A DNA stretch of 64,000 nt, taken from assembly GCA_049319825.1 (NCBI GenBank), contig JBMORT010000006.1, forward strand, positions 166,340 to 230,339, given 5' to 3'. Positions 1 through 64,000 of the stretch are shown one piece after another (the first letter of the stretch is position 1; each line of letters opens with the position of its first letter). The DNA comes from Patescibacteria group bacterium (GTDB lineage Bacteria; Patescibacteriota; Patescibacteriia; UBA11705; DATKZF01). The notes beneath the pieces were generated by a model. It worked only from the letters and a program-made list of their open reading frames with translations. It had not been told where the DNA came from and ran no database searches. Both the position numbers and the translations under genes were made by a program.

Positions 1-2
1 CT

Positions 3-164
3 CCGGACAAGCATTTGGTGGAAATAATCGAAGTGCCTGATCATCCGTTTTTCGTGGGCACGCAGTTTCACCCGGAATTCAAATCGAGGCCGTTTAACGG
101 TCATCCGCTGTTCAATGCTTTTGTGAAAGCGAGCATAGAGAATGCGGAGAAGGGGATGCTGTGA
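3..164 (+). CDS. pyrG: CTP synthase, C-terminal fragment (glutamine amidotransferase domain); 5' end lies outside the window
   Basis: Frame-3 translation ...[53 protein letters not shown] ending at TGA 162-164. The FHPEFKSRP motif is characteristic of the PyrG C-terminus. Confidence 0.8.
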
Positions 165-333
165 ATCTAAATTCCAAAAAACAAATTTCAAATAACAAAT
201 AATTTTCAAATTCAAATGATCAAATGACCCTTTGACCCGGCTGAGGGCGGGCTAAAATGGGTTTTGAAAATTGGAATTTCGATCATTGACGCTTATTTGT
301 CATTTGGGGCTTGTAATTTGTTATTTCACTTAA

Positions 334-357
334 GGGGTCGCTTGCCCCGTTTTTTAT
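334..357 (+). terminator. rho-independent terminator (GGGGTCGCTTGCCCC hairpin plus T-run) after pyrG
   Basis: GC hairpin followed by GTTTTTTAT. It sits immediately 5' of repeat copy 1. Confidence 0.5.
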
Positions 358-550
358 TTGGCCGCCAGTTTCAATCAGATCTCTCGACTCCGCTACGCGT
401 AGCCTGCCCCGAGCCTTGGCCTGAGCGTAGTCGAGGGGCTCGAGATGACAGTTTAGGGCGGCCAAAGAATCTAGCAGATTTCTCCATTGCGCTCGTCGCC
501 CTCGGCCTTGCTCGGGCTCCTCGCTGCAGTCGAAATGACAAAAAGGGGGA
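352..550. repeat. copy 1 of a ~190-bp palindromic intergenic element (GGCCGCC...GGCGGCC core)
   Basis: About 117 nt (352 to ~468) are identical to 1795 to ~1911. The tail diverges and the shared 3' end is GTCGAAATGACAAAARGKGGGA. The element starts in the T-run of the preceding terminator. Confidence 0.85.
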
Positions 551-639
551 TGGCCGCTTGACGGCATTTATCGCTTATGTTAATCTTTACTGAAGTTCTT
601 TGACATACCCCAAATCGGCAAAGCCGAAAGGAGGCGCGA

Positions 640-1425
640 ATGAGCCGAACACTCAAAGTATTTTTGAGTTGTCTAATCGGTTCCGGGATCGGAACATTCA
701 TCGCACTGTCAGTGAATTCATGGTTCTGGTGGACCGGCGCCCTGGTCGGCGGCCTGATCGGATACTTGTCCTATGAATTCAAGAAAGTGGTGGCCGCGAT
801 TCCAAAGGCTTGGAGAGCGGCGAGTAATTGGACGCCGAATCGATTGTTCTGGAAAACATATCTTGCAGTCGGCGGATACATCTTTCATCTTGCTTTTGCT
901 TCTTTGATGGTTTGTCTTATCATGACGACACCGGGTAGCAATTTACATGTATGGATTACATTATCGGCAGTTGCGGCAATTTTCTTTGGTGTGACATTAG
1001 GTGCCGGCGTAGTCGGAGAATGTTCTGATGAGCAGCTTCAGGCAATTCTTAAGCTTAGTAAAAAATTGTATCTCAATTACAATGTGGTTTCCGTGACAGT
1101 ACTGCTGGCATATCATCTAATCATTTCAATCAGATACGTGCCGAGAGCGGTTTGGGTGGCCATGCGAAGCGTGGGCCGAGCCGGAATGGTTTTGGGACGA
1201 TTTTTCAAACATCTTTTCCTTTTCATCCATTCGGAAATCCGGCTGCTGTGCGCCATTGACTCGCTGTGCGGCGTGATCAGCGGCTATCTCATTAGCCGCG
1301 CATACTCGCTCAGCCTTTTGGCAGGCGTGCTGGTCGGCATGGCAGCGGGCGCATTGCTCGGACTGGTCAATTACCAGCTTGTAAGCGTTCGAGTGCTGAA
1401 AGTCGCACCGAAAAGGAACAATTAG
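640..1425 (+). CDS. hypothetical polytopic membrane protein
   Basis: 261-aa ORF with multiple hydrophobic helices and an AAGGAGG-like RBS (GAAAGGAGGCGCGA ATG). GC is higher than in flanking DNA. It lies between the two repeat copies. Confidence 0.6.
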   Translation: MSRTLKVFLSCLIGSGIGTFIALSVNSWFWWTGALVGGLIGYLSYEFKKVVAAIPKAWRAASNWTPNRLFWKTYLAVGGYIFHLAFASLMVCLIMTTPGSNLHVWITLSAVAAIFFGVTLGAGVVGECSDEQLQAILKLSKKLYLNYNVVSVTVLLAYHLIISIRYVPRAVWVAMRSVGRAGMVLGRFFKHLFLFIHSEIRLLCAIDSLCGVISGYLISRAYSLSLLAGVLVGMAAGALLGLVNYQLVSVRVLKVAPKRNN

Positions 1426-1447
1426 GTTTTGAGAATGAGAGGCTGAT

Positions 1448-1762
1448 ATGAAGCAGACGAAAACCACCGTTGTCTCCAGGAAGTATATGATTCAATGCGC
1501 GCTTGAGTGGTTTGGATTCATTTTGCATGTTTTGTTTATTTCAGCATTATGGATTGGAATAATTGGCGGTGAAGTTTTACTCATGTATTATTTGATAAGT
1601 GATTGGTCGAAAATAACCGCTGAGATGATTTTAAGTGGTTGCTGTTTCATGCTGATAGGGCTAAGCGGTGTTGTGATGTTGCTGACATTCTTAAACGATG
1701 ATGTTTTGCAACATTATGCTGAGTTTAAAATGTGGCTACACTCATTAAAGCCTGAGAAATAA
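1448..1762 (+). CDS. hypothetical small membrane protein
   Basis: 104-aa ORF with 3 predicted TM helices. It starts 23 nt after the upstream gene and is followed by terminator 1774-1800. Confidence 0.5.
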   Translation: MKQTKTTVVSRKYMIQCALEWFGFILHVLFISALWIGIIGGEVLLMYYLISDWSKITAEMILSGCCFMLIGLSGVVMLLTFLNDDVLQHYAEFKMWLHSLKPEK

Positions 1763-1773
1763 GTAAAATAAAT

Positions 1774-1800
1774 CCGCAAAGCAAGTTTGCGGTTTTTTAT
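1774..1800 (+). terminator. rho-independent terminator (CCGCAAAGCAAGTTTGCGG plus T-run)
   Basis: Perfect hairpin plus TTTTTTAT. It directly precedes repeat copy 2. Confidence 0.6.
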
Positions 1801-1980
1801 TTGGCCGCCAGTTTCAATCAGATCTCTCGACTCCGCTACGCGTAGCCTGCCCCGAGCCTTGGCCTGAGCGTAGTCGAGGGGCTCGAGATGACAGTTTAGG
1901 GCGGCCAAAGATTCTGGCGGATTTTTCCATTCCGCCCCTCGATGAACTCGGGGATCCAGTCGAAATGACAAAAGGTGGGA
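1795..1980. repeat. copy 2 of the ~190-bp palindromic intergenic element
   Basis: See copy 1. The two copies bracket the two-gene membrane cassette. Confidence 0.85.
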
Positions 1981-1996
1981 TTAGTTTTTTGTGTGA

Positions 1997-2914
1997 TTAT
2001 TCAAACGCCAATTCAATTAATTTGTCCAAAAATTTCGGATAAGAATAGCCGGCAGCGGCTGCTGCTTTGGGAACCAGCGAGGCATCGGTCATGCCCGGAA
2101 TAGTATTTATTTCCAAAAAATAAATTTGATTGTCTGCGGTGACGATAAAATCAGATCTGGACAGGCCGCGGCAGCCTAAAGTCTGATGGGCGAGCAGAGC
2201 TTGGCGCTGGAGCTCTTTGGCCAGCGCTTCATCGATCGGCGCCGGGCAGATTTCTTCGCAGAATTTGGAATCGTATTTAGCTATATAATCGAAGAATTCG
2301 GTTTTCGGCCTGATCTCGATCACGGGCAAGGCTTGCGGATCATTATTGCCCAATATGGCTACTGTTTCTTCCACTCCTTTAATAAATTCCTCGACCAGCA
2401 CAGCTTGTTTGTATTGCTTTATATTCTTGATGGCGCTTTCAAGCTCATCGTCGGTTTTAACAATGTAAGTCCCTAAGCTTGACCCGCCGGCAACCGGCTT
2501 TAGCACCATCGGAGTGTTAAAGCTTTTTTTAATTTGCGCAATGTCGAGTGTTAAATAATCAAAAATTTTTCCTTGAGGCATTTTAATATCTGTTAATTTT
2601 TCCAATAAAGACTTGGCCAGTTGCTTGTTAAGCGCAATTGACATCGCTTCAACATCTGAAAAAGTAAACTTTAACCCGAGAGTTTTTAAAAAACCTTGGA
2701 CAGTCCCGTCTTCTCCGAAAGTGCCGTGAAAAACCGGCATTACTACATCGAATTTTTTATAATCAGACAGAAATTTATCCAGGTCTACAGGAAAATCAAA
2801 ATATTCCTTGTGATACTTTGACTCATCAAGGTTTTCGAATACTTTTTTTGATGAAATGAGGCTGACTTCACGCTCTGATGAATCTCCTCCTCCGAGAACG
2901 GCGATATTTAGCAT
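1997..2914 (-). CDS. ddl: D-alanine--D-alanine ligase (ATP-grasp)
   Basis: N-terminus LGGGDSSEREVSLISSKKV, an ATP-grasp core and a C-terminal PGMT...SL.P motif. Length is 305 aa. Confidence 0.9.
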   Translation of the reverse strand: MLNIAVLGGGDSSEREVSLISSKKVFENLDESKYHKEYFDFPVDLDKFLSDYKKFDVVMPVFHGTFGEDGTVQGFLKTLGLKFTFSDVEAMSIALNKQLAKSLLEKLTDIKMPQGKIFDYLTLDIAQIKKSFNTPMVLKPVAGGSSLGTYIVKTDDELESAIKNIKQYKQAVLVEEFIKGVEETVAILGNNDPQALPVIEIRPKTEFFDYIAKYDSKFCEEICPAPIDEALAKELQRQALLAHQTLGCRGLSRSDFIVTADNQIYFLEINTIPGMTDASLVPKAAAAAGYSYPKFLDKLIELAFE

Positions 2915-3042
2915 ATATTTGGAAATTAGTTGTTTAGAAATTGGAAAATAGTGTTAGAAAATAGAAGTTTGAAAATGGTAATTAAACTAATTTCAATTTT
3001 CCAATTTCCATTACTAATTTCTGTTTTCCAAACAACGATTTT

Positions 3043-4200
3043 CTATTGAAATAATTTAACTTCCGCTTTCCCGATTGCGTCCATAACCAGTGTATCAATT
3101 TCCATATTTTTTTCAAATTTTTCCACATTCTCAAGCTTACCGCGAGTTTGGGGATGCTTGGCCACCAAGTATGAGCAGCAGTCAGCGTAGGGGAGAATGG
3201 AAATTTCATAAGTGCCGATTTTTTCGGCCAGATCAACGGTTTCCTGCTTGTTCATGCCGATTATTGGACGCAAAATAAGAGAATCCGACGCTTGGCTGAT
3301 TAAAATCATGTTTTCCAAAGTCTGCGACGCCACCTGACCTAAGTTATCGCCGGTAACCAAAGCCTTGGCTTTTTCCTTCTTTCTGATTTCTTCTGCCAAT
3401 CGGTGCATGAATCTTCTGTAGACTATCATTCGATAAGAGCTTTCCGTATTGGCGATTATTTGTTTTTGGATGTCGGCAAAGGGGACGGTATAGAGCTTGA
3501 TCGGCCTTTGATATTCTGAAAGCTTGGCGGCCAGCTTTTCAATTTTATCTTGGGCTTGTTTGGAGACAATGGTTTTATTTTGCGCGTGAAACAATAGCAC
3601 CTGAGCGCCGCGCTTCATCATCATATAGGCGGCGACCGGGCTGTCGATGCCGCCGGACATCATGCAGATTACTTTGCCCGAGCTGCCGGTCGGCAGGCCG
3701 CCGGGGCTTTGAATCTTATGTCCAAAAACATAAGCCGTGTCTTTGGATATTTCAATGCCGATCAGCAGTTCCGGTTTGGTGGCGTTTACGCCCATTTTCG
3801 TCTCGTCTTTGATAAATCCACCGACCCGGCGGTTGATCTCCGTTGAATTGAGCTTAAATGATTTATCCGAGCGGCTGGTTTGTATTTTGAAGGTGGATAC
3901 CTTATTTGTTCGGCAAATTTGCAGCGCGCAATTTTTGAGTTCAGTCAATTCGCGCTGGCATTGAAAACCAAGCGCCGCGTTGGCAATGCCGGGAATCTTT
4001 GACATACGCTCAGTCAATTCCATGGCCTGAGTCTGATTTTTAAAATAAACAACAACCTTGCCTTCTTTGGCCAGAATTGCTATATATTCGGAGCGATTTA
4101 ATTGATTTTTAATGTTTTCGATTAAGATTTTTATGAAAAATTTCTTATTTTTTCCTTTTAAAATCAATTCTCCGTAATGAAGGATAATCAGCGGTTTCAT
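3043..4200 (-). CDS. thiI: tRNA 4-thiouridine(8) synthase / tRNA sulfurtransferase ThiI
   Basis: PP-loop SGGIDSPVAAYMMMKRG, an N-terminal THUMP-like region, 385 aa. Confidence 0.9.
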   Translation of the reverse strand: MKPLIILHYGELILKGKNKKFFIKILIENIKNQLNRSEYIAILAKEGKVVVYFKNQTQAMELTERMSKIPGIANAALGFQCQRELTELKNCALQICRTNKVSTFKIQTSRSDKSFKLNSTEINRRVGGFIKDETKMGVNATKPELLIGIEISKDTAYVFGHKIQSPGGLPTGSSGKVICMMSGGIDSPVAAYMMMKRGAQVLLFHAQNKTIVSKQAQDKIEKLAAKLSEYQRPIKLYTVPFADIQKQIIANTESSYRMIVYRRFMHRLAEEIRKKEKAKALVTGDNLGQVASQTLENMILISQASDSLILRPIIGMNKQETVDLAEKIGTYEISILPYADCCSYLVAKHPQTRGKLENVEKFEKNMEIDTLVMDAIGKAEVKLFQ

Positions 4201-4892
4201 ATTGGATATTTGGTGAATCTAATTTTTATCAATTCCCCGAAAGTTTTAAAGAAGTCAAGCGGCTTGACCTTGGATTCCGGAGAATTGATCCAGGTAACCG
4301 GAATTTCCTTGGCTGAGTATAGCTTTTTTTTAGCCAAATATAAAATTTCCATGTCAAAAGCCCAGCGGTTGATTTTTTGCAAGCCAAACAGATCTTTGGC
4401 TACTTCGCCTCGGAAAATTTTAAATCCGCATTGAGTATCTTTTAATTTCAATCCCAAAATTATTCTGATCATTTTATTGCCAATATAAGTGATAATATTT
4501 CTGTGCCATGGCTGTTTCACTTGAATTTCACTGCCGATAGAGTGTCGCGAGCCGATCAGGATGTCATATTGTTCTTTTTTATGCCAAAATTTATCCAGCT
4601 CCTCGATCGGCGTGGAATTGTCAGCATCAGTGAATAAAATATATTTGCCTTGCGCGGCCTCGACGCCGGTCCTAACGGCCGCGCCTTTGCCTTGGTTTTC
4701 AGCATGCCGCAGCAGATTGCATTTTTTTATATTTTCAACGATCGGGATTGTTTGATCGGTTGATCCGTCATCGACCACGATTACTTCATAATCAATTTGC
4801 CGTTTATTAAGATAATGAAAAATTTTCGGCAGAGTAGAGCCGATTCTTTTTTCTTCATTATAAACGGGAATGATCACTGAGAGTTCGGGCAT
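4197..4892 (-). CDS. family-2 glycosyltransferase (dolichyl-phosphate sugar synthase-like)
   Basis: SVIIPVYNEE...VVDDGSTD...DADNS motifs. It overlaps thiI by 4 nt. Confidence 0.8.
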   Translation of the reverse strand: MPELSVIIPVYNEEKRIGSTLPKIFHYLNKRQIDYEVIVVDDGSTDQTIPIVENIKKCNLLRHAENQGKGAAVRTGVEAAQGKYILFTDADNSTPIEELDKFWHKKEQYDILIGSRHSIGSEIQVKQPWHRNIITYIGNKMIRIILGLKLKDTQCGFKIFRGEVAKDLFGLQKINRWAFDMEILYLAKKKLYSAKEIPVTWINSPESKVKPLDFFKTFGELIKIRFTKYPI

Positions 4893-4896
4893 AAAT

Positions 4897-6144
4897 TTAT
4901 TGTTTAAAACGCAGCGCTTCTATCGGATCGAGGTCAGCGGCCTTTTTCGCCGGATATAAGCCGAAAATGAGGCCGACGATAAAGGAAAACCCGACTGCCA
5001 AAATGATCGATACCACTGACAAGCTGAATGCCCAGCTATAGCCGGCTGATTGCGCTACGACGCTCACCAGATATGACAGGCCGGCGCCGAGGGCAAAGCC
5101 GATCGTCCCGCCCAGCAAGGTTATTATCATGGCTTCAAACAGAAATTGCGATAGAATGTCTGATTTTTTCGCGCCGATAGCTTTGCGCAGCCCGATTTCA
5201 AAAGTTCTTTCCACCACAGCAACGTACATTACATTCATAATGCCCACCCCGCCGACCAAAAGCGATATGCCGGCGATGGCGATCAACAGCAATGTGACGG
5301 CGCTGACGATGGTATTTATTAAATCTTGGGCCTCTTTCATGGTGGTGACCTGAAAATCTTCTTTTTCCGGCGTCGCCGCGTCATGGCGGTCGCGCATTAT
5401 ATATTTAATTTCCTCGGCGGTTTCATCGATGTTCGCGGGATCACTGACTTCGGTGATTATCGCCGAGACATAATTTATTCCGAGCATTTTTTTCTGCATC
5501 GTATTGATCGGAATGTATAAAAGATTATCGAAGTCGAAAAACATCACGCCGCCGCGCGGCGCCATTACTCCGATCACCCGATAATTGTCTTTGCCGATTT
5601 TTAAATTTTTTCCGATCACTTCATCGTCGCCAAAAAAACGATCTTTAACTTTCGCGCCGATAACCGCCACCTTGCCCGCGCCGCTGTTCGCTTCTTCGTC
5701 GAAAAAGCTGCCTTCGGCAATATTACTTTTATCGATCTCGATGTAGCTGGGGGATACGCCGTAAATCAGCAGCTGGGCTCGTTCATTGTCTCGCTTGATC
5801 ACTTGTTGTCCGATATTGGCGGCGTAAGCGTTTTTGATGTTGGGAATTTTTTGTATTTCTTTCATGTCATCAATCGTCAGTGTGGTGATCGCCACGCCGG
5901 TGGCCAGGGCGGTGGCTTGTTCAGTTTGCGATTTGCTGGAAGTGGGTACTTTGACTTCAATATTGATCCAGTTATCTCCAAAGGCGGCGAGTTCTCCCAT
6001 GATCAGGCCTTTCATGCCTTGGCCGGCGGAAATTACGGTAATGACCGCCGCTATGCCGATGACAATGCCTAAAATGGTCAGCAATGTTCTGGATTTGTTG
6101 ACCTTAAGGTTGGTGAGGGCAATTTTTAAATTTGAAACAATCAT
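4897..6144 (-). CDS. ABC transporter permease, MacB/FtsX family (YknZ-like), paralog 1
   Basis: N-terminal TM helix, a periplasmic MacB_PCD-like domain and a C-terminal FtsX 4-TM bundle. 415 aa. Confidence 0.85.
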   Translation of the reverse strand: MIVSNLKIALTNLKVNKSRTLLTILGIVIGIAAVITVISAGQGMKGLIMGELAAFGDNWINIEVKVPTSSKSQTEQATALATGVAITTLTIDDMKEIQKIPNIKNAYAANIGQQVIKRDNERAQLLIYGVSPSYIEIDKSNIAEGSFFDEEANSGAGKVAVIGAKVKDRFFGDDEVIGKNLKIGKDNYRVIGVMAPRGGVMFFDFDNLLYIPINTMQKKMLGINYVSAIITEVSDPANIDETAEEIKYIMRDRHDAATPEKEDFQVTTMKEAQDLINTIVSAVTLLLIAIAGISLLVGGVGIMNVMYVAVVERTFEIGLRKAIGAKKSDILSQFLFEAMIITLLGGTIGFALGAGLSYLVSVVAQSAGYSWAFSLSVVSIILAVGFSFIVGLIFGLYPAKKAADLDPIEALRFKQ

Positions 6145-6310
6145 GAAATTGAGTTTACGAGATTACCACGAAGTGGTCACTTGGTGACAAGATCCGACTT
6201 ACAAGATTATACAGATTACAAGATACGCAAGAGTATGCTAATCGAGGTCTTGATATCTTGTATAGCTGTACAGCGATCTGGTCCCGAAGGGATCCCTCGT
6301 AGATTCAAAA
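6145..6310. repeat. TACAAGAT / ATCTTGTA word-repeat array inside the efflux operon (between the two permease paralogs)
   Basis: GACAAGAT, TACAAGATTA and TTACAAGATA occur as direct copies and ATCTTGTATA inverted. A GGGATCCC palindrome is also present. Confidence 0.7.
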
Positions 6311-7552
6311 TTATTCATACCGTAGCGCCTCAATCGGATCGATTTTTGAAGTTTTGAGCGCCGGATAGAGTCCGAATACCAGTCCGATCAGTGATGACAC
6401 GCCCAATCCCAGCGCTATCGATTGCAGCGATACCACGAAATCCCAGTCGTAATTAAGATAGTTGGCGACCGCGGCCACCGCGCCGGAAAAAGCGGTTCCG
6501 ATAATAATGCCGATAGCGCCGGCGACTAAAGTTATTACCACGGTCTCCACCAAAAATTGGGTGATCAGGTGAATGTTTCTGGCGCCGACGGCTTTTCTCA
6601 GACCAATTTCCCTGATTCTTTCATTGACGGCGATCAACATGATATTCATGATGCCGATGCCACCGACGACCAAGGCTAAGCCGCCGACCGCAGCAAGAAA
6701 AAATTTGAGCGCGTCCGTTATGGTAGTGACAATGTCCAGGGCTTGAGCAGAAGATCGGACTGAAAAATCATCGTCGGTCGGGTCATCGATGTTGTGCTGT
6801 TCGCGCAATGTTTGTTTAATTTCTTCAATGCTTTGATCGACATACGCGGTATCGTCAATCTTTACTCTGATTAATGTGACATGGTTCACGCCGAGCAACA
6901 GTTTTTGCGCCGTTGCCAGCGGAATAAAAATTTTATTGTCCTGATTTTCCAGACCGACCACGCCGCGTTCCTTCATTACTCCGATTACCTTGAAAGCCGA
7001 CTTTTCGATTTTGATGGTTTCACCGATCGGATCTTGATCGCCGAATAAATCTTCGGCCATTGTCGGCCCCAAAACGACCATTCGGGAAATGCTTCTTTCC
7101 TCGGATTCGTCGAAGAATCGGCCTCGGGCGACTTCGGCTTCCTCGACGGTGGTGTAGTTGGCCGTGGTGCCGGTATAAGTTGATTGAGCGCTGACGTCTC
7201 GCCAGCTGATGGTGCCTTGGCCGGTAATGTAGGCCGCCGCGGCCAGCGCGTGCTCGACATTTTGTCTTTTTTCCAAGGCGAGCGCGTCTTCGTACTTAAG
7301 CGTGGTAATGATAATCCCGAATACCGACGCCGGCGGGCCGGACTCGTCGCTTGATCCCGGCAGGACGCCGATCAGATCAGTGCCGAAATTTTTAATTTGG
7401 TTGATAATCAGGCTCTGCGCGCCGGCGCCGACAGACATGATGATAATAATCGCCGTGATGCCGATAACCAGTCCGAGCATTGTTAAAAAAGAACGAACCT
7501 TATTCGCTCTTAAATTGTTGAGTGATATTTTTATGGCATCGCGAAATTCCAT
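6311..7552 (-). CDS. ABC transporter permease, MacB/FtsX family, paralog 2
   Basis: Same architecture as 4897..6144, 413 aa, with a C-terminal motif similar to the paralog. Confidence 0.85.
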   Translation of the reverse strand: MEFRDAIKISLNNLRANKVRSFLTMLGLVIGITAIIIIMSVGAGAQSLIINQIKNFGTDLIGVLPGSSDESGPPASVFGIIITTLKYEDALALEKRQNVEHALAAAAYITGQGTISWRDVSAQSTYTGTTANYTTVEEAEVARGRFFDESEERSISRMVVLGPTMAEDLFGDQDPIGETIKIEKSAFKVIGVMKERGVVGLENQDNKIFIPLATAQKLLLGVNHVTLIRVKIDDTAYVDQSIEEIKQTLREQHNIDDPTDDDFSVRSSAQALDIVTTITDALKFFLAAVGGLALVVGGIGIMNIMLIAVNERIREIGLRKAVGARNIHLITQFLVETVVITLVAGAIGIIIGTAFSGAVAAVANYLNYDWDFVVSLQSIALGLGVSSLIGLVFGLYPALKTSKIDPIEALRYE

Positions 7553-7773
7553 AAATTGATATTACAAGATGACGAGATTTACTGTACAAGATGGTACGAG
7601 ATGACTTTTATATCAGGGCGAAATTTATAATCCGAATACCCCGAAATGCGGCTAATGCAGAATTTAAAATTCGAGCTTCGATACCGATAACCATCATTGT
7701 TATGTGCTCCATCACGCGTTCGCGAAAGACGTGATCCATGCTCCATGATACGGGATCCAGGATATCATCGCTT

Positions 7774-8502
7774 TTACTTCACAAACTGTCCGTTTTTGGC
7801 GCTGCGGCGTGCGTGATCATGGTTGTCTTGCATGGCGATGCCATCGCGAACCATGATGATTCTTTCCGCGTATTCGGCCGTGTACTTTTCGTGAGTCACC
7901 AAAATTATGGTGTGCCCCTCGTCGTATAAATCTTCGATTAATTCCATGATTTTGCCGCCGGTTTTACTGTCCAGATTGCCCGTGGGCTCGTCGGCCAGAA
8001 TCAATGAAGGCTCATTGACCAGCGCTCGGGCGATGGCCACTCTTTGCTTTTCGCCGCCGGACAATTGGTTTGACAGGTAATTCATACGATGTTCCAAACC
8101 GACGGCAACGGCCGCTTTTTTGGCCATTGCCAGTTTGTTGCCCTTCTTCTTGCTATATATAAGAGGCAGTTTGATATTATCAATGACTGTGGTGCGGGGA
8201 AGCAGGTTAAAGCTTTGAAAAACAAAACCGATTTCATTGTTTCTCATGTCCGCTAGATCGTCGTCGGATAATTGGCTGACATCTTTGCCTTTGAATTTAT
8301 ATTTTCCAGCAGTTGGCCGATCCAGAAATCCGATGATGTTCATCAGCGTCGATTTTCCCGATCCGGACGGCCCCATAATGGCCACGAATTCGCCTTGGTT
8401 GATGGTGATATTGATGCCATGCAAAACTTTAGTAACAATATCTTCATTATGATATTCCTTTGTAATATCAATCATTTCGATGAGTGGTTTTGATTTAGCC
8501 AT
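7774..8502 (-). CDS. ABC transporter ATP-binding protein (MacB/LolD/YknY-like)
   Basis: Walker [10 protein letters not shown], signature [15 protein letters not shown] and Walker [12 protein letters not shown]. Confidence 0.9.
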
Positions 8503-8769
8503 AGATTTTTAGAAGGCTTGAGGGGGCTTAAGAGGGCTTGAGAAGGCTGAGAGGGAAAGAGGGCAAAACCGTATTGTCGATATTCGGAAATCGTAATCGA
8601 AGTTGGAAAATCGAAATTCGTTTCAAGCGAGTTTCGAATATCGAATTTCCAAACCAATTTCGAGTTTCGACATAACGAATTTCGTCTATCGTATTTCGTG
8701 TCTCGTATTTCGTCTTTCGTGTTTCGTGTTTCGTGTATCACATCTCGCATTTCTTATTCCAACAATCCG
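8503..8769. repeat. low-complexity spacer: GGCTTGAGRGGGC units, then CGAAWTTCG units, then a TTTCGTSTT x8 tandem run
   Basis: Visible directly. It lies between the HlyD-like gene and the ABC ATPase gene, inside the operon on the minus strand. Confidence 0.7.
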
Positions 8770-10587
8770 TTATTCATTTTTTATAAAGGTAATCACCTCA
8801 TCGCCTTCACTCAAACCGGAGACTATTTCGGTATTTGAATCGCCTTTTAGCCCGGTTTCGACCTCGACTTCTTCAATGTTGCCGTTCTTTAAGACGCGAA
8901 CGATTTTTTTACCGTTTTGGGAAATGATGGCGCGGTGCGGCACGGCCAGCACATTTTCTTTTTTATCAGTGGTAATGACAACATTGGCCGTCATGCCCGG
9001 CTTGATATCTTTTTCTGATTTTTCGGTGAAGATCAGTTTGATTTTATAATAAATCACCCCGGCGATTTCCGTTTCCGCCGGCTCAATGAATATTACCTTG
9101 GCCTGAAAAATCAAGTCGTCTCCATAAGCGTCGAGAGTAACCTCGGCGAGGTCGTCCAGTTCGACTTTGGCGATATCAGTTTCAGATATATCCAAATCGA
9201 TTTGGGGACTGTCCGTGATGATAGCGGTCATCGGCGCGCCAGCGGCAACATTTTCGCCGATTTGATGCTCCATTTTGGAAACGACGCCATCGACCGGAGC
9301 GATTATTTGAGTTTTTCTATAAGATGAACTGGCTGAATTTAAATTCGCCCGCGCGCGGTTGATTTCCGCTCTTAGCCCGGCCAAATCAACTTCTCTTGGG
9401 TCGGAGGTCAGCCGGTTGAGATCTGCCTCGGCGGCCAAAAGAGAGCTTTCTTTGGCTTTAACACCCAGCTTGGCCGATGCGATCGCATTTTCAGATTCTA
9501 CGGTAACGGTTTGCAGGTTTTGCGATGCCGCTTGATAGTCCTGATCGGCGAGATTATAGGAATTTATGGCCGAATTCAGGGCTTGTTTATAGGATTCCAA
9601 AGTACTGATACCGCTGCGGACGCTGGTTTTAGCGGTATCAACGTTAGCGACAAGCGCATCCAGCTCTGATTGCTTAAAATCAAAAGCTGTCCCGGCGCTT
9701 TCCAGCACCAGCCGCGTGCTGTATAAACATTTATCTATTTGCAAAAAAGCGGAGTCGACCAGATCGATCGCTTGATCGATATCGTTTTGCGGCGAGGTGA
9801 TTGTCAGTCGCTGATAATAATCATCGGCGTCATCGTAGAGTCGCATTGATTCCGGGCAATCGCGAAACGCATTGTTCCAGACCTGCCGGTCAATCGTTAA
9901 ATATTTTTCAAAATCATCATTAATACCGGGTTCGTCGAAGCCAATGACCGAGTCGGCGGTCTGTAGGCCATTAAAAATCGTCAGCAAACTGTTGCCGAGC
10001 TGGATGAAAATATTATTGTAAGCATCTTTGACTTTTTGGCTCAGCTCAGCCGAGTCGTCAATCAGTTCGAGATTAAGCTTGGCTTTTTCCAAAGATACCT
10101 CGGCGTTTTTAATATTTTGTTCCGCTGATTTGGTAACGGACAGCAAGTCATTTTGGGCGGTTTCCAGCGCCACCGATGCGATCGCCACATTTGCTTTGGC
10201 GATATCGATATCCTGGTTGGTGGCGCCGGCCAATTTTAAATTAAGCGCCGCTTGGGCAGCGTCCAGGGCGGCCTGAGCCGCGCTGACTGATGCCGCTTGA
10301 TCTTGCGACTCCAATTCAGCGATAATCGCTTGGGAGCTGACTTTTTGTCCTATCGAATAATTGATTCGGCCGACAATGCCGCTGGTCTGAAATCCCAGCT
10401 CAATATCCGGGTCGCTGACCACTTTACCGGTCTCGGAAACGGTCTGAAGCAGGGTTTGGCGTTCGGCCTTGACCGTATTGTATTCTTCTTGTTTCGGCGC
10501 CCTGGATTTAGCAATGATAGAAATCACGACGATAATTACGATGATTGCTAAAACAATCCAAAAGCTTTTTCTTTTGAATATTGACAT
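8770..10587 (-). CDS. periplasmic adaptor / membrane-fusion protein, HlyD/MacA/YknX family
   Basis: N-terminal TM helix, a very long coiled-coil hairpin region and a C-terminal beta-barrel/MPD region. It sits upstream of the ATPase and the two permeases. Confidence 0.8.
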   Translation of the reverse strand: MSIFKRKSFWIVLAIIVIIVVISIIAKSRAPKQEEYNTVKAERQTLLQTVSETGKVVSDPDIELGFQTSGIVGRINYSIGQKVSSQAIIAELESQDQAASVSAAQAALDAAQAALNLKLAGATNQDIDIAKANVAIASVALETAQNDLLSVTKSAEQNIKNAEVSLEKAKLNLELIDDSAELSQKVKDAYNNIFIQLGNSLLTIFNGLQTADSVIGFDEPGINDDFEKYLTIDRQVWNNAFRDCPESMRLYDDADDYYQRLTITSPQNDIDQAIDLVDSAFLQIDKCLYSTRLVLESAGTAFDFKQSELDALVANVDTAKTSVRSGISTLESYKQALNSAINSYNLADQDYQAASQNLQTVTVESENAIASAKLGVKAKESSLLAAEADLNRLTSDPREVDLAGLRAEINRARANLNSASSSYRKTQIIAPVDGVVSKMEHQIGENVAAGAPMTAIITDSPQIDLDISETDIAKVELDDLAEVTLDAYGDDLIFQAKVIFIEPAETEIAGVIYYKIKLIFTEKSEKDIKPGMTANVVITTDKKENVLAVPHRAIISQNGKKIVRVLKNGNIEEVEVETGLKGDSNTEIVSGLSEGDEVITFIKNE

Positions 10588-10663
10588 AAAGTAAAATTCT
10601 ATTATATTCTATCAGTTATTTTGATTTTTGTAAAATAAAATGGGTGTATGAAAACAGCTGGAG

Positions 10664-10691
10664 TTGACAATTTTTGTGCTTATTATATAAT
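10664..10691 (+). promoter_or_regulatory. near-consensus sigma70-type promoter (TTGACA-16-TATAAT)
   Basis: TTGACA at 10664-10669 and TATAAT at 10686-10691. It lies ~118 nt upstream of the ATG at 10810. The leader contains the hairpin CATCTTCCCAGGAAGATG. Confidence 0.45.
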
Positions 10692-10809
10692 TCTTATCCC
10701 TGATCGGTGATGTTCATCTTCCCAGGAAGATGAAATAACCGCCGGTCAAAGGAAGCGTCTCCCAGGAGGCGCGGCTTCAGAGAGCTTCTCAAACCAAAAG
10801 GAGGCCGAC

Positions 10810-11874
10810 ATGGCAGAGAAGCAAGTGCCTGAAGAACAGCAGTTTGAGTTCCTTAGACAAAAACTCCTCGGCAACGAGGCGTTCGGCCGAGTCCGCGGAA
10901 CGCTCGGGCTAATCCCGGATGACGAGCTCGGAATTTTGGGAACCGCTCTGGCAGCGTCAGAATCACCGACGAATTTTTGCCAGCGCTGGGACCAGGTCAG
11001 TTCTGATCTGCGCGTTTTCGGCAATATGTTGGCATGTTTCAATCGCGACGGCTGGGAAGCTGCTTCGCGTGAATTGACCAGAACTCTTCTGGACAAGACG
11101 TATCGACTTCCGGGCGAAACCGTACCGCTGCATGAAACAGAGCCGGTGACAGTGGTGGTGTTCGATTTTTCCAGAACGCTCACCATGATTCGCTGGATTC
11201 GTTGCGCGCATTGGGGCGACTTGAATGATTATATTAGAGAGATTAATGATGACAGGGAAAGTGTGGCGGTCAAGGGCGATTGGTTTGAAAGAAATATTCC
11301 GCGACAGCTAACCATTCAGCTATATGAAAGTTTTCCGGATTTGTTTAGGTATATCCGCGAGGGATCCGGGGAGTATGACTACTTGGATTTGGTACAATCA
11401 TACCGTAATCATGCGCTCGGTGATATTGACACGTCACAGTTATCGAAAATCGGATATTTTCTCAGGCTGGCCTGGCAGACATATAATGTGCGTTTTGCGA
11501 TAGCTGGACTTTGTCTCGGTTACTTTTGCCGCACTGATCAAGCTGAAGTTCTGTCTCGCTTTTCACGGCAGCAGCAAAATAGGATCGCCACCTGGACAGT
11601 GCGGCTGCCTAGGGTATTATTAGAGGAGCAGAAAATTTCTTCGTTATGGATCGGATTTCATCCGGAGCAGGTACATGAAGATTGGAAAAATGTCTCTAAT
11701 GTATATGCCAGCCTCGGCTGTTCAAATGGTTATGGAGTTGTCGTAATGAATGGTAAATATTATGATCCCTTACGGGATCACACGAGCCGCTACCATAAGA
11801 AATTCAGCTCCCAAAATGTAACTTTAGACGATATTAATGAGCAGCTGGCGTTCGAGCTGGAGATCGTCAGATAA
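10810..11874 (+). CDS. hypothetical protein (no recognised domain)
   Basis: 354-aa ORF with a strong RBS (AAAAGGAGG-6-ATG) and GC noticeably above its neighbours. Confidence 0.6.
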   Translation: MAEKQVPEEQQFEFLRQKLLGNEAFGRVRGTLGLIPDDELGILGTALAASESPTNFCQRWDQVSSDLRVFGNMLACFNRDGWEAASRELTRTLLDKTYRLPGETVPLHETEPVTVVVFDFSRTLTMIRWIRCAHWGDLNDYIREINDDRESVAVKGDWFERNIPRQLTIQLYESFPDLFRYIREGSGEYDYLDLVQSYRNHALGDIDTSQLSKIGYFLRLAWQTYNVRFAIAGLCLGYFCRTDQAEVLSRFSRQQQNRIATWTVRLPRVLLEEQKISSLWIGFHPEQVHEDWKNVSNVYASLGCSNGYGVVVMNGKYYDPLRDHTSRYHKKFSSQNVTLDDINEQLAFELEIVR

Positions 11875-11982
11875 TATTTTTTAGGAAATGAAAATTCATT
11901 TCCTTTTTTAATTGAAATAATTCTGACTGCCGCTGATAAAAAAACCGCCTCTTTTGCAAAGAGGCGGTTAGGCGATAATGCG

Positions 11983-12999
11983 CTATTTTTTCCAGAAATA
12001 TTTGATGAATTTCCAGCTGTATTTGACAATGACCAGCAATATCAGCAGATACAGAGCGATCTGCACGACGCGAAGGAGCACCGTGACCAGCGTGACCGTG
12101 ACGCCCTGAGCGACGTCGTTTATATCATTGACGAATTTTTTAATGGCCGCCTTCCAGGCGTCTTTTAGATTTTCACCGTCAATGAATTTATCTTCGATTA
12201 TGTTGACGTGAAAGTAAGTGTATTCCAGCCGGTCGAGCTGAACGGCCTTTGATCGCGAGATCATGTCGAGCTGGGAATTGACATTGATGCGCTCCTGTGT
12301 CAGCCTCTCGATAATGGCGATTTTGCTGTCGATAATTTTGGCCAGCGTCTCGACATCCTGGACGCGCGTGGCCAAGGCGGTGATATTGTCATAAGCGGCC
12401 ATGGCTTTGTTCAAAGTTTCATCAATCGACTCCAATTTCTTCTCGAGAATATCAATCTCGCTGGTATAGTCTTCGATTATGTTTTTAATGGTGTAGGTGC
12501 TCTCGGTAAGCTCTTTGGGATCGGTTGAATTGATGATGTCCAGAATCTGGCTGACGCTGTCTTTTTTTACTTTAAAGATGTAATTGCAGCCTTGATCATA
12601 CTCATTGGCGCTCTCGAAGATGACGTCCTCTCGGGCTTTGAGATCGGTGATGAGCGCGCAAGTTTTATCCAGCTCGCGGGTTTCGATCATCGCGTAATAT
12701 TCCGTCACTTCATATTCTTCCGCGTCGCTGCCGGTTGTGGTGCTCGGGACAGGAGCGATATTTCTTTCCGATAATCCGATAGGCTCCATGGCGGGATAGC
12801 CGATTCCACTTTTATAATCGTATCCGGTGGAGCTTTGAGGGTAAACATCATAGCCGTAATCTCTGTTTTTCAAGACAGTATTAATTGATGTGCCAATCAG
12901 GCGGAAAGCGACCACCAGCAAGAAAATGGCGACAATGGCGACGCCGGCGATTTTGAAAATATTCGCGGCGGTCAGATTGTGTTTTTTGAAGAAGTCCAT
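11983..12999 (-). CDS. DUF4349-like membrane protein (TM - coiled-coil - TM)
   Basis: N-terminal TM helix, a central coiled-coil and a C-terminal hydrophobic helix plus basic tail. This architecture is typical of DUF4349. Confidence 0.5.
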   Translation of the reverse strand: MDFFKKHNLTAANIFKIAGVAIVAIFLLVVAFRLIGTSINTVLKNRDYGYDVYPQSSTGYDYKSGIGYPAMEPIGLSERNIAPVPSTTTGSDAEEYEVTEYYAMIETRELDKTCALITDLKAREDVIFESANEYDQGCNYIFKVKKDSVSQILDIINSTDPKELTESTYTIKNIIEDYTSEIDILEKKLESIDETLNKAMAAYDNITALATRVQDVETLAKIIDSKIAIIERLTQERINVNSQLDMISRSKAVQLDRLEYTYFHVNIIEDKFIDGENLKDAWKAAIKKFVNDINDVAQGVTVTLVTVLLRVVQIALYLLILLVIVKYSWKFIKYFWKK

Positions 13000-13223
13000 A
13001 AATTTTGTATATATTAAATTTTAGCTGCTGTATACATTATATCAATTGGCAGGGAGGGAGACAATATCGTTTAAAATAAAAAAAGCCCAGAAGGCTTATT
13101 GGCTTGCCAGCCGTAGCTTCAGCGAAGGCTGGCTCGGGGGCAGGGATTTCCGCCTACGCCCTCGCTAGCTCGGGCTTCGGCGGACAGGCGAACCGGTTTA
13201 TCGTCGGGGTTCTCATCCCTGTA

Positions 13224-13250
13224 AATAAAAAAAGACCCGCAAGGTCGTCT
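13224..13250 (-). terminator. rho-independent terminator downstream of tRNA-Gln (minus strand)
   Basis: Minus-strand hairpin AGACC-TTGCG-GGTCT followed by TTTTTTTATTT. Confidence 0.5.
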
Positions 13251-13277
13251 GGCTCGCCACGTCGTTCGCGAACGACG

Positions 13278-13351
13278 TGGCTCGGGGACAGGGATTCGAA
13301 CCCCGATAGCCAGGACCAAAACCTGGAGTCCTACCATTAGACGATCCCCGA
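13278..13351 (-). tRNA. tRNA-Gln (anticodon TTG), CCA encoded
   Basis: Hand-folded. Acceptor stem TCGGGGA/TCCCCGA, D-stem GTCT/GGAC, anticodon stem CCAGG/CCTGG, loop TTTTGGT, T-arm CGGGG-TTCGAAT-CCCTG, discriminator G and a 3' CCA. Length 74 nt. Confidence 0.85.
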
Positions 13352-13634
13352 ATGTAAGAAATTGGAAATTGGAAACTAGAAATTATAATTTTAAAAATTT
13401 CAAAAACTACAAATATTATACTGGATAAAGAAAGTTTTGTCAAACAATTTTAGCTTTACTTTTCCCTTCGTTTATAGTAAAATTAGACTTGATTATATTG
13501 TGATTTGGATTAAATTATTTAAATTTTCAATTGCGTGATGAGAAAAATTAATAAATAAAAATCTCATTGAAACGCTAACAAGAATAGCTAATGTTCTAAA
13601 TGTTGGCACTGATGATTTAATAAAATAAAAAAAC

Positions 13635-14387
13635 ATGGCAGAACTAACCACAATTGAAAAACAGATTCTTGAAAAGCTCTTTCAAATGGGCGGTGGTTAC
13701 GTTTTAAATTTTTCTGACAGAACAATGGGTGAATTTTTCAGAGACGATGTTGGACTAGATATTTACACTCAGAAATACAATTACGCAAGCGGCTCAAAAG
13801 CCAATCGTATGCGTGGTCTATGGTTAAAAGCAGACAATAAAACGGTAGGAAACTCTATATTAAAACTTATTGAATACATTGAAAGTCAAATTTTGATTGA
13901 TGAACTTTCCCGTGATGATTTTCCCGAAGATAGAATAAAGGCCGCCAAAGAGATAGTTGACAAATTGTTAGGGAAAAAGAGTAAGCCAAAAGATAGTAAA
14001 TCGAAAGCTACTTTTAAAAATGGCAATATTAACATTACTTTACAAAAAGATATTTTTGATCATGTCCAAAAATTATTGAATAGCGGGCATTATTTCAATG
14101 CAGTCGAAGAAGCATACAAAATTGTTAGAAAAAAACTAAAAGATATTACTGGAAAAGAAAAAGCGACGGACGCTTTTAACAGTTCAAATTATGAAAAAAT
14201 TTTTGGCCATCAGCCTGTAGAGCAAGCTGAGAAAGATTTTTTTGAGGGCGTAAAATTTTTACATATGTCTATTCAATTTTTACGAAATGAGAAAGCGCAT
14301 ACGCCAGCGCGTGATTTGGACAAAAATTTAGCAATTCATTATATATCGCTCGCCAGTTTAGCGTATGATTTAATCACTAGAAAGTGA
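13635..14387 (+). CDS. HEPN-domain protein, TIGR02391/Abi-like (putative abortive-infection RNase)
   Basis: The C-terminal domain carries the Rx4H HEPN motif (FLRNEKAHT) in a TIGR02391-like context (GHYFNAVEEAYKIVRKKL). It is the first gene of the AT-rich island. Confidence 0.6.
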   Translation: MAELTTIEKQILEKLFQMGGGYVLNFSDRTMGEFFRDDVGLDIYTQKYNYASGSKANRMRGLWLKADNKTVGNSILKLIEYIESQILIDELSRDDFPEDRIKAAKEIVDKLLGKKSKPKDSKSKATFKNGNINITLQKDIFDHVQKLLNSGHYFNAVEEAYKIVRKKLKDITGKEKATDAFNSSNYEKIFGHQPVEQAEKDFFEGVKFLHMSIQFLRNEKAHTPARDLDKNLAIHYISLASLAYDLITRK

Positions 14388-14393
14388 ATTATT

Positions 14394-15422
14394 ATGGCAC
14401 ATAAACACTTACACAAGGCAGGCCGTGCGAAGAATGATGAGTTTTATACCCAGCTCGTTGACATTGAAAAAGAGCTTAAATACTACAAAGAACAATTCCG
14501 TGGCAAGGTTGTGTACTGTAATTGCGATGATCCTTTTGAAAGTAATTTTTTCAAGTATTTCGCTGCCAATTTTAATGCATTAGGACTCAAGAAACTCATC
14601 ACAACGAGTTACAATAAATCACCGATTGCAGGTAGACAGTTGCCCTTGTTTGAAATGGAGGGGTTGAAATCTATAAAGCCTATAGACGCAGAGCCCTACA
14701 AAATTGAAATAAATGAAGTATCCGATATTAACAACGATGGCGCGATAAATCTCGAAGACGTTGAACAATTAATAAAGCATGAGAAAAACATCGCAACCCC
14801 CTTGCGTGGTAACGGTGATTTCCGCAGTGACGAGTGTATTGAGCTACTCAAGCAAGCCGATATAGTCGTGACTAACCCTCCATTTTCACTATTCCGTGAG
14901 TATGTCGCCCAGCTTGTGAAATATAAAAAAAAGTTTTTGATTATAGGTAATACAAATGCCCTAACTTATAAAGAGATTTTTAAATTAATTAAAGAGAATA
15001 AATTCCGCACTGGCTATACCAATTTTAATGTAGGTATGTTTTTTGTTGTACCAGACGATTGGGAACATTTTCACCATGTCGATAAAGATGGCAAAAAAAT
15101 TGCGCGAGTCTCAACATCATGCTGGTTTACAAATCTTGAAGTTGAAAAACACAAGGAAGATATCATTCTTTACAAAAAATATACACCCGAAGAGTATCCA
15201 AAATATGACAACTATAATGCAATCAATGTAAATAAATACACAGATATTCCCTATGATTACACTGGGTATATTGGCGTACCAATCACTTTTATCGATAAAT
15301 ATAATCCTGAACAGTTTGAAATAGTGAGATTTCGAAAAGGTAATGATGATAAAGACTTATCAATAAATGGAAAATATACCTATTTTAGAATTATTATAAA
15401 AAATAAGAAAGTTAAAAAATAA
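14394..15422 (+). CDS. DNA N6-adenine methyltransferase, EcoRI-methylase-like family
   Basis: N-terminal KNDEFYTQ...VVYCNCDDPFESNFFKYF and catalytic motif IV TNPPFS. The resemblance to M.EcoRI is recalled from memory, not searched. Confidence 0.7.
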   Translation: MAHKHLHKAGRAKNDEFYTQLVDIEKELKYYKEQFRGKVVYCNCDDPFESNFFKYFAANFNALGLKKLITTSYNKSPIAGRQLPLFEMEGLKSIKPIDAEPYKIEINEVSDINNDGAINLEDVEQLIKHEKNIATPLRGNGDFRSDECIELLKQADIVVTNPPFSLFREYVAQLVKYKKKFLIIGNTNALTYKEIFKLIKENKFRTGYTNFNVGMFFVVPDDWEHFHHVDKDGKKIARVSTSCWFTNLEVEKHKEDIILYKKYTPEEYPKYDNYNAINVNKYTDIPYDYTGYIGVPITFIDKYNPEQFEIVRFRKGNDDKDLSINGKYTYFRIIIKNKKVKK

Positions 15423-15423
15423 T

Positions 15424-16533
15424 ATGAAAATAGAGCTTCATCAAATTCCAATTGGCAAAGTCATCGCCGGTTACAAGGATAGCGCCGAAGAAGGTGTCGT
15501 GGCTTATGACGGTAAGCTTGATATTCGCCCAAAGTATCAGAGAGAATTTGTGTACAATGAAAAACAGCGCAATGCCGTGATTGAAACCGTTAAGCAAAAC
15601 TTCCCGCTCAACGTAATGTACTGGATGGTTCGCGAAGACGGTGGCTATGAAATGCTGGACGGTCAGCAACGTACCATCAGTATTGGGCAGTATGTGAATG
15701 GTGACTTCTCGCTCGAAAATCGTTTTTTCCATAATTTAACACCTGAAGAACAAGATCAGATTTTGGATTATGAATTAATGATTTACTTTTGTGAAGGTAC
15801 GGATAAGGAAAGATTAGATTGGTTTAAAACAATCAATATAGCCGGTGAAAAATTAACCGACCAAGAAATTCGTAATGCGGTTTACACAGGGCCGTGGCTT
15901 TCTGACGCTAAATTGAAGTTTAGCAAAACACAGTGTGCGGCATATCGTTTAGCGACCGACGGCGGAAAGTTAGTCAGCGGTTCTCCAATCCGTCAAGAAT
16001 ATTTAGAAGCCGCGCTTTCATGGATAAACAACGGCGAAGTTGCGGATTACATGGCGAAGCATCAGCACAACAAAAATGCTAATCAGTTGTGGGAATATTT
16101 CCAAGATGTCATTGCGTGGGTGCGTAAAACTTTTCCAAATTACCGAAAAGAAATGGCAAGCGTAAATTGGGGCGAATTATACAACAAATTCAAAAAAAAG
16201 AAGCTAAACGCCGAAAAACTAGAAGCCGAAATTGCCAAGTTAATGCAGGATGAGGATGTAACAAAAAAATCTGGCATATATCCTTATGTACTCACAGGAG
16301 AAGAAAAACACCTTTCTATTCGCGCGTTCACCGACAAAATGAAGCGGGAAGCATACGAGCGGCAAAAAGGTGTTTGCCCTTGGTGCAAAAAAGAGAAGAA
16401 AGAAAAACAAAAATGGGAAATTGAAGAAATGGAAGCCGACCATATTAAGCCTTGGCACGAGGGCGGAAAAACAACCGCAGAGAATTGCCAAATGTTATGC
16501 AAACAAGATAACCGAACTAAATCGGGGAAGTAA
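15424..16533 (+). CDS. DUF262 (ParB/GmrS-like, DGQQR motif) N-domain fused to a C-terminal HNH nuclease
   Basis: DGQQRT motif and a C-terminal CPWC...ADHIKPWHEGGKTTAENCQMLCKQDN HNH motif. The start is 2 nt after the methyltransferase stop. Confidence 0.8.
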   Translation: MKIELHQIPIGKVIAGYKDSAEEGVVAYDGKLDIRPKYQREFVYNEKQRNAVIETVKQNFPLNVMYWMVREDGGYEMLDGQQRTISIGQYVNGDFSLENRFFHNLTPEEQDQILDYELMIYFCEGTDKERLDWFKTINIAGEKLTDQEIRNAVYTGPWLSDAKLKFSKTQCAAYRLATDGGKLVSGSPIRQEYLEAALSWINNGEVADYMAKHQHNKNANQLWEYFQDVIAWVRKTFPNYRKEMASVNWGELYNKFKKKKLNAEKLEAEIAKLMQDEDVTKKSGIYPYVLTGEEKHLSIRAFTDKMKREAYERQKGVCPWCKKEKKEKQKWEIEEMEADHIKPWHEGGKTTAENCQMLCKQDNRTKSGK

Positions 16534-16640
16534 AAATTGGAATAGGGTGTGTATAATTTTCTTTACATGACTCTTGACAAAAAATTCTACATCGCTTACA
16601 ATGGAGGTGTAAGTATTATTAAATAATTTCCATTAACACT

Positions 16641-16853
16641 ATGGATAGAAAACGAAAAGCAGACCACGAAAAAATAAAGAAAATTTTAGAAAAACGTGGT
16701 TATAAAAACGGTGAACCACCACGTGGATATGAGGTGCACCACATCAAACCACTTGCAGAAGGCGGAAAGGATACACCTAAAAATATTCGGGTAATAAAAA
16801 TAATAAAACACAAACAAATACACGCTAATCGTAAAGAAAGAAGTAAAATTTAA
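16641..16853 (+). CDS. mini HNH endonuclease (70 aa)
   Basis: The motif EVHHIKPLAEGGKDTPKNIRV...H resembles the HNH core of the upstream gene (HIKP-EGGK-T--N). Confidence 0.6.
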   Translation: MDRKRKADHEKIKKILEKRGYKNGEPPRGYEVHHIKPLAEGGKDTPKNIRVIKIIKHKQIHANRKERSKI

Positions 16854-16855
16854 TT

Positions 16856-17623
16856 ATGTTTGGAAAATTTATCCAACATCAACGTACCAAGCGAAATATG
16901 ACACAGGAATATCTTGCGTCAGAGCTTGATATGTCTCGTCCCACTTATTTACAGATTGAACGCGGGGAGCGAGAGCTTACGATTTCCGAAGCAAAAAAGC
17001 TGGCGGCTCTTTTTGACATGCCGCTTGAAAATTTTCTTGCTGCCAGAGAACCAAAACGAAGTGTTGCCATTGAAAAAGAATCGGTAAAAAAAACTGAAGA
17101 CTTGCAGATTCGCGTTACAGAAAAAAACCTTGATAAATTCAAGCAGGTTTTGCTTTATGTTTTGAATAAGGTTGGTGGCAAGCCAAATGTTGGTGAAACA
17201 GTTTTGCATAAACTTCTTTATTTTATCGATTTTGACTACTACGAGAAGTTTGAAGAAAACTTAATGGGTGCAACTTATATCAAAAATCATCACGGTCCCA
17301 CTTCTATCGAGCTCGGCACAATTATAGAGGAAATGCAGACGCAGGGTGAGTTAGAAGCTGTAAAGAGTCAGTATTTTAAGTATTTACAAAAAAAGTATCT
17401 GCCGCGAAAACGTCCTAATCTCGATATTCTTTCCGCGCGAGAAATTGAGCACATTGATGATGTACTTGCTCGTCTTTCAGACAAAAATGCTGCGGAAATA
17501 GAAAATTATTCACACGAGGACATTCCTTGGAAATCTGCGCAGGACGGCAAGCCGCTTTCTTACGAGAGCGTTTTCTACCGCGACGAGCGATACTCCGTAA
17601 GAAACTATGACGATAAACTTTAA
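16856..17623 (+). CDS. HTH-XRE + Panacea/SocA (DUF4065) domain protein, PanA-type antitoxin candidate
   Basis: N-terminal XRE HTH (MTQEYLASELDMSRPTYLQIERGER). Panacea-like core VGGKPNVGETVLHKLLYFIDFDYYEKFEENLMGATYIKNHHGP. Starts 3 nt after the mini-HNH stop. Confidence 0.65.
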   Translation: MFGKFIQHQRTKRNMTQEYLASELDMSRPTYLQIERGERELTISEAKKLAALFDMPLENFLAAREPKRSVAIEKESVKKTEDLQIRVTEKNLDKFKQVLLYVLNKVGGKPNVGETVLHKLLYFIDFDYYEKFEENLMGATYIKNHHGPTSIELGTIIEEMQTQGELEAVKSQYFKYLQKKYLPRKRPNLDILSAREIEHIDDVLARLSDKNAAEIENYSHEDIPWKSAQDGKPLSYESVFYRDERYSVRNYDDKL

Positions 17624-17951
17624 TGAGCTTCCCGAATTTCAAAAAGAATTCAAGCGGCTTGGCAAAAAATATAAATCTCTCCCCGATGACTTGCAAGAAT
17701 TCTGCAATGTGGTTTCTGTTGTTCCGCTTGGCAATAGTAAACATTTTAACATCATTACCCAAACTAAACTTTTTTGCATTATAAAAGCTCGCTTGTTCTG
17801 TAGATATTTGAAAGGAACCTCGCTCCGCATTATTTATTCTTATTTTGAGCAGAAACAATGTATTGAATTTATTGAATTATATTTTAAAGGTGATAAAGAA
17901 ACCGAAGATCGTGATAGAATAAAAGAATATTTGAAAAATAATCAGAACTAA
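17607..17951 (+). CDS. RelE/ParE-superfamily toxin-like protein
   Basis: 114 aa with a ...KARLFCRYLKGTSLRIIYSYFEQKQCIEFIELYFKGDK pattern. It overlaps the Panacea gene by 17 nt. Confidence 0.45.
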   Translation: MTINFNELPEFQKEFKRLGKKYKSLPDDLQEFCNVVSVVPLGNSKHFNIITQTKLFCIIKARLFCRYLKGTSLRIIYSYFEQKQCIEFIELYFKGDKETEDRDRIKEYLKNNQN

Positions 17952-18113
17952 CCCCACCCACCACCCTATAATTTTGTAGCCCCGCAAAAAAATCAGATCG
18001 CTCCCCTGCAGTCTTTTTTCATTTGTAAAAGTAAATCAACAGAAACTTATCTCGGCTTGTCTCGCTTGTTCAGTATGCTATAATCAAATAGCCTAATCAT
18101 TAACAAAAAATTT

Positions 18114-18512
18114 ATGAAAGGATTCTTCGCAAACATTGAGCGGGACACGATGGAAAATGAAAATTTCCGCAAAGTATTATACACCTCAAAGCACAGCCAG
18201 CTGGTTTTGATGGCTTTGCAGCCAAATGAAGAAATCGGCATGGAAGTGCATCCGGACAATGACCAGTTTTTCCGGTTTGAAAAGGGAACTGGCAAAGTCA
18301 TTATTGACGGCAATGAATATGAAGTCACTGACGGCTCAGCCATCGTGGTGCCGTCCGGCGCTCAGCATAATGTCATAAACACATCAAATGCTGAGCCTCT
18401 TAAGCTGTACACCATATATTCACCGGCGCATCATAAGGACCAAATCGTGCGCGCGACCAAAGAAGAAGCCATGGCGCAGGAAGCGGAATTTGACGGGATG
18501 ACCACTGAATAA
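18114..18512 (+). CDS. cupin-domain protein
   Basis: Cupin motifs GMEVHPDNDQFFRFEKGTGKVIIDG and VVPSGAQHNVINT. The true start may be the internal Met at about 18150. A TGCTATAAT extended -10 lies upstream. Confidence 0.75.
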   Translation: MKGFFANIERDTMENENFRKVLYTSKHSQLVLMALQPNEEIGMEVHPDNDQFFRFEKGTGKVIIDGNEYEVTDGSAIVVPSGAQHNVINTSNAEPLKLYTIYSPAHHKDQIVRATKEEAMAQEAEFDGMTTE

Positions 18513-18549
18513 TATAAAATGAAAAAGCAGCCGAGTGTCGGTTGCTTTT

Positions 18550-19137
18550 TTAATACTTGGAGAAGTTTGTTCCTTTTGGCAGCGGCGACTGAACTTCGAT
18601 CGCCATGCCGGTTGGCCGTCCGGCTCGATCAGCTTTGAATTTAGCGCGGAAATATTGGCCGAAGAGGCGTGATTGGGCGGCCAGGCGACGGGAAATATGC
18701 CATTTGGCACCGCCGTAATCGGACGATATTGGCTTAAAGTAGAACAACCCATCGTGTTTGATCAATTCCCCGGCCACCCAGCAACAAGCAGGAGCATTGT
18801 CTTTTCCCATGGCGATCAAGTCGATCAGCCCAAATATCCGGCTTCTGATTTCCAGCTCATTATCATCGCACAAGTGAGCGGGTTTTCGGGAAAGCTCATA
18901 GCCGCGGGCAATGGCAGCTCGGGCATTATGGAAAGATTCTTCTTTTGTGTTGCCTCGGCCCCATGTCCGGTCGCGGATTTTACAGAGCACGATATTCTCC
19001 GTATCTTTTTCAAAATCGATTTTGGTCATTTTTGAAAAGTAATATCTCCGGCCGTTTACGCCAATCCGGATTCGGGATATAGATTTCATGAGTGCCTCCG
19101 CCTCCGATGTTATCTGAAGATTGTAGCTACTGAGCAA
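18550..19137 (-). CDS. hypothetical protein (weak HNH_2-like PAHLCDDNELEIRSRIFGLIDL segment)
   Basis: 195-aa ORF. The nuclease resemblance is weak and unverified. Confidence 0.45.
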   Translation of the reverse strand: MLSSYNLQITSEAEALMKSISRIRIGVNGRRYYFSKMTKIDFEKDTENIVLCKIRDRTWGRGNTKEESFHNARAAIARGYELSRKPAHLCDDNELEIRSRIFGLIDLIAMGKDNAPACCWVAGELIKHDGLFYFKPISSDYGGAKWHISRRLAAQSRLFGQYFRAKFKADRAGRPTGMAIEVQSPLPKGTNFSKY

Positions 19138-19328
19138 TGTTTTGTCAATCGGGAATGACTATTTGGAAAATAGTCTGAAGAGCTTAAACAATTTTTGAAA
19201 ATTTGTGCTATAATGTTGGAGTATGCTGAATTTCGAACCAGAAAGCCATCGTTATTCAGCAATTTACAATTAATGATTAGCCATCAATTTGTAATAATTT
19301 AAAAAATAACATTCGTAATATCGTAATT

Positions 19329-19679
19329 ATGCAGAACCTACAAGAAATTTTTGAAAGAATTCAAAAAGCCAAAGACAAGCAAAAAGAATTGAAAAAAATG
19401 TATAAAGAATCGTTGGAACAGACCCCGGGCTATAAAGACGCGGTCGAGGAAGCCAAATCGTCCCGCGATAAAAAAAAGCAGCTGGAAAATCAGGTGCGCC
19501 AGGATTTCGCCAAAGAGTTCGAAGAGCTTGAAGACCTGAAGGCGGATATTCAAACTGATATTGAATTGATGTCCGACTTGGCGCTGAACAAGCTAGTGAA
19601 AGGGGAGGCGGTCGAGATCACCGATAAAGACAACAATAATTACGAGCCGGTGTTTACGGTCAGATTCAAGAAAATTTAA
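19329..19679 (+). CDS. hypothetical coiled-coil protein
   Basis: 116-aa K/E-rich helical ORF with an extended -10 (TGTGCTATAAT) upstream and a bidirectional terminator downstream at 19687-19706. Confidence 0.5.
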   Translation: MQNLQEIFERIQKAKDKQKELKKMYKESLEQTPGYKDAVEEAKSSRDKKKQLENQVRQDFAKEFEELEDLKADIQTDIELMSDLALNKLVKGEAVEITDKDNNNYEPVFTVRFKKI

Positions 19680-19721
19680 TCAAAAAAACCGCGACTTAAG
19701 GCGGTTTTTATTTTTAAAAAA

Positions 19722-21662
19722 TTATTGGCTTTGGTATGTTTTGATGAATTCCAGAGTTTTCTTTTGAGTCTCCATTGCTTGTTGGGCAGACCGCTCATGT
19801 GGAGCAATCAGTTCCGACATCGACGATTTATCTGATAAAAAATTCATTTCGTCCAGCGCCCGTCGAGCCGCCGCGACATGAACTAAAATTTCATCGCAAG
19901 ACGAAATGATCGTCTGCGTCCAAAAAATTTCCTGCAGGGCGGGCAGCTGAGCTTTAATGTTTATCGACCTTTTTGGCACCTTTTCTCTCCATGCAGAGAG
20001 CAGAAAGGCGCCGGTCGCGCTGATGTGGCCTTTTTTCAAATCATCTTCCCAATCGTGCGCGTCGTCGTTCAACTGTTTGGCGATGATGTAGTGTTTAAAA
20101 AATTCCATCAAATTTCTTATTTCCGGGCTCTCTTTTTCAAATCCTTGCAGCAACAGGATGGCCACCGGCCCGAGCGCGTGGCCGAGCGATCGTTCGGCCA
20201 GTTTGGAATAATCTTGAAAATCGGGCAACTGGTCGGGAATATGCAGGGTGGCGTCCACCACCAGCGCGCGGCAGTTTTGGATTTCCCATGAATTGGCATT
20301 GTCCAGATTTTTCATAGTTTCATGAAAGATTTCGGCGATCTGCTTATTTTTCTCGGACAGCTTCAGGTAAATGCCGGTAAGCTCGCGCAGGCAGAGTGTG
20401 CCGGTGGGCAAGAGCCGCGGATCGCCTTCATCGTCCAAAAAATCATCAAATACGGTGTAAGCGGTCCAGCCGAGCAGATTAGCCACTCCCAGCTTGACGA
20501 TATCGCTGTCATCGATTTTATTTTTTTCGGATAAACATTGATAAAAATAATAAGGCAGCAGCACCACTTGTTTGTCTTGGTCGGCGCGGATCATCTTTTC
20601 CAAAACCGGCAGAGAAATTTTTTCCGTATCGGCGGGGAACATCTTTTTCGTGTCCGCGATGATTTTTTCGTAGATGCCAATTTGTTTTTCATCGACGTGT
20701 ATCGTTTTTGTTGAATTAGCGGCGGATATAAATTTAAATAGCGCTTCCAGGCAAAAGGCGCCGGTCAAAGCTCTCGCTCCGGAAAAATGGGTCTGGCCGT
20801 CTATGGCCGGATCAATGCAGAAAGCCTGTGCCGGCCAGGCTCCGTTTGCCTGAGCGGAAAGTATGAAATCAACGGAATTTCGGTGCGGCTTAAGCGCTTC
20901 TCCCAGATTGGCCAGGCTGGAAATCGCCAAGGCGGTGTCTAGGGAGTTCTCGTTCCATGAGCCATTTTCTTTTTTATTTTTTAAAATATAATCGATTAAA
21001 GCATTTTTTTTGCGGCCTCGATAAAACCTTGAGATAAAATAAATAATCGGCCAGGGAGTCGGGTAGTATGGGGATGTGAATTTTTTTTGATCAATGGAGT
21101 CTTCCGCCATGATCACGATATTGGGAAGTTCGACATCATTTAACGATAGAAAATACGCGACGTTGCTGTTCACTGCCAAATCAATGTCTTGCCAGACCCG
21201 ATCTTCGGTGGCCGGAACCAGCCAAGTGCGGTAAGGGCCGCCTTCTTTGGATTCGACGGCAGTCAACAGGGCGACGATCATCGCCAATGCTTGCCCGTCA
21301 ATTATTTCCGGATCATATTTTTGCAGCGCGGCCAAGGCGCAAAATGTGTCGTCCAGGTCATCCGGGTAGGGCAGTAAGCGGGCTTCTTTAGAATCGCGCG
21401 CCCAGTAATTAAAAGACCAGTGGTCGCTTTTATTTTTACATAAAAATTCAGCCAGTCCGGATTTTACCGCCTTGAGAGTTGAATTTTCGTCTAGCTCGTT
21501 TAAGGCGGATAGAATCAGCGCGCTGGTAAAAATCGGCTGATATGTTTTCGCCCGGGTAAAGTCGTCGGCATCGGCTGTAGAAAAACCAAAAAATGAGCCG
21601 TCAGAGTTTTGCTCATTTTTAAGATATTCGATTCCGTTTTTAATGGAGTTATGTATGTTCAT
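19722..21662 (-). CDS. two-domain isoprenoid protein: N-terminal prenyltransferase/squalene-hopene-cyclase-like alpha-toroid fused to a C-terminal DDxxD isoprenoid-synthase-like domain
   Basis: N-domain has QW-like repeats (EQNSDGSF, KENGSW) and a DLDDT motif (cf. the SHC DxDDTA motif). C-domain has VFDDFLDDEGD (DDxxD-like) and NDDAHDWEDD (NSE/DTE-like). The ATGA overlap with the histidine kinase stop indicates translational coupling. Confidence 0.55.
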   Translation of the reverse strand: MNIHNSIKNGIEYLKNEQNSDGSFFGFSTADADDFTRAKTYQPIFTSALILSALNELDENSTLKAVKSGLAEFLCKNKSDHWSFNYWARDSKEARLLPYPDDLDDTFCALAALQKYDPEIIDGQALAMIVALLTAVESKEGGPYRTWLVPATEDRVWQDIDLAVNSNVAYFLSLNDVELPNIVIMAEDSIDQKKFTSPYYPTPWPIIYFISRFYRGRKKNALIDYILKNKKENGSWNENSLDTALAISSLANLGEALKPHRNSVDFILSAQANGAWPAQAFCIDPAIDGQTHFSGARALTGAFCLEALFKFISAANSTKTIHVDEKQIGIYEKIIADTKKMFPADTEKISLPVLEKMIRADQDKQVVLLPYYFYQCLSEKNKIDDSDIVKLGVANLLGWTAYTVFDDFLDDEGDPRLLPTGTLCLRELTGIYLKLSEKNKQIAEIFHETMKNLDNANSWEIQNCRALVVDATLHIPDQLPDFQDYSKLAERSLGHALGPVAILLLQGFEKESPEIRNLMEFFKHYIIAKQLNDDAHDWEDDLKKGHISATGAFLLSAWREKVPKRSINIKAQLPALQEIFWTQTIISSCDEILVHVAAARRALDEMNFLSDKSSMSELIAPHERSAQQAMETQKKTLEFIKTYQSQ

Positions 21663-23128
21663 ATAGATTTTTCGATCGTTCCATGAATAGTGAATATCGA
21701 GCCGCGGCCTTTTTCGCTGTTAACCGAGATCGATCCGCTAAAATCGTTTTCGATTATTTTTTTCACGGTGGTCAGTCCGATGCCCGTGCCCTTGCCGATC
21801 GGTTTGGTAGTGTAAAGCGGCTCGAATATCTTTTCCAGATTCTCCGGCTCGATACCGCAGGCAAAGTCCTGAATGGATATGGCAAATCTGGCATCTTGTT
21901 TAGTCAGCGTGATAATTATTTTTTTGCCGGGCGTGTCGACTCCTTCATAGGCATCAATGGCGTTAGATATCAGGTTGGTGATGATTTGATTGAATTTGAG
22001 CGGATTGCCGAAAGTAAAAATTTCTTTTTCGGCATTGAATTCAATGCTGATTTTTTGTTTTCTGGCTTGATATTCCAGGACATCAATCGAATTTTCTATT
22101 TCTTCATTTAACGAGAATGTTTCTTTTTGTTCTTGCTGGCTGTATTGCTTTTTAATCGCTTGAATGAATTTTTCCAGTTTTCTGCTGGCGCTGAGCGCTC
22201 GTTGCAGGCACGATTTGGTTTCGCTGACATTTTCTTTTTGGTCATCGTTGACCTGGCTGAGATTAAGCGAGATGGCGGTCAGGGGACTGGCCAGATCGTG
22301 GAACAGCCCGGATGACAGGCGGCCGAATTCCGCGAAGCGGTCCATTTGGGTCATTTTTTCGATCTGTGCCTGCTTTAATTCTTTGGTGCGCTCGTCAACT
22401 CTGATTTCCAGCAGGTCGCGTTCTTTTTTTAATTCCGCTTCTGATTTTCGCGCGCGGCGCAAGGATTTTTCAATTTCTCGGTTAAAGAGCCAAGAGACGA
22501 TTGAGATGATTATTAATGTCACGACAATTATGATTATGTCTTCTGTTTTAGCAGTCGAGTCGTCAGCCCAATATAAGTCGGGATGAATAATATTTTTATC
22601 TTGTAAATAAGCAAGAAAAAATAGTATAGCTGATATTATCAATGTGATCACATAAGCGAATTTGGTATTGATTAATATTCCAGCCATAATTATGACTAGT
22701 GCGTATATTAACAGGCCTAATGGTAAATCCACTCCCCATATCACAAGGTTGTATGTTGCGGCTATTAAATATATAATTATTAAAATGTATGATGCCAATC
22801 GAGCGTATCCTTTTCTAGATAATAGATAGAGAGAAAAAAAACCAATAAAAATAAAAAATAGAAGGGCTGGAGGCGCGCCATAGTAGTTCGGTCTAAATAT
22901 TAGATATCCGCGAACCGTAATTAAAAACGCAAGAAAGGATAAAAAGGTTGAGCCGGAAACGATTATGTTTAAAATAAATTCCCGTCTGCTTAGATCTTCA
23001 TTTTTAGATTTGGGCTGTATTTCAGATAATAAAAAATGGACACACTTCTTTACTAGCAATGAAATGCGTTTTATCGTCTGACCTTTATTATCAGTGGATG
23101 TGTCCATTTTTTGTATTATTGGTACCAA
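21659..23128 (-). CDS. sensor histidine kinase (multi-TM sensor, HisKA H-box, HATPase_c)
   Basis: Six or more N-terminal TM helices, H-box FHDLASPLTAI and a G-box GTGIGLTTVKKII. The 5' end may be the TTG at 23128 or the ATG at 23107. Confidence 0.85.
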   Translation of the reverse strand: MVPIIQKMDTSTDNKGQTIKRISLLVKKCVHFLLSEIQPKSKNEDLSRREFILNIIVSGSTFLSFLAFLITVRGYLIFRPNYYGAPPALLFFIFIGFFSLYLLSRKGYARLASYILIIIYLIAATYNLVIWGVDLPLGLLIYALVIIMAGILINTKFAYVITLIISAILFFLAYLQDKNIIHPDLYWADDSTAKTEDIIIIVVTLIIISIVSWLFNREIEKSLRRARKSEAELKKERDLLEIRVDERTKELKQAQIEKMTQMDRFAEFGRLSSGLFHDLASPLTAISLNLSQVNDDQKENVSETKSCLQRALSASRKLEKFIQAIKKQYSQQEQKETFSLNEEIENSIDVLEYQARKQKISIEFNAEKEIFTFGNPLKFNQIITNLISNAIDAYEGVDTPGKKIIITLTKQDARFAISIQDFACGIEPENLEKIFEPLYTTKPIGKGTGIGLTTVKKIIENDFSGSISVNSEKGRGSIFTIHGTIEKSI

Positions 23129-23333
23129 GGTTTGGCGGATCCAGCCAAGCTCACGGCCAAAGCGCTTAATACACCCATGTTTCTGGCGCTTTTGCTGGTC
23201 AAGAGCTTTTTAATCAAATTTTTCATATTAATCTCCTGCTGCTTTGATGATCAAAGCATATTAGTTTGGCTGAGCCCACGACCTTTTTTGAATAAGCCCA
23301 GCAATTGTATCAGATGTTTTATAAAAAATAAAG

Positions 23334-24371
23334 TTATTTTTGCCGATTGACCACGAATTCGATCGCTTGCTCTATCAGCCGTTTAGCGGATTGATCCGGC
23401 AGATTTTTTGAGTATCCGCTGAATAAATCCGATGCCTGTTTGGCATATTGCCGCGCCAGATTTTTCGCGTAATCCATGCTTCCATATTTATGCATTAGCT
23501 CAAGCACTTTTTTGATTTCGTCTTCGGTTTTTGATTCTCGGTTTTTTACGAATATTTCAGTGATCGTTTGTTTCTCTTTGGCGTCGGCGCTTCGGAGCAG
23601 GTGGCCGAGTATCAGCGTGCGCTTGCCTTCCCAGATGTCGCCGGCGAATTCTTTGCCTTGGTTTTGCGATGTTTCGGTGACATTCATGACGTCATCGAAT
23701 ATTTGAAAGGCCAGTCCGAACGGCAATGTCCATTCTTCGATTTTGTTCATTGTTGAAATTGATCCGTAACCGGCGATGATGGCGGCCAGCTGCGTCGGCG
23801 CGGTGGTGGTGTAGGCCGCTGTTTTTTTCGATACCATGTTCAGGTATTCAACTTCGGAGACTTCAACGATTTTATTTTTTATCCAATTAAGCTCCATGAA
23901 CTGCCCTTCGGTGGTGGTCATCAGCGTTTCATTGAATTTGTCAAAAATTTCAAACCCGGTATCGCCGCGGTGATTTCTTGCAATATCGCCGATCATTTTC
24001 CACATTATCAAATGCAGCGCGTCACCGGCGTTAATGGCCGCTTCTTCGCCGTACATCAAATTCAGTGATAGCCGGTGCCGACGTTCCAGCGAGTGGTCTT
24101 CCACGTCGTCGTGAATCAGCAGCCAGTCTTCGGAAATCTGCAGCGCCGCCGCAATCGGCAGGGCGTCCTGCTCGCGGCCGCCGTGGAGTCTGGCCGAGAG
24201 CATCAGCAGCGCCGGTCGAAAATATTTGCCTTGCCGATGGGGATATTCATTGATCATCCGGTGATACGGATAGTTCGATTCCGCCGGCAAATATTTTTTT
24301 ACCTGATTCCACACCGCCTTTTTGTTTTCATCCAAAAAATTCAATAATTCATTTTCAGTTGTAGTTTCCAT
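23334..24371 (-). CDS. trans-polyprenyl diphosphate synthase (GGPP/FPP synthase family)
   Basis: FARM LLIHDDVEDHSLERR and SARM FQIFDDVMNV motifs. 345 aa. Confidence 0.9.
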   Translation of the reverse strand: METTTENELLNFLDENKKAVWNQVKKYLPAESNYPYHRMINEYPHRQGKYFRPALLMLSARLHGGREQDALPIAAALQISEDWLLIHDDVEDHSLERRHRLSLNLMYGEEAAINAGDALHLIMWKMIGDIARNHRGDTGFEIFDKFNETLMTTTEGQFMELNWIKNKIVEVSEVEYLNMVSKKTAAYTTTAPTQLAAIIAGYGSISTMNKIEEWTLPFGLAFQIFDDVMNVTETSQNQGKEFAGDIWEGKRTLILGHLLRSADAKEKQTITEIFVKNRESKTEDEIKKVLELMHKYGSMDYAKNLARQYAKQASDLFSGYSKNLPDQSAKRLIEQAIEFVVNRQK

Positions 24372-24460
24372 AATTACATTTTACGGAGTTCATTATAAAT
24401 TTTTAATAAATTTTTTTTAAAAATAAAAATGCCTTAAATAAGGCATTTTTAAATTATATT

Positions 24461-25135
24461 TTATCTTTTCACGTCCAGCTTGTAGCCTCTGCCCGGTATG
24501 GTGTGGATAAGTTTAGGTTTGCTTTTGACATCAATTTTTTTTCTCAGGCTTAAGATGTGAGATTCAATGGTGTTGGAAAACGGATCAGCGTCCACGTCCC
24601 AGACATGCTCCATGATCATGGCGCGCGACAGCACCTGCTGTTTATTCTTGAGCAAATATTCGAGAAGCATGAATTCTTTTCTTGTTAAATATATTTCTTT
24701 TTGTCCGCGCTTCACCAAATGCTTTTTAGGATCGACTGTCAGATCTTCAAATTCCAAAACTTCGTTTTCAATCACTCTCGGCCGCCGGAGCAGCGCTCTG
24801 ATTCTGGCCAGCAGCTCTTCTATTGAATACGGCTTGGTTAAGTAATCGTCGGCGCCCATATTGAAAAGCTCGACCTTGGTCGGTATCTCCGTTTGCACCG
24901 ACAAGACGAGTATCGGAAAATTTTTACCGGCTTCCCTGATATCTCGGCAGACCTCCTGGCCGGATTTATTGGGCATGATCAGATCCAAGATGACCAGATC
25001 ATAGTCATTGGTTCTGGCCAAAAAAGAGCCTTTTTCGCCATCTTCGGCCGTGTCCACGATAAAGCACTCGGATTCTAGCCCGGCTTTTAAAAATTCTCTG
25101 ATGTCTTTTTCATCTTCGACTACTAAAATTCTCAT
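24461..25135 (-). CDS. OmpR-family response regulator
   Basis: Receiver MRILVVEDE...DLVILDLIMP plus a winged-helix trans_reg_C domain. Confidence 0.9.
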   Translation of the reverse strand: MRILVVEDEKDIREFLKAGLESECFIVDTAEDGEKGSFLARTNDYDLVILDLIMPNKSGQEVCRDIREAGKNFPILVLSVQTEIPTKVELFNMGADDYLTKPYSIEELLARIRALLRRPRVIENEVLEFEDLTVDPKKHLVKRGQKEIYLTRKEFMLLEYLLKNKQQVLSRAMIMEHVWDVDADPFSNTIESHILSLRKKIDVKSKPKLIHTIPGRGYKLDVKR

Positions 25136-25278
25136 ATGATTGATGCGGAAAAAAGATTATTGATATTATAATGGAAATTTTTTTATAAAACAAATACAAA
25201 TGATTTAACATTTTTTTATTTTTTATTTAGGGTCGATTTGGTTTAATTTCTTTATTATTATTTAATTGAATCGATAAA

Positions 25279-25998
25279 ATGATTAGCAGAAAAAAATTAA
25301 AATTTTCCATGTCCATATTATGCGTTGTTGGATCGGCCGATATTTTTGAAAATAAGTTTGGCGTGTTTCAGCGAACCGGAAACAGCACGGATATGATAGT
25401 TTGCGGCCGCCGCGCCGCCAATCAACTCATTAGCGATATTAACGGCCGTCTGAAAAAGTGCTACAATATCATAATTTTTGATTGCCCGATTGATAATGAC
25501 ATTGCCAAACACGTGATTAAGCGGATCAGAAGCGTCACCGATACTCCGATATTATTCGCGTTGTCAGAAAAAGATCCGAAATTCGCTGCTGAAATCATCG
25601 ATTGCGGGGCGGACATGGTGATCGGCAAAAAATTCAGCTCTAGCGAATTGATCGCGCGAGTGAATTCATTGATGACGCGGTCAACGCGTTTGAATTTTAA
25701 ATTTTGCTGGGCGGAAATAGGACGATTGAGAATTGATTTGAGGAATCGAATCGTGGAGGTTGAGGGAAAGACCGTGCATCTGACAAAAGCGGAATATCGA
25801 TTATTGTCCCATCTGTTGATTAACTGCGGGCGTATCGTTAAGAAATCCGAGCTTATCAAATATCTTAATAAAAGCGATCTGGAGCGGGCTGATCATCTTT
25901 TAAACATGCATATATCTAATATTAGAAAAAAACTTGGCGGGATAGTGGAAATTTCATCGATTTCCAAGGAAGGTTTTTATATCAAGGAGACAAAATGA
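25279..25998 (+). CDS. OmpR-family winged-helix regulator with a degenerate (pseudo-)receiver domain
   Basis: The C-terminal trans_reg_C domain is clear (VHLTKAEYRLLSHLLINCGRIV). The N-domain is receiver-like but the acidic pocket and Asp spacing are non-canonical (IIIFDCPIDN). Confidence 0.6.
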   Translation: MISRKKLKFSMSILCVVGSADIFENKFGVFQRTGNSTDMIVCGRRAANQLISDINGRLKKCYNIIIFDCPIDNDIAKHVIKRIRSVTDTPILFALSEKDPKFAAEIIDCGADMVIGKKFSSSELIARVNSLMTRSTRLNFKFCWAEIGRLRIDLRNRIVEVEGKTVHLTKAEYRLLSHLLINCGRIVKKSELIKYLNKSDLERADHLLNMHISNIRKKLGGIVEISSISKEGFYIKETK

Positions 25999-26038
25999 AT
26001 TTGGGAGGCCCGCGATTCGTGAAATCGCAGGCCGCCGG

Positions 26039-26245
26039 TCAGCCCGTTCGTTTGAGCAGAATTCGATCGCTTTCATCCCAGCCAAGAACCAAATCCTCCG
26101 GATCCAGCCGGCCGATCATTCGGCGGCTGATATGTGGACAACTTTCTTCGGCGGTTTGGCAGAAAGTACAGCGTCCGATGAGAGCTTGTCTTGGACAGGG
26201 TGGATTGTTTTCCACCAAGAAACAAGCGTACATGGCCGTTTTCAT
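26039..26245 (-). CDS. small Cys-containing protein (68 aa), hypothetical
   Basis: Strong RBS (CAGGAGGTTCGC-ATG). Codon usage resembles neighbours, unlike the overlapping plus-strand ORF. Contains CPRQ...CTFCQ...CPH cysteines. Divergent from the HD-GYP gene. Confidence 0.45.
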   Translation of the reverse strand: MKTAMYACFLVENNPPCPRQALIGRCTFCQTAEESCPHISRRMIGRLDPEDLVLGWDESDRILLKRTG

Positions 26246-26437
26246 GCGAACCTCCTGCGTGAAATGGCGATTTACTTACAATATATATCTATTTTATAAA
26301 TTGAAATATAAGAAAAAAATAAAGTTTTTATCACGAAAAAATTGAATAATATTTCATATTTTTTTTATTTGGCTGATATTACTATTTGATTATAGTGAAA
26401 TCAGATCATTGACATGCAAAAAAGGAGGGGAGTGGAA

Positions 26438-27403
26438 ATGGCGGGACCAGGCAGAGTCAACGGCGATTTCAATGACATGTTCAAATTTTTGCCTGAAGCG
26501 ATATTGGTAATCGACCCGCAGGGAAATATTTTGGCCAGCACGTACAATCTCAATGGATTATTCGGCTACGCGTCAACAGCCAGTTTGAGCGGCATGAGCC
26601 TGTTTGATTTTGTGGCGCCGATTGAGCGGACGCAGGTGGAAATCGATTTGAATCAGGTGATTGGCGGCGAAGACGGCTGCGATCATTTGTATCTTCATGT
26701 CCGAAAAAATCAAACACTGTTTTCCGCGCGCTGGAAGGTGAGCGTCTGTCGGGACGAAACCGATGATCCGAAACTGCTGCTGATATCGATCAGAGAAAAA
26801 AGCGTTTATGCGAGTGTCGAGCAAAATAATTTGATTGAAAATGTCATTCGAGCGGTCGCGTATGTCATCGAGATGAGAGATAAATACACGGCCAGACATC
26901 AGCGACGAGTGGCGCAGCTGGCCCACCAAGTCGGCCGGATTATGGCTCTGCCGCGAAGCGAGATCGTTTTGATTCACATGGAATCGCTGATTCATGATAT
27001 CGGTAAAATTTGCGTGCCGGCGGAATATCTAAGCAAGCCGGATCGATTGACCGACGCGGAATTCGGAGTGATCAGAGCTCATCCGTCCGCGGGTCGCGAT
27101 ATTTTGGAAACCCTTGATTGCCCGGCGTCGATGATCGCGGCCGTGTTTGAGCACCATGAACGGCTCGACGGCAGCGGATACCCAAGAGGTATCGCCGGCG
27201 AACAAATTTGCGCATCGGCGAAAATATTGGCTGTCTGCGATGTGGTGGAGGCGATTTCGTCTCATCGGCCGTATCGGCCGGCGCTGGGGCTGGATCGAGC
27301 GCTCGAAGAAATCACCCAAGGTCGGGGCGTTCTGTACGAAAGCCAATTGGTCGACGCTTGCGTGGAGATATTCACCAAAAATAATTTTAAGTTTTGTCAG
27401 TAA
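26438..27403 (+). CDS. PAS-domain HD-GYP phosphodiesterase (c-di-GMP signalling)
   Basis: HD-GYP core HQRRVAQLAHQVG...HDIGK...HHERLDGSGYPRG with an N-terminal PAS-like region. I place the start at ATG 26438, preceded by AAGGAGGGGAGTGGAA. The ORF-track start at 26414 lies inside the RBS. Confidence 0.85.
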   Translation: MAGPGRVNGDFNDMFKFLPEAILVIDPQGNILASTYNLNGLFGYASTASLSGMSLFDFVAPIERTQVEIDLNQVIGGEDGCDHLYLHVRKNQTLFSARWKVSVCRDETDDPKLLLISIREKSVYASVEQNNLIENVIRAVAYVIEMRDKYTARHQRRVAQLAHQVGRIMALPRSEIVLIHMESLIHDIGKICVPAEYLSKPDRLTDAEFGVIRAHPSAGRDILETLDCPASMIAAVFEHHERLDGSGYPRGIAGEQICASAKILAVCDVVEAISSHRPYRPALGLDRALEEITQGRGVLYESQLVDACVEIFTKNNFKFCQ

Positions 27404-27410
27404 GGTTGTC

Positions 27411-27689
27411 GTGGTTGCCGAACCCGCTACGGTAGTCGATACGGATCTTTCTTTATGCGAGCAGTGCGACCGCGCATTGGTTTGCGCGGTGTGCGGTCGC
27501 CGGCTCTGCCACCCAATCGATGCGGTCAACTGTTTCGCCGCCGAACGTTACAGCAGCCTGTTCGAAAGCGAATGCGTCGATTGTTACGAATCGTATCAAG
27601 AGGCGCTTAGAAGCTGGACCTGCTTTAGCTTCGGCATTTCTCCTCGGCGGTCCGATCAAAATTTGAAACTTATAAAGCAAGATACATAA
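27411..27689 (+). CDS. possible small Cys-rich (zinc-ribbon-like) protein, GTG start
   Basis: CEQCDRALVCAVCGRRLCHPIDAVNCFAAERYSSLFESECVDCYESY has 9 Cys. TAAGG lies upstream of the GTG. It sits directly downstream of the HD-GYP gene. Uncertain. Confidence 0.3.
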   Translation: MVAEPATVVDTDLSLCEQCDRALVCAVCGRRLCHPIDAVNCFAAERYSSLFESECVDCYESYQEALRSWTCFSFGISPRRSDQNLKLIKQDT

Positions 27690-27743
27690 ATCTTGCTTTT
27701 TTAAAATTATTAATTTTTTTGATATACTGATTATAAGAATCTT

Positions 27744-28583
27744 ATGAAAAAAACAAAAATAAAAAAATGGAATTTCATTTACGTTTTGTTTCTTATCATT
27801 TTAACTTTGTTTTTGCCGTTATTGGTTTCGATTGATGTCAGCAGCATCTGGCTGATCGCGTTGGGCACTTTTTTGATGTTTATTTTCGTGCTCTGGCACG
27901 CATTGCTGAAATTCGGAGTGAAAAATTCCATGATATTTTTAGGGCTGAGCTTGATAATCAGCTTCTTGGCCGAATATTTCGGAGTCAACTGCGGGTATAT
28001 GTTCGGCGGCGGCTATCATTATGCCGATTATTTGATGCCCAAACTGCTTGGCGTGCCAGTGCTGGTGATCATCATGTGGCTGGCGATCATTTACATTTGC
28101 TACCAGCTGGCCGAGCATATTACTGATTTTAGTTTTAAAAAACAGACGCCGCTTGGCCGAAAATTTATTGTCAGCGCCGCGGCTTCTTTGCTGACCGCGC
28201 TGGCTGCGGTCGCCTGGGATCTGACCATGGATCCGCTGGCGGTTTCCGCCGGCTGGTGGACTTGGGCAGCGGATCATGCGGGATCGCGATTATTAGGAGT
28301 GCCGGTCGGCAATTTCATGGGCTGGGTGATCGTCTCTTTCGCCATCGTTTTAATTTACAAATTATTTATCGAAACAGAGACCAAGGAAAAGGAAAGCCGC
28401 TTCGAATTCGCGCCGGCGATCGCTTATGGACTTTTATGGCTGGATACCTTTGTCTGGGCGATTCAATATGATCGAAGCGATTTGGCGATTTTATCGGCCA
28501 TGGTCATGTGGCCGCTGTTACTGATCACGGTTATAAAATACTTGGTTAATAAATTCAATTTGCCGAAGCAATATAAGCGATGA
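27744..28583 (+). CDS. polytopic membrane protein, possibly DUF422 / carotenoid-biosynthesis-associated membrane protein family
   Basis: 6-7 TM helices with WDLTMDPLAVSAGWWTW and GVPVGNFMGWV motifs, which I recall as typical of PF04240-like proteins. The family assignment is tentative. Confidence 0.45.
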   Translation: MKKTKIKKWNFIYVLFLIILTLFLPLLVSIDVSSIWLIALGTFLMFIFVLWHALLKFGVKNSMIFLGLSLIISFLAEYFGVNCGYMFGGGYHYADYLMPKLLGVPVLVIIMWLAIIYICYQLAEHITDFSFKKQTPLGRKFIVSAAASLLTALAAVAWDLTMDPLAVSAGWWTWAADHAGSRLLGVPVGNFMGWVIVSFAIVLIYKLFIETETKEKESRFEFAPAIAYGLLWLDTFVWAIQYDRSDLAILSAMVMWPLLLITVIKYLVNKFNLPKQYKR

Positions 28584-28599
28584 AATTTTTTAATCCGAT

Positions 28600-29931
28600 A
28601 TGCCCAAAAAAAACAATCAAGCCTGGGTTGTCGCCGTCACTATGGGTTATGGCCATCAGCGCGCCGCCTACCCGTTGAAGGATATCGCCTGCGACCAAAT
28701 CATTACCGCCAATGATTATCCCGGTATTCCCAAAAAAGATGAAAAGGTCTGGCGCCGGAGTCGGTCTTTTTATGAATTTGTGTCGCGGCTCAAGCATATT
28801 CCCGCTTTGGGCACCAGTATTTTTAATTTTTACGATAAACATTTTCAATCAATCGATCCGTTTTATCCGCGCCGCGACTTATCCGCCGCCTCCTTTCAGC
28901 TCAAGCAGATTTATCGATTGATGGCCGGCGGCTGGGGCCGGCATCTTGTCGATTATTTGAATTGCGCCGATATTCCGATGATCACCACGTTTTTCGTGCC
29001 CGCTTTTTTTGCCGAGTTCCATCATTTTAGAAATGACATTTACGTGGTGGCCACCGATACCGATGTCTCCAGAACCTGGGCACCGCTCGAGCCGAAAAAA
29101 AGTCGGATAAAATATTTCGCGCCGACCAAAAGAGTGGTTGATCGGTTGGTAGAATACGGTATTAAAAAAGAAAATATATTTTTAACCGGTTTTCCGCTGC
29201 CCAAAGAAAATATCGATGGCCGGAACATGACCACCCTCAAGCGTTCGCTGGGTCGAAGGATCTGCAATCTTGATCCACAGAACATTTATCGTCATAAATA
29301 CTCAAATACCATCAATGACAATTTGCCGGCCGGCTGCGTGCCCAAAACCTCGAGCGCGCCCCTGACCATCACTTTCGCGGTCGGCGGCGCCGGCGCTCAG
29401 CGTGAAATCGGCGGAGCGATCGTTTGGGCACTGAAAAATAAGATAGCCAAGGGCCTGGTGAAAATAAATTTGGTGGCCGGAGTCAGAAATGAAATTTATA
29501 AATATTTTGAAGCGGTTTTAAAAAAACATCAATTGATGAGCGATAAAAGCAAGGCGAATATCATTTATTCGACAGATTTTCAGCAATACATCAAGGAATT
29601 CAATCAAGCATTGATCACCACCGATATTTTATGGACCAAGCCCAGTGAATTGTCTTTTTATTGCGGACTCGGCATTCCGATTATCATGGCTCCGCCGGTG
29701 GGCGCGCAAGAAACATTTAACCGCATGTGGCTGGCATCGATCGGCGCCGGTATGGATCAGCTCGATCCGCAGTATGCCAATCAATGGCTGTTCGACTGGC
29801 TGGATTCAGGCTGGCTGGCCGAAGCGGCCATGGAAGGTTATCTCGATGCCCATAAATTCGGTACTAAAACCATCGAGTCGATCATTTCCGGCAAGATCAA
29901 GAAGGCGGAGGAGTTGCCGCAGCTAATGTAG
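28600..29931 (+). CDS. GT-B fold glycosyltransferase (MurG / MGDG-synthase / UgtP-like, GT28-type)
   Basis: N-terminal TMGYGHQRAAYPL glycine-rich loop and a C-terminal MurG-like donor-binding region SELSFYCGLGIPIIMAPPVGAQETFN. Confidence 0.65.
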   Translation: MPKKNNQAWVVAVTMGYGHQRAAYPLKDIACDQIITANDYPGIPKKDEKVWRRSRSFYEFVSRLKHIPALGTSIFNFYDKHFQSIDPFYPRRDLSAASFQLKQIYRLMAGGWGRHLVDYLNCADIPMITTFFVPAFFAEFHHFRNDIYVVATDTDVSRTWAPLEPKKSRIKYFAPTKRVVDRLVEYGIKKENIFLTGFPLPKENIDGRNMTTLKRSLGRRICNLDPQNIYRHKYSNTINDNLPAGCVPKTSSAPLTITFAVGGAGAQREIGGAIVWALKNKIAKGLVKINLVAGVRNEIYKYFEAVLKKHQLMSDKSKANIIYSTDFQQYIKEFNQALITTDILWTKPSELSFYCGLGIPIIMAPPVGAQETFNRMWLASIGAGMDQLDPQYANQWLFDWLDSGWLAEAAMEGYLDAHKFGTKTIESIISGKIKKAEELPQLM

Positions 29932-30192
29932 GCAGTAGGCAATAGGCAGTAGGCGATAGAGTTTGTTGTATAAAAAATTTGACCATCAAATTTATGTTGG
30001 AAGCGTTTAAAAAAATGACGTTTTTAACTGTTTAAGCCGAGCGCGCGCTCGGTTTTTTTTTGAACTTGATAAAAGGCGCGGTTTTGTGTAAGATACCTTG
30101 ATTTGGCCAAGACTTCGATTTAATATGGTTAAATTCAGTGTTGGCCAAATCGGCTCGCACCTTGACAATCGATCATGGAGAGGAGTTAGGCC

Positions 30193-33100
30193 ATGAGAAG
30201 ATTGGTCGCCGGCACAGTGATCCTGCTTTTCATTATTTTGAAGAGTTCCCAGAGTTTGGCCGGTTATGATTTTATCGTTGTTGAACCAGCCGCAGCGGAA
30301 TATTCTCCCGGAGAAGAAATTACTTTCCATTTCGCATTTTACTTTATCCAAATGGGCATCACTTGCGCCACCATCAGCGGCAGTGTCTATAATGAAAGCG
30401 GCGGTCTGATCGACGCGGCCACGCAGGGGATCGCCAGCGATGGCTCGTATCATCTTTACGCGTACGCGAACGCTCCCAGTGGTTACGGAGTGCACATTTT
30501 TGAAATGATGTTTCATGTTCAGCTTTGTCCGGGATGGCAATTTTCAGACGGTAGCACCAGTATTTCTTACTCCGAGGACATTTTGATTGAGATCGCTGGT
30601 TCAGCAACCAATTCGGACGTCGAGAGCGATATTGATTTGTATGATGAAGATATTTGGGAAGAAATCGGTGACGGAGACGATGTCTTTGAGGTCGGAGAAA
30701 GAATTTGTTTTGAAATCGAGCTGGAAAACGACAGCAGTTCCGATTCGTATGACATCGATGCGGTTTACACCTACAGCAGCGGAGCTGACGTGGATTGGAA
30801 TGATGATGACTGCGGCGTTGATTTCACGTTATCGGAATTGGATGAAGATTGGGTCGATGATGATTTTTGTTTCACTGCCCGGGAGTTGGGCAGAGTCAAG
30901 GTGGAGATTTATGTGAAATTGGAAGGTGCCGCCACTTTGTATAACGTTGATTCTTTTCATATTGATATCGTCTGTCAGCCATCCTGGAGCTGCACGAACT
31001 GGTCAAGCTGCGCCAATTGCTTTCAGACGCGCGTTTGCACCGATTCGCATAATTGCGGCACGACCAGCGGTAAGCCGGCCGAATCCCAGTCTTGCGGTAT
31101 TTTTCCCAATCAGTGTGATCCGTTCGGCAGTCTCTGCGACGGCAACGTGGCCTACGACTGCTTGTACGACAGCTACAATTGCTACTATTACAAATCCAAT
31201 CAGCAGACCTGTCTTTACGGCTGCAGCTTCGGTGAATGCGCGTCCGCGACCGAATGCGCATACACAGATTGTTACTTGGATGATTTGTGGTGCCATAACA
31301 GCGCCGGCATTCGAACGTATATCGGGCAGGACTGCGGAGCACTGCAAGAAGTTGAATATGAATTCATCTGCGATGGAATCGAGCGTTGGGCAATCGCGCA
31401 TGAAACCAACAGAGGTTGTCAATCTGGTCAATGCTATGTCAGTTTGCATGACAGTTCGTATTACTTGGAAACATGTTCCCAGCAATGCGCGAATGGTCAA
31501 TGCGTAAATCCCGATTGTTTGTACACCGCTTGCCTGAATAATGATTTATGGTGCTACAATTCTGCCAATCAGCCGCAGTATCTGGCTGAAGATTGCGGCA
31601 ATGCCAGCGGCACGTCCACGATCAGCGCCGTGTACTGCTCGGAGACCGGAGATTTGGTGAAGCTGAAGAGTTACTCCACCCGCTGTTGCGCCAATGGCGC
31701 TTGCGGCTGGTGCTTTCAATATAATTACGAGCAGGTGCAGGTGGAATGCCCAGCCGGTTGCGATCCGGACACTGATCAATGTTTGGCCTGCGTGCCGGCA
31801 TTCGATTGCTATCAGGCGCAGGTTTGTTTGTCGGATGATACTCAGGAGTACCAGTGCGACGACTTGCTTTGCGGCCAGCCGTCTTACACGGAAATCAGGC
31901 CATGCCAGTATTGCGATGAAAAGTGCGCGCTGGGAGAAAGCTACTGCGCCGGAAATACGGCGTTCACTTGCGTGTCGGTCGGCGGCTGTGATACTGATTG
32001 GCAGTCCGCCTTCTGCGGTTACAGCGAAGAAATTGAGGGAGAGCCGTATTGCAGCGGAAACAATGTAATGAAAGACACTACTGCTACCGATCGCTGGTGC
32101 GCTGACGGAGCGTGCCAACAAGAAATTTCGATCAACGCTGAGGCAATCGCTGATTGCGGTGTTGATACCTCTTTTTCAACCATGCCGTATTGCTTGAACG
32201 ATGACGTTGTATTTGATGACGTCGAAATTTTCAGAGGTTGCTCGAGCGGATCATGCTATGAAGATGAAACCAGCGAATCGCAGATTTTAATGGCATGTGG
32301 CGAGGATACGACAATCAGCGGTGTTAAGTCATGCAACAGCGATGGGAACGCAACTTTTGGCGATATTCACATTGTCAGGGGTTGTGAAAACGCTCAATGC
32401 CACGAGTACCCGATTCAGGATTATTTTGCGGAATTTGTTTGCCCCTGTGGCTGTGATGACGGCGATTGTCTGCCGTGCGACGGCTGCGACTATTTAGACT
32501 GCGGAACCAGCGAGTTCCACTCAACTCTTCCTTACTGCCATCAAGGCAAGGTTGTGTTTGATAATATCAATATCGAGCGCGGCTGCGCTGATTCAGCATG
32601 TTTCGCTGTTGACAACAGCCAGTATTATCAATTGCTCGATGATTGCGGCACCGATGAAATCAATACCAATGTCGCTTTTTGCCGCGATGGTAATATCGCG
32701 GTGGGAAATTCCGGCTATATTCGAGGCTGCAGCGATGCCCAGTGCTATGAAGAATCGATTGACTATGTGGCTTTTATTATCTTGTGCGAATGCGGATGTT
32801 CCGAAGCAGCTTGCCTGCCGTGTTATGAAGCATGCGTCAGTTTGCGTTGCAATCCGGAAGACGGCAATGTCTGGTGCTATGACAGCTGGGGACAGGCGAC
32901 ATCTCTGGAAACAGATTGCGCTCAGAATGAGGTTTGCCTTGGCGGAATTGAATACGATGCCGAGTGCGTTGAACTAATTGCCCCGGTTTGTGATCAGTTT
33001 GGCGTTGGTATTGATCAAACAATCTATCGAGCAGCAGACCGTTTTCCTCTGACTCGAACATTAACCTTGGAGCTTAAGGGATTTTTTGTATATGATGTAG

Positions 33101-35655
33101 ATCATTTTGAATGGTTTATTGATGGAGGCTTAATTCCTGACATTACCTTTGTGCCAGATTACGAGTTTACTTTTAATGACTACGGACAATACGTGTATTT
33201 TGTGCGCATTGTCCATAAAGAAAATAGTTGCATAACCGAGGGCTTCATCAATATTAATGTTGTTAAGCCTTATGAGTTGTTTGACATTTTTGATCTGGAT
33301 GTTATTTTTGAAAATCAAGAGCAAGGCAAGCATATTATTTCACTTGAGCTTCCTTCCCATGATTTCGTGGTATTTAAGGTTAACGGCGGGGCAGGACCGT
33401 TTACTTTGAGCTGTTTTTACGACATGGGCAATCCTGACCCAATCGAAATTTATGCAGCGAAAGATCTAGGAAATGTCTATTATTTATTCAATCAGGGCAC
33501 GCACATCCCTTGTTATTCTGGAAACACATTGTATTTAGATGAGGGCATTTGGCATGTCCGGATTGAAACTGGGGAAGTGATAAATAATATCATCACTTTG
33601 GAATCAAGCTTTCATCTTGACCATGAGCGTTATGCAACACAAAAATACCGAAAAGGACGGTTTTATTGGGGAGCGCTTTCTGGTGTGTGTGAGAATGATT
33701 CCGATGTCTTTTGCACCACTGGAGATATTTTAAATTTGCCAGCGGGTTTTATTCCTGTAGTAGGCGATTCAATTGATGTTTTTCAGGCAATTATAAATAT
33801 GGGCATTTACGCCCAAAAGGAGCTGGATTTAAATATTATTCGGTTGAATTCTGATTCAGAAAAGCAAGAATTTTTGCAGGCCGGAGCGTTTGCCTCAATT
33901 GCCGCGCTGACTCCGTTTATCACTAACAAAATGGTCAGGTTTGTGGCTGATGGCAATTTGTTAAATCTGGTAAAAAATGAAAAAGGTACCAGAGGAGCAA
34001 TTGACTATATCAGCTATCAGCAAGTGGCTGCCAGAGGAAGCTTGAGAATTGACAATAATGAGTTTCATCAGGATATTTTATCAAGCGAATACAATTCGTT
34101 CTCCCTGAAATTAAAAACATTTTCTGACGGAGTTGATCCGCTGTTCAAATTTGATGAAAGCTTAAAAGAAATTATGGATGAAATTGATGAGGCTGTTATT
34201 GATGTAAAACAACAAATTAAAAACAGCAATGACTTGCCAAGGATCCAGGAACACATTTTGCAGGAGTTTGGTGAAGAAGTGGACATTGATCATGTTCCAG
34301 CCACTGATTTAATCAGATATTATGATACAGATCCTGAACTAACACTTTCAGGAACTTTAAGCGAAGATGTTGCATATATCAGAGAAGGCATTGCCTCGCT
34401 TTTTGCCAGGGCAACTGCTAATCAAGCTGACATGATATTAAAGCCAGCTGGAGCTTTTGAGCGGATTGACAATGTTTATGTGCTTTTTCCCTCTAAATCA
34501 AATCTTAATCAGGTATTTCCATTGCAGGTAGGCATTAAAACGCCTTATGACCCGGTAATCGTAAGAAAAGAACATGCCGGCAGATACATTGATCTTGAAA
34601 CAGGATTTGTATATGTGGAAGGCATTAATACCTTTATTACAAAAGAGATTGATTTTGTTGCAGAGATTGAAGGCACGAATGAAATAATTGCTTTTGAATT
34701 CAAATGGGGGCGTTCAGATGATAAACAGGCAGCAAGAACTTTTGCGACTTTAAAGAAGTTATTCCCTGATAAAAAGATAAATGTAATAAACAATGCTAAT
34801 TTAAGAGATCCCACATTAACTGGAAACAGATTATGGGCAGAATCAAATATTGATTCTGATTATGTGATATATACAAATGATCCGAGTTCAATCACTCCCA
34901 CCGCAGACTTTCAAATAAATACGCCCTTTGAAATTTTCTGCGAGAATGGGCAAAATCTTGTGCCGATTCGGATTACAGCCACCAAACTGATCGACAGCTT
35001 GTGGTGCGTTAATCAGGAGAGTCAACAGCGGTACGATCAGTTTTACGAAAAAGAAGGGGAATATGTGTTGGCGGTCGCGCCAGCCGATCCGTACGGGATG
35101 GTCGCGTACAGCTGCCAAGCCACCAGCGCCGACGGCGATCAAGCGTCGGACGTGGTCACATTAATCGGATCGAAAATTCATATTCCTGAAGATGAAGACG
35201 CCAATCACAGGTTTGTCATGGCGATCGCCCCGCGATTTCCGTTAGCCGGGGAAAAAATCGAGATTGAGATTTACTCGCTCGATAAAAGCTGTTTAACCGA
35301 TGTCGATTGTCAGATTAGCGGCGCCGCTATCAGCGATAAAAGAATGAAAGTCAGACTTAAAGTGGATGATATCGAATTTCAGCATGATGGCCAGGTCACT
35401 TATGACTTCTTGGATTGCCGCGAGTATGATTTCATGTTCAATATGATCAAATCCGGACCGAATATTGTTTCCTGCACCGGCCGGTTCCTGGACGGATATT
35501 CGTTGACGCTGGAAGAAGAGGTGAATGTTCCTGTCGATCAAATCCAGCGTGTTCATAAAAGTTCTTGCCAAGTCGGGCAAGGCGTTGGCCAGCCGCTCTG
35601 GCTGACCTTGCTGGCGCTGTGGCTTTTGCCCCGGCGCCGAAAGTCCAAAATCTAA
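30193..35655 (+). CDS. giant (1820 aa) secreted Cys-rich repeat protein with C-terminal sorting-signal-like tail
   Basis: Signal peptide MRRLVAGTVILLFIILKSSQSLAG. There is an acidic region, about 700 aa of tandem Cys-rich modules (recurring ...CG.D....C......RGC..AQC...), a Cys-poor aromatic-rich region and a C-terminal tail ...CQVGQGVGQPLWLTLLALWLLPRRRKSKI. A strong RBS GGAGAGGAG precedes it and terminator 35664-35691 follows it. Confidence 0.85.
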   Translation: MRRLVAGTVILLFIILKSSQSLAGYDFIVVEPAAAEYSPGEEITFHFAFYFIQMGITCATISGSVYNESGGLIDAATQGIASDGSYHLYAYANAPSGYGVHIFEMMFHVQLCPGWQFSDGSTSISYSEDILIEIAGSATNSDVESDIDLYDEDIWEEIGDGDDVFEVGERICFEIELENDSSSDSYDIDAVYTYSSGADVDWNDDDCGVDFTLSELDEDWVDDDFCFTARELGRVKVEIYVKLEGAATLYNVDSFHIDIVCQPSWSCTNWSSCANCFQTRVCTDSHNCGTTSGKPAESQSCGIFPNQCDPFGSLCDGNVAYDCLYDSYNCYYYKSNQQTCLYGCSFGECASATECAYTDCYLDDLWCHNSAGIRTYIGQDCGALQEVEYEFICDGIERWAIAHETNRGCQSGQCYVSLHDSSYYLETCSQQCANGQCVNPDCLYTACLNNDLWCYNSANQPQYLAEDCGNASGTSTISAVYCSETGDLVKLKSYSTRCCANGACGWCFQYNYEQVQVECPAGCDPDTDQCLACVPAFDCYQAQVCLSDDTQEYQCDDLLCGQPSYTEIRPCQYCDEKCALGESYCAGNTAFTCVSVGGCDTDWQSAFCGYSEEIEGEPYCSGNNVMKDTTATDRWCADGACQQEISINAEAIADCGVDTSFSTMPYCLNDDVVFDDVEIFRGCSSGSCYEDETSESQILMACGEDTTISGVKSCNSDGNATFGDIHIVRGCENAQCHEYPIQDYFAEFVCPCGCDDGDCLPCDGCDYLDCGTSEFHSTLPYCHQGKVVFDNINIERGCADSACFAVDNSQYYQLLDDCGTDEINTNVAFCRDGNIAVGNSGYIRGCSDAQCYEESIDYVAFIILCECGCSEAACLPCYEACVSLRCNPEDGNVWCYDSWGQATSLETDCAQNEVCLGGIEYDAECVELIAPVCDQFGVGIDQTIYRAADRFPLTRTLTLELKGFFVYDVDHFEWFIDGGLIPDITFVPDYEFTFNDYGQYVYFVRIVHKENSCITEGFININVVKPYELFDIFDLDVIFENQEQGKHIISLELPSHDFVVFKVNGGAGPFTLSCFYDMGNPDPIEIYAAKDLGNVYYLFNQGTHIPCYSGNTLYLDEGIWHVRIETGEVINNIITLESSFHLDHERYATQKYRKGRFYWGALSGVCENDSDVFCTTGDILNLPAGFIPVVGDSIDVFQAIINMGIYAQKELDLNIIRLNSDSEKQEFLQAGAFASIAALTPFITNKMVRFVADGNLLNLVKNEKGTRGAIDYISYQQVAARGSLRIDNNEFHQDILSSEYNSFSLKLKTFSDGVDPLFKFDESLKEIMDEIDEAVIDVKQQIKNSNDLPRIQEHILQEFGEEVDIDHVPATDLIRYYDTDPELTLSGTLSEDVAYIREGIASLFARATANQADMILKPAGAFERIDNVYVLFPSKSNLNQVFPLQVGIKTPYDPVIVRKEHAGRYIDLETGFVYVEGINTFITKEIDFVAEIEGTNEIIAFEFKWGRSDDKQAARTFATLKKLFPDKKINVINNANLRDPTLTGNRLWAESNIDSDYVIYTNDPSSITPTADFQINTPFEIFCENGQNLVPIRITATKLIDSLWCVNQESQQRYDQFYEKEGEYVLAVAPADPYGMVAYSCQATSADGDQASDVVTLIGSKIHIPEDEDANHRFVMAIAPRFPLAGEKIEIEIYSLDKSCLTDVDCQISGAAISDKRMKVRLKVDDIEFQHDGQVTYDFLDCREYDFMFNMIKSGPNIVSCTGRFLDGYSLTLEEEVNVPVDQIQRVHKSSCQVGQGVGQPLWLTLLALWLLPRRRKSKI

Positions 35656-35663
35656 AGTAACTT

Positions 35664-35691
35664 AACCAAGAATCATATTCTTGGTTTTTTA
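35664..35691 (+). terminator. rho-independent terminator after the giant Cys-rich gene
   Basis: Hairpin AACCAAGAAT-CAT-ATTCTTGGTT followed by TTTTTTATT. Confidence 0.6.
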
Positions 35692-35986
35692 TTAAAATTT
35701 TTCACCCCCAGTGTCAGGCGAGAGGAGCTAGCTTGTGCATTTTTCCAATTTCGCCTTGCGGCGATCCCGACAGGTCGGGACAAAAGTTTTTTGGGGGGGG
35801 GCTTCAAATGCGTGGCGACGATTGCGTTTATGCATCGCGCGTCGGGCAATGAAGCCCACCCAAACCCCCTTTGCTGCCCCCGAGCGTAGCATTCGTCAAT
35901 ATGCAATGTCTTGCAAGATAACAACCGCCGGCATTGCTGGTGGGTTTCATTGTTTTTTTTGTTCCTTTTCCTTATAATAATGGTAT

Positions 35987-37255
35987 ATGAAAAAAACACT
36001 GCATCAATTGCCTTCCGGCGCGAAATTGATTTTAGTCCCAAATAAAAGCACTCAGGCTGTTTCCGTGATGGTCATCTTCGGCGTCGGCTCTCGGCATGAA
36101 CACAAAAAAATCAACGGCATTTCCCACTTTATTGAACACTTAATGTTTAAGGGCACCACTAAGCGCCCGACCACGCTGGATATTTCAAAGGCGCTGGATC
36201 GAGTCGGCGCCGAATTCAATGCCGGCACGGCGAAAGATTGGACCGCCTATTACATCAAAGTCGATAATCAGCACGTTGAGCTGGCAATGGACGTAATTTC
36301 GGACATGATCATGAATTCTAAATTCGACCAAACCGAAATCGATCGGGAGCGGGGAGTGATCATCGAAGAGATCAACATGTACGAAGATAATCCGATGATG
36401 TATATCGAGGATTTGCTGGAGCAGGTTGTTTTTGACGGCAATACGCTCGGCTGGCAAATCAGCGGTCCGCGATCGGTAATCAGAAATGTCAGTCGCCAAG
36501 ATATTTTGGATTATAAGAATTTATTTTATCAGCCAAACAACGCCGTCATCTGCGTGGCCGGTAATTTCCCCGACGATATTTTGGCTAAGGTCCGGGAATA
36601 TTTCACTTTTCCCAAATCAACCGATAAAATTCCGGATTTTCAGCCGTTCGAGTTTAACCAAAGTGAGCCGCGGCTGAAAATTAAAAACCAAAAAACCGAA
36701 CAAGCTCAGTTGGCGTTTGGCTTTCCCGGATACGGCTATAAAGATAATCGAGTTCACGCCTTGTATTTATTGGCGGTCATTTTAGGCGGCAACATGAGTT
36801 CACGACTTTTCATTAATATCCGCGAGCGACAAGGCTTGTGCTATTTTATAAGAAGCTACATCAATATTTATCAAGATACCGGTTGTCTGGTAATTCAGTC
36901 CGGATTGGATACAAAGCGCATTGAACAGTCCATTGAGCTTATTTTGGAGGAACTTAAGAAAGTCAGCGAAGAAGGCGTCAGCCAAACAGAGCTTAGCGAA
37001 GCCAAAGATTTTATAAAAGGCAAGGTTATTTTGCATTTGGAAAATTCGTCCGACCTGGCGGAATGGTACGCCAAGCAGGAAATATTGACCGATGAATCGC
37101 TCTCACCGGAAGATAAGTTCAAGCTGTTTGACCAAGTGACGGTCGAAGACATCCAAAAGGCGGCCAAGGAAATTTTTCGCACCGAATGTATTAATCTGGC
37201 GCTGATCGGGCCGTTTGACGGCGGGGATCAGTTTAAAAAATTATTAGATTTGTAA
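35987..37255 (+). CDS. M16-family zinc peptidase (insulinase/pitrilysin-like)
   Basis: Inverted zinc motif HFIEHLMFKGT (HxxEH) and a two-domain M16 architecture. 422 aa. Confidence 0.85.
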   Translation: MKKTLHQLPSGAKLILVPNKSTQAVSVMVIFGVGSRHEHKKINGISHFIEHLMFKGTTKRPTTLDISKALDRVGAEFNAGTAKDWTAYYIKVDNQHVELAMDVISDMIMNSKFDQTEIDRERGVIIEEINMYEDNPMMYIEDLLEQVVFDGNTLGWQISGPRSVIRNVSRQDILDYKNLFYQPNNAVICVAGNFPDDILAKVREYFTFPKSTDKIPDFQPFEFNQSEPRLKIKNQKTEQAQLAFGFPGYGYKDNRVHALYLLAVILGGNMSSRLFINIRERQGLCYFIRSYINIYQDTGCLVIQSGLDTKRIEQSIELILEELKKVSEEGVSQTELSEAKDFIKGKVILHLENSSDLAEWYAKQEILTDESLSPEDKFKLFDQVTVEDIQKAAKEIFRTECINLALIGPFDGGDQFKKLLDL

Positions 37256-37354
37256 ATTGTCTCGATGCCAATGTACTAATGAATACTAATTATGCGAATT
37301 GGCAAAATTAGTATCATTAGCATAATTCGCATATTCTCATCGATACATTCATAT

Positions 37355-38074
37355 ATGAAAAAACTATTCATCGCCAACTGGAAAATGAATCTTGGTTTTC
37401 GACAAAGCGTGGCTTTGGCTCAAAAATATAAATTATTGGCCGATAAGAAATTTAAATTGGCGATCGCGCCCGGTTTTCCGATGCTCAAAGCCATCAAACA
37501 GCTTGGCTTTGATGTGGCCGCTCAAAATTGCTCGGCTTGGGCGTCGGGCGCTCACACCGGTGAAGTATCATGTGATTTGCTAAAGGAACTCGGCTGCCGC
37601 TATGTGATCATCGGCCATTCGGAGCGGCGGATTGAACTTGGGGAATCGAACGAATTGATAAATAAAAAAATGGCGCAAGCGGTTTTATCGAAATTAACTC
37701 CAGTACTCTGCTTTGGCGAGAAAAAAAATCAGCTGAAAAACAGGGAAAAAGTGATTGTCGAACAGATTAAAACCGCGCTCAATCTGGTCAAACCCACCAA
37801 ATTGATATTGGCCTATGAACCGGTTTGGGCCATCGGCAGCGGTTATAATTGTTCGGCCGACGAAGTGAATCGGGTATATCAGTTTGTTCGTGATCTGATC
37901 GTGAATTTATCCGGCCAAACATTTTTTGATAAAAATGTTGACTTTCTTTACGGCGGCAGCGTCGATTCGAAAAATATTAAGGCATATGCCAATCAAAAAT
38001 TTTTAGCTGGTTTATTGGTGGGCAAATCCAGTTTGAATATAAAAGAAACGGTGAAAATGGCCAATTGGCTTTGA
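37355..38074 (+). CDS. tpiA: triosephosphate isomerase
   Basis: FIANWKMN, IIGHSERR and AYEPVWAIGSG motifs. The start is placed at MKKLFIANWKMN. The ORF-track ORF begins earlier at 37292 in the same frame. Confidence 0.9.
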   Translation: MKKLFIANWKMNLGFRQSVALAQKYKLLADKKFKLAIAPGFPMLKAIKQLGFDVAAQNCSAWASGAHTGEVSCDLLKELGCRYVIIGHSERRIELGESNELINKKMAQAVLSKLTPVLCFGEKKNQLKNREKVIVEQIKTALNLVKPTKLILAYEPVWAIGSGYNCSADEVNRVYQFVRDLIVNLSGQTFFDKNVDFLYGGSVDSKNIKAYANQKFLAGLLVGKSSLNIKETVKMANWL

Positions 38075-38149
38075 CAAAATTTGGATAAATTGATAGCCTG
38101 AAAAGCAAAGGTTAATTAAGATAATATGGTTATCTTTTTTTTATAACAT

Positions 38150-39040
38150 ATGCTGCTGACATGGATTTTAATCGGAATCATCGCCGCTTGCCTGGGAGCA
38201 ATCGTTTTTTTGATCATTCGAAAAATTCCGCAAGTCAAGACGCTTGATATTTCTACCGTTCCCAAGGAAAAGGAGCAGCGGGTGAAAGAAAAAATATTGA
38301 TTGACCGTTTGAGAAGAAAAACTTCTAAAAGCAAGGAAGTGATGCTTAAAGGCCTGTTACCTTCATTCGCCAAATTTTCGGAAGGTTTGAAGAGCATTTA
38401 TCGCAAGGCTCAGGACCTGGAAAAAAAATATAAGCGCGAGGAAGTTAAATCCGAAGATGTAAATTCTCCGGAGTTCAAAAAGAAAATTGATAAATTGTTG
38501 TCCGATGCCGCCGATGACGCCAAAAGAGAAGAGTTTGAAGAAGCGGAAAAGAAGTTTATAGAAATAGTCAGTATCGCGCCACAAGAAAAGAGAGCCTATA
38601 AAGGACTGGGTGACTTGTATTTCAAGAAGAAAGAATATAAGCAGGCACTGGAAACTTATAAATTCGTTTTAAAATTGGATATCAAAGGCAGCGAGGAGGT
38701 GGTGCGCGAGGAAAACGGGCAAAAGGTTCAGGTGTTTTCCAACAGCATTGATTTAGCCGATGACCATGTGGATATCGGGGAGGTGTGCCTGGCGCTTGAA
38801 AAAATTGATCAGGCCGTTGATTCATTTAAAAAGGCGGTTTCACTCGAGCCGAATAATCCTCGCAATTTGGATTTGTTGATCGATGCCAGCATTAAATCGG
38901 GCAATAAAGTTTTGGCGGTGGAAGCGTTGAATGCTTTGAAGAGGATTAATCCTGAAAATCAAAAACTTCGCGAATACGATGATTTGATCGTCGAAATGAA
39001 GCTTTCGAAAAAAAACAAGGGCATGAATTATTTGTGGTGA
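38150..39040 (+). CDS. TPR-repeat membrane-anchored protein, hypothetical
   Basis: N-terminal TM helix, a K/E-rich coiled region and TPR-like units (YKGLGDLYFKKKEYKQALETYKFVLKLD). Confidence 0.55.
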   Translation: MLLTWILIGIIAACLGAIVFLIIRKIPQVKTLDISTVPKEKEQRVKEKILIDRLRRKTSKSKEVMLKGLLPSFAKFSEGLKSIYRKAQDLEKKYKREEVKSEDVNSPEFKKKIDKLLSDAADDAKREEFEEAEKKFIEIVSIAPQEKRAYKGLGDLYFKKKEYKQALETYKFVLKLDIKGSEEVVREENGQKVQVFSNSIDLADDHVDIGEVCLALEKIDQAVDSFKKAVSLEPNNPRNLDLLIDASIKSGNKVLAVEALNALKRINPENQKLREYDDLIVEMKLSKKNKGMNYLW

Positions 39041-39166
39041 TATTGTTTTTTTATAACGGATATTTTATAATTAATACTGCTGGTTTTTTGACGTTATCGC
39101 TCCCGCCGACGCTCTGCTAGCCTTGGCGGGCAGGCAATTGGCAGAGTTTCGAAATTTACAAAACAT

Positions 39167-39242
39167 GCCGTTGTAGCTCAGTTGGTAGAGCAACTCCATG
39201 GTAAGGAGTAGGTCACCGGTTCAAGTCCGGTCAACGGCTCCA
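39167..39242 (+). tRNA. tRNA-Thr (anticodon GGT), CCA encoded
   Basis: Hand-folded. Acceptor GCCGTTG/CAACGGC, D-arm GCTC-AGTTGGTA-GAGC, anticodon arm ACTCC-ATGGTAA-GGAGT, T-arm ACCGG-TTCAAGT-CCGGT, discriminator T plus CCA. Confidence 0.9.
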
Positions 39243-39249
39243 TTCAAAA

Positions 39250-39510
39250 ATTGCAAAACCCTAAATGAAAAATGCAAAGAAAGAGTATAAAACTTAAAGA
39301 TCCCGTGTCCCTGAGGGGACTTTTTAAAACAGCGACAGCTGGCCTTTCTGCGGCGGCATTCTCTATGGTAAGTAAGTACGTCATCGGTTCACCCCGAACC
39401 AGAGCCTCGCTATGCTTGGCACGGTTCAGGGGAGTAGTCCGATCGTTGGATTTTAATTAAGAATTACAAGTGAAATTGTTGATTCTCGTTGAAGCGAGAC
39501 GTTTTTTTTT
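39250..39510 (+). ncRNA. candidate structured non-coding transcript between tRNA-Thr and the giant gene, ending in a terminator
   Basis: The region lacks a convincing ORF and is moderately GC-rich. It has local hairpins (GTCCCTGAGGGGAC, GGTTCACCCCGAACC) and ends with a rho-independent terminator TCTCG-TTGAAG-CGAGA plus T9 at 39484-39510. No known RNA family was recognised. Confidence 0.3.
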
Positions 39511-39676
39511 AAAAAAAACAAATAAAAAAGGCCCAGGCGCAGGACTTTTTATGTATAAAATATTTATCAACAAAGACGCTGCCATAGCGACAGCAATAAA
39601 TTGAATTTTATGTTATAATAAATACAGTTACTAATGATGAATAATTATTTGAGTTTATCTTCTAAAAAAAGGGAAA

Positions 39677-42600
39677 ATGCTTTCTACAGTTTTTAAAATT
39701 AAAATTTTGAAAAAAAGTTTTTATCGATTTAAAAAGATAATATTTGTAATGTTGTCGTCTTTTATCGTTTTTTTTGCGTCTTTTTTGCAATTTGACATTA
39801 ATTCAGCCATGGCTGCCGATTCCGGATTTCAAAATCCCACGGCCAATGCGGCCGTGACCAGCGGCGCCGGAGACAATAACGGTTATCAGACAAGCCCCAC
39901 CAATGCTTACGCTGACGGAGGAGGAACGGCCATTGACTCAAACAGCGGCTCGAACACCAATGATACTTGCGCCAGCGCCGGAGCGGACAAGCACATTTGG
40001 AGCAATTTTAATTTCAATATACCGCTCGGTTCGAGCATTGACGGCATCGAGCTGCGTCAGGATTTATCGGTGGACAGTCTCAGCGATAGTCCTTTTACAT
40101 GCGTTGCTCTGTCGTGGGACGGCGGAACAACTTGGACTGCCTATAAAATCGCGTCTTTAAGCACCACCTCCGAAACGACATACACCTTTGGGAATGGAAC
40201 TGACAATTGGGGCAGATCGTGGAGTGGGGGAGAATTAAGTAACGCCAATTTTAGAGTGATGATCGCCAATGGAGATACCAATAACGCCAGATCCAGACGG
40301 GATTTTTCTCTTGATTGGATTGCTCCAAAAATTTATTATACTCCACCGACCCTGAATCAATCTGGCTATCGCCTATTTAATAATGCCGATTCCGCCAATG
40401 TGGGCAGTCCGTTGGCCGCGCTTAATTCGGCAGCTCAATTATCTTCGGGAAATGATAATTTCAGGTTGAGGCTGCTGTTGCATGACAGCGGGGTTAATTT
40501 GCCTCTGGCCGGTGATAATTTTAAACTGCAATATGTCGATAAAGGCGTGGGTACTTGCGCCGCTCCCAGTGGAGGCACTCCGGCCTCATACACTGATGTC
40601 ACCGCCGCGACAGCGATTGCTTACAGCAATAACCCGACACCGGCTGACGGCAGCGCTTTAATTGCCAATGCCAATGATCCCAGCCATGGTGCTGACGCGG
40701 TTATCAATCAGACATACGAAGAATTGAATAATTTTACAAATTCCCAAGCTCCGGTCGCGGTTGGTCAGGATGGCCTGTGGGATTTTTCTTTAAAGGATAA
40801 TACCGCGCCGGACGATAAAACATATTGTTTCCGAGTGGTGAAATCAGATGGATCTTTATTAAACGCATATTCGGTTTATCCTGAAATAATGACCGCTGAA
40901 GGCCCGCCCGTGTTAATGAGCGTCGTTGCCAGCGATCCGGACAATTGGGACAGCGTTCTCAGCAATTGGGATAGGCTGACTTTGCTTTTTAATAAAAGCA
41001 CCAATGCTCCGCAGGCCGGAACCAAGACCCAAATTGACGGCTTGATTAATTTTGCCAATCCGCTGGGTGCGAATTATTCAGGCATTTGGCAGACAACTAA
41101 TTTTATCGATGATACGTTGCGAATCACGGTTATCAGCGCCCTAGGCGGCAGTTTAAATATCGGCAATTTGATTTCAATAATCGCGGACGGCACTGAAGAT
41201 TTGAAAAATCAATCGGAGACATCTCCCGCTTCAACGACTTCCGGGAATGTCACCGGTAATTGGGGCTTCCAAAAGGCCTATTACGCCTGTGATGCGGTCG
41301 ATCAGGTATCATACATGGATGTCAATCTCGGAGCTTCTTCAAAGACCTTGTTGGGTAATCTTGGCGCGGCCAACGTTGAAGCCATTGTTTATGATTACAA
41401 TACGCAGACTTTATACGGCGCCAACGCCGGTCAATTGGGCACAATCAACCAAAGCACCGGTGCTTTTTCCGCCTTGCCGAATCCCATCGGCTCCGGCAAC
41501 GGCTCTCTCGGGGTTTTGGCTTTCAATGATGTTGACGGTCTGGCATTTGACCCTTGGACCAGCGTTTTATACGGCACGGTCAGGCGTGATCCGGGCAAGG
41601 ATTTATTGATAAAAATCAATCCGGCTACCGGCGCCAGAATCGCGAATGCATTCGGTACCGGAGTGGATTATGTGGTCATTGATGAAACGGGGGTGTTTGA
41701 CGATGTGGATGATATTAGCATCAACCCCCTCGACGATAAAATGTACACCATTGGCAATCAAGGTCATTTAACGGAAGACCAGCTTCTAATCATCAATAAA
41801 TTAACTGGTGCGATCAGTGTTCAGGCGAATTTCGGCATTATTCCCGGTTATGACATTGAAGGCATGGCCTTTTCCAGCGATGGTCGAATGTGGGGGACGC
41901 GCGGCGTGCCCAATGAATTAGTGCAGGTTATTTACAACACCAACCCTCCAACTATTACCGGCAATGTCAGTTTGGCTCCGGGTTGCGGCGATCCGGAAGG
42001 AATAGACTTCCAGATTACTTCTACCAACACGGTTACCGGAAGGGTCTGGGATGATTTGGACACGGACGGCGTTTTGGACGGCGGGGAACCGGGGTTGGCC
42101 AATGTTACCGTACGGTTATACAAAGATTTAAATAGCAATGGACTGGCGGACAGCCTCGATCTTTTAATTCAATCAAAAGTTACCGATGTTAGCGGAAATT
42201 ATACATTCAAATTTTTGGCTCTTGACGATTTTGTTTTGGAAATCGATGATTCTTCTTTGCCTTCCGGCTACGGGCTGACCACGGATAATTTGGAGGTAGC
42301 GGCTTTCACTTCGATGGGGGAGCTTGATGAAAATAATAATTTCGGCGCTGTTGCCGGTTCTGATTGCGACGGCGACGGCATTCCTGATTTTATTCAGGGG
42401 GTCGGAATAAACGATTTCGATGGAGACACGGTAATCGACAGCTGTGATTTGGACGTGGATAATGACGGCATATTGAATGCGATGGAAAGTTCCAATGATC
42501 GGGATGGTGATTCAATTCCAAATTTTAGAGATGTGGATTCGGATAACGACGGCATCCCTGATGCCAGGGAAGCCAATAGCGGCGTTGCGCCGACCGGTTA

Positions 42601-45600
42601 TAATATCAGTTTGGGATATATGACCGGCACGGATACGGACGGTGACGGTTTACTCGATCAGGTGGACAGCCTGCCGGCCGTTCAGTATGGCGCCAGCGCG
42701 TCTACTTTGCCGATACCCAATACCGATTCGGACGCAGTCCGCGATTTTCTTGACGGGGATTCTGATAATGACGGCATTTTAGACATCATCGAAGCCGGCG
42801 GCGCTGACAGCGATGGAGACGGCGAGATAGACAGTTTCACCGATGTCAACGGTGATGGGTATCATGACCCGCTGAATACATCACCGTTACCGTTACCCAA
42901 TACCGATATTTCAGGAAAGCCTAACTATCTTGATTTGGATTCAGACGGGGATGGTCTGCCTGATTTTAGAGAAGGTCAGTCAACGGCCAGTTACCATGTG
43001 CCGCTGATAATAAGTGATGCTGATGGCAACGGTATCATTGACGCTTATGACAAATCAGCGGGCGGGAATCCTATCGTGCCGGTGGATACAGACAGCGATG
43101 GCATTCCGGATTATCGCGATTTGGACACCGATAATGACAGTCTTACGGATATCAGTATCGGCGAGGGACACGCCAGCGCCACTTTGGTCGGAGCGGATAC
43201 CGATTCGGATGGTATTGATAACGGTTTTGATACCAATAATTCTCCCTCATATTATTTTTTAAATAATACCGCGGTGACCGATAATCCGCCGCCAAATACT
43301 TTCGGCACTTCAGAGTATAACTGGCGCGAGTTTGACGCCGTGCCCTCAGCTGATTTATCTTTGGATAAATTGGTAGACAATAGCGCGCCCAATGTCGGAG
43401 ACACCATTACCTATACCATCACCGTTTCCAATGCCGGGCCGAATAACGCCACCAATGTATCAGTCGTTGATTTATTGCCGGCCGGAGTGACATATTCGAG
43501 CGCGACGCCTTCTCAGGGCAGTTACAATAATATTTCCGGAGTATGGACTGTTGGAACGATTAATAACGGATCGACCGCCAGTTTGCAGATTTCAGCCACG
43601 GTGAATGTCGGAACCGGCAATTCAACAATATCAAATTCGGCTCAGGTTTCAGCGTCTGATCAGGCAGATCCCGATTCGACTCCGAATAACAATATGCCGC
43701 TCGAAGATGATCAAGACAGTGATGACATCGACGTTCAGGCGGCCGATTTATCTTTGGTTAAGATTGTCGATAATGTCACGCCAAATGTTGGGGATATTGT
43801 GAAATACACGATAACCGTTTCCAATGGCGGTCCGGATACGGCCACAAATGCGGTGGTCAAGGATATTTTGCCGGTTGGTGTTACTTATTCCAGTGATAAT
43901 CCGTCGCAAGGAAGTTATAATTCAGGTACGGGCCTATGGACGATTGGCACAATAAATAATGGTGCTAATGCTGTTTTGGAAATCAATGCGGATGTTGATA
44001 CCGGAACGGGCGGCACTACTATTGATAATACCGCTGAAGTATATTCCGTTGATCAAGAAGATCCTGATTCGACCCCAGATAATAATGTCCCTGCCGAAGA
44101 TGACCAGTCGAGCGTTTCAATTACGGTCGAGTCGGCCGATGTCGCCATTACCAAAACGGACGCGGCAGATCCGGTGACCTTGGGCAATAACATTCAATAC
44201 GATGTGACAGTCACCAATAACGGTCCGTCGGACGCGACCAATGTTGATGTGACCGACACATTGCCGGCGGGGGTGACGTATGTCAGCGCCACGCCAAGTC
44301 AGGGAAGTTGTTCGGAATTGGCCGGAACAGTGACGTGTAATTTGAATACCATCAATAATGGCAATAGCGCGACCATCACCATAATCGTCACGCCAACCTC
44401 CAGTGGAAGTTTTACCAATAATATTTCAGTGACGGCCACGGAAAGCGATCCGACGCCGGGCAATAATTCAGATAGCGAAGATACGACAGTCGGAGACGTT
44501 GCTGATTTGTCTTTGACCAAAACTGTCGATATTTCAAATCCAAACGTGGGGGACATGATTACCTATACTATTACCGTTTCCAATGCCGGCGCGGGAAATG
44601 CGACCGGAGTTTCCGTCAAAGATATTTTACCGGCTGGCGTTACGTATTCGAGCGACACTCCTTCTCAGGGTACTTATAATTCGGTTACCGGTGTTTGGAC
44701 ATTGGGCAGTATCGCTAACGGCGCCAGCGCTATCTTGCAGATCAGCGCCATTGTGGATGCAGGCTCTGCCGGAAGCAGCATTGCCAATATTGCTCAAGTA
44801 TCAGCGTCAGACCAGCCCGATCCTGATTCTACCCCAAATAACAATGCTCCGGCCGAAGATGATCAGGACAGCGCTTCCATTACCGTGCAATCAGCTGATT
44901 TGTCTTTAACAAAAACTGTTGATAATGCCGCGCCAAATGAGGGAGATACCATTCAATACACAATTATTCTAAATAATAGTGGACCGGACAATGCGGAAAA
45001 TGTTTCCGTGAAAGATTTGTTGCCGGTCGGAGTGACATATTCTTTTGATATTCCTTCTCAGGGAACATACGATTCAATCACCGGCATTTGGAACATCGGT
45101 AATGTTATTGGTTTAGCCAGCGCCACGCTTCAAATAAGCGCCACAGTCGATATCGGCTCAGCTGGAATTCCCATTGTTAATACAGCGGAAGTGATTGCCA
45201 GCGATCAGGAAGATCCTGATTCGACTCCGAATAATGATGTTCCGGCCGAAGACGATCAAGACAGCGTCATTATAAATTCCAGCGGCGCGGATTTGGAATT
45301 AACCAAGACAGACAGCATTGATCCGATCTACCTGGGGTCAAATATCCTTTATAATATTGCCGTTCTAAATAATGGACCGGCAGACGCCACCGGCGTGATC
45401 GCCACTGACAGCTTACCGGCCGGAGTGACATATGTCAGCGCCACTCCGAGTCAGGGAGCCTGCGCGGAAGCCGCGGGGATGATTACATGCAATTTGAATA
45501 ATATCAGCAATGGCAGCAGTGCGACGATTGCCATTACGGTTATACCGTTGTCTGACGGGATTTATGCGAATAGCGCTTCAGTGTCAGCTTCGGAATCAGA

Positions 45601-48109
45601 TCCGCTGCCCGCCAATAACAGCGATAATGAAAATACGACGGTCGATCCGGTCAGTGATTTATCATTGACAAAGATCATTGATAATAATAATCCAAGTATT
45701 GGAAATTCGATTAAGTATACTTTAACTCTATTAAATTCCGGTCCCAGTCAAGCGACTAATGTGTTTATTAAAGATTTATTGCCGGCGGGCCTGACTTACG
45801 TCGGTAATACACCGTCTCAGGGAACATATGATTCACTGACAGGCGAATGGACGGTCGGAGTCGTTAATAGCGGCGCCAGCGCCACTTTGGAAGTGAGCGC
45901 GACGGTTAACAGCGGCACGGCCGGGCAAGTGATTAATAATACCGGAGAAGTTATTGCCTGCGATCAACATGATTCTGACTCGACTCCCAATAATAATCTG
46001 CCGGCTGAAGATGACCAAGCGAGCGTTAGTTTAACCGTAAAATCCGGTGGCGGCGGCGGTGGCGGTGGCGGTGGCGGATCTGTTCCTCCGGCAGCCTGCG
46101 TGGCGATTTCCGGCGCGAATTCATCATTAAAAATCAATAATGGCGCTGAAAAAACGGATAGTTTAAGCGTACTGTTAAACTTGTCTTATTCCACCGCTAC
46201 TTCGGTGATGTTTAGCGAGAATTCCGATTTTACCGGCGCTTCTTCTCAGCCGGTATCGGGCAGTTTGCCTTTTTCACTCAGTTCGGGAGCGGGAGAAAAA
46301 AAGGTTTACGCCAAATTATCGAATCAGTGTTCGAGTGTTACTGTTGCTGATACCATTTTATATGAATTGCCCGAATCCGAGGAATGCATCGTTAATTGTG
46401 ACCAAATTACTTATAAACTTTATATTGTCAATCCAGACGGTACCGAGAGGCACGCGGGAACCAATTATGTTCAGCAGGAGCAAGTCGCGGACGGCATTGT
46501 ATTATATAAATTCGAAGACAAAGGCTTGGATTTTGATTATAACGACGTCTTTGTTCAGGTAGACGACCGCAATTGTTCCGGTGTAAAGTTTAGCGTCACC
46601 CGAGAGCTGGAAGCAAGCTGGCACCATCAGATAGGAGTCAATATTTTTTACCAAGGGAAGCTGTCAAAACATATTTTACTCTGGTCGGATTCTCACACTT
46701 CATTCGGAAATGAAAGGACGTATGATTTTTCAACCGACCAGAGTCTCTGCGAAGAGTCAATCGAGCCGATCGAAGAGCCGGAGATCGAGCCTGAACCGGA
46801 AGTGCCAGTCGAGTGCGTCGTTGACTGCGACAAAGTCAAGTTTGATCTATTCATTGTCAATCCCGACGGCACCGAGAGACATTCTGGTACCAGGTTTGTC
46901 GAGGAAGAAAAGGTTTCCGACGGTGTGATATTATATAAATTCGAAGATAAAGGCGAAGATTTTGATTACAATGATGTATTCGTGCAGGTGGACCGTCGCG
47001 ATTGCGCCAATGTGATTTTCAGCGTTACCAAAGAGCTCGAAGCCAGCTGGCATCATCAAATAAAAGTCAGATTATCCGGCAATGGAATAGTCGGCGGCGC
47101 CATCACTCTGTGGCCCGATTCCCACATGTCGTTTGGCAATGAGCGGTCGCTCGATGTTTCCGCCGATCAGAGTCTTTGCCAGCAGTGCGTAACTGATTGC
47201 CAAAGAGTGACTTACGATTTATACATTGTTAATCCTGACGGTACCGAGAGGCGCATGAACAGCCGTTATGCTCAGATTGAAGATCAGGGCAATGGCGTGA
47301 TTTTGGTGAAATTTGAAGACAAGGGAAATGACTTCGATTACAATGACGTTTTAATAAAAGTTGACAAGAGCACTTGTGAAATTATCAAAGTGACTTCGCT
47401 TCAGCTGGAAGCCGGTTGGCATCATCAGATAAAAATCAAGCTGCTGTATGACGGGATCGAGCGAAATGACGTTTTGCTTTGGGCTGATTCGCATCTGTCA
47501 GTGGATCAGTCGAAAGAGGTGAATTTGACCGATTACTCTCGGCTCTGTGAAGTTGATTTGCTGGATAAAGTGGAACAGGCCGCGGTTACAGTTTTTGAGC
47601 ATATTAATTTTTTGGGCAGGTCTCAGACTTTCGTCGCCGGTCAAAAAGTGCCTGAGCTGACTGTTTTTTCTTTCAATAATTTAATATCATCCGTGAAAAT
47701 CGTAGGCAATGCGGCGGTAGATTTTTTCACTGAGGCGTTGTACTCTGGCAGATCAGAGCGTTTTAGCCAAGACGACTTTGATTTAAGAAATAATTCTATC
47801 GGAAACGATACGGTGACGTCGCTTCAAGTGTCTTTACGCGCTCAAAATATTCCATCCGCATCGGCCGCAGCGCTCCGCTGCGGCGGAAATGTTGTCTTCA
47901 GCGAAATGACAGCCGGCGATCAGGGATCGAATGTTGTCTCGCTTCAGGAATTGTTGAAATGTTTGGGATTTTTTCCCCAAGGTCAGCCAGCTACCGGATA
48001 TTTCGGACCGGTTACGGAGAATGCGCTTAAAAATTTTCAGCTGTCAAATGGGATTGAGCCATCCGGGTATTTGGATCAGGCGACCCTGAGCGCGATCAAT
48101 GATTTATAA
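39677..48109 (+). CDS. giant (2810 aa) multi-domain surface protein / putative adhesin
   Basis: N-terminal signal/anchor helix. Aspartate-rich Ca-binding DxDxDG(I/L)xD repeats are TSP3-like (about aa 880-1200). About 8 tandem DUF11 repeats follow (LSLDKLVDN...VTYSS..PSQG...G.W..G). Then come a poly-Gly linker (GGGGGGGGGGGS), 3 tandem DUF4114-like repeats (VNPDGTER...FEDKG.DFDYNDV...WHHQI) and a beta/gamma-crystallin-like domain (VFEHINFLGRSQTF). The C-terminus is a PG_binding_1 domain (LQELLKCLGF...GYFGPVTENALKNFQ). Confidence 0.9.
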   Translation: MLSTVFKIKILKKSFYRFKKIIFVMLSSFIVFFASFLQFDINSAMAADSGFQNPTANAAVTSGAGDNNGYQTSPTNAYADGGGTAIDSNSGSNTNDTCASAGADKHIWSNFNFNIPLGSSIDGIELRQDLSVDSLSDSPFTCVALSWDGGTTWTAYKIASLSTTSETTYTFGNGTDNWGRSWSGGELSNANFRVMIANGDTNNARSRRDFSLDWIAPKIYYTPPTLNQSGYRLFNNADSANVGSPLAALNSAAQLSSGNDNFRLRLLLHDSGVNLPLAGDNFKLQYVDKGVGTCAAPSGGTPASYTDVTAATAIAYSNNPTPADGSALIANANDPSHGADAVINQTYEELNNFTNSQAPVAVGQDGLWDFSLKDNTAPDDKTYCFRVVKSDGSLLNAYSVYPEIMTAEGPPVLMSVVASDPDNWDSVLSNWDRLTLLFNKSTNAPQAGTKTQIDGLINFANPLGANYSGIWQTTNFIDDTLRITVISALGGSLNIGNLISIIADGTEDLKNQSETSPASTTSGNVTGNWGFQKAYYACDAVDQVSYMDVNLGASSKTLLGNLGAANVEAIVYDYNTQTLYGANAGQLGTINQSTGAFSALPNPIGSGNGSLGVLAFNDVDGLAFDPWTSVLYGTVRRDPGKDLLIKINPATGARIANAFGTGVDYVVIDETGVFDDVDDISINPLDDKMYTIGNQGHLTEDQLLIINKLTGAISVQANFGIIPGYDIEGMAFSSDGRMWGTRGVPNELVQVIYNTNPPTITGNVSLAPGCGDPEGIDFQITSTNTVTGRVWDDLDTDGVLDGGEPGLANVTVRLYKDLNSNGLADSLDLLIQSKVTDVSGNYTFKFLALDDFVLEIDDSSLPSGYGLTTDNLEVAAFTSMGELDENNNFGAVAGSDCDGDGIPDFIQGVGINDFDGDTVIDSCDLDVDNDGILNAMESSNDRDGDSIPNFRDVDSDNDGIPDAREANSGVAPTGYNISLGYMTGTDTDGDGLLDQVDSLPAVQYGASASTLPIPNTDSDAVRDFLDGDSDNDGILDIIEAGGADSDGDGEIDSFTDVNGDGYHDPLNTSPLPLPNTDISGKPNYLDLDSDGDGLPDFREGQSTASYHVPLIISDADGNGIIDAYDKSAGGNPIVPVDTDSDGIPDYRDLDTDNDSLTDISIGEGHASATLVGADTDSDGIDNGFDTNNSPSYYFLNNTAVTDNPPPNTFGTSEYNWREFDAVPSADLSLDKLVDNSAPNVGDTITYTITVSNAGPNNATNVSVVDLLPAGVTYSSATPSQGSYNNISGVWTVGTINNGSTASLQISATVNVGTGNSTISNSAQVSASDQADPDSTPNNNMPLEDDQDSDDIDVQAADLSLVKIVDNVTPNVGDIVKYTITVSNGGPDTATNAVVKDILPVGVTYSSDNPSQGSYNSGTGLWTIGTINNGANAVLEINADVDTGTGGTTIDNTAEVYSVDQEDPDSTPDNNVPAEDDQSSVSITVESADVAITKTDAADPVTLGNNIQYDVTVTNNGPSDATNVDVTDTLPAGVTYVSATPSQGSCSELAGTVTCNLNTINNGNSATITIIVTPTSSGSFTNNISVTATESDPTPGNNSDSEDTTVGDVADLSLTKTVDISNPNVGDMITYTITVSNAGAGNATGVSVKDILPAGVTYSSDTPSQGTYNSVTGVWTLGSIANGASAILQISAIVDAGSAGSSIANIAQVSASDQPDPDSTPNNNAPAEDDQDSASITVQSADLSLTKTVDNAAPNEGDTIQYTIILNNSGPDNAENVSVKDLLPVGVTYSFDIPSQGTYDSITGIWNIGNVIGLASATLQISATVDIGSAGIPIVNTAEVIASDQEDPDSTPNNDVPAEDDQDSVIINSSGADLELTKTDSIDPIYLGSNILYNIAVLNNGPADATGVIATDSLPAGVTYVSATPSQGACAEAAGMITCNLNNISNGSSATIAITVIPLSDGIYANSASVSASESDPLPANNSDNENTTVDPVSDLSLTKIIDNNNPSIGNSIKYTLTLLNSGPSQATNVFIKDLLPAGLTYVGNTPSQGTYDSLTGEWTVGVVNSGASATLEVSATVNSGTAGQVINNTGEVIACDQHDSDSTPNNNLPAEDDQASVSLTVKSGGGGGGGGGGGSVPPAACVAISGANSSLKINNGAEKTDSLSVLLNLSYSTATSVMFSENSDFTGASSQPVSGSLPFSLSSGAGEKKVYAKLSNQCSSVTVADTILYELPESEECIVNCDQITYKLYIVNPDGTERHAGTNYVQQEQVADGIVLYKFEDKGLDFDYNDVFVQVDDRNCSGVKFSVTRELEASWHHQIGVNIFYQGKLSKHILLWSDSHTSFGNERTYDFSTDQSLCEESIEPIEEPEIEPEPEVPVECVVDCDKVKFDLFIVNPDGTERHSGTRFVEEEKVSDGVILYKFEDKGEDFDYNDVFVQVDRRDCANVIFSVTKELEASWHHQIKVRLSGNGIVGGAITLWPDSHMSFGNERSLDVSADQSLCQQCVTDCQRVTYDLYIVNPDGTERRMNSRYAQIEDQGNGVILVKFEDKGNDFDYNDVLIKVDKSTCEIIKVTSLQLEAGWHHQIKIKLLYDGIERNDVLLWADSHLSVDQSKEVNLTDYSRLCEVDLLDKVEQAAVTVFEHINFLGRSQTFVAGQKVPELTVFSFNNLISSVKIVGNAAVDFFTEALYSGRSERFSQDDFDLRNNSIGNDTVTSLQVSLRAQNIPSASAAALRCGGNVVFSEMTAGDQGSNVVSLQELLKCLGFFPQGQPATGYFGPVTENALKNFQLSNGIEPSGYLDQATLSAINDL
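43330..46030 (+). repeat. DNA-level tandem array of about 8 DUF11-repeat coding units (~375-390 bp each) inside the giant gene
   Basis: Recurring nucleotide blocks such as GATTTATCTTTG..., CCGGATTCGACTCC/CCTGATTCGACTCC and GAAGATGATCAAG are visible by eye. Boundaries are approximate. Confidence 0.6.
46370..47560 (+). repeat. 3 tandem DUF4114-like coding repeats (~390-420 bp) inside the giant gene
   Basis: TGTGACCAAATTACTTATAAACTTTATATTGTCAATCCAGACGGTACCGAGAGGCAC recurs as ...GTCAATCCCGACGGCACCGAGAGACAT and ...GTTAATCCTGACGGTACCGAGAGGCGC. Confidence 0.65.
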
Positions 48110-48198
48110 GATTTTAACTGATAAAAAAGAAGTTTTTTTCGCTTCTTTTTATTTTTTTTTGACGCGTGATATAATTAATGATGAACCGGGCATAAAAT

Positions 48199-49503
48199 AT
48201 GATTTTATTTGACTATAAAAAAAATTGCGGATTAAATTCTAAACGAATTGAAAAGACCGCGGGCGAATTGTCAAGCTACAAAAATGAATTAAAAATGATT
48301 TCTAAAAAAAGAGATTATCTCTCGGCGGAATCGTCAATCCGGCTGCCGGCTGATTTATATATTGTAAAGCATGTCAAAGCTTTGGCGAAAAGGTTTGACG
48401 GCAGAAGCTTGAAATATATCATGCTGGTCGGCATTGGCGGATCAAATTTGGGCGCCAAGGCGGTTTATGAAGCTCTTTACAGCAAATTCGACTGGCTTGA
48501 TGAAAAGAGGATGCCTAAAATTATTTTCCTGGATACTGTGTCTTCGGAAAAAATGAAATTGGCATTTACTTTATCGAAATCAATCAAGCGGCCGGATGAA
48601 TTGCTGATCATTGCCACCAGCAAATCAGGAACGACCGTGGAGACGGTTGCCAATCTGGAGGTAATTGTCAATCATTTTCAAAGAAAATTTAAAAATATCC
48701 GTGAGCGAATCGTTTTTATCACTGACCAGGATTCTGCGCTTTGGGATATGGCAATAAAAAAAGACATTCACAAGCTGCCGATTCCCGCGGCAGCGGGCGG
48801 ACGCTATTCGGTTTTTTCCGCGGCCGGACTTTTCCCGCTTCATCTGGCGGGAATAAATATTGACGAGCTGCGCCAAGGAGCGCGGCAGGCGGTTAAAGAC
48901 TGCACCTCGGGTTTGTTCGCTAACCCGGCTTTAGTCAGCGCCGCGCTGACCTATTTGCAGTATAAAAGAGGCTGCGTCATTTTCAATAATTTCTTTTTTA
49001 ATCCCGAATACGAGTCGATCGGCAAATGGCAGCGTCAGCTGATGGCTGAAAGCCTGGGCAAAAAGAAAAATTTAAAAGGAAAAGTCGTCAGAGCCGGCAT
49101 CACGCCGATGGTTTCCGTCGGATCGACAGACCTTCATTCCATGGCCCAGCTTTATTTCGGCGGACCGAAAAATATTTTTACCAATTTTATTTACAGCAAA
49201 AGCCGGGGCGAAATTTATCTGCCCAAAAATTTAAAATTTGCCGGCTTGGCCGAGGGCATTAACGGTAAAAGCCTGGAGAGTTTAATGACCGCGATTTACA
49301 GCGGGGTAAAGACAGCTTATCAAAAAAATAAAATGCCTTTCGCGGCCGTTGAGCTCGCCGCGACTGAAAAAAACATCGGCTATTATCTGCAATTTAGAAT
49401 GATCGAAATGATGTATCTGGCAAAATTAATGGATGTAAACGCCTTTGACCAGCCCGGAGTGGAAGATTATAAAAGAGAAATAACGGAATTGTTGAACAAA
49501 TAG
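48199..49503 (+). CDS. pgi: glucose-6-phosphate isomerase (short form)
   Basis: PGI signatures AAGGRYSVFSAAG and VNAFDQPGVEDYK, plus an N-terminal IGIGGSNLGAKAV motif. 434 aa. Confidence 0.8.
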   Translation: MILFDYKKNCGLNSKRIEKTAGELSSYKNELKMISKKRDYLSAESSIRLPADLYIVKHVKALAKRFDGRSLKYIMLVGIGGSNLGAKAVYEALYSKFDWLDEKRMPKIIFLDTVSSEKMKLAFTLSKSIKRPDELLIIATSKSGTTVETVANLEVIVNHFQRKFKNIRERIVFITDQDSALWDMAIKKDIHKLPIPAAAGGRYSVFSAAGLFPLHLAGINIDELRQGARQAVKDCTSGLFANPALVSAALTYLQYKRGCVIFNNFFFNPEYESIGKWQRQLMAESLGKKKNLKGKVVRAGITPMVSVGSTDLHSMAQLYFGGPKNIFTNFIYSKSRGEIYLPKNLKFAGLAEGINGKSLESLMTAIYSGVKTAYQKNKMPFAAVELAATEKNIGYYLQFRMIEMMYLAKLMDVNAFDQPGVEDYKREITELLNK

Positions 49504-49557
49504 GCTTTGTTGTTGACATTTTATGCCAATTTGATATAATACTGTCTATTAAATTAT

Positions 49558-49643
49558 GGGTCGGTACCAAAGTGGTCAACTGGGGCAGACTGTAAATCTG
49601 CTGGCGCAAGCCTTCGGAGGTTCGAATCCTTCCCGGCCCACCA
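49558..49643 (+). tRNA. tRNA-Tyr (anticodon GTA), type-II long variable arm, CCA encoded
   Basis: Hand-folded. Acceptor GGGTCGG/CCGGCCC, anticodon arm GCAGA-CTGTAAA-TCTGC, long variable arm TGGCGCAAGCCTTCGG, T-arm GGAGG-TTCGAAT-CCTTC, discriminator A plus CCA. Terminator hairpin GCTGGCAGGCCAGC plus T-run at 49666-49689. Confidence 0.9.
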
Positions 49644-49883
49644 GCCTTCGCTCCTTCGGAGCTTCGGCTGGCAGGCCAGCTTGCTTTTTAGCTAAGTTGG
49701 TAAATTATAAATTCAGCCAAGAGGCTGTTTTTTTTAATAAAAACAAGGACTATTTGATAACGGCAATAAAAGATGAAAATGATTGCCAACAGGTAATTAT
49801 TATGTTATTATCATGAAGTCCTTTGACATTTAAATACGCTTAGCGGCTGTTGAGACCTTGAAATAAAGGTTTCAGCAAGCTGA

Positions 49884-50957
49884 GTGTCCGAACCCGAACG
49901 GAGCAGGAGCATGGAATGCACGGGTCGTAGTGTCTGCTGGACGCTGATAGTTGCGGTTATCACTTGCGGATGTTCGGTGTCGACCACGAGAGGCGATGCC
50001 CAATTGGAAAAAGACCTGTCATATATCGACGATGCTCAAAGCGATACCATTCCCGTTGACGATTTATTGTACAATTATAATGACACTGTCAATGACAGTG
50101 ATCATGAAATAGTCGAAGACTGTGCCGATCCGGGTGATCAAATTGAATTGAATGATTTTGCAACCATTGAAGCGGTGACAGAAATCGATGGGGTGGAAAT
50201 TTCACTGGAAACTGAAGTGGAACCGGATAGCTGCCACCCTGCGTGCCAAGGTCGCCAGTGCGGCCCGGACGGTTGTGGCAGTGAATGCGGTATTTGCTCA
50301 GATGATCAAATTTGCCTTGACGGCCAGTGCGCTTGCGAGAGTGTTGATTGCGACGACCAATGCTGCGATGCAAAGGAAGTATGCTTCCACGGCCAGTGTT
50401 GTCTTGCTGATTGCGCCTTTGCCGAATGCGGCTCGGACGGTTGTGGAGGAATGTGCGGTGATTGCATCGCCGATGAAATTTGTCACCCGACCGATCGCAT
50501 TTGCGTGGCGGTCACCACCAGCGTTCATATCTCGGGAAATCTCGACAAAAGAGATTTCTTTATGGTCGAAGAGTTCGATCCAGCAAATCCTTATGGCAGT
50601 TCGAATTATGCGATGTCATTCAATATTCGCGACGCCTCCAACAAACTTGTTGAGGCGATGATTTTTTTCGGGAAGTACGGAGACAATTTATGGGAATGGA
50701 ACATCGTGGTTGACGGCCAGACTCAATCATCCGGCATCGCCGGTGAAAACATCGTTTTGGGAAACGGTCAATTGTATTTTGATAATGATGGAGAATTGAT
50801 TCCGAACATGGAGCTGGATTTTATTACTGTTAACCCGGCCAATGCCTTGCCGACTACCATTTTCATTGATTTTGGCTATGATCAAGTCAGTTTTTTCAGT
50901 GTCACTCAGTACTCGAATTTATACACTCTGGATGTTGTAGTGTATCCTGATCTGTAA
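49884..50957 (+). CDS. secreted Cys-rich protein, hypothetical
   Basis: N-terminal hydrophobic signal (SVCWTLIVAVITCGCS) and a Cys-dense core (CQGRQCGPDGCGSECGICSDDQICLDGQCACESVDCDDQCCD...CGSDGCGGMCGDC). RBS GGAGCAGGAGC. Confidence 0.6.
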   Translation: MSEPERSRSMECTGRSVCWTLIVAVITCGCSVSTTRGDAQLEKDLSYIDDAQSDTIPVDDLLYNYNDTVNDSDHEIVEDCADPGDQIELNDFATIEAVTEIDGVEISLETEVEPDSCHPACQGRQCGPDGCGSECGICSDDQICLDGQCACESVDCDDQCCDAKEVCFHGQCCLADCAFAECGSDGCGGMCGDCIADEICHPTDRICVAVTTSVHISGNLDKRDFFMVEEFDPANPYGSSNYAMSFNIRDASNKLVEAMIFFGKYGDNLWEWNIVVDGQTQSSGIAGENIVLGNGQLYFDNDGELIPNMELDFITVNPANALPTTIFIDFGYDQVSFFSVTQYSNLYTLDVVVYPDL

Positions 50958-50963
50958 AGTGCC

Positions 50964-52784
50964 ATGTGCCGCGGGCGAAAGCAGGTCGCTTTCAAACCCG
51001 CAATCAACAGCGCCAGGAAAGGTGGAAACCCCATGAGAAAAACGCTGGTTGCGCTGATCGCATTTCTATTTTGTGCCAACGCTTATGCTTATGATGTTCA
51101 TCCGTATCAGCACATGGAAGATCCGATTTTCGTCAATGTCACGGATCCGGTAAACCTTCCCATTCTCGAAGATACCATCATCATGGCCGATGACAGCATC
51201 ATTATTGCCGTTGCCGAGAATCGATCCGGCACGGCAAATGACGGTATTTATATTTATCGTTCGATTGATGGCGGGCAGAGTTGGACATATCAATCAAAGG
51301 TTGGCGGCGGGCAGTTTCCGTAAAGAAAGCATGTCTCGTTCGCTCGCTATGGAAACACCTTGTATATGCTGCATACCAATGTGAATGATTTAACCAATTG
51401 TTCTGAAAATCATCATTATCCTTATTTTTCACGAAGCACCGATTTTGGAGCTACTTGGGTTCACAAAGGCGCAATCACCGCGCTAAGTACCACTGATTGC
51501 GATCACAATTTTAAGGGAAAATTACAATTGCTTGTCAGCCCGGTCAGCCATTATTTGGTGGCCGCATATTCTGGCACACAAACAAAGATCAATCAGGGCT
51601 CAGTCAAGCCCAGGTACATCATCACACGAACCAGTACCGATGGCGGGGATAATTGGTATCCGGAAAATCAATTTGTCTCTCAGTGGGATTCATCTGCCAT
51701 TGAGCTACTTGATTTGGAGTTTGCTGATAATGATTATTTGGTATTGGTTCATGGGGCGTTTGACGCAACCAGTGAAACCGCTCATGTTTACGCGGATGTT
51801 TCCGCCAACTATGGCGTGTATGATTATGATTATGATTCGGCGATTCTAACCAGCAATTATAGCTCCAACCACCATGCGACATCGGTTACCGGTGGGGACG
51901 CTCAATTCTATGTGGATCAATCCGGAAACAAATCCGTCAAAATCGTTTTTTCCACGGAGGACGACTATCGGTACTCGGAATTGAAATATACCACAATCCT
52001 CGGCTGGTATTTTGATGACGTGGATGGACATCCAGGTTATACTCCCAATTATGTTCTTGGTTATACGCCATTGGGAGGAGCGGCGTTATATAATTGTGTC
52101 AAAGATCCTCACTTGACGGTTGGAACGGAAAACGCTTTGGTTTTGAGTTACAGATATGATACTTATACCGATGATGTTGTCGGTTCGAATATCTATTTTA
52201 AGAGAATCGATTTGCCAAGGCTGCTAACCAATCGTCTCAACAATGAATTCGGTTCCCTTGCCTCGTACAATGACCGGCAATTCCGGGTGCTGAGATTCGT
52301 CGGAAACAGACTATACGGATTTTACACCGATTATGGATATCGGGACACAGCCAATGATGTCAAGGAATTGCGAATCGGGCTGACTGTCTCTGATCCGAAC
52401 AAAGAAGACGACATTCCCGGGTATCAGGATAATATCGTCGTTCGATTTTTGGATGATACTGTTTTTTCGGAAACATTGACCGGCGGTGCAGCGGTCGCTT
52501 GGCGATACGGCAATTTCTCCAATCCGTTCCCCGGCCGGCCAGTGAAAGTCGACATGTGGTTGGAGTACACCTCTCTCGAGCCGGGCGGCGGTTCGCAAAT
52601 TTTGGAAAACGTCGCCTGGAACGACGTTTTATTGGACATGTCCAGCCAAGGCAGTATCAGCGTGGAGAAGCTCTATTTCGGCGGTATCCAGGAAGGCACG
52701 ACCTTGTTGACCGTGCACATCGGCGATGTGGACACTCACACGTCGTGGAGCTCCGACTCCTTTGTGTTCACGCTGGCGTTTTAA
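50964..52784 (+). pseudogene. BNR/Asp-box repeat (sialidase-fold-like) secreted protein interrupted by a single in-frame TAA at 51321-51323
   Basis: ORFs 50964..51323 and 51360..52784 are in the same frame and separated only by the TAA. Asp-box motifs SIDGGQSW (before the stop) and STDFGATW, TSTDGGDNW (after) continue the same repeat series. There is an N-terminal signal peptide. Confidence 0.55.
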
Positions 52785-52800
52785 TTTGATTATTCATTAG

Positions 52801-52827
52801 GGACGAAACCATGTTTCGTCCTTTTTT
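52801..52827 (+). terminator. rho-independent terminator (GGACGAAACCATGTTTCGTCC plus T-run)
   Basis: Perfect 8-bp stem plus T6, immediately after the BNR gene. Confidence 0.65.
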
Positions 52828-52918
52828 AATGTTAAAATCGAGATAATCGGCGCGCTTAGATGCGCGAGCCGGTTTATGCTATAATGTAATCAATCAAACC
52901 CCTGATAATAAGAAGATT

Positions 52919-55900
52919 ATGCCAGACAAAAAATTCATTGACGAAAAAATAAAGGCGGGAGTGGAGGAATACGAGGAAGAGAAAAAGGCTAAACAAGAAG
53001 AATTGGCCAAAGAGGCGGATGAAGCCATCAGTGCCATGTTTTCGGCAGAGGCTGCGACAAATGATTCTGTTATCGAGCAATTGAAAAAGATCCCAAACAG
53101 CAAAAAGGATCAGTATTTTGCCGCTTTACTGAGAGTCCATGAACACGCGTTATTTTTTTTGCAGGCGTTCAGCGGCTTGAGCGCGCGTTCGCAAAAATAT
53201 TTGGCGGAATTCATTGAGAAACAGGGCTATATCGATACTTCTCAGATCAATAATATTTTCAATGCTTTTAATGAAATAACCGATCGTCAACTCCGAAGAT
53301 GGATTTTTGAATATGTGCCTCCGCGACAGATATTGAAGTATAAATCAAAACTGCCGGATTTATCTGAGCAGAAATTGCTGTCTTTGGTCGAGGTCCGAAA
53401 TTTTTCCAGAAAAGATTTGGATTGGCCGGTAATTCTCGAATATATAGAATATTTTCCCTCGATCGACAGAAAAACGGTGATTGATAAAATTATCTCCAGG
53501 TATTCGATTGATCAATACATACGCCTATTATTTATAAAAAAGGACGCGCTTGGCATCACTGTCGAGGAATTGCTCGAATTACTATTTTCCAATAAAAATT
53601 TTTATTCAATTTGCGACAGCTTAGATTTGATTGATCCCAAATACCATCAGCAAATAGCCGATACCCTGTGTGAAACTGATAGCGGAGCCGCAGTGGCATT
53701 GAGAAGCGCGGCACTATTTAAAAATGTTGACGGAGAGAAAATTTTAAGAAAAGTGATTAATGATTATAATGAGGATCAATGGGGGTTGGGCAGAATAATT
53801 GATTCTTTTCAATCAGTCGCCAAGGCATGGGGCCGGCAAATTCCGAAAGAGATCGTCGAACAGATATTCGATAAAGATTATCTTGCTTTAGCCGGGAACA
53901 TCGATGAATTGGGCGATAACGCTGACAAAGAGAAACTTGAAGAAAAATTATGGAATAATCGAGAATTTAAAATACTCATAACAACTTGTCGATCTTATGG
54001 AATTGTACCGGACGCAAAATTCGCTGAAAGATTAATTAGCAACGATGGCGCCGTAGAAGTTTTGGACAATATCAAGCATTTCGATTTATTGCCGAGAGCC
54101 GTTTATTTGGAATTGGAAGGGATCTCTCCCAAAAGAACATACGCCTCATTGCATCATTTCGAAGGTTTAAATAAGGACGACGTGTTTCGAGCCATGACAG
54201 GATCGGTTAATGAGGATATTGTGCACAAGATAATAAAAGATTTCCAAAATTTCGAAGGATTGAATCTCGATTACGAATTCGCCGAGCGTTTGATCGGAAC
54301 GGGATACATCGGCGTCTTATACAAATATTTGAACCAATTTCAAGAATTAACCCCTCATGTTATAACTGAATTGGCTCTTTCAGACGCGCAGTTGGTAAAA
54401 TCCGGTGATTCTGATCTGGAGTTTTTTCTCCGTGAACTAAATCAGTTTCAATCTTTAGATGAAAAAGATTATCAATCGATAGCCAATAAAATTTTGCGCA
54501 GCCGCCATCCGCGTTTATTGGCGACTTTCGCGAACCGATTCATCGGAAAAATTCCGGATAAAGATTTTCAGCTCATCGTGGAAAAGTTGATTGGGAAAGG
54601 AGAGGCGGCATCCGTGTGCTGGAATTGGAATAGCATCGCCCGCGCGAAACTTGATTATTCGAAAATCGCCGGATTATTGATAGATGCCGGAGCTTTCGCG
54701 CATGTCGCCGAGCATAGAGAGTTTTATCCAGCGATACAAAAAGACCGCGGGCTCGCGGAAAAAATTTGGGATGGATTTTTAAATTGTAACGAATGGGAGT
54801 TATACCAAGTGTCACAAATGGAAGAAATTGACAGCTTATTTAAAACTCCAATCGACAAAAATTTTAGGCGAGCATTTGAAATCGTCGGATACTCCCTGAC
54901 AAAAGAGATTTATGAAACGATAAAAAAAATAAAAGACGGATCGCTCGAAAAAGATGAAATGGATAATCTGGGCGTCACGGAAATCGGTGATAAAGGCCTG
55001 CGGCAGCTCAATGAACGCTTGAATGCTTTTAAAACGGAAATTTTGAAAGACGAATTCGACCCGTCGATTATGGAGAAATCAACGCTGTTGCGGCAATATT
55101 TCAAGCAATACGTCAATTTTAAAAATAGTCAGTTTGGCGAGCACGGTGACGAGGAATTCGGAGCAATATTGGATGTTTATGTTTATTCCAGAAGGAGAAG
55201 GGATTTCAGGCCGCTTCCTGAATATTTTACACCGAGCGGAAAGGTGATGGTTCTCCAAGCGAACCGGAAGAACCAGGATGCCTTTGAATATTCAAAGCCG
55301 TTCAAGGATCGTTATCAATCAATGAAAGCGTCGCTAGCTGAGGCGATTCGCATGCTTGATAATAAAAATTCCGAGATTGAACTGCTGGCAATGATCGAAC
55401 GCATAAGGATGGAAGTGATAAGTAATTTCCGAGAAAAGTTATCCAAAGCCGCGGATAATCCCCGGGCGATGGGAAATTTACAAAAAAACATCAGCGATTT
55501 AGAGACGCTGAATCTAAATGGCATAAGCGAATTCCAAGAAAATTTTGCAGTTTTGTCGCCATATAAAGAATTTCATAACGCGCTCAGACAAATGGCTTTT
55601 TATTTGGCGCTTCTTAAATTCGAGAATTTTAAAAATCGGGCCCGATCGATCGCCACTCAAGACGAGCCGGATTTTGATGATATCGGTTGGATGATAAATT
55701 TTATCGAAAACATTGTCAACGAAGAAACCTGGGGAGAAATTCTCAATAATAACAAGGCGATCAAGGCATTTCGATCATTGACGAATATTAAAGCATTGGA
55801 GGAAGAATTTTCCAGAGCGCAAAATCAGAAGTCCGATAAAAAGACAGCGCTGGAATTCGTGCCGACGCGAGGGATTCTAATGGAATTTTCCGGACATATA

Positions 55901-56344
55901 TCAGATGCTTGCTGGGCTTCAACGTACAGGAGCATTGCCAGCGCCTTTCCTAATTTTATTGCTGTCATAATCAGGCAAAACATGGGAACAAAATTCGAGA
56001 GGCTGGCCGGCGCCAGCATGTTGATAGAAACGGAAGCGTCCGACAGAACGCCGCTGCTGGTGATCAGAGGATTAAATCCGATAGAGAATTCAATCAATTC
56101 ATTGCAAGTTCAGGATTTTTTTAAAAAATTTGTCGAATATGCGAAAGAGTTGGCTAAAAAAGGCGGCCGAAGATTGGGCATCGTCATCGATGATCACTCT
56201 GGCGGCTCCGCCACCAATAGGCCAGTTTTATTTGAATATTTGGAGGGATTAGCATCGGAATTAACTCCGATCCGTTTACGCACGAAAAGCGATACGACTT
56301 TCAACGGCTACGATATTGTGGACAATACTTTCCTGTTGGACTAG
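52919..56344 (+). CDS. large (1141 aa) predominantly alpha-helical hypothetical protein
   Basis: Long ORF with no recognised catalytic motif. An extended -10 (TGCTATAATG) lies upstream and nagZ follows within 7 nt. Confidence 0.65.
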   Translation: MPDKKFIDEKIKAGVEEYEEEKKAKQEELAKEADEAISAMFSAEAATNDSVIEQLKKIPNSKKDQYFAALLRVHEHALFFLQAFSGLSARSQKYLAEFIEKQGYIDTSQINNIFNAFNEITDRQLRRWIFEYVPPRQILKYKSKLPDLSEQKLLSLVEVRNFSRKDLDWPVILEYIEYFPSIDRKTVIDKIISRYSIDQYIRLLFIKKDALGITVEELLELLFSNKNFYSICDSLDLIDPKYHQQIADTLCETDSGAAVALRSAALFKNVDGEKILRKVINDYNEDQWGLGRIIDSFQSVAKAWGRQIPKEIVEQIFDKDYLALAGNIDELGDNADKEKLEEKLWNNREFKILITTCRSYGIVPDAKFAERLISNDGAVEVLDNIKHFDLLPRAVYLELEGISPKRTYASLHHFEGLNKDDVFRAMTGSVNEDIVHKIIKDFQNFEGLNLDYEFAERLIGTGYIGVLYKYLNQFQELTPHVITELALSDAQLVKSGDSDLEFFLRELNQFQSLDEKDYQSIANKILRSRHPRLLATFANRFIGKIPDKDFQLIVEKLIGKGEAASVCWNWNSIARAKLDYSKIAGLLIDAGAFAHVAEHREFYPAIQKDRGLAEKIWDGFLNCNEWELYQVSQMEEIDSLFKTPIDKNFRRAFEIVGYSLTKEIYETIKKIKDGSLEKDEMDNLGVTEIGDKGLRQLNERLNAFKTEILKDEFDPSIMEKSTLLRQYFKQYVNFKNSQFGEHGDEEFGAILDVYVYSRRRRDFRPLPEYFTPSGKVMVLQANRKNQDAFEYSKPFKDRYQSMKASLAEAIRMLDNKNSEIELLAMIERIRMEVISNFREKLSKAADNPRAMGNLQKNISDLETLNLNGISEFQENFAVLSPYKEFHNALRQMAFYLALLKFENFKNRARSIATQDEPDFDDIGWMINFIENIVNEETWGEILNNNKAIKAFRSLTNIKALEEEFSRAQNQKSDKKTALEFVPTRGILMEFSGHISDACWASTYRSIASAFPNFIAVIIRQNMGTKFERLAGASMLIETEASDRTPLLVIRGLNPIENSINSLQVQDFFKKFVEYAKELAKKGGRRLGIVIDDHSGGSATNRPVLFEYLEGLASELTPIRLRTKSDTTFNGYDIVDNTFLLD

Positions 56345-56350
56345 CTTTTT

Positions 56351-57445
56351 ATGAAAAAGCGATTTATCTTTTTGTTTATCATTGCCGCCGCTGCCGCAGC
56401 GCTTGTTTATTTTTATCAAAATAAAGTAGTACAGCAAGAAGCGCGGCCGGATAAAATCCCTCAAATAATCGACAGCATGACGCTTGAAGAAAAAGTCGGA
56501 CAAATGCTGGTGGTCGGTTTTTGGGGAGAGGACGCTTCCTATGCCGCTGACATGATCCAGACGTATAATGTCAGCGGAGTGATTTTAATGAAATATAATA
56601 TGGGCGATCGCCAGCAATTGATCAAACTGATCAATGACATGCAGAGCATTTCGAAATACCCGTTGTTTATTTCCGCTGATCAGGAAGGAGGCCTCGTTAC
56701 CAAAGTTCAAGTTGAAGGAGTAAAAGAATTCACTGCCCAGTCAGGAATTAAAAGCGCGGAGCAGGCTTATCAGGTCGCGTTTGACCGGGGCAAAGAACTA
56801 AAAGAGCTCGGCTTTAATATAAATTTTTCGCCAATGCTCGATTACATTACCGATAAAAATTCATTTTTATACAGCCGGGCTTTTCGGGGATCGCTTGATG
56901 ATTTCGGCGAGTTTGGAAAACAAATGGTTTCAGGCTACCAAGACGCGGGTATCAGCGCGACAGTCAAGCATTTTCCCGGCCATGCCAATGATTCAATTGA
57001 CTCTCATGAAAATTTACCGGCAATTAATTGGACAAAGGTTGAATTCGATGAAAACATTCCTCAATTTAAAAAAGCTCTTGAAGCTGATCCGGATTTGGTC
57101 ATGGTCGGCCATATCAAGTATCCCAATATCGATCCTGACAATCCGGCCAGTTTGTCGCCGATTATTATTCAGGATATTTTGCGCGGGCAATTAAATTATC
57201 AAGGCATAATAATCACTGATGATATGGAGATGGGGGCGCTCATGGAGAATTATTCAGTCAAAGACGCGGCAATCAAAGCGGTTCAGGCCGGCTGCGACCT
57301 GCTTTTGTATGTCAGCACCAAGGAAAATCAAGTCAAAGCCTATAAGGTCATCTTGGAAGCGGTCCGGCGAGGTGAGATTGAAGAGTGGAGGATCGATGAG
57401 AGCGTGAGGAGAATATTTGAGAGGAAATTTCTGATTTCGAATTGA
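56351..57445 (+). CDS. nagZ: beta-N-acetylhexosaminidase, glycoside hydrolase family 3
   Basis: GH3 N-domain motifs LFISADQEGGLV and KHFPGHANDSIDSHENLP. N-terminal TM/signal. 364 aa. Confidence 0.85.
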   Translation: MKKRFIFLFIIAAAAAALVYFYQNKVVQQEARPDKIPQIIDSMTLEEKVGQMLVVGFWGEDASYAADMIQTYNVSGVILMKYNMGDRQQLIKLINDMQSISKYPLFISADQEGGLVTKVQVEGVKEFTAQSGIKSAEQAYQVAFDRGKELKELGFNINFSPMLDYITDKNSFLYSRAFRGSLDDFGEFGKQMVSGYQDAGISATVKHFPGHANDSIDSHENLPAINWTKVEFDENIPQFKKALEADPDLVMVGHIKYPNIDPDNPASLSPIIIQDILRGQLNYQGIIITDDMEMGALMENYSVKDAAIKAVQAGCDLLLYVSTKENQVKAYKVILEAVRRGEIEEWRIDESVRRIFERKFLISN

Positions 57446-57594
57446 CCTAATTTCTAAATAATGTCCAATTCCCAATTTCCAGTTTCAATTTTTATTCGTA
57501 ATTATTTGTAATAAAACGATCATGGTCGTTATTCGTAATTTCCCAATTTCCAATTTTTCGTTTCCAATTTCCAAAATAAAAACCGGCCACAAGT

Positions 57595-58233
57595 TTATGG
57601 TCGGTGTTTTTTTGCGAGTTCGATCAGCTCGACTCGAGTGATGTCGAACATATCTTCGAATTGTTTATTTGATAAGAACATGTTCTTTTTCTGAGGTGTG
57701 ACCCTCTTTGATCGAAGGAAAATCAATCTGCCGCGAAGAAGTTTGGGTGAAAACATTAAATAAGAAGGATTTTCTCTGATATAGAAATTCATTTCTTCAA
57801 ATAAGCAAAGCAGGGCGATTGTGCGCTCAGCCGTGTAGCCGAGGATTGACGGCAGTTTGACAACCATTTTGATAACATCATCTTTGGCAAAGCCAAATTC
57901 AATCAAATTCTGAAGTAAAGAATTGCTGCGCTCAGCCGTGCAGCTGAGGATTGCCGGCATTTTAATAACCATTTTGATAACATCATCTTTGTCAAAGCCA
58001 AAGTCAATTAAATTCTGAAGCAAGCCATTGGTGCGCTCAGCCGTGAAGCCGAGGATTGCCGGCAGTTTGATAACCATTTTAATCAAGTCGTCTTTATCAA
58101 AGCCAAAGTCTTCCAGGGCTTTCAGATGTTTTACTATGGTTTCGGCCGGAATGATGTATTGTTTATCAATGTCAGCGATATCAATGCCGTATTCAGCTGA
58201 AATTGCAGCCTGTTCCGGGTAATCGGTTGCCAT
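57595..58233 (-). CDS. mTERF-like helical-repeat protein (bacterial)
   Basis: Three or more tandem ~32-aa repeats LQNLIDFGFDKDDVIKMVIKMPAILSCTAERSN / LQNLIEFGFAKDDVIKMVVKLPSILGYTAERT match the mTERF pattern (L..LGF....I.K.V...P.IL..S.E). The repeats are also near-identical at DNA level (~96-bp units at about 57840-58130). Confidence 0.5.
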   Translation of the reverse strand: MATDYPEQAAISAEYGIDIADIDKQYIIPAETIVKHLKALEDFGFDKDDLIKMVIKLPAILGFTAERTNGLLQNLIDFGFDKDDVIKMVIKMPAILSCTAERSNSLLQNLIEFGFAKDDVIKMVVKLPSILGYTAERTIALLCLFEEMNFYIRENPSYLMFSPKLLRGRLIFLRSKRVTPQKKNMFLSNKQFEDMFDITRVELIELAKKHRP

Positions 58234-58554
58234 CGGTTTTTCTCCGGTTTGTTTGTCAATGAACCTGAAAGATTAACATACGAAGCGGCGGCTGTCAAGG
58301 TTGGGAATCTGTTATGTGTTTCATGATCCATGTTCCATGATACGCGCTCCATGATTTTGACTAATTTTTAAGAATATGATATATTTTTGATACATGATTT
58401 CATGGCCTATTGATCCCTGCTCCATGATCCATGATTCATGACTAATTCATTAAATCACACATACTTTCCTTGGCTAATTTATGCCAAAAATTAACATTCC
58501 TCCCACCATGCGGGCAGTTGATTTGGGAAAGTAGCGGTTAAAAGGAACAAATTT

Positions 58555-59286
58555 ATGGAAATCCCAAGTCTTTTGGACATGCTGAAAGCCGGTGTTCATT
58601 TTGGACATCAGTCAGGCAAATGGCACCCGAAAATGAAGCCTTATATTTACGGCCAAAGAAACGGCGTGCACATCATTAATCTGGAAACAACTCAAACCAA
58701 GCTTGAAGAAGCTTTTAATTTCGTTAAGGAAACTGTGGCCAATGGTGGCACGGTTCTTTTTTTGGGCACAAAAACCCAGGCCAAGGAAATCGTGCGCGAG
58801 GCTGCACGATCTTGCGGCATGCCGTTTATCGTCGAACGCTGGCTGGGCGGCACATTCACCAATTCCGCGACAATTTTGAGGTTAATCAAGAAGTACCAGC
58901 GGATGAAAAATGAATTTGAAAGCGGTGATTGGCAAAAATACACGAAAAAAGAAAGATTGGTCAAAGAACGTGAATTAAAGAAGCTCGATGTTTTGATCGG
59001 CGGTTTAGCCGGCATGGATAAACTGCCTGACGCCATTTACATAGTGGACATCAGAGAAGAAAAAACCGCGGTACTCGAATCGAGAAAAGTCAAAATTCCA
59101 ATTGTGGCCATTTGCGATACCAATGTCAATCCCGAATTGACCGCTTATCCGATCCCGGCCAATGACGACGCGGTTAAATCAATAGAGCTGATCACCAATT
59201 TGATAGCGCAGGCGGTGAATGAGGGTAAGAAAGAAGTGAAGCCGGCGGAGAAGCCCAAAGCTAAACCTGAAATGGTTAAACAATAA
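58555..59286 (+). CDS. rpsB: 30S ribosomal protein S2
   Basis: GVHFGHQSGKWHPKMKPYIYGQRNGVHIINL plus conserved central and C-terminal S2 blocks. Confidence 0.95.
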   Translation: MEIPSLLDMLKAGVHFGHQSGKWHPKMKPYIYGQRNGVHIINLETTQTKLEEAFNFVKETVANGGTVLFLGTKTQAKEIVREAARSCGMPFIVERWLGGTFTNSATILRLIKKYQRMKNEFESGDWQKYTKKERLVKERELKKLDVLIGGLAGMDKLPDAIYIVDIREEKTAVLESRKVKIPIVAICDTNVNPELTAYPIPANDDAVKSIELITNLIAQAVNEGKKEVKPAEKPKAKPEMVKQ

Positions 59287-59412
59287 AAAAATAATTTGTG
59301 GTTACGACGTTATGACGTTAAAAACGTTACGACGTTAAAACGTTACGATGTTATAATTGAAAACGTGACGATGATGATTTCATAACCTCATAACCTGGTA
59401 ACTTATATTCAT

Positions 59413-60000
59413 ATGGTCGACTTACAACAAGTGGCGAAATTGCGGCAGCAAACCGGCTGCGGCATCAATGATTGCCGAAACGCGCTGGAAGAAGCCGGTG
59501 GCGATTCAGAAAAAGCCCAGGAAATTTTAAGAAAAAAAGGCGAGCTGAAAGCGGCGAAAAAATCGGCAGAAAGAGAAACCAAAGAAGGCATTGTCTACGC
59601 TTATATTCATCCCAATCAAAAAATCGGCGCGATGATCGAGCTGGACTGTGAAACCGATTTCGTGGCCAGAAACGAAGAATTTCGGGAATTGGCCAAAGAT
59701 TTGGCCATGCAGATCGCGGCCACCAATCCTTTATATCTGAAACCGGAAGACGTGCCGGAAGAAATGGTAAACAAAGAAAAAGAAATTTATCGCGAACAGC
59801 TTTTGGCCGAATCGAAGCCGGACAATATAATCGATAAGATAATGTCAGGCAAACTGGAGAAATGGTACGAAGAGATTTGTCTGATGAAACAGCCGTTCAT
59901 CAAGGACGAGGATATAACGATTGATAAGCTGATTCAATCGAAAATTGCCAAGATCGGCGAAAAGATCGAGATTGATCATTTTGTTAGGTTTGAAGTTTAA
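59413..60000 (+). CDS. tsf: elongation factor Ts (short form)
   Basis: UBA-like N-terminus AKLRQQTGCGINDCRNALEEAGGDSEKA and an EF-Ts core. 195 aa. Confidence 0.95.
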   Translation: MVDLQQVAKLRQQTGCGINDCRNALEEAGGDSEKAQEILRKKGELKAAKKSAERETKEGIVYAYIHPNQKIGAMIELDCETDFVARNEEFRELAKDLAMQIAATNPLYLKPEDVPEEMVNKEKEIYREQLLAESKPDNIIDKIMSGKLEKWYEEICLMKQPFIKDEDITIDKLIQSKIAKIGEKIEIDHFVRFEV

Positions 60001-60127
60001 AATGACGAGTGATTATACAAGATTACAAGATATCGAGTACAAGATTATACTGATTACAAGATGTACAAGATAATTTATGGTATCTTGTATATCTCGTACC
60101 GTGATCTTGTAATCTTGTAGATTCAAT
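60001..60127. repeat. TACAAGAT x5 direct followed by ATCTTGTA x3 inverted (tsf-PSP1 spacer)
   Basis: TATACAAGATTACAAGATATCGAGTACAAGATTATACTGATTACAAGATGTACAAGATAA ... GGTATCTTGTATATCTCGTACCGTGATCTTGTAATCTTGTAG. Confidence 0.75.
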
Positions 60128-60985
60128 ATGAAGAAAGTTGTCGGTATAAAATTCAACAGCTGGGACAAAACATATTATTTCGATCCGGGAGATCTTGAAC
60201 TGGCCAAGAACGATTACGTCGTGGTGGAGACGCAATTCGGTTTGGATTTGGGTAAATTAGTGGAATTCAAAAACATTGAAGACACCGAGCTTAAGGAATC
60301 GGCCGAGATCAAGCCTGTGTTGCGTAAGGCCAACAAGCAAGATTTGGATAAATTGATTGAAATCAAGCAAAAAACGGAGGAAGCGGAAGCATTATGCAAG
60401 AAATTGATAAAAAAGCATGATTTGCCCATTAAATTGGTTGATGTTCATGTTCATCTGGATTTCGGCCGCATGACCTTTGCCTTTATCGCCGACGGCCGGG
60501 TGGATTTTCGCGAATTACTCAAAGATTTGAATAAAAATTATAAAACCAATATCAGGCTCCAGCAGCTGGGAATTCGAGATGAGTCGAAAATGCTGGCGGA
60601 TATCGGCTGTTGCGGCCAGAAAGTCTGCTGTCGGACATTTTTAAAGGAATTGGGCAATGTCACTTCCGAATACGCTGAAATGCAGCAGGTTTCGCATCGT
60701 GGTTCAGAGCGGCTTTCCGGGCTTTGCGGCCGGCTGAAGTGTTGCCTGGCTTATGAGAAAGATCTGTATGAATCGCTGATGAAAAAATTTCCGGCCATCG
60801 GATCCAAAGTAAAAACGAAAATGGGCAAAGGCGAAGTGGTGGGGCAGCATATTCTGAAAGAGACAGTCGATGTCGTTTTAGCTGACTCGGAAAATCACTC
60901 TTCTGTGGAAATCAAACTCGAAGACATCGAACCGGCGCCCATGGAGCGCGCCAAGCATTTTATCGGCAAAGGAAATCGCCATTAA
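60128..60985 (+). CDS. PSP1 C-terminal domain protein (RicT/YaaT-like)
   Basis: PSP1 domain with the cysteine signature GCCGQKVCCRTFL...RLKCCLAYE. Confidence 0.8.
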   Translation: MKKVVGIKFNSWDKTYYFDPGDLELAKNDYVVVETQFGLDLGKLVEFKNIEDTELKESAEIKPVLRKANKQDLDKLIEIKQKTEEAEALCKKLIKKHDLPIKLVDVHVHLDFGRMTFAFIADGRVDFRELLKDLNKNYKTNIRLQQLGIRDESKMLADIGCCGQKVCCRTFLKELGNVTSEYAEMQQVSHRGSERLSGLCGRLKCCLAYEKDLYESLMKKFPAIGSKVKTKMGKGEVVGQHILKETVDVVLADSENHSSVEIKLEDIEPAPMERAKHFIGKGNRH

Positions 60986-61012
60986 AATAAAAAAAATTAT
61001 TTCGTTTGTTTT

Positions 61013-62044
61013 ATGAAAGAAAAATTAAAAAAATTAAAACAACAAATTAAGTCGGAAATCGACAAAGTGGTCGATTTGGATGAGCTTATTAAAATCGAAA
61101 AAAAATATCTTGGCCGAAAAGAAGGCGAGCTGAGCACCGTGCTCAAGCAATTAAAGGATTTTACCAACGAAGAAAGAAAGGATATCGGCCGTTTGGCCAA
61201 TCAGATAAAGGAAGATCTGTTGGTATTGGTGTCGTCCAGAAAAAAGAAGTTAACTGAAAAATCGGTCGCAAAAAGTCTGGAAAAAGAGTGGATCGACATT
61301 TCTTTGCCGACCGAAAAAAAAGAAATCGGCCATATTCATCCGATTTTTTTAGTGGCTTATGAATTGGAGGATTTATTTAAAAGTATGAATTTTATGGTGC
61401 TGGATGGCCCGGAACTCGAATCCGATTATTTTAATTTTCAGGCGGTGAACATTCCGGCGGAACACCCCGCTCGGGAAATGCAGGATACTTTTTATATAAA
61501 AAACGACAAATCAAAGCTGGTGCTGCGCACCCATACTTCGTCGGTGCAGGTGCGGGCAATGCTGAAATACGGCGCGCCGCTGCGGGCGATTATTCCCGGC
61601 AGAGTATTTCGCTACGAAGCGCTGGACGCCTCGCATGAAAACACTTTCGATCAGCTCGAGGGCATGGTGATCGATGAAAATATTTCCATCGCCAATCTGA
61701 TCGCCACCATGAAAAATTTACTCAAGGGAATTTTTAAAAAAGAAATCACCGTTCGTTTGCGTCCGGGATTTTTTCCGTTTGTCGAACCGGGATTCGAACT
61801 GGACATGAAATGCTCCATTTGCGATGGCGCCGGCTGCAGCGTGTGCAAGCATTCGGGCTGGGTGGAGGTTTTACCCTGCGGGCTGATTCATCCGAACGTT
61901 CTTAAAGCCGGCGGCTTGGACCCGGAAAAATGGTCCGGTTTCGCGTTCGGCTTGGGTCTGACCAGATTGGTGATGATGCGCTATGGCATCGAGGACATCA
62001 GACATTTTAACAGCGGCGATCTAAGATTTTTGAAACAATTTTAA
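61013..62044 (+). CDS. pheS: phenylalanine--tRNA ligase alpha subunit
   Basis: Class II aaRS motifs: FRYEALDASHENTFDQLEGMVID, GWVEVLPCGLIHPNVL, GFAFGLGLTRL. Confidence 0.95.
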   Translation: MKEKLKKLKQQIKSEIDKVVDLDELIKIEKKYLGRKEGELSTVLKQLKDFTNEERKDIGRLANQIKEDLLVLVSSRKKKLTEKSVAKSLEKEWIDISLPTEKKEIGHIHPIFLVAYELEDLFKSMNFMVLDGPELESDYFNFQAVNIPAEHPAREMQDTFYIKNDKSKLVLRTHTSSVQVRAMLKYGAPLRAIIPGRVFRYEALDASHENTFDQLEGMVIDENISIANLIATMKNLLKGIFKKEITVRLRPGFFPFVEPGFELDMKCSICDGAGCSVCKHSGWVEVLPCGLIHPNVLKAGGLDPEKWSGFAFGLGLTRLVMMRYGIEDIRHFNSGDLRFLKQF

Positions 62045-62049
62045 TTGAT

Positions 62050-62892
62050 ATGAATGAGGCCAGATTTGCTGCGCTTGGACCGAAGCCGTCGGCGTCGAGC
62101 TTGGCCAAAGCGCGGGAATTTTACCATTTTAAAGAGCGTGTTGAAAACAAAACTTGGGAGCAAATAATCGATGAAGTTTCCTCGTCCGCCGATGCGATTA
62201 TCAGTAAAAGAAAAAAAGAATTGCTCCAAAGCATGAATCCAACCGATTTTTTGGCGTCAATGCCCAAAAGCGGTTTTGGTCAATTGCGCGATTATTCGAC
62301 ATTTCGAGGCTGTATATTCGAATCACTTGTCAATCAGGAAATGAATGATGAGGAAGAAAATGGCCTGCTGGGAAATTTTATTTTACATTGTTTGAAAAAT
62401 CCAAGACTTCTAGGCATAGACGAAAAAATGCTTCAAAATCCCGATCATCTGGGGGTGGTGGTGGATGCCGAGAGAAATATCGCCTATATCAAAGGTATGT
62501 ATGAGGTGAAGATCGCCACCTTCGGCCCCAGGAGCCGCCGGCAGCTGAGCAGTTTTTATAAAAATTTGGCGGTCATCGCCGAAAAGATAAATGCGGAATT
62601 GCGGCGGCTGAAAGAGGAATTTAATTTTGATTTTATTCCCGATGGCGGTGTCGTGTTAAAATCCTTTGAGGAAATCGATAAGTTCGTGGTGGTTCCGTTG
62701 GCTGTTTTGGAAAAGAAAAAACACGCGTTGGAGAAAAAAAGGTTTTCGCTCAAAGAACAAGGCTGGGGGCTGCGCCAATCTGTCTTTACCAATAGAAATA
62801 TCGGTGAATTAACAGCTTTTTTAATGAATTATTACGAGCAGCACAAGGAAGAAATAGATAAAAAAAGAAAATCAAATAAATTAAGTACGTAA
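62050..62892 (+). CDS. hypothetical protein inserted between pheS and pheT
   Basis: 280-aa ORF tightly packed 6 nt after pheS and 2 nt before pheT. No recognised motif. Confidence 0.55.
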   Translation: MNEARFAALGPKPSASSLAKAREFYHFKERVENKTWEQIIDEVSSSADAIISKRKKELLQSMNPTDFLASMPKSGFGQLRDYSTFRGCIFESLVNQEMNDEEENGLLGNFILHCLKNPRLLGIDEKMLQNPDHLGVVVDAERNIAYIKGMYEVKIATFGPRSRRQLSSFYKNLAVIAEKINAELRRLKEEFNFDFIPDGGVVLKSFEEIDKFVVVPLAVLEKKKHALEKKRFSLKEQGWGLRQSVFTNRNIGELTAFLMNYYEQHKEEIDKKRKSNKLST

Positions 62893-62893
62893 T

Positions 62894-64000
62894 ATGAATA
62901 TCTCAATCAATTGGCTGAAAAAATACGTTAATCTCGACGACCTCAGCCCCAAAGAGATCGCCAATAAATTGACGATGTCGACGGTGGAAGTGGAAAGCGT
63001 CGAGCCGGTGGCCAAGATGCTCGAAAACGTTTTCGTCGGCAGAATCGAACAAGTGATGGCTCATCCGAATGCCAACAAACTCCGTCTGGCCGATGTCAAT
63101 TTGGGAAATGAAACGGTCAGAGTCGTTTGTGGCGGCACGAATTTGGAATCGGGCATGCTGGTCGCGTTGGCCAAGCCGGGAGCCAAAATACTGTGGCACG
63201 GCGAAGGCGAACCGGTCAGGCTTGAACCGACGGATATCAGAGGAGAAAAGAGTTTCGGCATGATTTGCGCTGCCGACGAGATCGGGTTGGCCGGAATTTA
63301 CAGCCATCCGTTTGGCCAGATTTTGGATTTGAGCGAAGAAAAATTGACGGTCGGCGATCCGCTGGCCAAAGCTTTGGAATTGGACGATTACGTGGTTGAA
63401 ATAGACAATAAATCGTTGACCAATCGTCCGGATTTATGGAGCCATTTCGGCATCGCCCGCGAATTGGCCGCAATTTTCGGCCGTCAGCTCAAAGAAATTT
63501 CATTTCAAAAAATTAAAGACGGCAAAGGCGTTGATTTGAAAATAAGGGTTGAAAATCCTGAATTATGCCCGGCTTACCACGCCGTGGCGATTGCCAATAT
63601 CAAAGTCGGCCCTTCTCCCAAATGGTTAAAGCAAGCATTGCAGTCGATCGGTCAGAAATCGATCAATAATATAGTCGACGTCACCAATTACGTCATGTTT
63701 GAAATCGGCCAGCCGATTCACGCCTTTGACGCGGCGAAATTGAAAACCCCCGAAGTGATAATCAGACTGGCTCAGAATGGCGAAAAGATAACGACGATCG
63801 ACGAGCAGACCAGGAAACTGTCTGAGCAAATGCTGGTCATTGCCGACCAGGAAAGCCCCATCGCTTTGGCCGGCATTATGGGTGGACGCGATTCGGAAAT
63901 TTCCGACGCCACTTCGACGATTATCATTGAGTCCGCCACGTTCGAGCCGACGACCATCAGAAAGACATCGCTGCGCCAAGGCCTCCGAACCGAGGCATCG
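62894..64000 (+). CDS. pheT: phenylalanine--tRNA ligase beta subunit, N-terminal part (3' end outside the window)
   Basis: ATG at 62894. Translation MNISINWLKKYVNLDDLSPKEIANKLTMSTVEVESVE... gives an N-terminal tRNA-binding (EMAP-like) domain followed by the B3/B4 region. No stop occurs before the window end, so the ORF is absent from the ORF track. Confidence 0.9.
   Translation, partial: MNISINWLKKYVNLDDLSPKEIANKLTMSTVEVESVEPVAKMLENVFVGRIEQVMAHPNANKLRLADVNLGNETVRVVCGGTNLESGMLVALAKPGAKILWHGEGEPVRLEPTDIRGEKSFGMICAADEIGLAGIYSHPFGQILDLSEEKLTVGDPLAKALELDDYVVEIDNKSLTNRPDLWSHFGIARELAAIFGRQLKEISFQKIKDGKGVDLKIRVENPELCPAYHAVAIANIKVGPSPKWLKQALQSIGQKSINNIVDVTNYVMFEIGQPIHAFDAAKLKTPEVIIRLAQNGEKITTIDEQTRKLSEQMLVIADQESPIALAGIMGGRDSEISDATSTIIIESATFEPTTIRKTSLRQGLRTEAS

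What the first reader, a model, noticed from the sequence alone, without database searches (positions are those of the whole stretch)
352..1980. Two copies of a ~190-bp palindromic element, each fused to a terminator, bracketing a two-gene membrane-protein cassette
117 nt are identical between the copies. The core is an imperfect long palindrome (GGCCGCC ... GGCGGCC, with internal complementary arms around CTCGAG). The tails diverge but end in the same GTCGAAATGACAAAA box.

Each copy begins inside the T-run of a rho-independent terminator (after pyrG, and after the 104-aa gene). Together they flank two higher-GC membrane-protein genes (640-1762).

This looks like either a MITE-like or composite mobile cassette, or a duplicated small structured RNA gene. 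The identical 40-aa reverse-strand ORF in both copies is probably incidental.
Basis: seen in the sequence. Interest (0 to 1): 0.6.

Follow-up and report, generated by a model that had tools for sequence, protein, structure and literature searches.

The report
Ssn-type hairpin repeats beside terminators
The two ~190-200-bp repeats are real, but they are a long-looped variant of a known hairpin repeat family (TGTC/CGTC-tagged REPs, also called Ssn-related motifs) cut by small GIY-YIG single-strand DNA nucleases, inserted at terminator tails in a Patescibacteria genome, and they did not bring in the membrane-protein gene they flank.

Summary
Copies lie at 349-551 and 1792-1981: 120 nt are identical, the middle diverges, the tail is shared, and each follows a terminator hairpin.

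Each copy holds two units of one motif, read on the minus strand: TGTC tag, stem ATYTC, tandem GA, variable insert, GA, GARAT, then C. The same motif occurs in more than 119 loci across many phyla, with compensatory stem changes. In 11 of those loci it flanks a ~95-aa GIY-YIG gene. That protein is a full-length homolog of gonococcal SsnA.

So the units belong with Ssn-related motifs/NTS (Chenal 2025) and CGTC-tagged REPs (Di Nocera 2013). They are atypical in three ways: inserts of 34-56 nt, a GC outer stem around unit 1, and no match to the published SRM search string.

A syntenic relative keeps pyrG, the membrane gene and ddl without the repeats. This argues against a mobile cassette. Another Patescibacteria-type contig carries the same module behind a homologous gene.

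No ssn gene lies in the 64 kb, and genome-wide copy number is unknown. I found no support for a small-RNA reading. Verdict: a new variant of a known kind, of modest interest.

The parts
334..348 (+). Terminator-like hairpin GGGGTCGCTTGCCCC directly before copy A. It is context, not part of the repeat.
   Evidence: The stem differs from the one before copy B.
349..551 (-). Repeat copy A (203 nt). The functional sense, with the TGTC tag 5' of each hairpin, is the minus strand.
349..468 (-). The 120-nt module that is 100% identical to 1792-1911. It comprises a T-run, the outer stem, unit 1 and the outer stem again.
   Evidence: identical run. The same module occurs at L128 1073-1170.
358..366 (.). 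Outer-stem arm TTGGCCGCC. It pairs with 457-465 (GGCGGCCAA).
   Evidence: Conserved in L128.
457..465 (.). Outer-stem arm GGCGGCCAA.
377..450 (-). Unit 1 of copy A. Minus-strand reading: TGTC-ATCTC-GA-[about 52-56-nt GC-rich insert]-GA-GAGAT-C-T. This is the TCT/AGA covariant class.
   Evidence: Boxes AGATCTCTCGA 377-387 and TCGAGATGACA 440-450. Family consensus and covariation.
476..540 (-). Unit 2 of copy A. Minus-strand reading: TGTC-ATTTC-GA-[about 45-47-nt insert]-GA-GAAAT-C-T. This is the TTT/AAA class.
   Evidence: Boxes AGATTTCTCC 476-485 and TCGAAATGACA 530-540. They match the family consensus.
541..551 (-). Shared tail AAAAAGGGGGAT. On the minus strand it lies just 5' of the unit-2 tag, which is where an Ssn-type enzyme would be expected to cut. 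That is inference.
   Evidence: Conserved between the copies. The cut position relative to the tag is taken from PMC11893778.
640..1425 (+). 261-aa hydrophobic protein with no Pfam match. It is syntenic in a relative that lacks the repeats.
1448..1762 (+). 104-aa hydrophobic ORFan. PGAP calls it as 91 aa.
   Evidence: (no homolog among 1.84 billion representatives).
1774..1792 (+). Bidirectional terminator hairpin CCGCAAAGCAAGTTTGCGG before copy B. It is the same terminator type as in L123 and L128.
1792..1981 (-). Repeat copy B (190 nt). It lies between the 104-aa gene and the convergent ddl gene.
1820..1893 (-). Unit 1 of copy B, identical to 377-450. Its outer-stem arms are at 1801-1809 and 1900-1908.
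1919..1970 (-). Unit 2 of copy B. It is degenerate: the 3' arm reads GGAAAAATCC instead of GGAGAAATCT, so 4 of 5 base-stem pairs remain. The insert is a different hairpin from the one in copy A.

Best explanation
**What it is.** Both copies are non-coding, non-autonomous hairpin repeats of the TGTC/CGTC-tagged REP superfamily. These are the Ssn-related motifs (SRM), of which the Neisseria NTS/dRS3 repeat is the type example.

**Anatomy.** Each copy carries two units in tandem on the minus strand. A unit reads: unpaired tag TGTC; a 5-bp stem ATYTC/GARAT; a tandem G.A mismatch (GA opposite GA); a variable insert; then a C after the stem. Unit 1 is additionally clamped by a 9-bp GC-rich outer stem next to a T-run. 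Together these form a discrete ~120-nt module.

**How it most likely works (inferred).** When the minus strand is single-stranded, during replication, repair or DNA uptake, each unit folds. It is then bound by a ~95-aa single-domain GIY-YIG nuclease of the Ssn family, which nicks a few nucleotides 5' of the tag. That activity would spread or rearrange the repeats. It would also fragment incoming single strands that carry the flagged locus, so shaping recombination around the membrane-protein genes.

**Shown versus inferred.**
- Shown: the anatomy; the family-wide covariation; the link of this motif class to SsnA homologs in other genomes; presence/absence against a relative; the recurrence of the module at terminator tails.
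- Inferred: that this genome encodes an Ssn; that such an enzyme accepts these long-insert units; the biological role.
For: My estimate for chance is about 8. The loci come from Bacteroidota, Acidobacteriota, Chloroflexota, Clostridia, Gammaproteobacteria, Patescibacteria and others.
2. The 5' box AGATYTCTC was not in the search pattern, yet it is conserved and covaries with the 3' box: TTT/AAA 228, TCT/AGA 46, TTC/GAA 21, TCC/GGA 8, TGT/ACA 8.
3. On 101 distinct units, 96.7% of cells pair. There are 68 double-sided changes against 21 +/- 3 in shuffles (0 of 500 shuffles reach this), and slid registers collapse.
4. Unbiased ORF clustering of the loci put a ~95-aa GIY-YIG protein first, present in 11 loci. 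It matches Pfam PF01541. Units abut the gene on both sides.
5. These proteins align full-length to the 94-aa gonococcal SsnA ortholog. That ortholog has Y6, Y17 and E64 as in the paper and is flanked by CGTCATTCCCGC..GCGGGAATC repeats. The hhalign probability is 99.8% (E 6.8e-28); BLASTP gives 39% identity (E 2e-23).
6. PMC11893778 shows that SsnA binds NTS hairpins only as ssDNA and cuts upstream of them. It tolerates extended or split loops. The NTS-ssnA-NTS and NTS-gene-NTS layouts are typical, often around membrane-protein genes.
7. PMC3733652 defines CGTC (also TGTC) tagged REPs with stems that start AT, and equates them with dRS3.
8. The relative L123/L124 (68-81% nucleotide identity, same gene order) has no unit at either site. 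It does have the same terminator type that precedes copy B.
9. L128 carries the same module (T-run, GGCCGCC stem, AGTTTMAATC, TCT-class unit) behind a 47%-identical homolog of the 261-aa gene. It also carries two further tagged units right after terminators.
Against: - No GIY-YIG gene lies in the 64-kb window. The rest of the 365-kb contig could not be read.
- Only four units, at two loci, occur in 64 kb.
- The published SRM search string finds nothing in the window. However, it also misses nearly all units next to ssn genes in my loci.
- The window units span 52-74 nt. SRMs are described as 20-50 nt, and only 19 of 314 units in the loci reach 45 nt or more.
- Unit 2 of copy B has a broken base pair.
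- Folding energies are not better than shuffles.
- Whether Ssn enzymes mobilise these repeats is untested in the study characterising the enzyme (PMC11893778), the only such study in the library searched.
Confidence: 0.6

Rival explanations
1. Same family, but inert. The copies are decaying relics of past repeat activity. This genome has no Ssn partner, and the repeats serve at most as extra hairpins next to terminators.
For: - No ssn gene in the 64 kb.
- Only two loci in the window.
- Unit 2 of copy B has lost a base pair, and the two unit-2 inserts have diverged beyond alignment.
- Di Nocera 2013 raised the possibility that CGTC families are going towards extinction.
Against: - The 120-nt module is 100% identical between the two sites. 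That points to recent insertion or gene conversion.
- The same module exists in a different organism.
- Patescibacteria loci do carry ssn genes with flanking units (L059).
Confidence: 0.22
2. A cis-acting or stand-alone structured RNA. Examples would be a 3'-UTR stabiliser, a terminator helper or a small RNA, transcribed from the repeats.
For: - Both copies sit at gene 3' ends beside terminators.
- Copy B lies between ddl and the bidirectional terminator, so it is probably transcribed.
- Di Nocera 2013 argues that many REPs are transcribed.
- The stem covariation is compatible with RNA as well as DNA.
Against: - No Rfam match at gathering or permissive thresholds.
- Almost no G.U pairs (5 of 707 cells).
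- The conserved GA/GA mismatch reads as TC/TC on the other strand, and units occur in both orientations relative to genes.
- SsnA does not bind RNA.
- No promoter-like site lies in front of either copy.
Confidence: 0.07
3. REP or PATE elements mobilised by a Y1 (HUH) transposase. That would be a RAYT or an IS200/IS605 TnpA, not a GIY-YIG enzyme.
For: - The organisation resembles REP/BIME: hairpins with an unpaired tag, in alternating orientations and in clusters.
- Direct-repeat hairpins at both ends of copy A and copy B resemble IS200/IS605 ends.
Against: - The tag is TGTC/CGTC, not GTAG.
- Di Nocera 2013 found no transposase gene flanked by CGTC repeats.
- Among the top-ranked families in the ORF clustering of 119 loci, the only one recognisable as a nuclease or recombinase candidate was the GIY-YIG family. 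The other top families looked like housekeeping genes or spurious ORFs, but they were not scanned against Pfam.
Confidence: 0.05
4. A composite transposon or cassette. On this reading the two repeats are the ends of a mobile unit that carries the two membrane-protein genes. An integron-like attC system is the extreme version.
For: - Direct repeats bracket two genes.
- The gene content between the membrane gene and ddl differs between the window and its relative.
- A homolog in L128 is also followed by the module.
Against: - The relative has the homologous membrane gene at the same place without the repeats.
- Other homologs have no units nearby: L125-L127, L129 and L130.
- No transposase or recombinase domain is annotated within 10 kb beyond ddl.
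- By eye I see no attC core sites (RYYYAAC/GTTRRRY) at the repeat ends.
Confidence: 0.04

Closest known systems
Ssn-related motifs (SRM) / Neisseria Transformation Sequence (NTS), targets of the Ssn GIY-YIG ssDNA nucleases (Chenal et al. 2025, Nat Commun 16:2388, PMC11893778)
   Same: - Oriented hairpin with an unpaired (C/T)GTC tag.
- The stem starts AT, and a C follows the stem.
- Compare CGTCATTCCCGCG..GCGGGAATC with TGTCATYTCGA..GAGARATC.
- The same motif class flanks SsnA homologs in other genomes.
- The repeat-gene-repeat layout around membrane-protein genes is shared.
- Mostly intergenic.
   Different: - A 5-bp stem plus tandem G.A in place of a continuous 8-bp stem.
- Inserts of 34-56 nt instead of loops of 5 nt or fewer.
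- Two units per element, plus a GC outer stem around one of them.
- The published degenerate string does not match.
- The host is a Patescibacteria MAG, a group not mentioned in the main text of the paper.
- No ssn gene is seen in the window.
CGTC-tagged REP superfamily, including dRS3 and the Rickettsia RPE-4/RPE-6 repeats (Di Nocera et al. 2013, BMC Genomics 14:522, PMC3733652)
   Same: - Tag CGTC, often TGTC.
- AT as the first two stem pairs.
- A short unpaired tail.
- Dimers in head-to-head orientation.
- Found in several phyla.
- Often located downstream of genes.
   Different: - Described stems are 8-9 bp with loops of 4-5 nt and tails close to CCA.
- Here the tails read CTG and the inserts are long.
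- That paper found no dedicated enzyme.
REP/BIME/REPIN elements with RAYT (Y1) transposases
   Same: Short tagged hairpins recognised as ssDNA by a small nuclease whose gene they flank. They form clusters and alternate in orientation.
   Different: A different tag (GTAG) and an unrelated enzyme fold (HUH Y1 against GIY-YIG). No RAYT was found next to these units.
IS200/IS605 family and its PATE derivatives
   Same: Strand-specific subterminal hairpins, single-strand biology and no terminal inverted repeats needed. The two direct hairpin units per element look like left and right ends.
   Different: No TnpA or TnpB here. Transposition by Ssn has not been shown.
Integron attC sites and gene cassettes
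   Same: Imperfect palindromes with conserved ends and a variable centre, placed after genes and recombined as folded single strands.
   Different: No R''/R' core sites and no integrase in view. The flanked gene is syntenic in a relative without the repeats.

Membership tests
SRM/NTS (Ssn-related motif) | Oriented hairpin preceded by the conserved unpaired tag (C/T)GTC, with the stem starting AT | tested here: met
   The minus strand reads CTGTCATCTCGAG (450-438, 1893-1881) and TTGTCATTTCGAC (540-528, 1970-1958). Compare the NTS, CGTCATTCCC.
SRM/NTS (Ssn-related motif) | Stem maintained by base pairing, with C immediately 3' of the palindrome (critical for binding in N. meningitidis) | tested here: met
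   ATCTC/GAGAT-C and ATTTC/GAAAT-C pair 5 of 5 in unit 1 (both copies) and in unit 2 of copy A. Unit 2 of copy B pairs 4 of 5.
SRM/NTS (Ssn-related motif) | Match to the published degenerate search string HGTCWYN(0-2)YYVSBRHN(0-5)WNVSBRGN(0-2)RNCYNB | tested here: not met
   0 hits in the window and only 7 in 845 kb of motif-rich loci. The NTS control matches. The string is a search heuristic built from 29 genomes. It also misses the units that abut ssn genes in my loci.
SRM/NTS (Ssn-related motif) | Size of 20-50 nt | tested here: not met
   The window units span 74, 65 and 52 nt. Only 19 of 314 units in other genomes are 45 nt or longer. The paper shows that loop extension is tolerated in vitro.
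SRM/NTS (Ssn-related motif) | Physical and genomic association with an ssn (cd10448-type, ~95-aa GIY-YIG) gene | tested here: inconclusive
   For the motif class the feature is met: 11 of 119 loci, with units on both sides of the gene, and the proteins are homologous to gonococcal SsnA.
SRM/NTS (Ssn-related motif) | Many copies per genome | tested here: inconclusive
   4 units at 2 loci in 64 kb. The metagenome scan and the spurious-ORF search found no further copies. The Logan assembly breaks at the repeat.
SRM/NTS (Ssn-related motif) | Strand-specific binding and cleavage by the cognate Ssn on ssDNA only | not testable with these tools
   This needs purified enzyme and oligonucleotides.
CGTC-tagged REP (Di Nocera 2013) | CGTC/TGTC tag, stem of 8-9 bp starting AT, loop of 4-5 nt, short tail | tested here: inconclusive
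   The tag and the AT start are met. Stem length, loop length and tail (CTG rather than CCA) are not.
RAYT-associated REP / REPIN | GTAG tag and a flanked Y1 transposase gene | tested here: not met
   The tag is TGTC. Of the top-ranked recurrent families near units, only the GIY-YIG family was recognisable as a nuclease candidate, and the others were not Pfam-scanned.
Integron attC / cassette | R''/R' core sites (RYYYAAC ... GTTRRRY) at the ends and an integron integrase nearby | tested here: not met
   The ends read TTTGGCCGCC... and ...ATGACAAAAGG. No recombinase domain is annotated within 10 kb beyond ddl. The window was not scanned with an integrase HMM.
Any Rfam RNA family | Covariance-model match | tested here: not met
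   No hit at the gathering threshold in the window or in 18 motif-rich loci. No relevant hit at E <= 10 on 250-2050.

The most novel reading that the evidence does not exclude
The ~120-nt module (T-run, GC outer stem, long-insert tagged hairpin) may be a currently mobile, non-autonomous element. It would home to the T-tails of intrinsic terminators in Patescibacteria and be moved in trans by an Ssn GIY-YIG nuclease acting as a single-strand transposase. That would make 'unit-ssn-unit' the first GIY-YIG-driven bacterial insertion sequence, with these repeats as its MITEs. Three observations are compatible with this: 100% identity of the module at two sites, its absence from a relative, and 5 of 5 placements just after a T-run (4 behind a terminator hairpin, 1 behind another repeat's outer stem) in the window and L128. 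Gene conversion plus selection for harmless sites would explain the same observations.
Probability: 0.15. Interest if true: 0.8.

Novelty: new variant of a known kind. Interest (0 to 1): 0.35.

Why it matters
- **Annotation.** The result gives an anonymous repeat in a candidate-phyla genome a name and a testable partner enzyme.
- **Family breadth.** The Ssn/SRM system described in 2025 appears much broader than its published search motif captures. The abundant TGTCATYTCGA...GAGARATC class is missed almost entirely. That matters for anyone counting these repeats or mining Ssn enzymes with new ssDNA specificities.
- **Parallel with Neisseria.** There, such repeats flank surface-protein genes and curb transformation-driven recombination. 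The same layout appears here around a membrane-protein locus whose neighbouring gene content differs between relatives.
- **For this window alone** the finding is ordinary repeat biology.

Tried and rejected
- **Rfam.** Three runs found nothing relevant.
- **Literature search by sequence string.** It returned only unrelated primer matches.
- **Folding of both strands as RNA and DNA.** Energies are no better than shuffles, so thermodynamics is not used as evidence.
- **Metagenome scan with a 21-mer of the module.** It gave one chance hit inside a high-GC coding region.
- **Search for other copies through translated spurious ORFs.** No hits.
- **Published SRM regex.** No hits, but it was shown to be too narrow.
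- **T-run adjacency as a family-wide rule.** Rejected: 12% of units against 8.7% background. It holds only for the window and L128.
- **PDB and NCBIfam searches for the GIY-YIG protein.** No informative match.
- **Homology between the 104-aa gene and the second gene of L130.** None.
- **Orthology between unit 2 of copy B and the TGTCATGCC hairpin after ddl in L123.** The alignment is unconvincing.
- **Hammerhead and other small ribozymes, CRISPR repeats, dif/Xer sites.** Considered from memory and dropped because the conserved cores do not fit.
Full report

Yes. Copies lie at 349-551 and 1792-1981, in direct orientation and 1443 nt apart. The perfectly identical run is 120 nt, 349-468 = 1792-1911. 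It is followed by 24 nt with 5 mismatches, then a non-alignable stretch with a 13-nt length difference, then a shared 25-nt tail that contains GTCGAAATGACAAAA.

A 24-mer of the core occurs exactly twice in 64 kb, against 0 expected. Word-7 blastn finds no third copy. A terminator-like hairpin with a T-run sits directly before each copy (334-348 and 1774-1792).

Corrections to the finding:
- The first terminator is about 170 nt beyond the pyrG stop.
- Only the 261-aa gene is GC-richer than the window. The 104-aa gene is 37.5% GC.
- Folding energies of these copies are not better than shuffles.

**2. The repeats are built from a widespread unit.**

Each copy contains the box TCGARATGACA twice (440-450 and 530-540; 1883-1893 and 1960-1970). 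I scanned one genome per species for two such boxes 55-85 nt apart. My back-of-envelope chance expectation is about 8.

The flanks, which were not part of the pattern, show a second conserved box, AGATYTCTC, a short distance upstream. Read on the other strand, a unit is: TGTC, ATYTC, GA, variable part, GA, GARAT, C.

The three variable stem positions covary as base pairs: TTT/AAA 228, TCT/AGA 46, TTC/GAA 21, TCC/GGA 8, TGT/ACA 8. On 101 distinct 31-nt units:
- 96.7% of cells pair.
- There are 68 double-sided changes against 21 +/- 3 in shuffles (0 of 500 shuffles reach this).
- All slid registers collapse.
- G.T pairs are only 5 of 707 cells.

The window carries both covariant classes. Unit 1 is ATCTC/GAGAT and unit 2 is ATTTC/GAAAT. 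The invariant GA opposite GA would form a tandem G.A mismatch on the TGTC strand only. That points to the minus strand as the functional one here (inference).

**3. What the unit belongs to.**

No Rfam family matches, either in the window or in 18 motif-rich loci. I clustered all ORFs of the 119 loci without prior assumptions. The top recurrent family is a ~95-aa protein present in 11 loci. It is a single GIY-YIG domain (PF01541). Units abut the gene on both sides, most often with the TGTC tags pointing outward.

A literature search then found Chenal et al. 2025 (PMC11893778). Their main points:
- The Ssn family (cd10448) consists of site-specific ssDNA nucleases.
- N. meningitidis SsnA binds the NTS hairpin (CGTCATTCCCGCGMAVGCGGGAATCYRG) as ssDNA only, not as dsDNA or RNA. 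It cuts a few nt upstream.
- The C after the palindrome and the bases before it are critical.
- Loops can be extended or split.
- NTS-ssnA-NTS is the typical gene architecture.
- NTS cluster around membrane-protein genes, and NTS-gene-NTS lowers transformation.

I tested the link directly. tblastn with one of my GIY-YIG proteins hit a gonococcal chromosome that is filed among plasmids. The ORF there is 94 aa with Y6, Y17 and E64, the residues mutated in the paper. It is flanked by canonical NTS repeats. My 11 proteins align to it end to end: hhalign probability 99.8%, E 6.8e-28; BLASTP 39% identity, E 2e-23. The protein family is very large, with at least 7999 scored hits.

Di Nocera et al. 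2013 (PMC3733652) had already classified 'CGTC-tagged' REPs. The tag is often TGTC, stems start AT, and the class includes dRS3 and the rickettsial RPE-4/6. The class was reported in five phyla. No dedicated transposase was found.

The window's units therefore belong with this superfamily.

**4. How the window's elements differ from the described family.**

- The published degenerate SRM string finds nothing in the window and only 7 sites in 845 kb of loci full of these units. The string is too narrow for the ATYTC-GA class.
- Typical units are 25-26 nt. The window's span 74, 65 and 52 nt because of GC-rich inserts. Only 19 of 314 units elsewhere are 45 nt or longer.
- Unit 1 is enclosed by a 9-bp GC outer stem next to a T-run, giving a ~120-nt module.
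- The same module, with a shorter insert, occurs in an unrelated Logan contig (L128). There it lies downstream of a 47%-identical homolog of the 261-aa protein, without a unit 2.
- Unit 2 of copy B has one broken stem pair.
- No GIY-YIG gene lies in the 64 kb.

**5. Context and history.**

The source is an NCBI MAG labelled 'Patescibacteria group bacterium', on a contig of 365 kb. A Logan assembly of the same sample breaks exactly at the repeat.

A syntenic relative, JGI Ga0248667_100022 (= L123, also L124), shares 68-81% nucleotide identity. Its gene order is L9, pyrG, a 324-aa homolog of the 261-aa gene, a terminator, two unrelated small ORFs, then ddl, thiI, GT2 and MacB. It has no unit at all. 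The membrane gene is therefore resident, and the repeats are lineage-specific gains or losses.

The terminator before copy B (CCGCAAAGCAAGTTTGCGG plus T-run) is the same type as the one after the membrane gene in L123, and as two terminators in L128. In L123, unrelated sequence follows its T-run. This places the module's insertion right at the terminator tail.

In the window and L128 together, 5 of 5 tagged elements start just after a T-run. Four of them follow a terminator hairpin. The fifth, the GGCCGCC module in L128, follows the outer stem of the preceding repeat. Across the wider family this is not a rule: 12% against 8.7% background.

The 104-aa gene has no homolog among 1.84 billion representative proteins. 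Other homologs of the 261-aa protein sit in varied contexts. Some are near resolvase genes, one is near short canonical units (L131), and several have no units nearby.

**6. Mechanism and rivals.**

The best-supported reading is that these are non-autonomous Ssn-type hairpin repeats. They would act as ssDNA recognition sites on the minus strand, and they were inserted or homogenised recently (the module is 100% identical at two sites) at harmless positions behind terminators.

- Shown: anatomy, covariation, the enzyme association of the motif class, presence/absence against a relative, and recurrence of the module.
- Inferred: that this genome has an Ssn, that such an enzyme accepts long inserts, and what the consequence is. 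The candidates are repeat spread and/or cutting of incoming single strands, which would modulate recombination at the membrane-protein locus as in Neisseria.

Rivals:
- Inert relics: plausible, given no ssn gene in view and a decayed unit 2 in copy B.
- Structured RNA: weak, for the reasons in section 3.
- RAYT/IS200-type REPs: wrong tag, and no Y1 gene seen.
- Composite cassette or attC: contradicted by the relative.

**7. Verdict.**

Interest is modest for this window. Two by-products are more useful: the published SRM motif misses a very abundant class, and tandem half-unit arrays remain unexplained.

Noticed in passing
window 2918-3046 and 8565-8683; L123 4024-4147 and 10043-10169: A second, unrelated repeat family. 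It is an AT-rich palindrome of ~120-130 nt built from GAAATTCG/CGAATTTC-like sub-repeats. Its intergenic positions differ between the window and the relative. A partial match lies in the pyrG spacer at 263-283.
   Followed up: partly
L003-L121 (e.g. L059, L076, L056, L033, L004, L011, L089, L095): 37 loci carry tandem arrays of only the tag-side half unit (TGTCATYTCGAS plus ~8-11 nt). Arrays have 3-7 copies with a period often of 19-24 nt. They frequently end in one complete hairpin unit. The sample is biased by the scan pattern, and the origin of the arrays is unexplained.
   Followed up: partly
L003-L121 versus L132: The published SRM degenerate string misses almost all TGTCATYTCGA..GAGARATC units (7 hits in 845 kb). 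In at least 6 of 11 loci the units next to ssn have their tags pointing outward like inverted-repeat tips. At gonococcal ssnA the nearest units point inward.
   Followed up: partly
window 1448-1762: The 104-aa hydrophobic ORF is an ORFan: it matches only itself among 1.84 billion representative proteins. It sits between the 261-aa gene and a terminator that directly follows the homologous gene in relatives. PGAP calls it as 91 aa.
   Followed up: yes
L123 6001-6975: The relative's 324-aa homolog carries a tandem duplication of its first ~48 codons (MSSKFK...GYL.F.FK appears twice). It shows up as two blastn hits to window 575-809.
   Followed up: no
window 1774-1792; L123 7082-7100; L128 955-973 and 1411-1429: A conserved bidirectional terminator type, (A-run)TCCGCAGAACAnnTCTGCGG(T-run), recurs after this membrane-gene family in three different organisms.
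   Followed up: partly
L123 7823-7851: A perfect hairpin, TGTCATGCC-N13-GGCATGACA, lies about 12 nt after the ddl stop in the relative. This is roughly where unit 2 of copy B lies in the window. Orthology could not be shown.
   Followed up: partly
window 1-64000: Cumulative GC skew rises monotonically across the window. The + strand is therefore probably the leading strand, and the tagged (cleavable-sense) strand of both repeats would not be the lagging-strand template. With only two elements this means little.
   Followed up: no
NZ_CP119140.1 and NZ_CP119142.1 (PLSDB): Two 2.17-Mb Neisseria gonorrhoeae records filed as plasmids look like whole chromosomes. One supplied the ssnA locus used here.
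   Followed up: no

What the first reader, a model, noticed from the sequence alone, without database searches (positions are those of the whole stretch)
6145..6310. TACAAGAT/ATCTTGTA word arrays recur in three unrelated intergenic spacers (6145-6310, 7553-7620, 60001-60127)
The same 8-mer, with an ACGAGAT/CTCGTA companion, appears as clusters of direct copies followed by inverted copies. The sites are between the two efflux permease genes, between permease and ATPase, and between tsf and the PSP1 gene.

The direct-then-inverted arrangement (5 direct plus 3 inverted at 60.0 kb) makes an extended imperfect palindrome. That is the shape expected for either a multi-site binding platform for a dimeric DNA-binding protein or a small non-autonomous mobile element.

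Their presence inside a polycistronic efflux operon suggests RNA-level roles as well, such as processing or stability hairpins.
Basis: seen in the sequence. Interest (0 to 1): 0.6.

Follow-up and report, generated by a model that had tools for sequence, protein, structure and literature searches.

The report
Palindromic 8-mer repeat elements between genes
The repeated TACAAGAT words are real: they belong to a family of roughly 100-base palindromic repeat elements that sit between genes in this candidate-phyla-radiation bacterium and its relatives, most likely small mobile DNA whose 8-base words are recognition sites for a protein not yet identified.

Summary
TACAAGAT occurs 14 times against 1.4 expected, and 13 of the 14 lie in the three named spacers. 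Across the window and seven related loci, the four word forms are about 90 times denser in spacers than in genes.

The host is a Patescibacteria (CPR) MAG. The arrays are copies of one element: four or five TACRAGAT words, a loop, then four ATCTYGTA words, with conserved word spacing. The tsf→PSP1 copy is intact, the permease→permease copy is decayed, and the ATPase→permease copy is a 3' half only.

The same element occupies the same junctions in relatives whose synonymous sites are saturated. The words stay exact while the linkers have diverged. It is also absent from some orthologous junctions, is replaced there by other word families of like design, and lies in either orientation relative to transcription. 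A sister family shows clean empty and filled sites.

Best reading (about 0.5): a REPIN/MITE-like dispersed palindromic repeat family whose words are protein recognition sites. Hairpin formation in mRNA would be a consequence, or a co-opted role. Rivals are a host DNA-binding platform and an intercistronic RNA hairpin. No transposase, Rfam family, promoter or terminator signal was found.

The parts
60001..60127 (+). Copy A, intact element filling the whole tsf->PSP1/ricT spacer. It has a lead of 15 nt after the tsf stop, a 5' arm, a loop, a 3' arm, and a tail of 8 nt before the ATG at 60128.
   Evidence: Folds to -46.8 kcal/mol, z -6.3, with 0 of 200 shuffles as good. The same element sits at the orthologous junction in L128 and L131.
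60016..60071 (+). 5' arm of copy A: TACAAGAT x5 at 60016, 60024, 60038, 60055 and 60064, with linkers of 0, 6, 9 and 1 nt.
60082..60119 (+). 3' arm of copy A: ATCTTGTA (60082), ATCTCGTA (60091), ATCTTGTA (60104), ATCTTGTA (60112), with linkers of 1, 5 and 0 nt. The outer 16 nt are a perfect inverted repeat of 60016-60031.
6145..6310 (-). Copy B, decayed element filling the permease-1 -> permease-2 spacer. Read on the - strand there is one TACAAGAT (6262-6255), then ATCTTGTA (6224-6217), ATCTTGTA (6207-6200), ATCTTGTc (6193-6186) and ATCTCGTA (6163-6156). An 11-nt tail precedes the ATG at 6144.
   Evidence: Weak fold, z -2.7. Intact 4+4 or 4+5 versions occupy the orthologous junction in L132, L134 and L135.
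6164..6183 (+). Asymmetric block TACCACGAAGTGGTCACTTG nested in copy B. The same block, 19 of 20 bases identical, lies in copy D just beyond the window, where the flanking genes are on the opposite strand.
7553..7602 (-). Copy C, half element: a 3' arm only. Read on the - strand it is ATCTCGTA (7602-7595), ATCTTGTA (7592-7585), ATCTCGTc (7578-7571) and ATCTTGTA (7570-7563). A 10-nt tail precedes the ATG of permease-1 at 7552. The rest of the spacer (7603-7773) holds other word families.
   Evidence: No fold. The same four-word half array, with linkers of 2, 5 and 1 nt, is present in L133 and L134 and absent in L132 (1-nt spacer) and L135 (8-nt spacer). L134's copy has MFE -2.5 kcal/mol.

Best explanation
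The three arrays are copies of one repeat element. A fourth copy lies about 4.3 kb beyond the window end. The element is a palindrome of about 90-130 bp built from an 8-mer: four or five TACRAGAT words, a short loop, then four ATCTYGTA words.

The word spacing is characteristic. Linkers are about 0-1, 5 and 1-2 nt on the 5' arm and are mirrored on the 3' arm.

It is one of several such word-array families that occupy gene junctions in this Patescibacteria lineage. Others include GCGAAT, ACGAAT, CCGGAT, ACGGAT and an ATTCGAAA type.

Most likely it is REPIN/MITE-like non-autonomous DNA that is copied into the very short stop-to-start junctions of compact operons. Each arm carries several sites in one orientation and the two arms are inverted, as in transposon ends. 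On this reading the 8-mers are the sites read by the protein that mobilises or maintains the family.

Shown here:
- The family is dispersed.
- Copies are present or absent at orthologous junctions.
- Copies lie in either orientation relative to transcription.
- The words are under sequence constraint.
- Full copies can form a stem of about 40 bp running from the stop codon to about 8-11 nt before the next start.

Inferred:
- A protein reads the words.
- Copying is the source of new copies.
- The transcribed hairpin affects the operon mRNA, through processing, stability or translational coupling. This may be a side effect, or a co-opted role that helps explain why resident copies stay intact.
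For: (1) Enrichment and clustering are far above chance.

(2) Common architecture at different loci and in different genomes. The 3' arm W'-(1/2)-W'-(5)-W'-(0/1)-W' is seen at tsf>PSP1, permease1>permease2, ATPase>permease1, 90aa>DUF8128 and cupin>next gene.

(3) Presence/absence at orthologous junctions:
- ATPase>permease1 is filled in the window, L133 and L134, but the genes abut (TAGtATG, or 8 nt) in L132 and L135.
- tsf>PSP1 carries TACRAGAT in the window, L128 and L131. It carries other families of like design in L122, L124, L125, L126 and L130, and nothing in L123.

(4) Families recur at non-orthologous sites with the same termini:
- The GCGAAT element of L122 tsf>PSP1 recurs in L128 DUF8128>187aa.
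- The ATTCGAAA-type element sits at window 8589-8682, at L132 and L135 GT>ThiI, and at L135 19321-19370.
- For that element, the window, L133 and L134 show clean empty sites with an ATGA gene overlap.

(5) Orientation is independent of transcription. Copies B and D share an asymmetric 20-nt block although their flanking genes are on opposite strands. The ATTCGAAA element is also found both ways round.

(6) The spacers have been expanded. The window's efflux operon has spacers of 267, 221 and 166 nt, against 1-21, 1-159 and 74-106 nt in relatives.

(7) Words are constrained:
- Four-fold degenerate sites of permease-1 are only 27-47% identical between genomes.
- Orthologous arrays nevertheless keep the words exactly. 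In L133 v L134 the words match 32/32 and the linkers 4/8. In L134 v L135 the words match 31/32 and the linkers 4/8.

(8) The constraint is on sequence, not on pairing. At the one variable position the pairs are A-T 9, G-T 4, A-C 3 and G-C 2. This equals the expectation if the two arms vary independently.

(9) The zero-linker outer word pair is shared by the window copy at tsf>PSP1 and the L132 copy at permease1>permease2. The window and L132 are the closest pair of genomes, yet the two loci differ. This suggests copying between loci within a lineage.

(10) REPIN populations are known to persist and stay conserved in bacterial lineages (PMC3116915, PMC8049555).
Against: No transposase, RAYT or other candidate mobiliser was seen in the window (Pfam on about 40 proteins). 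However, only about 71 kb of the genome could be read.

No target-site duplication could be defined.

No strain-level polymorphism was available. The only re-sampled contigs were identical. Mobility is therefore inferred from comparisons between genomes at 72-87% protein identity.

Inert MITE remnants should decay. Yet the orthologous copies, including a half copy with no hairpin, keep perfect words. That fits a host function at least as well as mobility does.

Eight-base words at 8-13 bp spacing are shorter than the transposase sites known in bacterial transposon ends (my own knowledge).
Confidence: 0.5

Rival explanations
1. Host cis-regulatory DNA. The words are operator half-sites for a sequence-specific DNA-binding protein, for example an RHH or winged-helix protein that binds cooperatively. 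Four sites in one orientation and four in the other form a platform that controls transcription within and between operons.
For: The words are exact while linkers and synonymous sites are randomised.

There is no pairing covariation at the variable position.

Word starts are 8-14 bp apart, near one helical turn.

A half array with no hairpin potential is conserved in three genomes directly upstream of permease-1.

Mixed direct and inverted short-repeat arrays are a known design for RHH repressors and centromere binders such as omega of pSM19035 and MetJ boxes (my own knowledge).
Against: The downstream genes have no common theme: permeases, ricT/pheS, a 188-aa protein, DUF8128 and others.

The same junction is occupied by different word families in different relatives, and the same family sits at different junctions. 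A regulon does not explain this easily.

There is no promoter-like signal in or next to the arrays beyond chance.

Copies B and D are decayed.

The arrays are absent from junctions where the genes simply abut in relatives.
Confidence: 0.2
2. Primary function at the RNA level. The transcribed element is an intercistronic hairpin that spans from the upstream stop codon to just before the downstream start. It would set relative expression within operons, either by sequestering the initiation region until the upstream ribosome melts the stem base (translational coupling), or by RNase III processing or 3'-end protection. The pyrimidine-rich ATCTYGTA arm alone would serve as an unstructured leader.
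For: All full copies, and the replacement families at tsf>PSP1, fold far better than shuffles (z -3.0 to -6.8).

The stems start 2-15 nt after the stop and end 8-11 nt before the ATG.

The architecture is kept at tsf>PSP1 although the words differ between genomes.

Most genes lack a Shine-Dalgarno sequence.

Half and hybrid arrays next to start codons are always of the ATCTYGTA type on the sense strand.

Heptamer repeats just upstream of start codons have been proposed as translational signals elsewhere (PMC4679880).
Against: Within the family the words are conserved rather than covarying. A.C mismatches are as frequent as chance predicts.

The conserved half copy has no partner arm.

Asymmetric copies lie in both orientations relative to transcription.

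The stop-to-start geometry follows trivially from insertion into junctions that are 1-21 nt long in relatives.

Word arrays of other families also fill convergent and divergent spacers.

No U-tract terminator is present.
Confidence: 0.2
3. Locally generated simple repeats. Each array arose in place by replication slippage and template switching, and the sharing of TACAAGAT among spacers is coincidence or mutational bias.
For: The genome-contig scan shows that near-tandem 7-8-mer arrays of similar words (ACAAGAT, GCAAGAT, GCAGGAT and others) are common in many phyla. They are often followed by inverted copies.
Against: The spacing here is irregular but conserved. The same two word variants, the same linker pattern and shared non-word blocks recur at different loci and in at least six genomes.

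None of the 120 loci from the scan has this architecture.
Confidence: 0.04
4. Guide-RNA arrays (TIGR or CRISPR-like), which are common in CPR bacteria.
For: TIGR-Tas systems occur in Patescibacteria, including Buchananbacteria, and their arrays are poorly conserved in sequence (PMC12045711; bioRxiv 10.64898/2026.09.09.750476).
Against: The conserved parts here are the 8-mers, and the variable linkers are only 0-6 nt. TIGR units have two 8-12-nt variable spacers flanked by box C/D motifs in units of about 36 nt.

No Nop-domain (Tas) or Cas protein was found in the window.

The arrays sit between housekeeping genes.
Confidence: 0.01

Closest known systems
REP/REPIN elements mobilised by RAYT transposases (PMC3116915, PMC8049555, PMC3733652)
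   Same: Both are short, non-coding, extragenic, hairpin-forming palindromes of about 100 nt when doubled. Several families can coexist in one genome. Both show dispersed copies, long persistence and sequence conservation in a lineage, and location between genes including inside operons.
   Different: There is no GTAG or CGTC end tag. Each arm is an array of four or five 8-mers rather than one 20-40-nt palindrome. No RAYT gene was seen in the 71 kb available. The host is a CPR bacterium. Copies fill the whole stop-to-start junction.
Prokaryotic MITEs (review PMC10969869)
   Same: Both have terminal inverted repeats, a size of about 75-170 bp, no coding capacity and multiple copies at non-orthologous sites. 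Both show presence/absence among relatives, nesting and decay.
   Different: No target-site duplication and no parent insertion sequence were identified. The terminal repeats are word arrays. Resident orthologous copies keep their words at saturating divergence.
Arrays of short direct and inverted repeats bound by RHH proteins (omega repressor heptads of pSM19035, MetJ boxes, ParR/ParG centromeres); named from my own knowledge
   Same: Both have 7-8-bp words in mixed direct and inverted orientation at close spacing. In both, word sequence is conserved and linkers are free.
   Different: Those arrays are contiguous, lie at promoters or centromeres next to the binder's own gene, and number a few per replicon. 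The arrays here are dispersed between unrelated housekeeping genes, are interchangeable with other word families, and have no promoter signal.
TAACTGA heptamer direct repeats upstream of start codons in Beggiatoaceae, Cyanobacteria and Bacteroidetes (PMC4679880)
   Same: Both are genome-specific short words repeated in spacers within a few nucleotides of start codons. In both, the genes mostly lack ribosome-binding sites, the downstream genes share no functional theme, and the mechanism is unknown.
   Different: The TAACTGA repeats are contiguous tandem heptamers in one orientation only. The words here are spaced 8-mers with an inverted partner arm and a conserved 4+4 design.

Membership tests
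REP/REPIN | Extragenic imperfect palindrome able to form a hairpin | tested here: met
   Copy A has z -6.3. Orthologues and sister families have z -3.0 to -6.8.
REP/REPIN | Conserved GTAG or CGTC tetranucleotide at one end (PMC3733652) | tested here: not met
   The ends read GTAG only in copy A. Other copies read GTAA, GTAC or GTAT. No CGTC is present.
REP/REPIN | Cognate RAYT (Y1 transposase) gene in the genome, flanked by the repeats | tested here: inconclusive
   None was found among about 40 window proteins. Only about 71 kb of the genome is readable here.
MITE | Terminal inverted repeats and small non-coding body | tested here: met
   In copy A the outer 16 nt are perfectly inverted. Elements are 74-166 nt long.
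MITE | Copies at non-orthologous sites and presence/absence at orthologous sites | tested here: met
   There are six independent junctions for the TACRAGAT family. ATPase>permease1 is filled in 3 genomes and empty in 2. A sister family shows clean empty sites.
MITE | Target-site duplication | tested here: inconclusive
   Empty and filled junctions differ by more than the array at this divergence. No duplication could be defined.
MITE | Autonomous parent element with the same ends | not testable with these tools
   This needs the whole genome or pangenome. Scans of viral contigs, phages and plasmids found nothing alike.
Protein-bound operator/centromere repeat arrays (RHH type) | Short words in direct and inverted orientation, with the word conserved and the linker free | tested here: met
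Protein-bound operator/centromere repeat arrays (RHH type) | Located at a promoter or centromere associated with the binder's gene | tested here: not met
   There is no promoter-like signal above chance. The neighbours are unrelated housekeeping genes.
Protein-bound operator/centromere repeat arrays (RHH type) | Demonstrated binding protein | not testable with these tools
   This needs EMSA or pull-down.
TIGR array | Adjacent Nop-domain tas gene | tested here: not met
   Pfam scans of the window proteins found none.
TIGR array | Repeat units with two 8-12-nt variable spacers flanked by box C/D motifs (PMC12045711) | tested here: not met
   The variable linkers are mostly 0-6 nt and there are no box C/D motifs.
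Intrinsic terminator | G+C-rich stem followed by a U tract | tested here: not met
   There are 0 terminator-like sites in 59200-60300 and none in the operon arrays. Canonical terminators exist elsewhere in the lineage.
Any Rfam family | Match at or near the gathering score | tested here: not met
   The only hits are far-sub-threshold matches to plant miRNA hairpin models.
TAACTGA-type start-proximal heptamer repeats | Contiguous tandem heptamers in one orientation within a few nt of the start codon | tested here: not met
   The start-proximal position is met, with a tail of 8-11 nt. But the words are spaced 8-mers with an inverted arm.

The most novel reading that the evidence does not exclude
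The word arrays are not junk. An unidentified sequence-specific protein reads the 8-mers. It installs and maintains interchangeable palindromic cassettes exactly at cistron junctions. The cassettes then act as operon punctuation in these compact genomes, which mostly lack Shine-Dalgarno sequences. A stop-to-start hairpin would gate translation or processing of the downstream cistron. This would be a domesticated mobile-element system of a kind not described before, possibly related to the unexplained short-word arrays seen across many phyla.
Probability: 0.2. Interest if true: 0.8.

Novelty: new variant of a known kind. Interest (0 to 1): 0.55.

Why it matters
CPR/Patescibacteria genomes are small and tightly packed, yet a large share of their scarce non-coding DNA here consists of these word-array palindromes.

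If they are mobile, they are a new design of miniature element. They slip between abutting genes without breaking operons. Their 8-mers should lead to an unknown mobilising or binding protein.

If they are functional, they would be a lineage-wide device for controlling expression within operons in organisms that cannot yet be manipulated genetically.

They also matter in practice. They break short-read assemblies, and they mislead gene callers into spurious ORFs and wrong start codons.

Tried and rejected
It was flooded by near-tandem 7-8-mer arrays from many phyla. None has the 4+4 architecture. It showed a wider phenomenon but no relatives of this family.

(2) A shared leader left over from tandem duplication of the two permease genes is rejected. 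The paralogues are only 41% identical.

(3) Rfam gave nothing at gathering or relaxed thresholds.

(4) Sigma-70 promoter and intrinsic terminator scans gave nothing above chance in the arrays. Reading the words as -35/-10 boxes by hand also fails.

(5) TIGR or CRISPR-like arrays are rejected on defining features.

(6) Viral contigs gave only chance or coding hits. Phage and plasmid collections gave no match.

(7) The mTERF-domain protein at 57595-58233 was considered as the word reader. It has only 6 detectable homologues, and it is absent at this locus in relatives that have the arrays.

(8) A rule that the 5' arm is purine-rich and the 3' arm pyrimidine-rich holds for this family but not for hairpin spacers in general. 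It was dropped as an argument.

(9) Extending the contig leftwards to look for a transposase failed. The Logan contigs end in the 1426-1996 spacer.

(10) Strain-level comparison was uninformative, because the re-sampled contigs were identical.

Full report
**1. The observation**

TACAAGAT and its complement occur 14 times in the window. Dinucleotide-preserving shuffles give 1.43 +/- 1.29, and none of 100 shuffles reaches 14. Thirteen hits lie in three spacers. The fourteenth (22598) is a lone hit inside a gene. The companion TACGAGAT/ATCTCGTA is interleaved with them.

Pfam confirms the gene context:
- Two MacB_PCD/FtsX permeases, at 4897-6144 and 6311-7552, both on the - strand.
- An ABC ATPase at 7774-8502 (-) and a membrane-fusion protein at 8770-10587 (-).
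- EF-Ts at 59413-60000 (+) and PSP1/RicT at 60128-60985 (+).

The 60-kb array is as described: five direct copies, a 10-nt loop, then four inverted copies, one of which is the CG variant.

Two corrections are needed:
- The 7553-7602 site has four copies in one orientation only and does not fold (z +1.7).
- Two of the three sites are neighbouring junctions of one operon.

A direct-then-inverted palindrome reads the same on both strands. The shared polarity of the arrays is therefore informative only for half copies.

**2. The organism and the comparison set**

The PSP1 and permease proteins are 100% identical to proteins that NCBI names from a Patescibacteria-group MAG with a 365-kb contig. The nearest named relatives are Candidatus Buchananbacteria, at about 60% identity. 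Most genes in the window lack a Shine-Dalgarno sequence.

I fetched syntenic DNA from relatives at 48-87% protein identity:
- L122-L125.
- L126/L134, which are one genome (GCA_964411255.1), plus L128, L130 and L131.
- L132, L133 and L135.
- L001, which extends the window by 7 kb.

**3. Anatomy of the element**

Writing each array as words and linkers gives one design.
- 5' arm: TACRAGAT-(0/1)-TACRAGAT-(5)-TACRAGAT-(1/2)-TACRAGAT.
- Loop: 5-14 nt.
- 3' arm, mirrored: ATCTYGTA-(1/2)-ATCTYGTA-(5)-ATCTYGTA-(0/1)-ATCTYGTA.
- In intact full copies the element starts 2-15 nt after the upstream stop codon. In most copies it ends 8-11 nt before the downstream ATG.

The design is seen at six independent junctions:
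- tsf>PSP1 in the window, L128 and L131.
- permease1>permease2 in L132, L134 and L135, and in decayed form in the window.
- ATPase>permease1, as a 3' arm only, in the window, L133 and L134.
- 90aa>DUF8128 in L126, where it is a hybrid with a TACGGAT 5' arm.
- DUF8128>188aa in the window genome just past the window end, in decayed form.
- cupin>next gene in L135.

Full copies fold into long hairpins:
- Copy A: -46.8 kcal/mol, z -6.3.
- Full copies in relatives, including the replacement families at tsf>PSP1: z -3.0 to -6.8.
- Decayed copy B: z -2.7.

The half copy is essentially single-stranded (MFE -2.5 kcal/mol in L134).

**4. The words are under sequence constraint**

Between these genomes the four-fold degenerate sites of permease-1 are only 27-47% identical, which is saturation. 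Orthologous arrays nevertheless keep the 8-mers exactly, while the linkers between them have diverged:
- L133 v L134 half array: words 32/32, linkers 4/8.
- L134 v L135 5' arm: words 31/32, linkers 4/8.

The only variable word position is R on the 5' arm and Y on the 3' arm. Across the stems predicted for seven arrays the opposed bases are A-T 9, G-T 4, A-C 3 and G-C 2. That matches the expectation if the two arms vary independently.

The constraint is therefore on the word sequence, not on base pairing. Something reads TACRAGAT.

Over the window and seven related loci the four word forms occur 63 times in 21.6 kb of spacer and 5 times in 153 kb of CDS. Three of those five are a further array upstream of a mis-called start.

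**5. The arrays behave as dispersed, insertion-type repeats**

(a) Presence and absence. The ATPase>permease1 junction carries the half array in three genomes. In L132 it is TAGtATG and in L135 it is 8 nt. The window's efflux operon has spacers of 267, 221 and 166 nt where relatives have 1-21, 1-159 and 74-106 nt.

(b) Replacement. tsf>PSP1 carries different words in different genomes:
- TACRAGAT in three genomes.
- GCGAAT words in L122.
- ACGAAT/ATTCGG words in L126.
- CCGGAT words in L130.
- ACGAAT words in L124 and L125.
- Nothing (a short spacer without an array) in L123.

In every filled case the design is direct copies, then inverted copies.

(c) The same family at different junctions. 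The GCGAAT element of L122 tsf>PSP1 recurs in L128 DUF8128>187aa with the same termini, aagcgatgcgaatga...attcgcatcggt.

A second family of about 120 nt (AAATTCGTTATGTCGAAA...TTTCGACAATACG) lies at four sites:
- Window MFP>ATPase spacer (8589-8682).
- L132 GT>ThiI.
- L135 GT>ThiI.
- L135 19321-19370.

In the window, L133 and L134 the GT and ThiI genes overlap by ATGA. These are clean empty sites.

(d) Orientation. Copies B and D share the asymmetric block TACCACGAAGTGGTC[A/G]CTTG, yet their flanking genes are on opposite strands. The 120-nt element is also found both ways round.

(e) A lineage-specific variant at different loci. The window and L132 are the closest pair of genomes, at 86.5% for permease-1. 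They share the zero-linker outer word pair, but at different junctions.

(f) Decay and nesting. Copies B and D carry inserted G+C-rich mini-hairpins and have lost words. The window ATPase>permease1 spacer is a mosaic of three or four families.

**6. The wider setting**

Other spacers in the window are also word arrays, built from other words:
- 8503-8769: ACACGAA x~9, then a TTCG-type arm, then CTCAAGCC x3.
- 2915-3042: GGAAATT / AATTTCC.
- 57446-57594: CCAATTT and ATTCGTAAT.
- 58234-58554: CCATGAT words flanking a conserved TTGACT-N17-TATATT promoter of rpsB.
- 59287-59412: GTTACGAC / CATAACCT, shared with L126.

Many of the spacers of 50-300 nt in these loci fold clearly better than shuffled sequence, with z of -3 or below.

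A collection-wide scan showed that drifting 7-8-mer arrays, often with inverted partners, occur in many phyla. None has this element's design.

**7. Interpretation**

The best-supported reading is a REPIN/MITE-like family of palindromic repeats whose 8-mers are protein recognition sites. On this reading several sites in one orientation on each arm, with the arms inverted, mirrors the layout of transposon ends.

The stop-to-start geometry needs no function. It follows from insertion into junctions that are only 1-21 nt long in relatives.

What this reading explains poorly is the exact preservation of resident orthologous copies, including a half copy, at saturating divergence. That points to one of three things: continuing homogenisation by the same protein, a host function as a DNA-binding platform, or a co-opted RNA role.

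I therefore give about 0.5 to the mobile-repeat reading. I give about 0.2 each to a host DNA operator platform and to a primary RNA hairpin role in coupling, processing or stability.

No mobilising enzyme was found, but only 71 kb of the genome was accessible.

**8. Comparison with known systems**

- REP/REPIN: the extragenic palindromic habit, multiple families and long persistence match (PMC3116915, PMC8049555). The GTAG/CGTC tag is absent (PMC3733652) and no RAYT was seen.
- MITE: terminal inverted repeats, size, dispersal and presence/absence match. A target-site duplication and a parent element are unresolved.
- RHH-type heptad operator arrays share the mixed-orientation short-word logic. 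They do not share the promoter or centromere context.
- TIGR arrays, which occur in CPR bacteria, are excluded on defining features.
- The TAACTGA start-proximal heptamers (PMC4679880) are the nearest published unexplained analogue, but they are contiguous and one-directional.
- There is no Rfam family, and no match in phage, plasmid or viral collections.
- I found no paper describing such elements in Patescibacteria.

**9. Verdict**

This is a real and non-random feature. It is a new variant of a known kind, namely small palindromic dispersed repeats. Its word-array architecture is unusual and its 8-mer is strikingly conserved.

Interest is moderate to good (0.55). The mechanism is not settled, and the protein that reads the words is the obvious target.

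Noticed in passing
window 8503-8769 (- strand): The MFP>ATPase spacer is 267 nt here, against 1-21 nt in relatives. It consists of about nine ACACGAA-type heptamers, a 120-nt ATTCGAAA-type palindromic element (8589-8682), and three CTCAAGCC words before the ATG. The 120-nt element is also found in L132 and L135 at other junctions, with clean empty sites elsewhere. A gene caller placed a spurious 92-aa ORF in this spacer (L156).
   Followed up: partly
window 2915-3042, 57446-57594, 59287-59412: Further spacers are built from other short words: GGAAATT/AATTTCC, CCAATTT with ATTCGTAAT, and GTTACGAC/CATAACCT. The first folds with z about -9.5. The rpsB>tsf words are shared with L126 at the orthologous spacer.
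   Followed up: partly
window 58234-58554: A conserved sigma-70-type promoter, TTGACT-N17-TATATT, lies upstream of rpsB. It is flanked on both sides by CCATGAT/TCATGAT words in this genome; the rpsB upstream spacers of L126 and L128 also carry CATGA-type words. It is followed by a conserved leader, with a weak sub-threshold Rfam hit to TEG147 at 58516-58575. This is probably an S2 autoregulatory leader.
   Followed up: partly
window 57595-58233 (- strand): A 212-aa protein matches the mTERF family (Pfam E 1e-22). This is rare in bacteria: only 6 detectable homologues were found. Its gene is flanked by word arrays on both sides and has internal DNA repeats. It is absent at this locus in L126 and L128.
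   Followed up: partly
L002-L121 (genome-contig scan): Near-tandem 7-8-mer arrays (ACAAGAT, GCAAGAT, GCAGGAT, TGAAAGAT and others) drift in sequence along the array and are often followed by inverted copies. They occur in Bacteroidota, Bacillota, Chloroflexota, Desulfobacterota, Cyanobacteria, CPR and an archaeon. They are often multi-copy per genome and lie at contig ends. Several CPR examples end a few nucleotides before an ATG (for example L077).
   Followed up: partly
window 13635-17623: A low-GC island (36-38% GC) carries a Hypoth_Ymh protein, an EcoRI-type adenine methyltransferase, a GmrSD/HNH endonuclease and an HTH-SocA/Panacea antitoxin-like protein. This is probably a defence island.
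   Followed up: no
window 30193-35655 and 39677-48109: Two very large ORFs of 1820 and 2810 aa were not characterised here.
   Followed up: no
window about 1763-1996; L155, L156: Logan short-read contigs of the same sample end inside this convergent spacer. It holds a canonical terminator plus G+C-rich repeat-like sequence. This suggests a multi-copy repeat that breaks assemblies.
   Followed up: no
L135 11243-11346 and 4957-5090; L156 4165-4443: Gene callers mis-place start codons or call spurious ORFs inside the word arrays. In L135, permease-2 is called 10 codons too long. A 140-aa gene in L135 is called through an array.
   Followed up: partly
L133 7816-9807: In this relative the permease1>permease2 junction is disrupted by an inserted 219-aa gene on the opposite strand. 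Permease-2 is split into two ORFs and is a probable pseudogene.
   Followed up: no

What the first reader, a model, noticed from the sequence alone, without database searches (positions are those of the whole stretch)
13129..13300. 20-nt direct repeat of the tRNA-Gln 3' end located ~125 bp downstream of the gene
The tRNA-Gln 3' end (plus-strand reading TGGCTCGGGGACAGGGATT, 13277-13297) recurs as TGGCTCGGGGGCAGGGATT at about 13129-13148. That is 19/20 identical and in the same orientation. The copy lies between the tRNA terminator and a second minus-strand terminator (13070-13095).

Duplicated tRNA 3' ends are the classic footprint (attL/attR) of site-specific integration. Here the repeats are too close to bracket an island. 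This may be the scar left after excision of an element, or a nested att site.

The defence island lies on the other (5') side of the tRNA.
Basis: seen in the sequence. Interest (0 to 1): 0.5.

Follow-up and report, generated by a model that had tools for sequence, protein, structure and literature searches.

The report
Reduced tRNA-Gln-tailed structured RNA cassette
The repeated tRNA end is real. It is the tail of a shrunken copy of a conserved folded RNA, absent from Rfam, that sits behind glutamine-tRNA genes in many Patescibacteria; it is not a simple scar left by an excised island.

Summary
The repeat exists. The 19-mer at 13278-13296 (last 19 nt of tRNA-Gln-UUG, minus strand) recurs at 13130-13148 with one mismatch, and 0 of 100 shuffles give two matches. 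It is the core of a diverged ~80-nt duplication covering the tRNA 3' end, a trailer hairpin and a terminator (59/83 identical).

The DNA between the copies is not random. It is a reduced (95-nt) member of a ~165-nt structured RNA family, here called "E". I found E in one GTDB genome contig (L006) and 17 true metagenome contigs (an 18th, L023, was a chance match), usually right after tRNA-Gln plus a terminator. E also occurs in tandem arrays and at secondary loci.

E looks like the tRNA-Gln T-arm plus the acceptor 3' strand, split in the T-loop by a ~137-nt body of four covarying helices. 35 of 45 modelled pairs show compensatory changes.

- No Rfam family matches E.
- No phage or plasmid match was found.
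- No protein gene is consistently adjacent.
- No integrase was found among the window ORFs scanned.

One E pair is 94% identical where the flanking gene is 65% identical. The closest relative (L029) carries the same reduced element without the tail.

Best reading: a tRNA-Gln-derived RNA cassette docked behind its parent gene. Recombination between the shared 3' modules would copy, move and erode such cassettes. The function of the RNA is unknown.

The parts
13415..13443 (-). Sigma-70-type promoter TTGACA-17-TATAAT (12/12) about 60 nt upstream of tRNA-Gln. It is the only strong promoter-like site upstream of the whole tRNA/mini-E unit on this strand.
   Evidence: homologous promoter in L029
13278..13351 (-). 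tRNA-Gln (anticodon UUG), CCA encoded; A7-U66 in the acceptor stem.
13278..13296 (-). Repeat copy 1: tRNA positions about 58-76 (3' part of the T-loop, T-stem 3' strand, acceptor 3' strand, G73, CCA).
13256..13281 (-). Palindromic trailer hairpin H0 (GCCACGTCGTTCGCG/CGCGAACGACGTGGC) overlapping the CCA end.
   Evidence: I4
13224..13246 (-). Terminator-like site T1: weak 5-bp stem at 13234-13246, then a T-run. It separates the tRNA from mini-E.
13130..13224 (-). Mini-E: a reduced member of the E structured-RNA family. It keeps the 5' T-arm-like block, the P5 hairpin, the GGCGGAA junction and the tRNA-like tail. Helices P2-P4 (~95 nt) are replaced by ~28 nt.
   Evidence: CM R1 hit 13128-13224, 38.5 bits, E about 5e-8; alignment; own fold z = -2.3
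13204..13222 (-). 5' block ACAGGGAUGAGAACCCCGA. It corresponds to the T-stem 5' strand plus T-loop of the tRNA; its CAGGGAU pairs with AUCCCUG of the tail region (helix P1).
   Evidence: (I3)
13158..13175 (-). P5-like hairpin GCCC-GA-GC-UA-GC-GA-GGGC, with the tandem G.A internal loop typical of the family.
   Evidence: (helix 6)
13130..13148 (-). Repeat copy 2: the 3' tail of mini-E (AAUCCCUGCCCCCGAGCCA). It carries C66, as does the tRNA of the closest relative L029. It is unpaired beyond P1 in the predicted fold.
13106..13133 (-). Trailer hairpin H (GCCAGCC ... GGCTGGC; loop GTAGCTTCAGCGAA on the + strand). It is homologous to the hairpin that directly follows the tRNA in L029.
   Evidence: (I13)
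13073..13097 (-). Terminator-like site T2 (stem 13083-13097 plus T-run), homologous to T1.
   Evidence: (D4)

Best explanation
The second 19-mer is the 3' tail of a reduced copy of a tRNA-Gln-derived structured RNA cassette, here called 'E'.

A full E (~165 nt) has three parts:
- It begins with a forward copy of the tRNA-Gln T-stem 5' strand and T-loop (GGGAUUCGAAC).
- It continues with a ~137-nt body of four helices. The junction sequences are invariant or nearly so (AAGCGAG, GAGCG, GACAACGAAG, GAGGCGGAA), and P3 and P5 carry tandem G.A loops.
- It ends with the rest of the T-loop, the T-stem 3' strand and the acceptor 3' strand of tRNA-Gln (AAUCCCUG[U/C]CCCCGAGC, sometimes plus CA), followed by its own terminator.

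The two tRNA-like ends pair (P1), so E is a T-arm split in its loop by the body, with a free acceptor-like 3' tail.

Shown:
- E is a conserved structured RNA family, most probably read on the tRNA strand.
- It is docked in tandem behind tRNA-Gln(UUG or CUG) genes.
- The window copy is a member that has lost P2-P4.
- The tRNA and the cassette share a duplicated '3' end + trailer + terminator' module.

Inferred:
- The cassette arose from a partial tRNA-Gln duplicate.
- Recombination between the shared 3' modules (unequal crossing-over or gene conversion, possibly a site-specific enzyme acting in trans) generates arrays, moves copies to tRNA-like pseudo-sites and erodes them. This would explain why the tail sequence tends to follow the neighbouring tRNA.
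- In the window the RNA is made by read-through of the weak terminator T1 from the strong tRNA promoter, and it ends at T2.

Speculative: the RNA acts as a mimic of the tRNA-Gln T-arm and 3' end for some tRNA-binding factor.
For: Family and location:
- The window repeat is significant.
- Exact-pattern scans for the tail plus 8 upstream element-specific bases found a genome locus (L006) and 18 metagenome contigs. L023 lies in coding sequence and is a chance match.
- In 9 loci E follows tRNA-Gln and a terminator. In L010/L018 it is tandemly repeated.

Structure:
- Covariance model R1, built from 6 seeds, recovers 18 copies at E<1e-6, including the window copy (38.5 bits).
- 87.5% of cells pair, against ~37% when partners are slid. 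35/45 pairs show changes on both sides. 0/500 shuffles reach the observed percentage paired, number of pairs or cells with compensatory change, or covariation score; 18/500 reach the count of further pair types.
- G.U outnumbers A.C 18 to 7 on the tRNA-sense strand.
- The model aligns real tRNA-Gln T-arms to E's two ends, with the 137-nt body as an insertion between A58 and A59.

Selection:
- L007 and L011 E copies are 93.8% identical. Nearly all differences are compensatory. The flanking aaRS gene is 65.5% identical and the tRNA itself 64/74.

Recombination at the shared module:
- In L010/L018 both the tRNA and E carry C66; elsewhere both carry U66.
- In L010/L018, tRNA 3' end plus terminator and E tail plus terminator are identical over ~75 nt. 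In the window the same module is duplicated at 71% identity.

Relatives:
- L029 (neighbouring protein 69% identical) has the same mini-E blocks at the same place.

Negative searches:
- No Rfam match.
- No shared neighbouring protein.
- No integrase near E in L011, or among the window ORFs scanned.
- No copy in IMG/VR, phage or plasmid collections.
Against: - There are no expression data.
- No promoter-like site is called directly upstream of E in the window, and a terminator precedes every E.
- The window copy lacks more than half of the family structure, and L029's copy lacks the tail and is not detected by the model. The local copies may therefore be decaying and non-functional.
- P1 and the tail are invariant in my sample partly by construction, because the metagenome scan fixed those 21 bases.
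- The covariation counts come from an alignment fitted to the model.
- The L016 second copy has a truncated tail (…CCCTGTCCC|aggt) and a head that carries only …CCCGAGC. These look like reciprocal junctions of a site-specific crossover rather than the product of homologous duplication.
- E being more conserved than the tRNA in L007/L011 could also reflect recent horizontal spread.
Confidence: 0.5

Rival explanations
1. E cassettes are miniature, non-autonomous integrative elements, comparable to integron cassettes or cis-mobilisable elements. The unit [tRNA 3' end copy + terminator + E body] would insert by site-specific recombination into the T-loop/3' end of tRNA-Gln genes or tRNA-like pseudo-sites, using a recombinase encoded elsewhere. 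The 19-mer pair in the window would then be attL/attR of such a mini-element, and the structured RNA would be its cargo or a cofactor.
For: - There are tandem arrays with identical 212-bp units in L010/L018.
- Near-identical [terminator + E] units occur at two places 8.5 kb apart in L016, after different 'heads'.
- The L016 second copy has reciprocal chimeric junctions: the head keeps only CCCGAGC, and the tail stops at CCC.
- L021 and L022 share the unit and the downstream flank but differ upstream.
- E sits behind both the UUG and CUG isoacceptor genes, which share the 3' end.
- The window tail has C66, like the relative's tRNA, while the window's own tRNA has U66. The trailer after the tail is the one that follows the tRNA in L029. 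This is what is expected if the distal copy is the displaced original 3' end.
- The identity block (T-loop to 3' end) corresponds to the T-loop class of integrase target sites. This last point rests on my own knowledge of the tRNA integration-site literature.
Against: - No recombinase was found in the scanned ORFs of the 64-kb window or next to any E.
- No E was found in viral or plasmid collections.
- The junction that would be attP (GGCGGAAAUCCCUG) lacks the inverted half-sites with 7-bp spacer that the T-arm provides.
- L029 shares the same reduced element, which indicates vertical inheritance in this clade.
- Strong compensatory evolution points to long-term selection on the RNA rather than recent mobility.
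Confidence: 0.3
2. Classical scar, the first reader's reading: a genomic island once integrated at the tRNA-Gln 3' end by a tyrosine integrase and was later deleted or excised imprecisely. This left the distal partial tRNA copy and ~130 bp of meaningless remnant.
For: - The direct repeat of the tRNA 3' end is real.
- tRNA-Gln is a real island hot spot in Patescibacteria. L044, L045 and L047 have different defence cargo ending in a decayed tRNA-Gln(CUG) 3' end, whereas L046 has the bare tRNA.
- The window copy is truncated relative to the family.
Against: - The intervening DNA is homologous to a conserved, covarying RNA family found without islands in many genomes.
- It is conserved in blocks in L029, at a divergence where the neighbouring protein is 69% identical.
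- It has its own terminator, homologous to the tRNA's.
- No integrase remnant was found.
Confidence: 0.1
3. Chance similarity, or convergent G+C-rich hairpin/terminator sequence with no shared origin.
For: Intergenic regions here contain several G+C-rich hairpins, for example the GTAGCTTYAGCGAAGG hairpin family.
Against: - 0 of 100 shuffles give a second match.
- The same tail ends homologous elements in about 17 other contigs.
- The similarity extends over ~80 nt.
Confidence: 0.01

Closest known systems
attL/attR direct repeats of tRNA-integrating genomic islands, and integrase-less derivatives (cis-mobilisable elements, CIMEs)
   Same: - It is a direct repeat of the tRNA 3' end running from the T-loop to CCA.
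- The intact tRNA is proximal and the partial copy distal.
- Tandem accretion occurs at the same tRNA.
- No recombinase lies inside the bracketed DNA, as in CIMEs.
   Different: - The bracketed DNA is only 130-190 bp.
- It is a conserved structured RNA with compensatory evolution.
- The 5' end of the element also copies the tRNA (T-stem 5' strand plus T-loop).
- No helper integrase has been identified.
tRNA-like non-coding RNAs (tmRNA; bacterial Y RNA YrlA)
   Same: - It is a stable-looking RNA that reuses tRNA modules (T-arm, acceptor end, sometimes an encoded CCA) around a large non-tRNA insertion.
- It is encoded as a stand-alone gene with its own terminator.
   Different: - There is no acceptor 5' strand, so no acceptor helix is predicted.
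- The insertion is in the T-loop, not in place of the anticodon arm.
- The identity elements are those of tRNA-Gln (U1-A72 side, G73), not tRNA-Ala.
- ARAGORN and Rfam do not recognise it.
Integron gene cassettes
   Same: - Small promoterless units occur in arrays.
- Each unit ends in a conserved recombination-site-like sequence that can fold.
- Copy number is variable.
   Different: - The cargo is an RNA fold, not an ORF.
- The ends do not fit the attC R''/R' consensus (RYYYAAC / GTTRRRY) when read directly.
- No IntI-type integrase was seen.
- The array is anchored at a tRNA gene.
sRNAs derived from tRNA 3' trailers (e.g. 3'ETS-leuZ of E. coli; from my own knowledge)
   Same: It is encoded immediately downstream of a tRNA and is probably transcribed from the tRNA promoter.
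   Different: - E is separated from the tRNA by a terminator.
- It is much larger.
- It is highly structured.
- It itself ends in a tRNA-like 3' module.

Membership tests
tRNA-targeted integrative element (attL/attR pair) | Direct repeat identical or nearly identical to the 3' part of the tRNA gene, in the same orientation, downstream of the tRNA | tested here: met
   18/19 identity, 13278-13296 vs 13130-13148; 0/100 shuffles
tRNA-targeted integrative element (attL/attR pair) | Integrase/recombinase gene within or next to the bracketed DNA | tested here: not met
   Only 129 bp lie between the repeats. Pfam scans of 30 window ORFs (10 neighbouring ones plus 20 of the larger ORFs further along the window) and of the L011 genes found no integrase, recombinase or transposase. 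Several large ORFs were not scanned: 640-1425, 1997-8502, and five downstream of the region, including the 1820-aa and 2810-aa giants.
tRNA-targeted integrative element (attL/attR pair) | Empty site in relatives (tRNA followed directly by the distal flank) | tested here: inconclusive
   In L029 the hairpin/terminator that follows the window's distal copy follows the tRNA directly. But L029 also carries the same mini-E further on. L002, L004 and L005 have the same tRNA 3' half and no E, but their downstream flanks are not syntenic with the window's.
tRNA-targeted integrative element (attL/attR pair) | Excised circular form / alternative junctions in reads | not testable with these tools
   No access to raw reads.
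E structured-RNA family (defined here, model R1) | Significant match to the covariance model | tested here: met
   38.5 bits, E about 5e-8, model positions 1-171. tRNA T-arms alone score ~20 bits.
E structured-RNA family (defined here, model R1) | P1 closing helix from the 5' GGGAU(U/G)(C/A)GAAC block and the 3' GGCGGAAAUCCC block, then the tail UG(U/C)CCCCGAGC | tested here: met
   Window has ACAGGGAUGAGAAC ... GGCGGAAAUCCCUGCCCCCGAGCCA.
E structured-RNA family (defined here, model R1) | Internal helices P2, P3, P4 (three-way junction) | tested here: not met
   In the window copy these are replaced by ~28 nt with a different small hairpin (GAACC/GGUUC). This is why I call it a reduced derivative.
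E structured-RNA family (defined here, model R1) | P5 hairpin with tandem G.A loop, preceded by CGAAG | tested here: met
   CCGAAG-GCCC GA GC UA GC GA GGGC at 13158-13175.
E structured-RNA family (defined here, model R1) | Position: downstream of tRNA-Gln and a terminator, followed by its own terminator | tested here: met
Any Rfam 15 family (incl. tRNA, tmRNA, group I intron, SRP, RNase P, 6S, riboswitches) | Match at or near the gathering score | tested here: not met
   Only the three tRNAs pass in the window. Nothing better than E about 1 lies over 13060-13240. Nothing lies over full-length E in 9 loci at E<=1.
Group I introns of Patescibacteria tRNA genes (PMC13011429) | Intron inside a tRNA gene (anticodon loop), group I core | tested here: not met
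   E lies outside the intact tRNA. There is no tRNA 5' portion upstream of it and no Intron_gpI match. The paper's abstract describes anticodon-loop insertions at position 35/36.
Integron attC / cassette | R''/R' core sites and an IntI integrase | tested here: not met
   The ends read TTCGAAC ... GGAAAUCCC and do not fit the consensus (direct reading). No integrase was found.
MITE / REP-type repeat | Terminal inverted repeats plus target-site duplication, many dispersed copies | tested here: inconclusive
   P1 could be read as 5-9-bp terminal inverted repeats, but no short target duplication is seen. There is only one copy in the 64-kb window and two in the 12.9-kb L016 locus.

The most novel reading that the evidence does not exclude
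E is a previously undescribed class of tRNA-Gln-derived RNA found in Patescibacteria. It is a T-arm split by a ~137-nt catalytic or protein-binding body, with a free acceptor-like tail. It would both function as a tRNA-Gln mimic (a decoy or regulator for a tRNA-binding enzyme, toxin or phage factor) and propagate as a self-contained RNA-gene cassette that docks at tRNA-Gln 3' ends. That would make it an RNA-gene analogue of integron cassettes. The window would hold an eroded member next to a defence island.
Probability: 0.2. Interest if true: 0.8.

Novelty: new variant of a known kind. Interest (0 to 1): 0.55.

Why it matters
A partial tRNA repeat next to a tRNA is normally taken as the footprint of an integrated or excised island. 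Here that rule of thumb misleads. In one branch of the candidate phyla radiation, the repeat marks a conserved structured RNA built from pieces of tRNA-Gln.

If the family is real and expressed, it adds a new tRNA-derived RNA class to organisms with very small genomes, where every retained non-coding element is likely to matter.

It also offers a tractable case for how tRNA genes spawn new RNA genes, and how such genes spread and decay by recombination at the shared 3' module. Practically, island-finding tools that rely on tRNA-fragment repeats would mis-call these loci.

Tried and rejected
- **Known RNA families.** Rfam searches gave nothing: gathering threshold on the window, E-value mode on 12950-13450 and on nine loci with full-length E.
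- **tmRNA, permuted tmRNA or odd tRNA.** ARAGORN finds none at E.
- **Phage attP.** The tRNA 3' end with CCA and the element tail are absent from IMG/VR. The four viral hits to the CCA-less 3' end are complete phage tRNA-Gln genes in tRNA clusters, with no E.
- **E carried by phages or plasmids.** A scan for the E 5' motif in IMG/VR and blastn against phage and plasmid records found nothing.
- **A partner protein.** All-against-all comparison of neighbouring ORFs in 17 loci found no family shared across loci, apart from ordinary synteny.
- **An island between tRNA-Gln(CUG) and E in L011.** The 6.8 kb between them encodes ordinary housekeeping-type genes and no integrase.
- **TnpB/IscB omega-RNA-like guide RNA.** A scaffold plus a 17-19-nt 3' 'guide' is an attractive analogy. 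I rejected it as the main reading for three reasons. No nuclease gene is present. The first bases of the would-be guide are paired in P1. And the restored tRNA gene would be self-targeted.
- **Target-site duplication (retro-element or SINE model).** At the L016 second copy the head and tail are not duplicates of each other.
- **Pseudoknot between the C-rich tail and the P4 loop.** It is possible in one subfamily (GGGGG loop) but not conserved in the other.
- **An E-like remnant at the island end in L045/L047.** A similarity seen by eye was not supported by the model (score about 0), so I make no claim.
- **More orthologous loci.** Homologues of the 338-aa gene and the cupin yielded only one informative locus, L029. 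The others lacked the tRNA-Gln linkage, or the contigs ended at the variable region.

Full report
**1. The observation**

The window carries three tRNA genes. tRNA-Gln(UUG) lies at 13278-13351 on the minus strand, with its CCA encoded. On the plus strand, its last 19 nt read TGGCTCGGGGACAGGGATT (13278-13296). The only other match in the 64 kb at up to three mismatches is TGGCTCGGGGGCAGGGATT at 13130-13148, in the same orientation with one mismatch. The shuffled expectation is 0.01, and no shuffle out of 100 gave two matches.

The copy lies between two minus-strand terminator-like sites, with stems at 13234-13246 and 13083-13097.

The 19-mer is only the best-kept part of a longer, diverged duplication. 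The tRNA 3' end, its trailer hairpin and its terminator (13222-13300) align with the second copy, its trailer hairpin and its terminator (13073-13152) at 59/83. The period is 148-149 nt.

**2. What lies between the repeats**

The window comes from a Patescibacteria (CPR) genome. The same contig is in a Logan assembly, and the neighbouring protein is named by NCBI as from a 'Patescibacteria group bacterium'.

A genome-collection scan for the 3' half of this tRNA returned five Patescibacteria loci. In one of them (L006, Magasanikbacteria), the tRNA and its terminator are followed by a ~170-nt G+C-rich element. That element ends in GGCGGAAATCCCTGTCCCCGAGC, the same tRNA-like tail preceded by the same non-tRNA bases as in the window.

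A metagenome scan for GCGGAAATCCCTGNCCCCGAGC gave 18 contigs. All but one (L023, inside coding sequence) carry a homologous element, which I call E.

E occurs in several settings:
- In nine loci it follows a tRNA-Gln gene plus a terminator. The anticodon is UUG in six and CUG in two; in L019 the tRNA runs off the contig end.
- In L010/L018 it is tandemly repeated, as units of 212 bp.
- In L011, L013, L015, L016 and L021 it follows a short decayed tRNA-like 'head' plus a terminator.
- In L022 it follows another E-like element with a different tail.

**3. E is a structured RNA**

I built a covariance model from six seeds with a hand-drawn structure: P1, a P2-enclosed three-way junction with P3 and P4, and P5. 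It recovers 18 copies at E<1e-6 in the DNA held. These include a copy the pattern search had missed (L016 3512-3681) and the window copy (13128-13224, minus strand, 38.5 bits, E about 5e-8).

On the resulting alignment:
- 87.5% of cells form standard pairs, against ~37% when the 3' partners are slid by 1-3 columns.
- 35 of 45 pairs show changes on both sides.
- None of 500 shuffles reaches the observed percentage paired, number of pairs or cells with compensatory change, or covariation score. 18 of 500 reach the count of further pair types.

Two caveats apply. The alignment is fitted to the model. And P1 and the tail cannot vary much, because the scan fixed them.

G.U pairs outnumber A.C 18 to 7 on the tRNA-sense strand, which mildly favours that strand. 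P3 and P5 contain tandem G.A internal loops that are replaced by Watson-Crick pairs in some members.

The junction sequences are invariant or nearly so: AAGCGAG, GAGCG, GACAACGAAG and GAGGCGGAA.

No Rfam family matches E, and ARAGORN sees no tRNA or tmRNA there.

**4. E is built from tRNA-Gln**

The model also hits genuine tRNA-Gln T-arms at ~20 bits. Their G50-A58 aligns to E's 5' block (GGGAUUCGA) and their A59-C74 to E's 3' block. The whole 137-nt body is treated as an insertion between them.

E is therefore the T-arm plus the acceptor 3' strand of tRNA-Gln, split in the T-loop. There is no acceptor 5' strand, so the tail (UGUCCCCGAGC, with or without CA) is predicted to be single-stranded.

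The tail tends to follow the neighbouring tRNA. In L010/L018 both the tRNA and E have C66; elsewhere both have U66. The window is the exception, with U66 in the tRNA and C66 in the tail.

**5. Selection and mobility**

L007 and L011 carry E copies that are 93.8% identical. Almost all differences are compensatory pairs in P3 and P4. The adjacent aaRS genes are 65.5% identical in DNA, and the tRNA-Gln(CUG) genes match at 64/74. That means either strong purifying selection on sequence and structure, or spread between lineages, or both.

Several observations point to rearrangement at the shared 3' module:
- There are tandem arrays in which 'tRNA 3' end + terminator' and 'E tail + terminator' are identical over ~75 nt (L010/L018).
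- L016 holds two near-identical [terminator + E] units 8.5 kb apart. In the second, the tail stops at …CCCTGTCCC and the head has only …CCCGAGC. This is what reciprocal junctions of a crossover inside the shared sequence would look like.
- L021 and L022 share the unit and its downstream flank but differ upstream.

Several searches for a carrier or helper came back empty:
- No protein family recurs next to E.
- The 6.8 kb between tRNA-Gln(CUG) and E in L011 has no integrase.
- None of the 30 window ORFs I scanned with Pfam is a recombinase.
- E and its tail are absent from IMG/VR, and from phage and plasmid records.
- The viral hits to the tRNA 3' end are whole phage tRNA-Gln genes.

**6. The window copy and its closest relative**

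The window copy keeps four features of the family:
- the 5' block (ACAGGGAUGAGAAC);
- CGAAG plus the P5 hairpin (13158-13175);
- the GGCGGAA junction;
- the tail.

P2-P4 are replaced by ~28 nt that form a different small hairpin. It folds better than shuffles (z = -2.3).

The nearest available relative is L029, whose neighbouring 342-aa protein is 69% identical. It has the same gene order: cupin, promoter, tRNA-Gln, then the homologue of the 338-aa gene, with a PQQ-repeat gene between the tRNA region and that homologue.

In L029 the tRNA is followed directly by the hairpin and terminator that in the window follow the tail (GCCTTCGCT…GGCTGGCA.GCCAATAAGCC…). After that comes the same reduced element, with the blocks AAGGATGAGAACCCCGA, TTCGCCTG, GCCGAAGC and GCGTAGGCGG. 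It lacks the tail and trailer hairpin, and its own terminator resembles the first one.

Both genomes therefore descend from a state like tRNA - [3' module + terminator] - mini-E - [3' module + terminator], and have eroded it differently. L029's tRNA has C66, like the window's tail.

These facts fit either of two histories: an old duplication with divergence, or a cassette that brought a replacement 3' end and displaced the original. I cannot separate the two with the data available.

**7. How it probably works**

Shown:
- There is a strong promoter (TTGACA-17-TATAAT, 13443-13415) for the tRNA.
- A weak terminator, T1, follows.
- Mini-E comes next, then a hairpin and T2.

Inferred:
- Mini-E is transcribed by read-through.
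- In full-length members the P1/T-loop block and the free tail present a partial tRNA-Gln look-alike.
- Recombination between the two 3' modules copies, converts or deletes cassettes.

The function of the RNA is unknown. A mimic or decoy role for a tRNA-Gln-binding factor is a guess.

**8. Comparison with known systems**

- *Against a classical att scar.* The repeat geometry fits, but the integrase and meaningless-remnant features do not.
- *Against tRNA-like RNAs (tmRNA, YrlA).* The reuse of tRNA modules fits. The absence of an acceptor helix and the T-loop insertion do not.
- *Against integron cassettes.* Arrays of small promoterless units with foldable end sites fit. The site consensus and the integrase do not.
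- *Against the group I introns recently described in Patescibacteria tRNA genes (PMC13011429).* Those sit in anticodon loops and are recognised by Rfam, so they are a different thing.

My literature searches found no description of this element. That is not proof that none exists.

**9. Verdict**

What it brackets, however, is a reduced member of a conserved tRNA-Gln-derived structured RNA family, absent from Rfam and from the papers I searched, and not the scar of an excised island.

The local copy is probably decaying. The family it points to is the interesting part.

Noticed in passing
window 13445-18055: A low-GC (about 36% vs 47%) defence island sits exactly between the divergent promoters of tRNA-Gln and the cupin gene (18114-18512). 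It holds a Hypoth_Ymh protein (13635-14387), an EcoRI-type adenine methylase (14394-15422), a GmrSD_N+HNH nuclease (15424-16533) and an HTH+SocA/Panacea protein (16856-17623). Relatives L029 and L005 have the cupin next to tRNA-Gln without it. No flanking repeat and no integrase were found, so how it got there is unexplained.
   Followed up: partly
window 13106-13133; L005 1935-1995; L010 4205-4240; L018 4875-4905: A small hairpin with a conserved 14-nt loop (GTAGCTTYAGCGAA on the + strand) has stems that differ but stay complementary (GCCAGCC/GGCTGGC, CCACC/GGTGG, TCACC/GGTGA, TCCGCC/GGCGGA). It recurs in intergenic DNA of several Patescibacteria. This may be a second conserved RNA or DNA motif. 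It gave no Rfam match in the window stretch searched (12950-13450).
   Followed up: partly
L044-L047 (and L048-L055), DNA upstream of the cupin gene: In Paceibacterota strains with an identical cupin protein, the upstream DNA takes three forms. It is a bare tRNA-Gln(CUG) in L046, a 1193-aa helicase-type gene in L044, or an HTH + N6_N4 methylase module in L045/L047. The two cargo-bearing forms each end in a decayed copy of that tRNA's 3' end. Many contigs break there. This is a classical tRNA-Gln island hot spot for defence genes.
   Followed up: partly
window 4897-11874: A 354-aa ORF of unknown family plus a HlyD/ABC/FtsX-FtsX (MacAB-like) efflux cluster lies between the 338-aa gene and a 231-aa ORF. 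In L029 the homologue of the 338-aa gene is followed directly by a 231-aa glycosyltransferase, ThiI and Ddl. Equating the window's 231-, 385- and 305-aa ORFs with those three rests on size and order only. This is a second insertion or deletion difference close to the tRNA.
   Followed up: no
L011, L015, L016, L021 (about 40 nt before the terminator that precedes E); L013 and L022 have a related form: A conserved short 'head' (TTATTAGCCACCCACGTCCGAAAACTGTCCCTCCAAGCGAGC) replaces the tRNA in front of [terminator + E]. It looks like a decayed tRNA-Gln 3' half or a body-less E. It is conserved across lineages whose E copies belong to different subfamilies. Why it is kept is unexplained.
   Followed up: partly
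L022 1290-1465: An E-like element has the same P1/T-loop start (CGGGAUGAGAAA) but a different body and a different tRNA-like tail (AAUCCCGCCCUCGGAGC; still A72 and G73 as in tRNA-Gln). It sits in an array with a standard E. The family is therefore probably wider than the tail-anchored search could show.
   Followed up: no
L003 4760-4850: This locus is syntenic with L010/L018 upstream of tRNA-Gln and has no E. It does have an ~85-nt G+C-rich piece containing GCGACGAACGAGC and a 9-nt repeat of the tRNA end plus flank (GAGCCACGT). It may be a further-decayed E.
   Followed up: no
window 57595-58233 (-): A 212-aa protein matches the mTERF domain (Pfam E 1e-22). That family is best known from organelles and is unusual in a bacterium.
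   Followed up: no
window 30193-35655 and 39677-48109: Two giant ORFs (1820 and 2810 aa). I did not examine them.
   Followed up: no
L005 vs L017: The 540-aa gene next to E in L017 is on the opposite (5') side of tRNA-Gln in L005. There the tRNA is inverted relative to that gene, and a ~190-nt G+C-rich block lies on its 5' side. This suggests inversions around tRNA-Gln/E loci.
   Followed up: no
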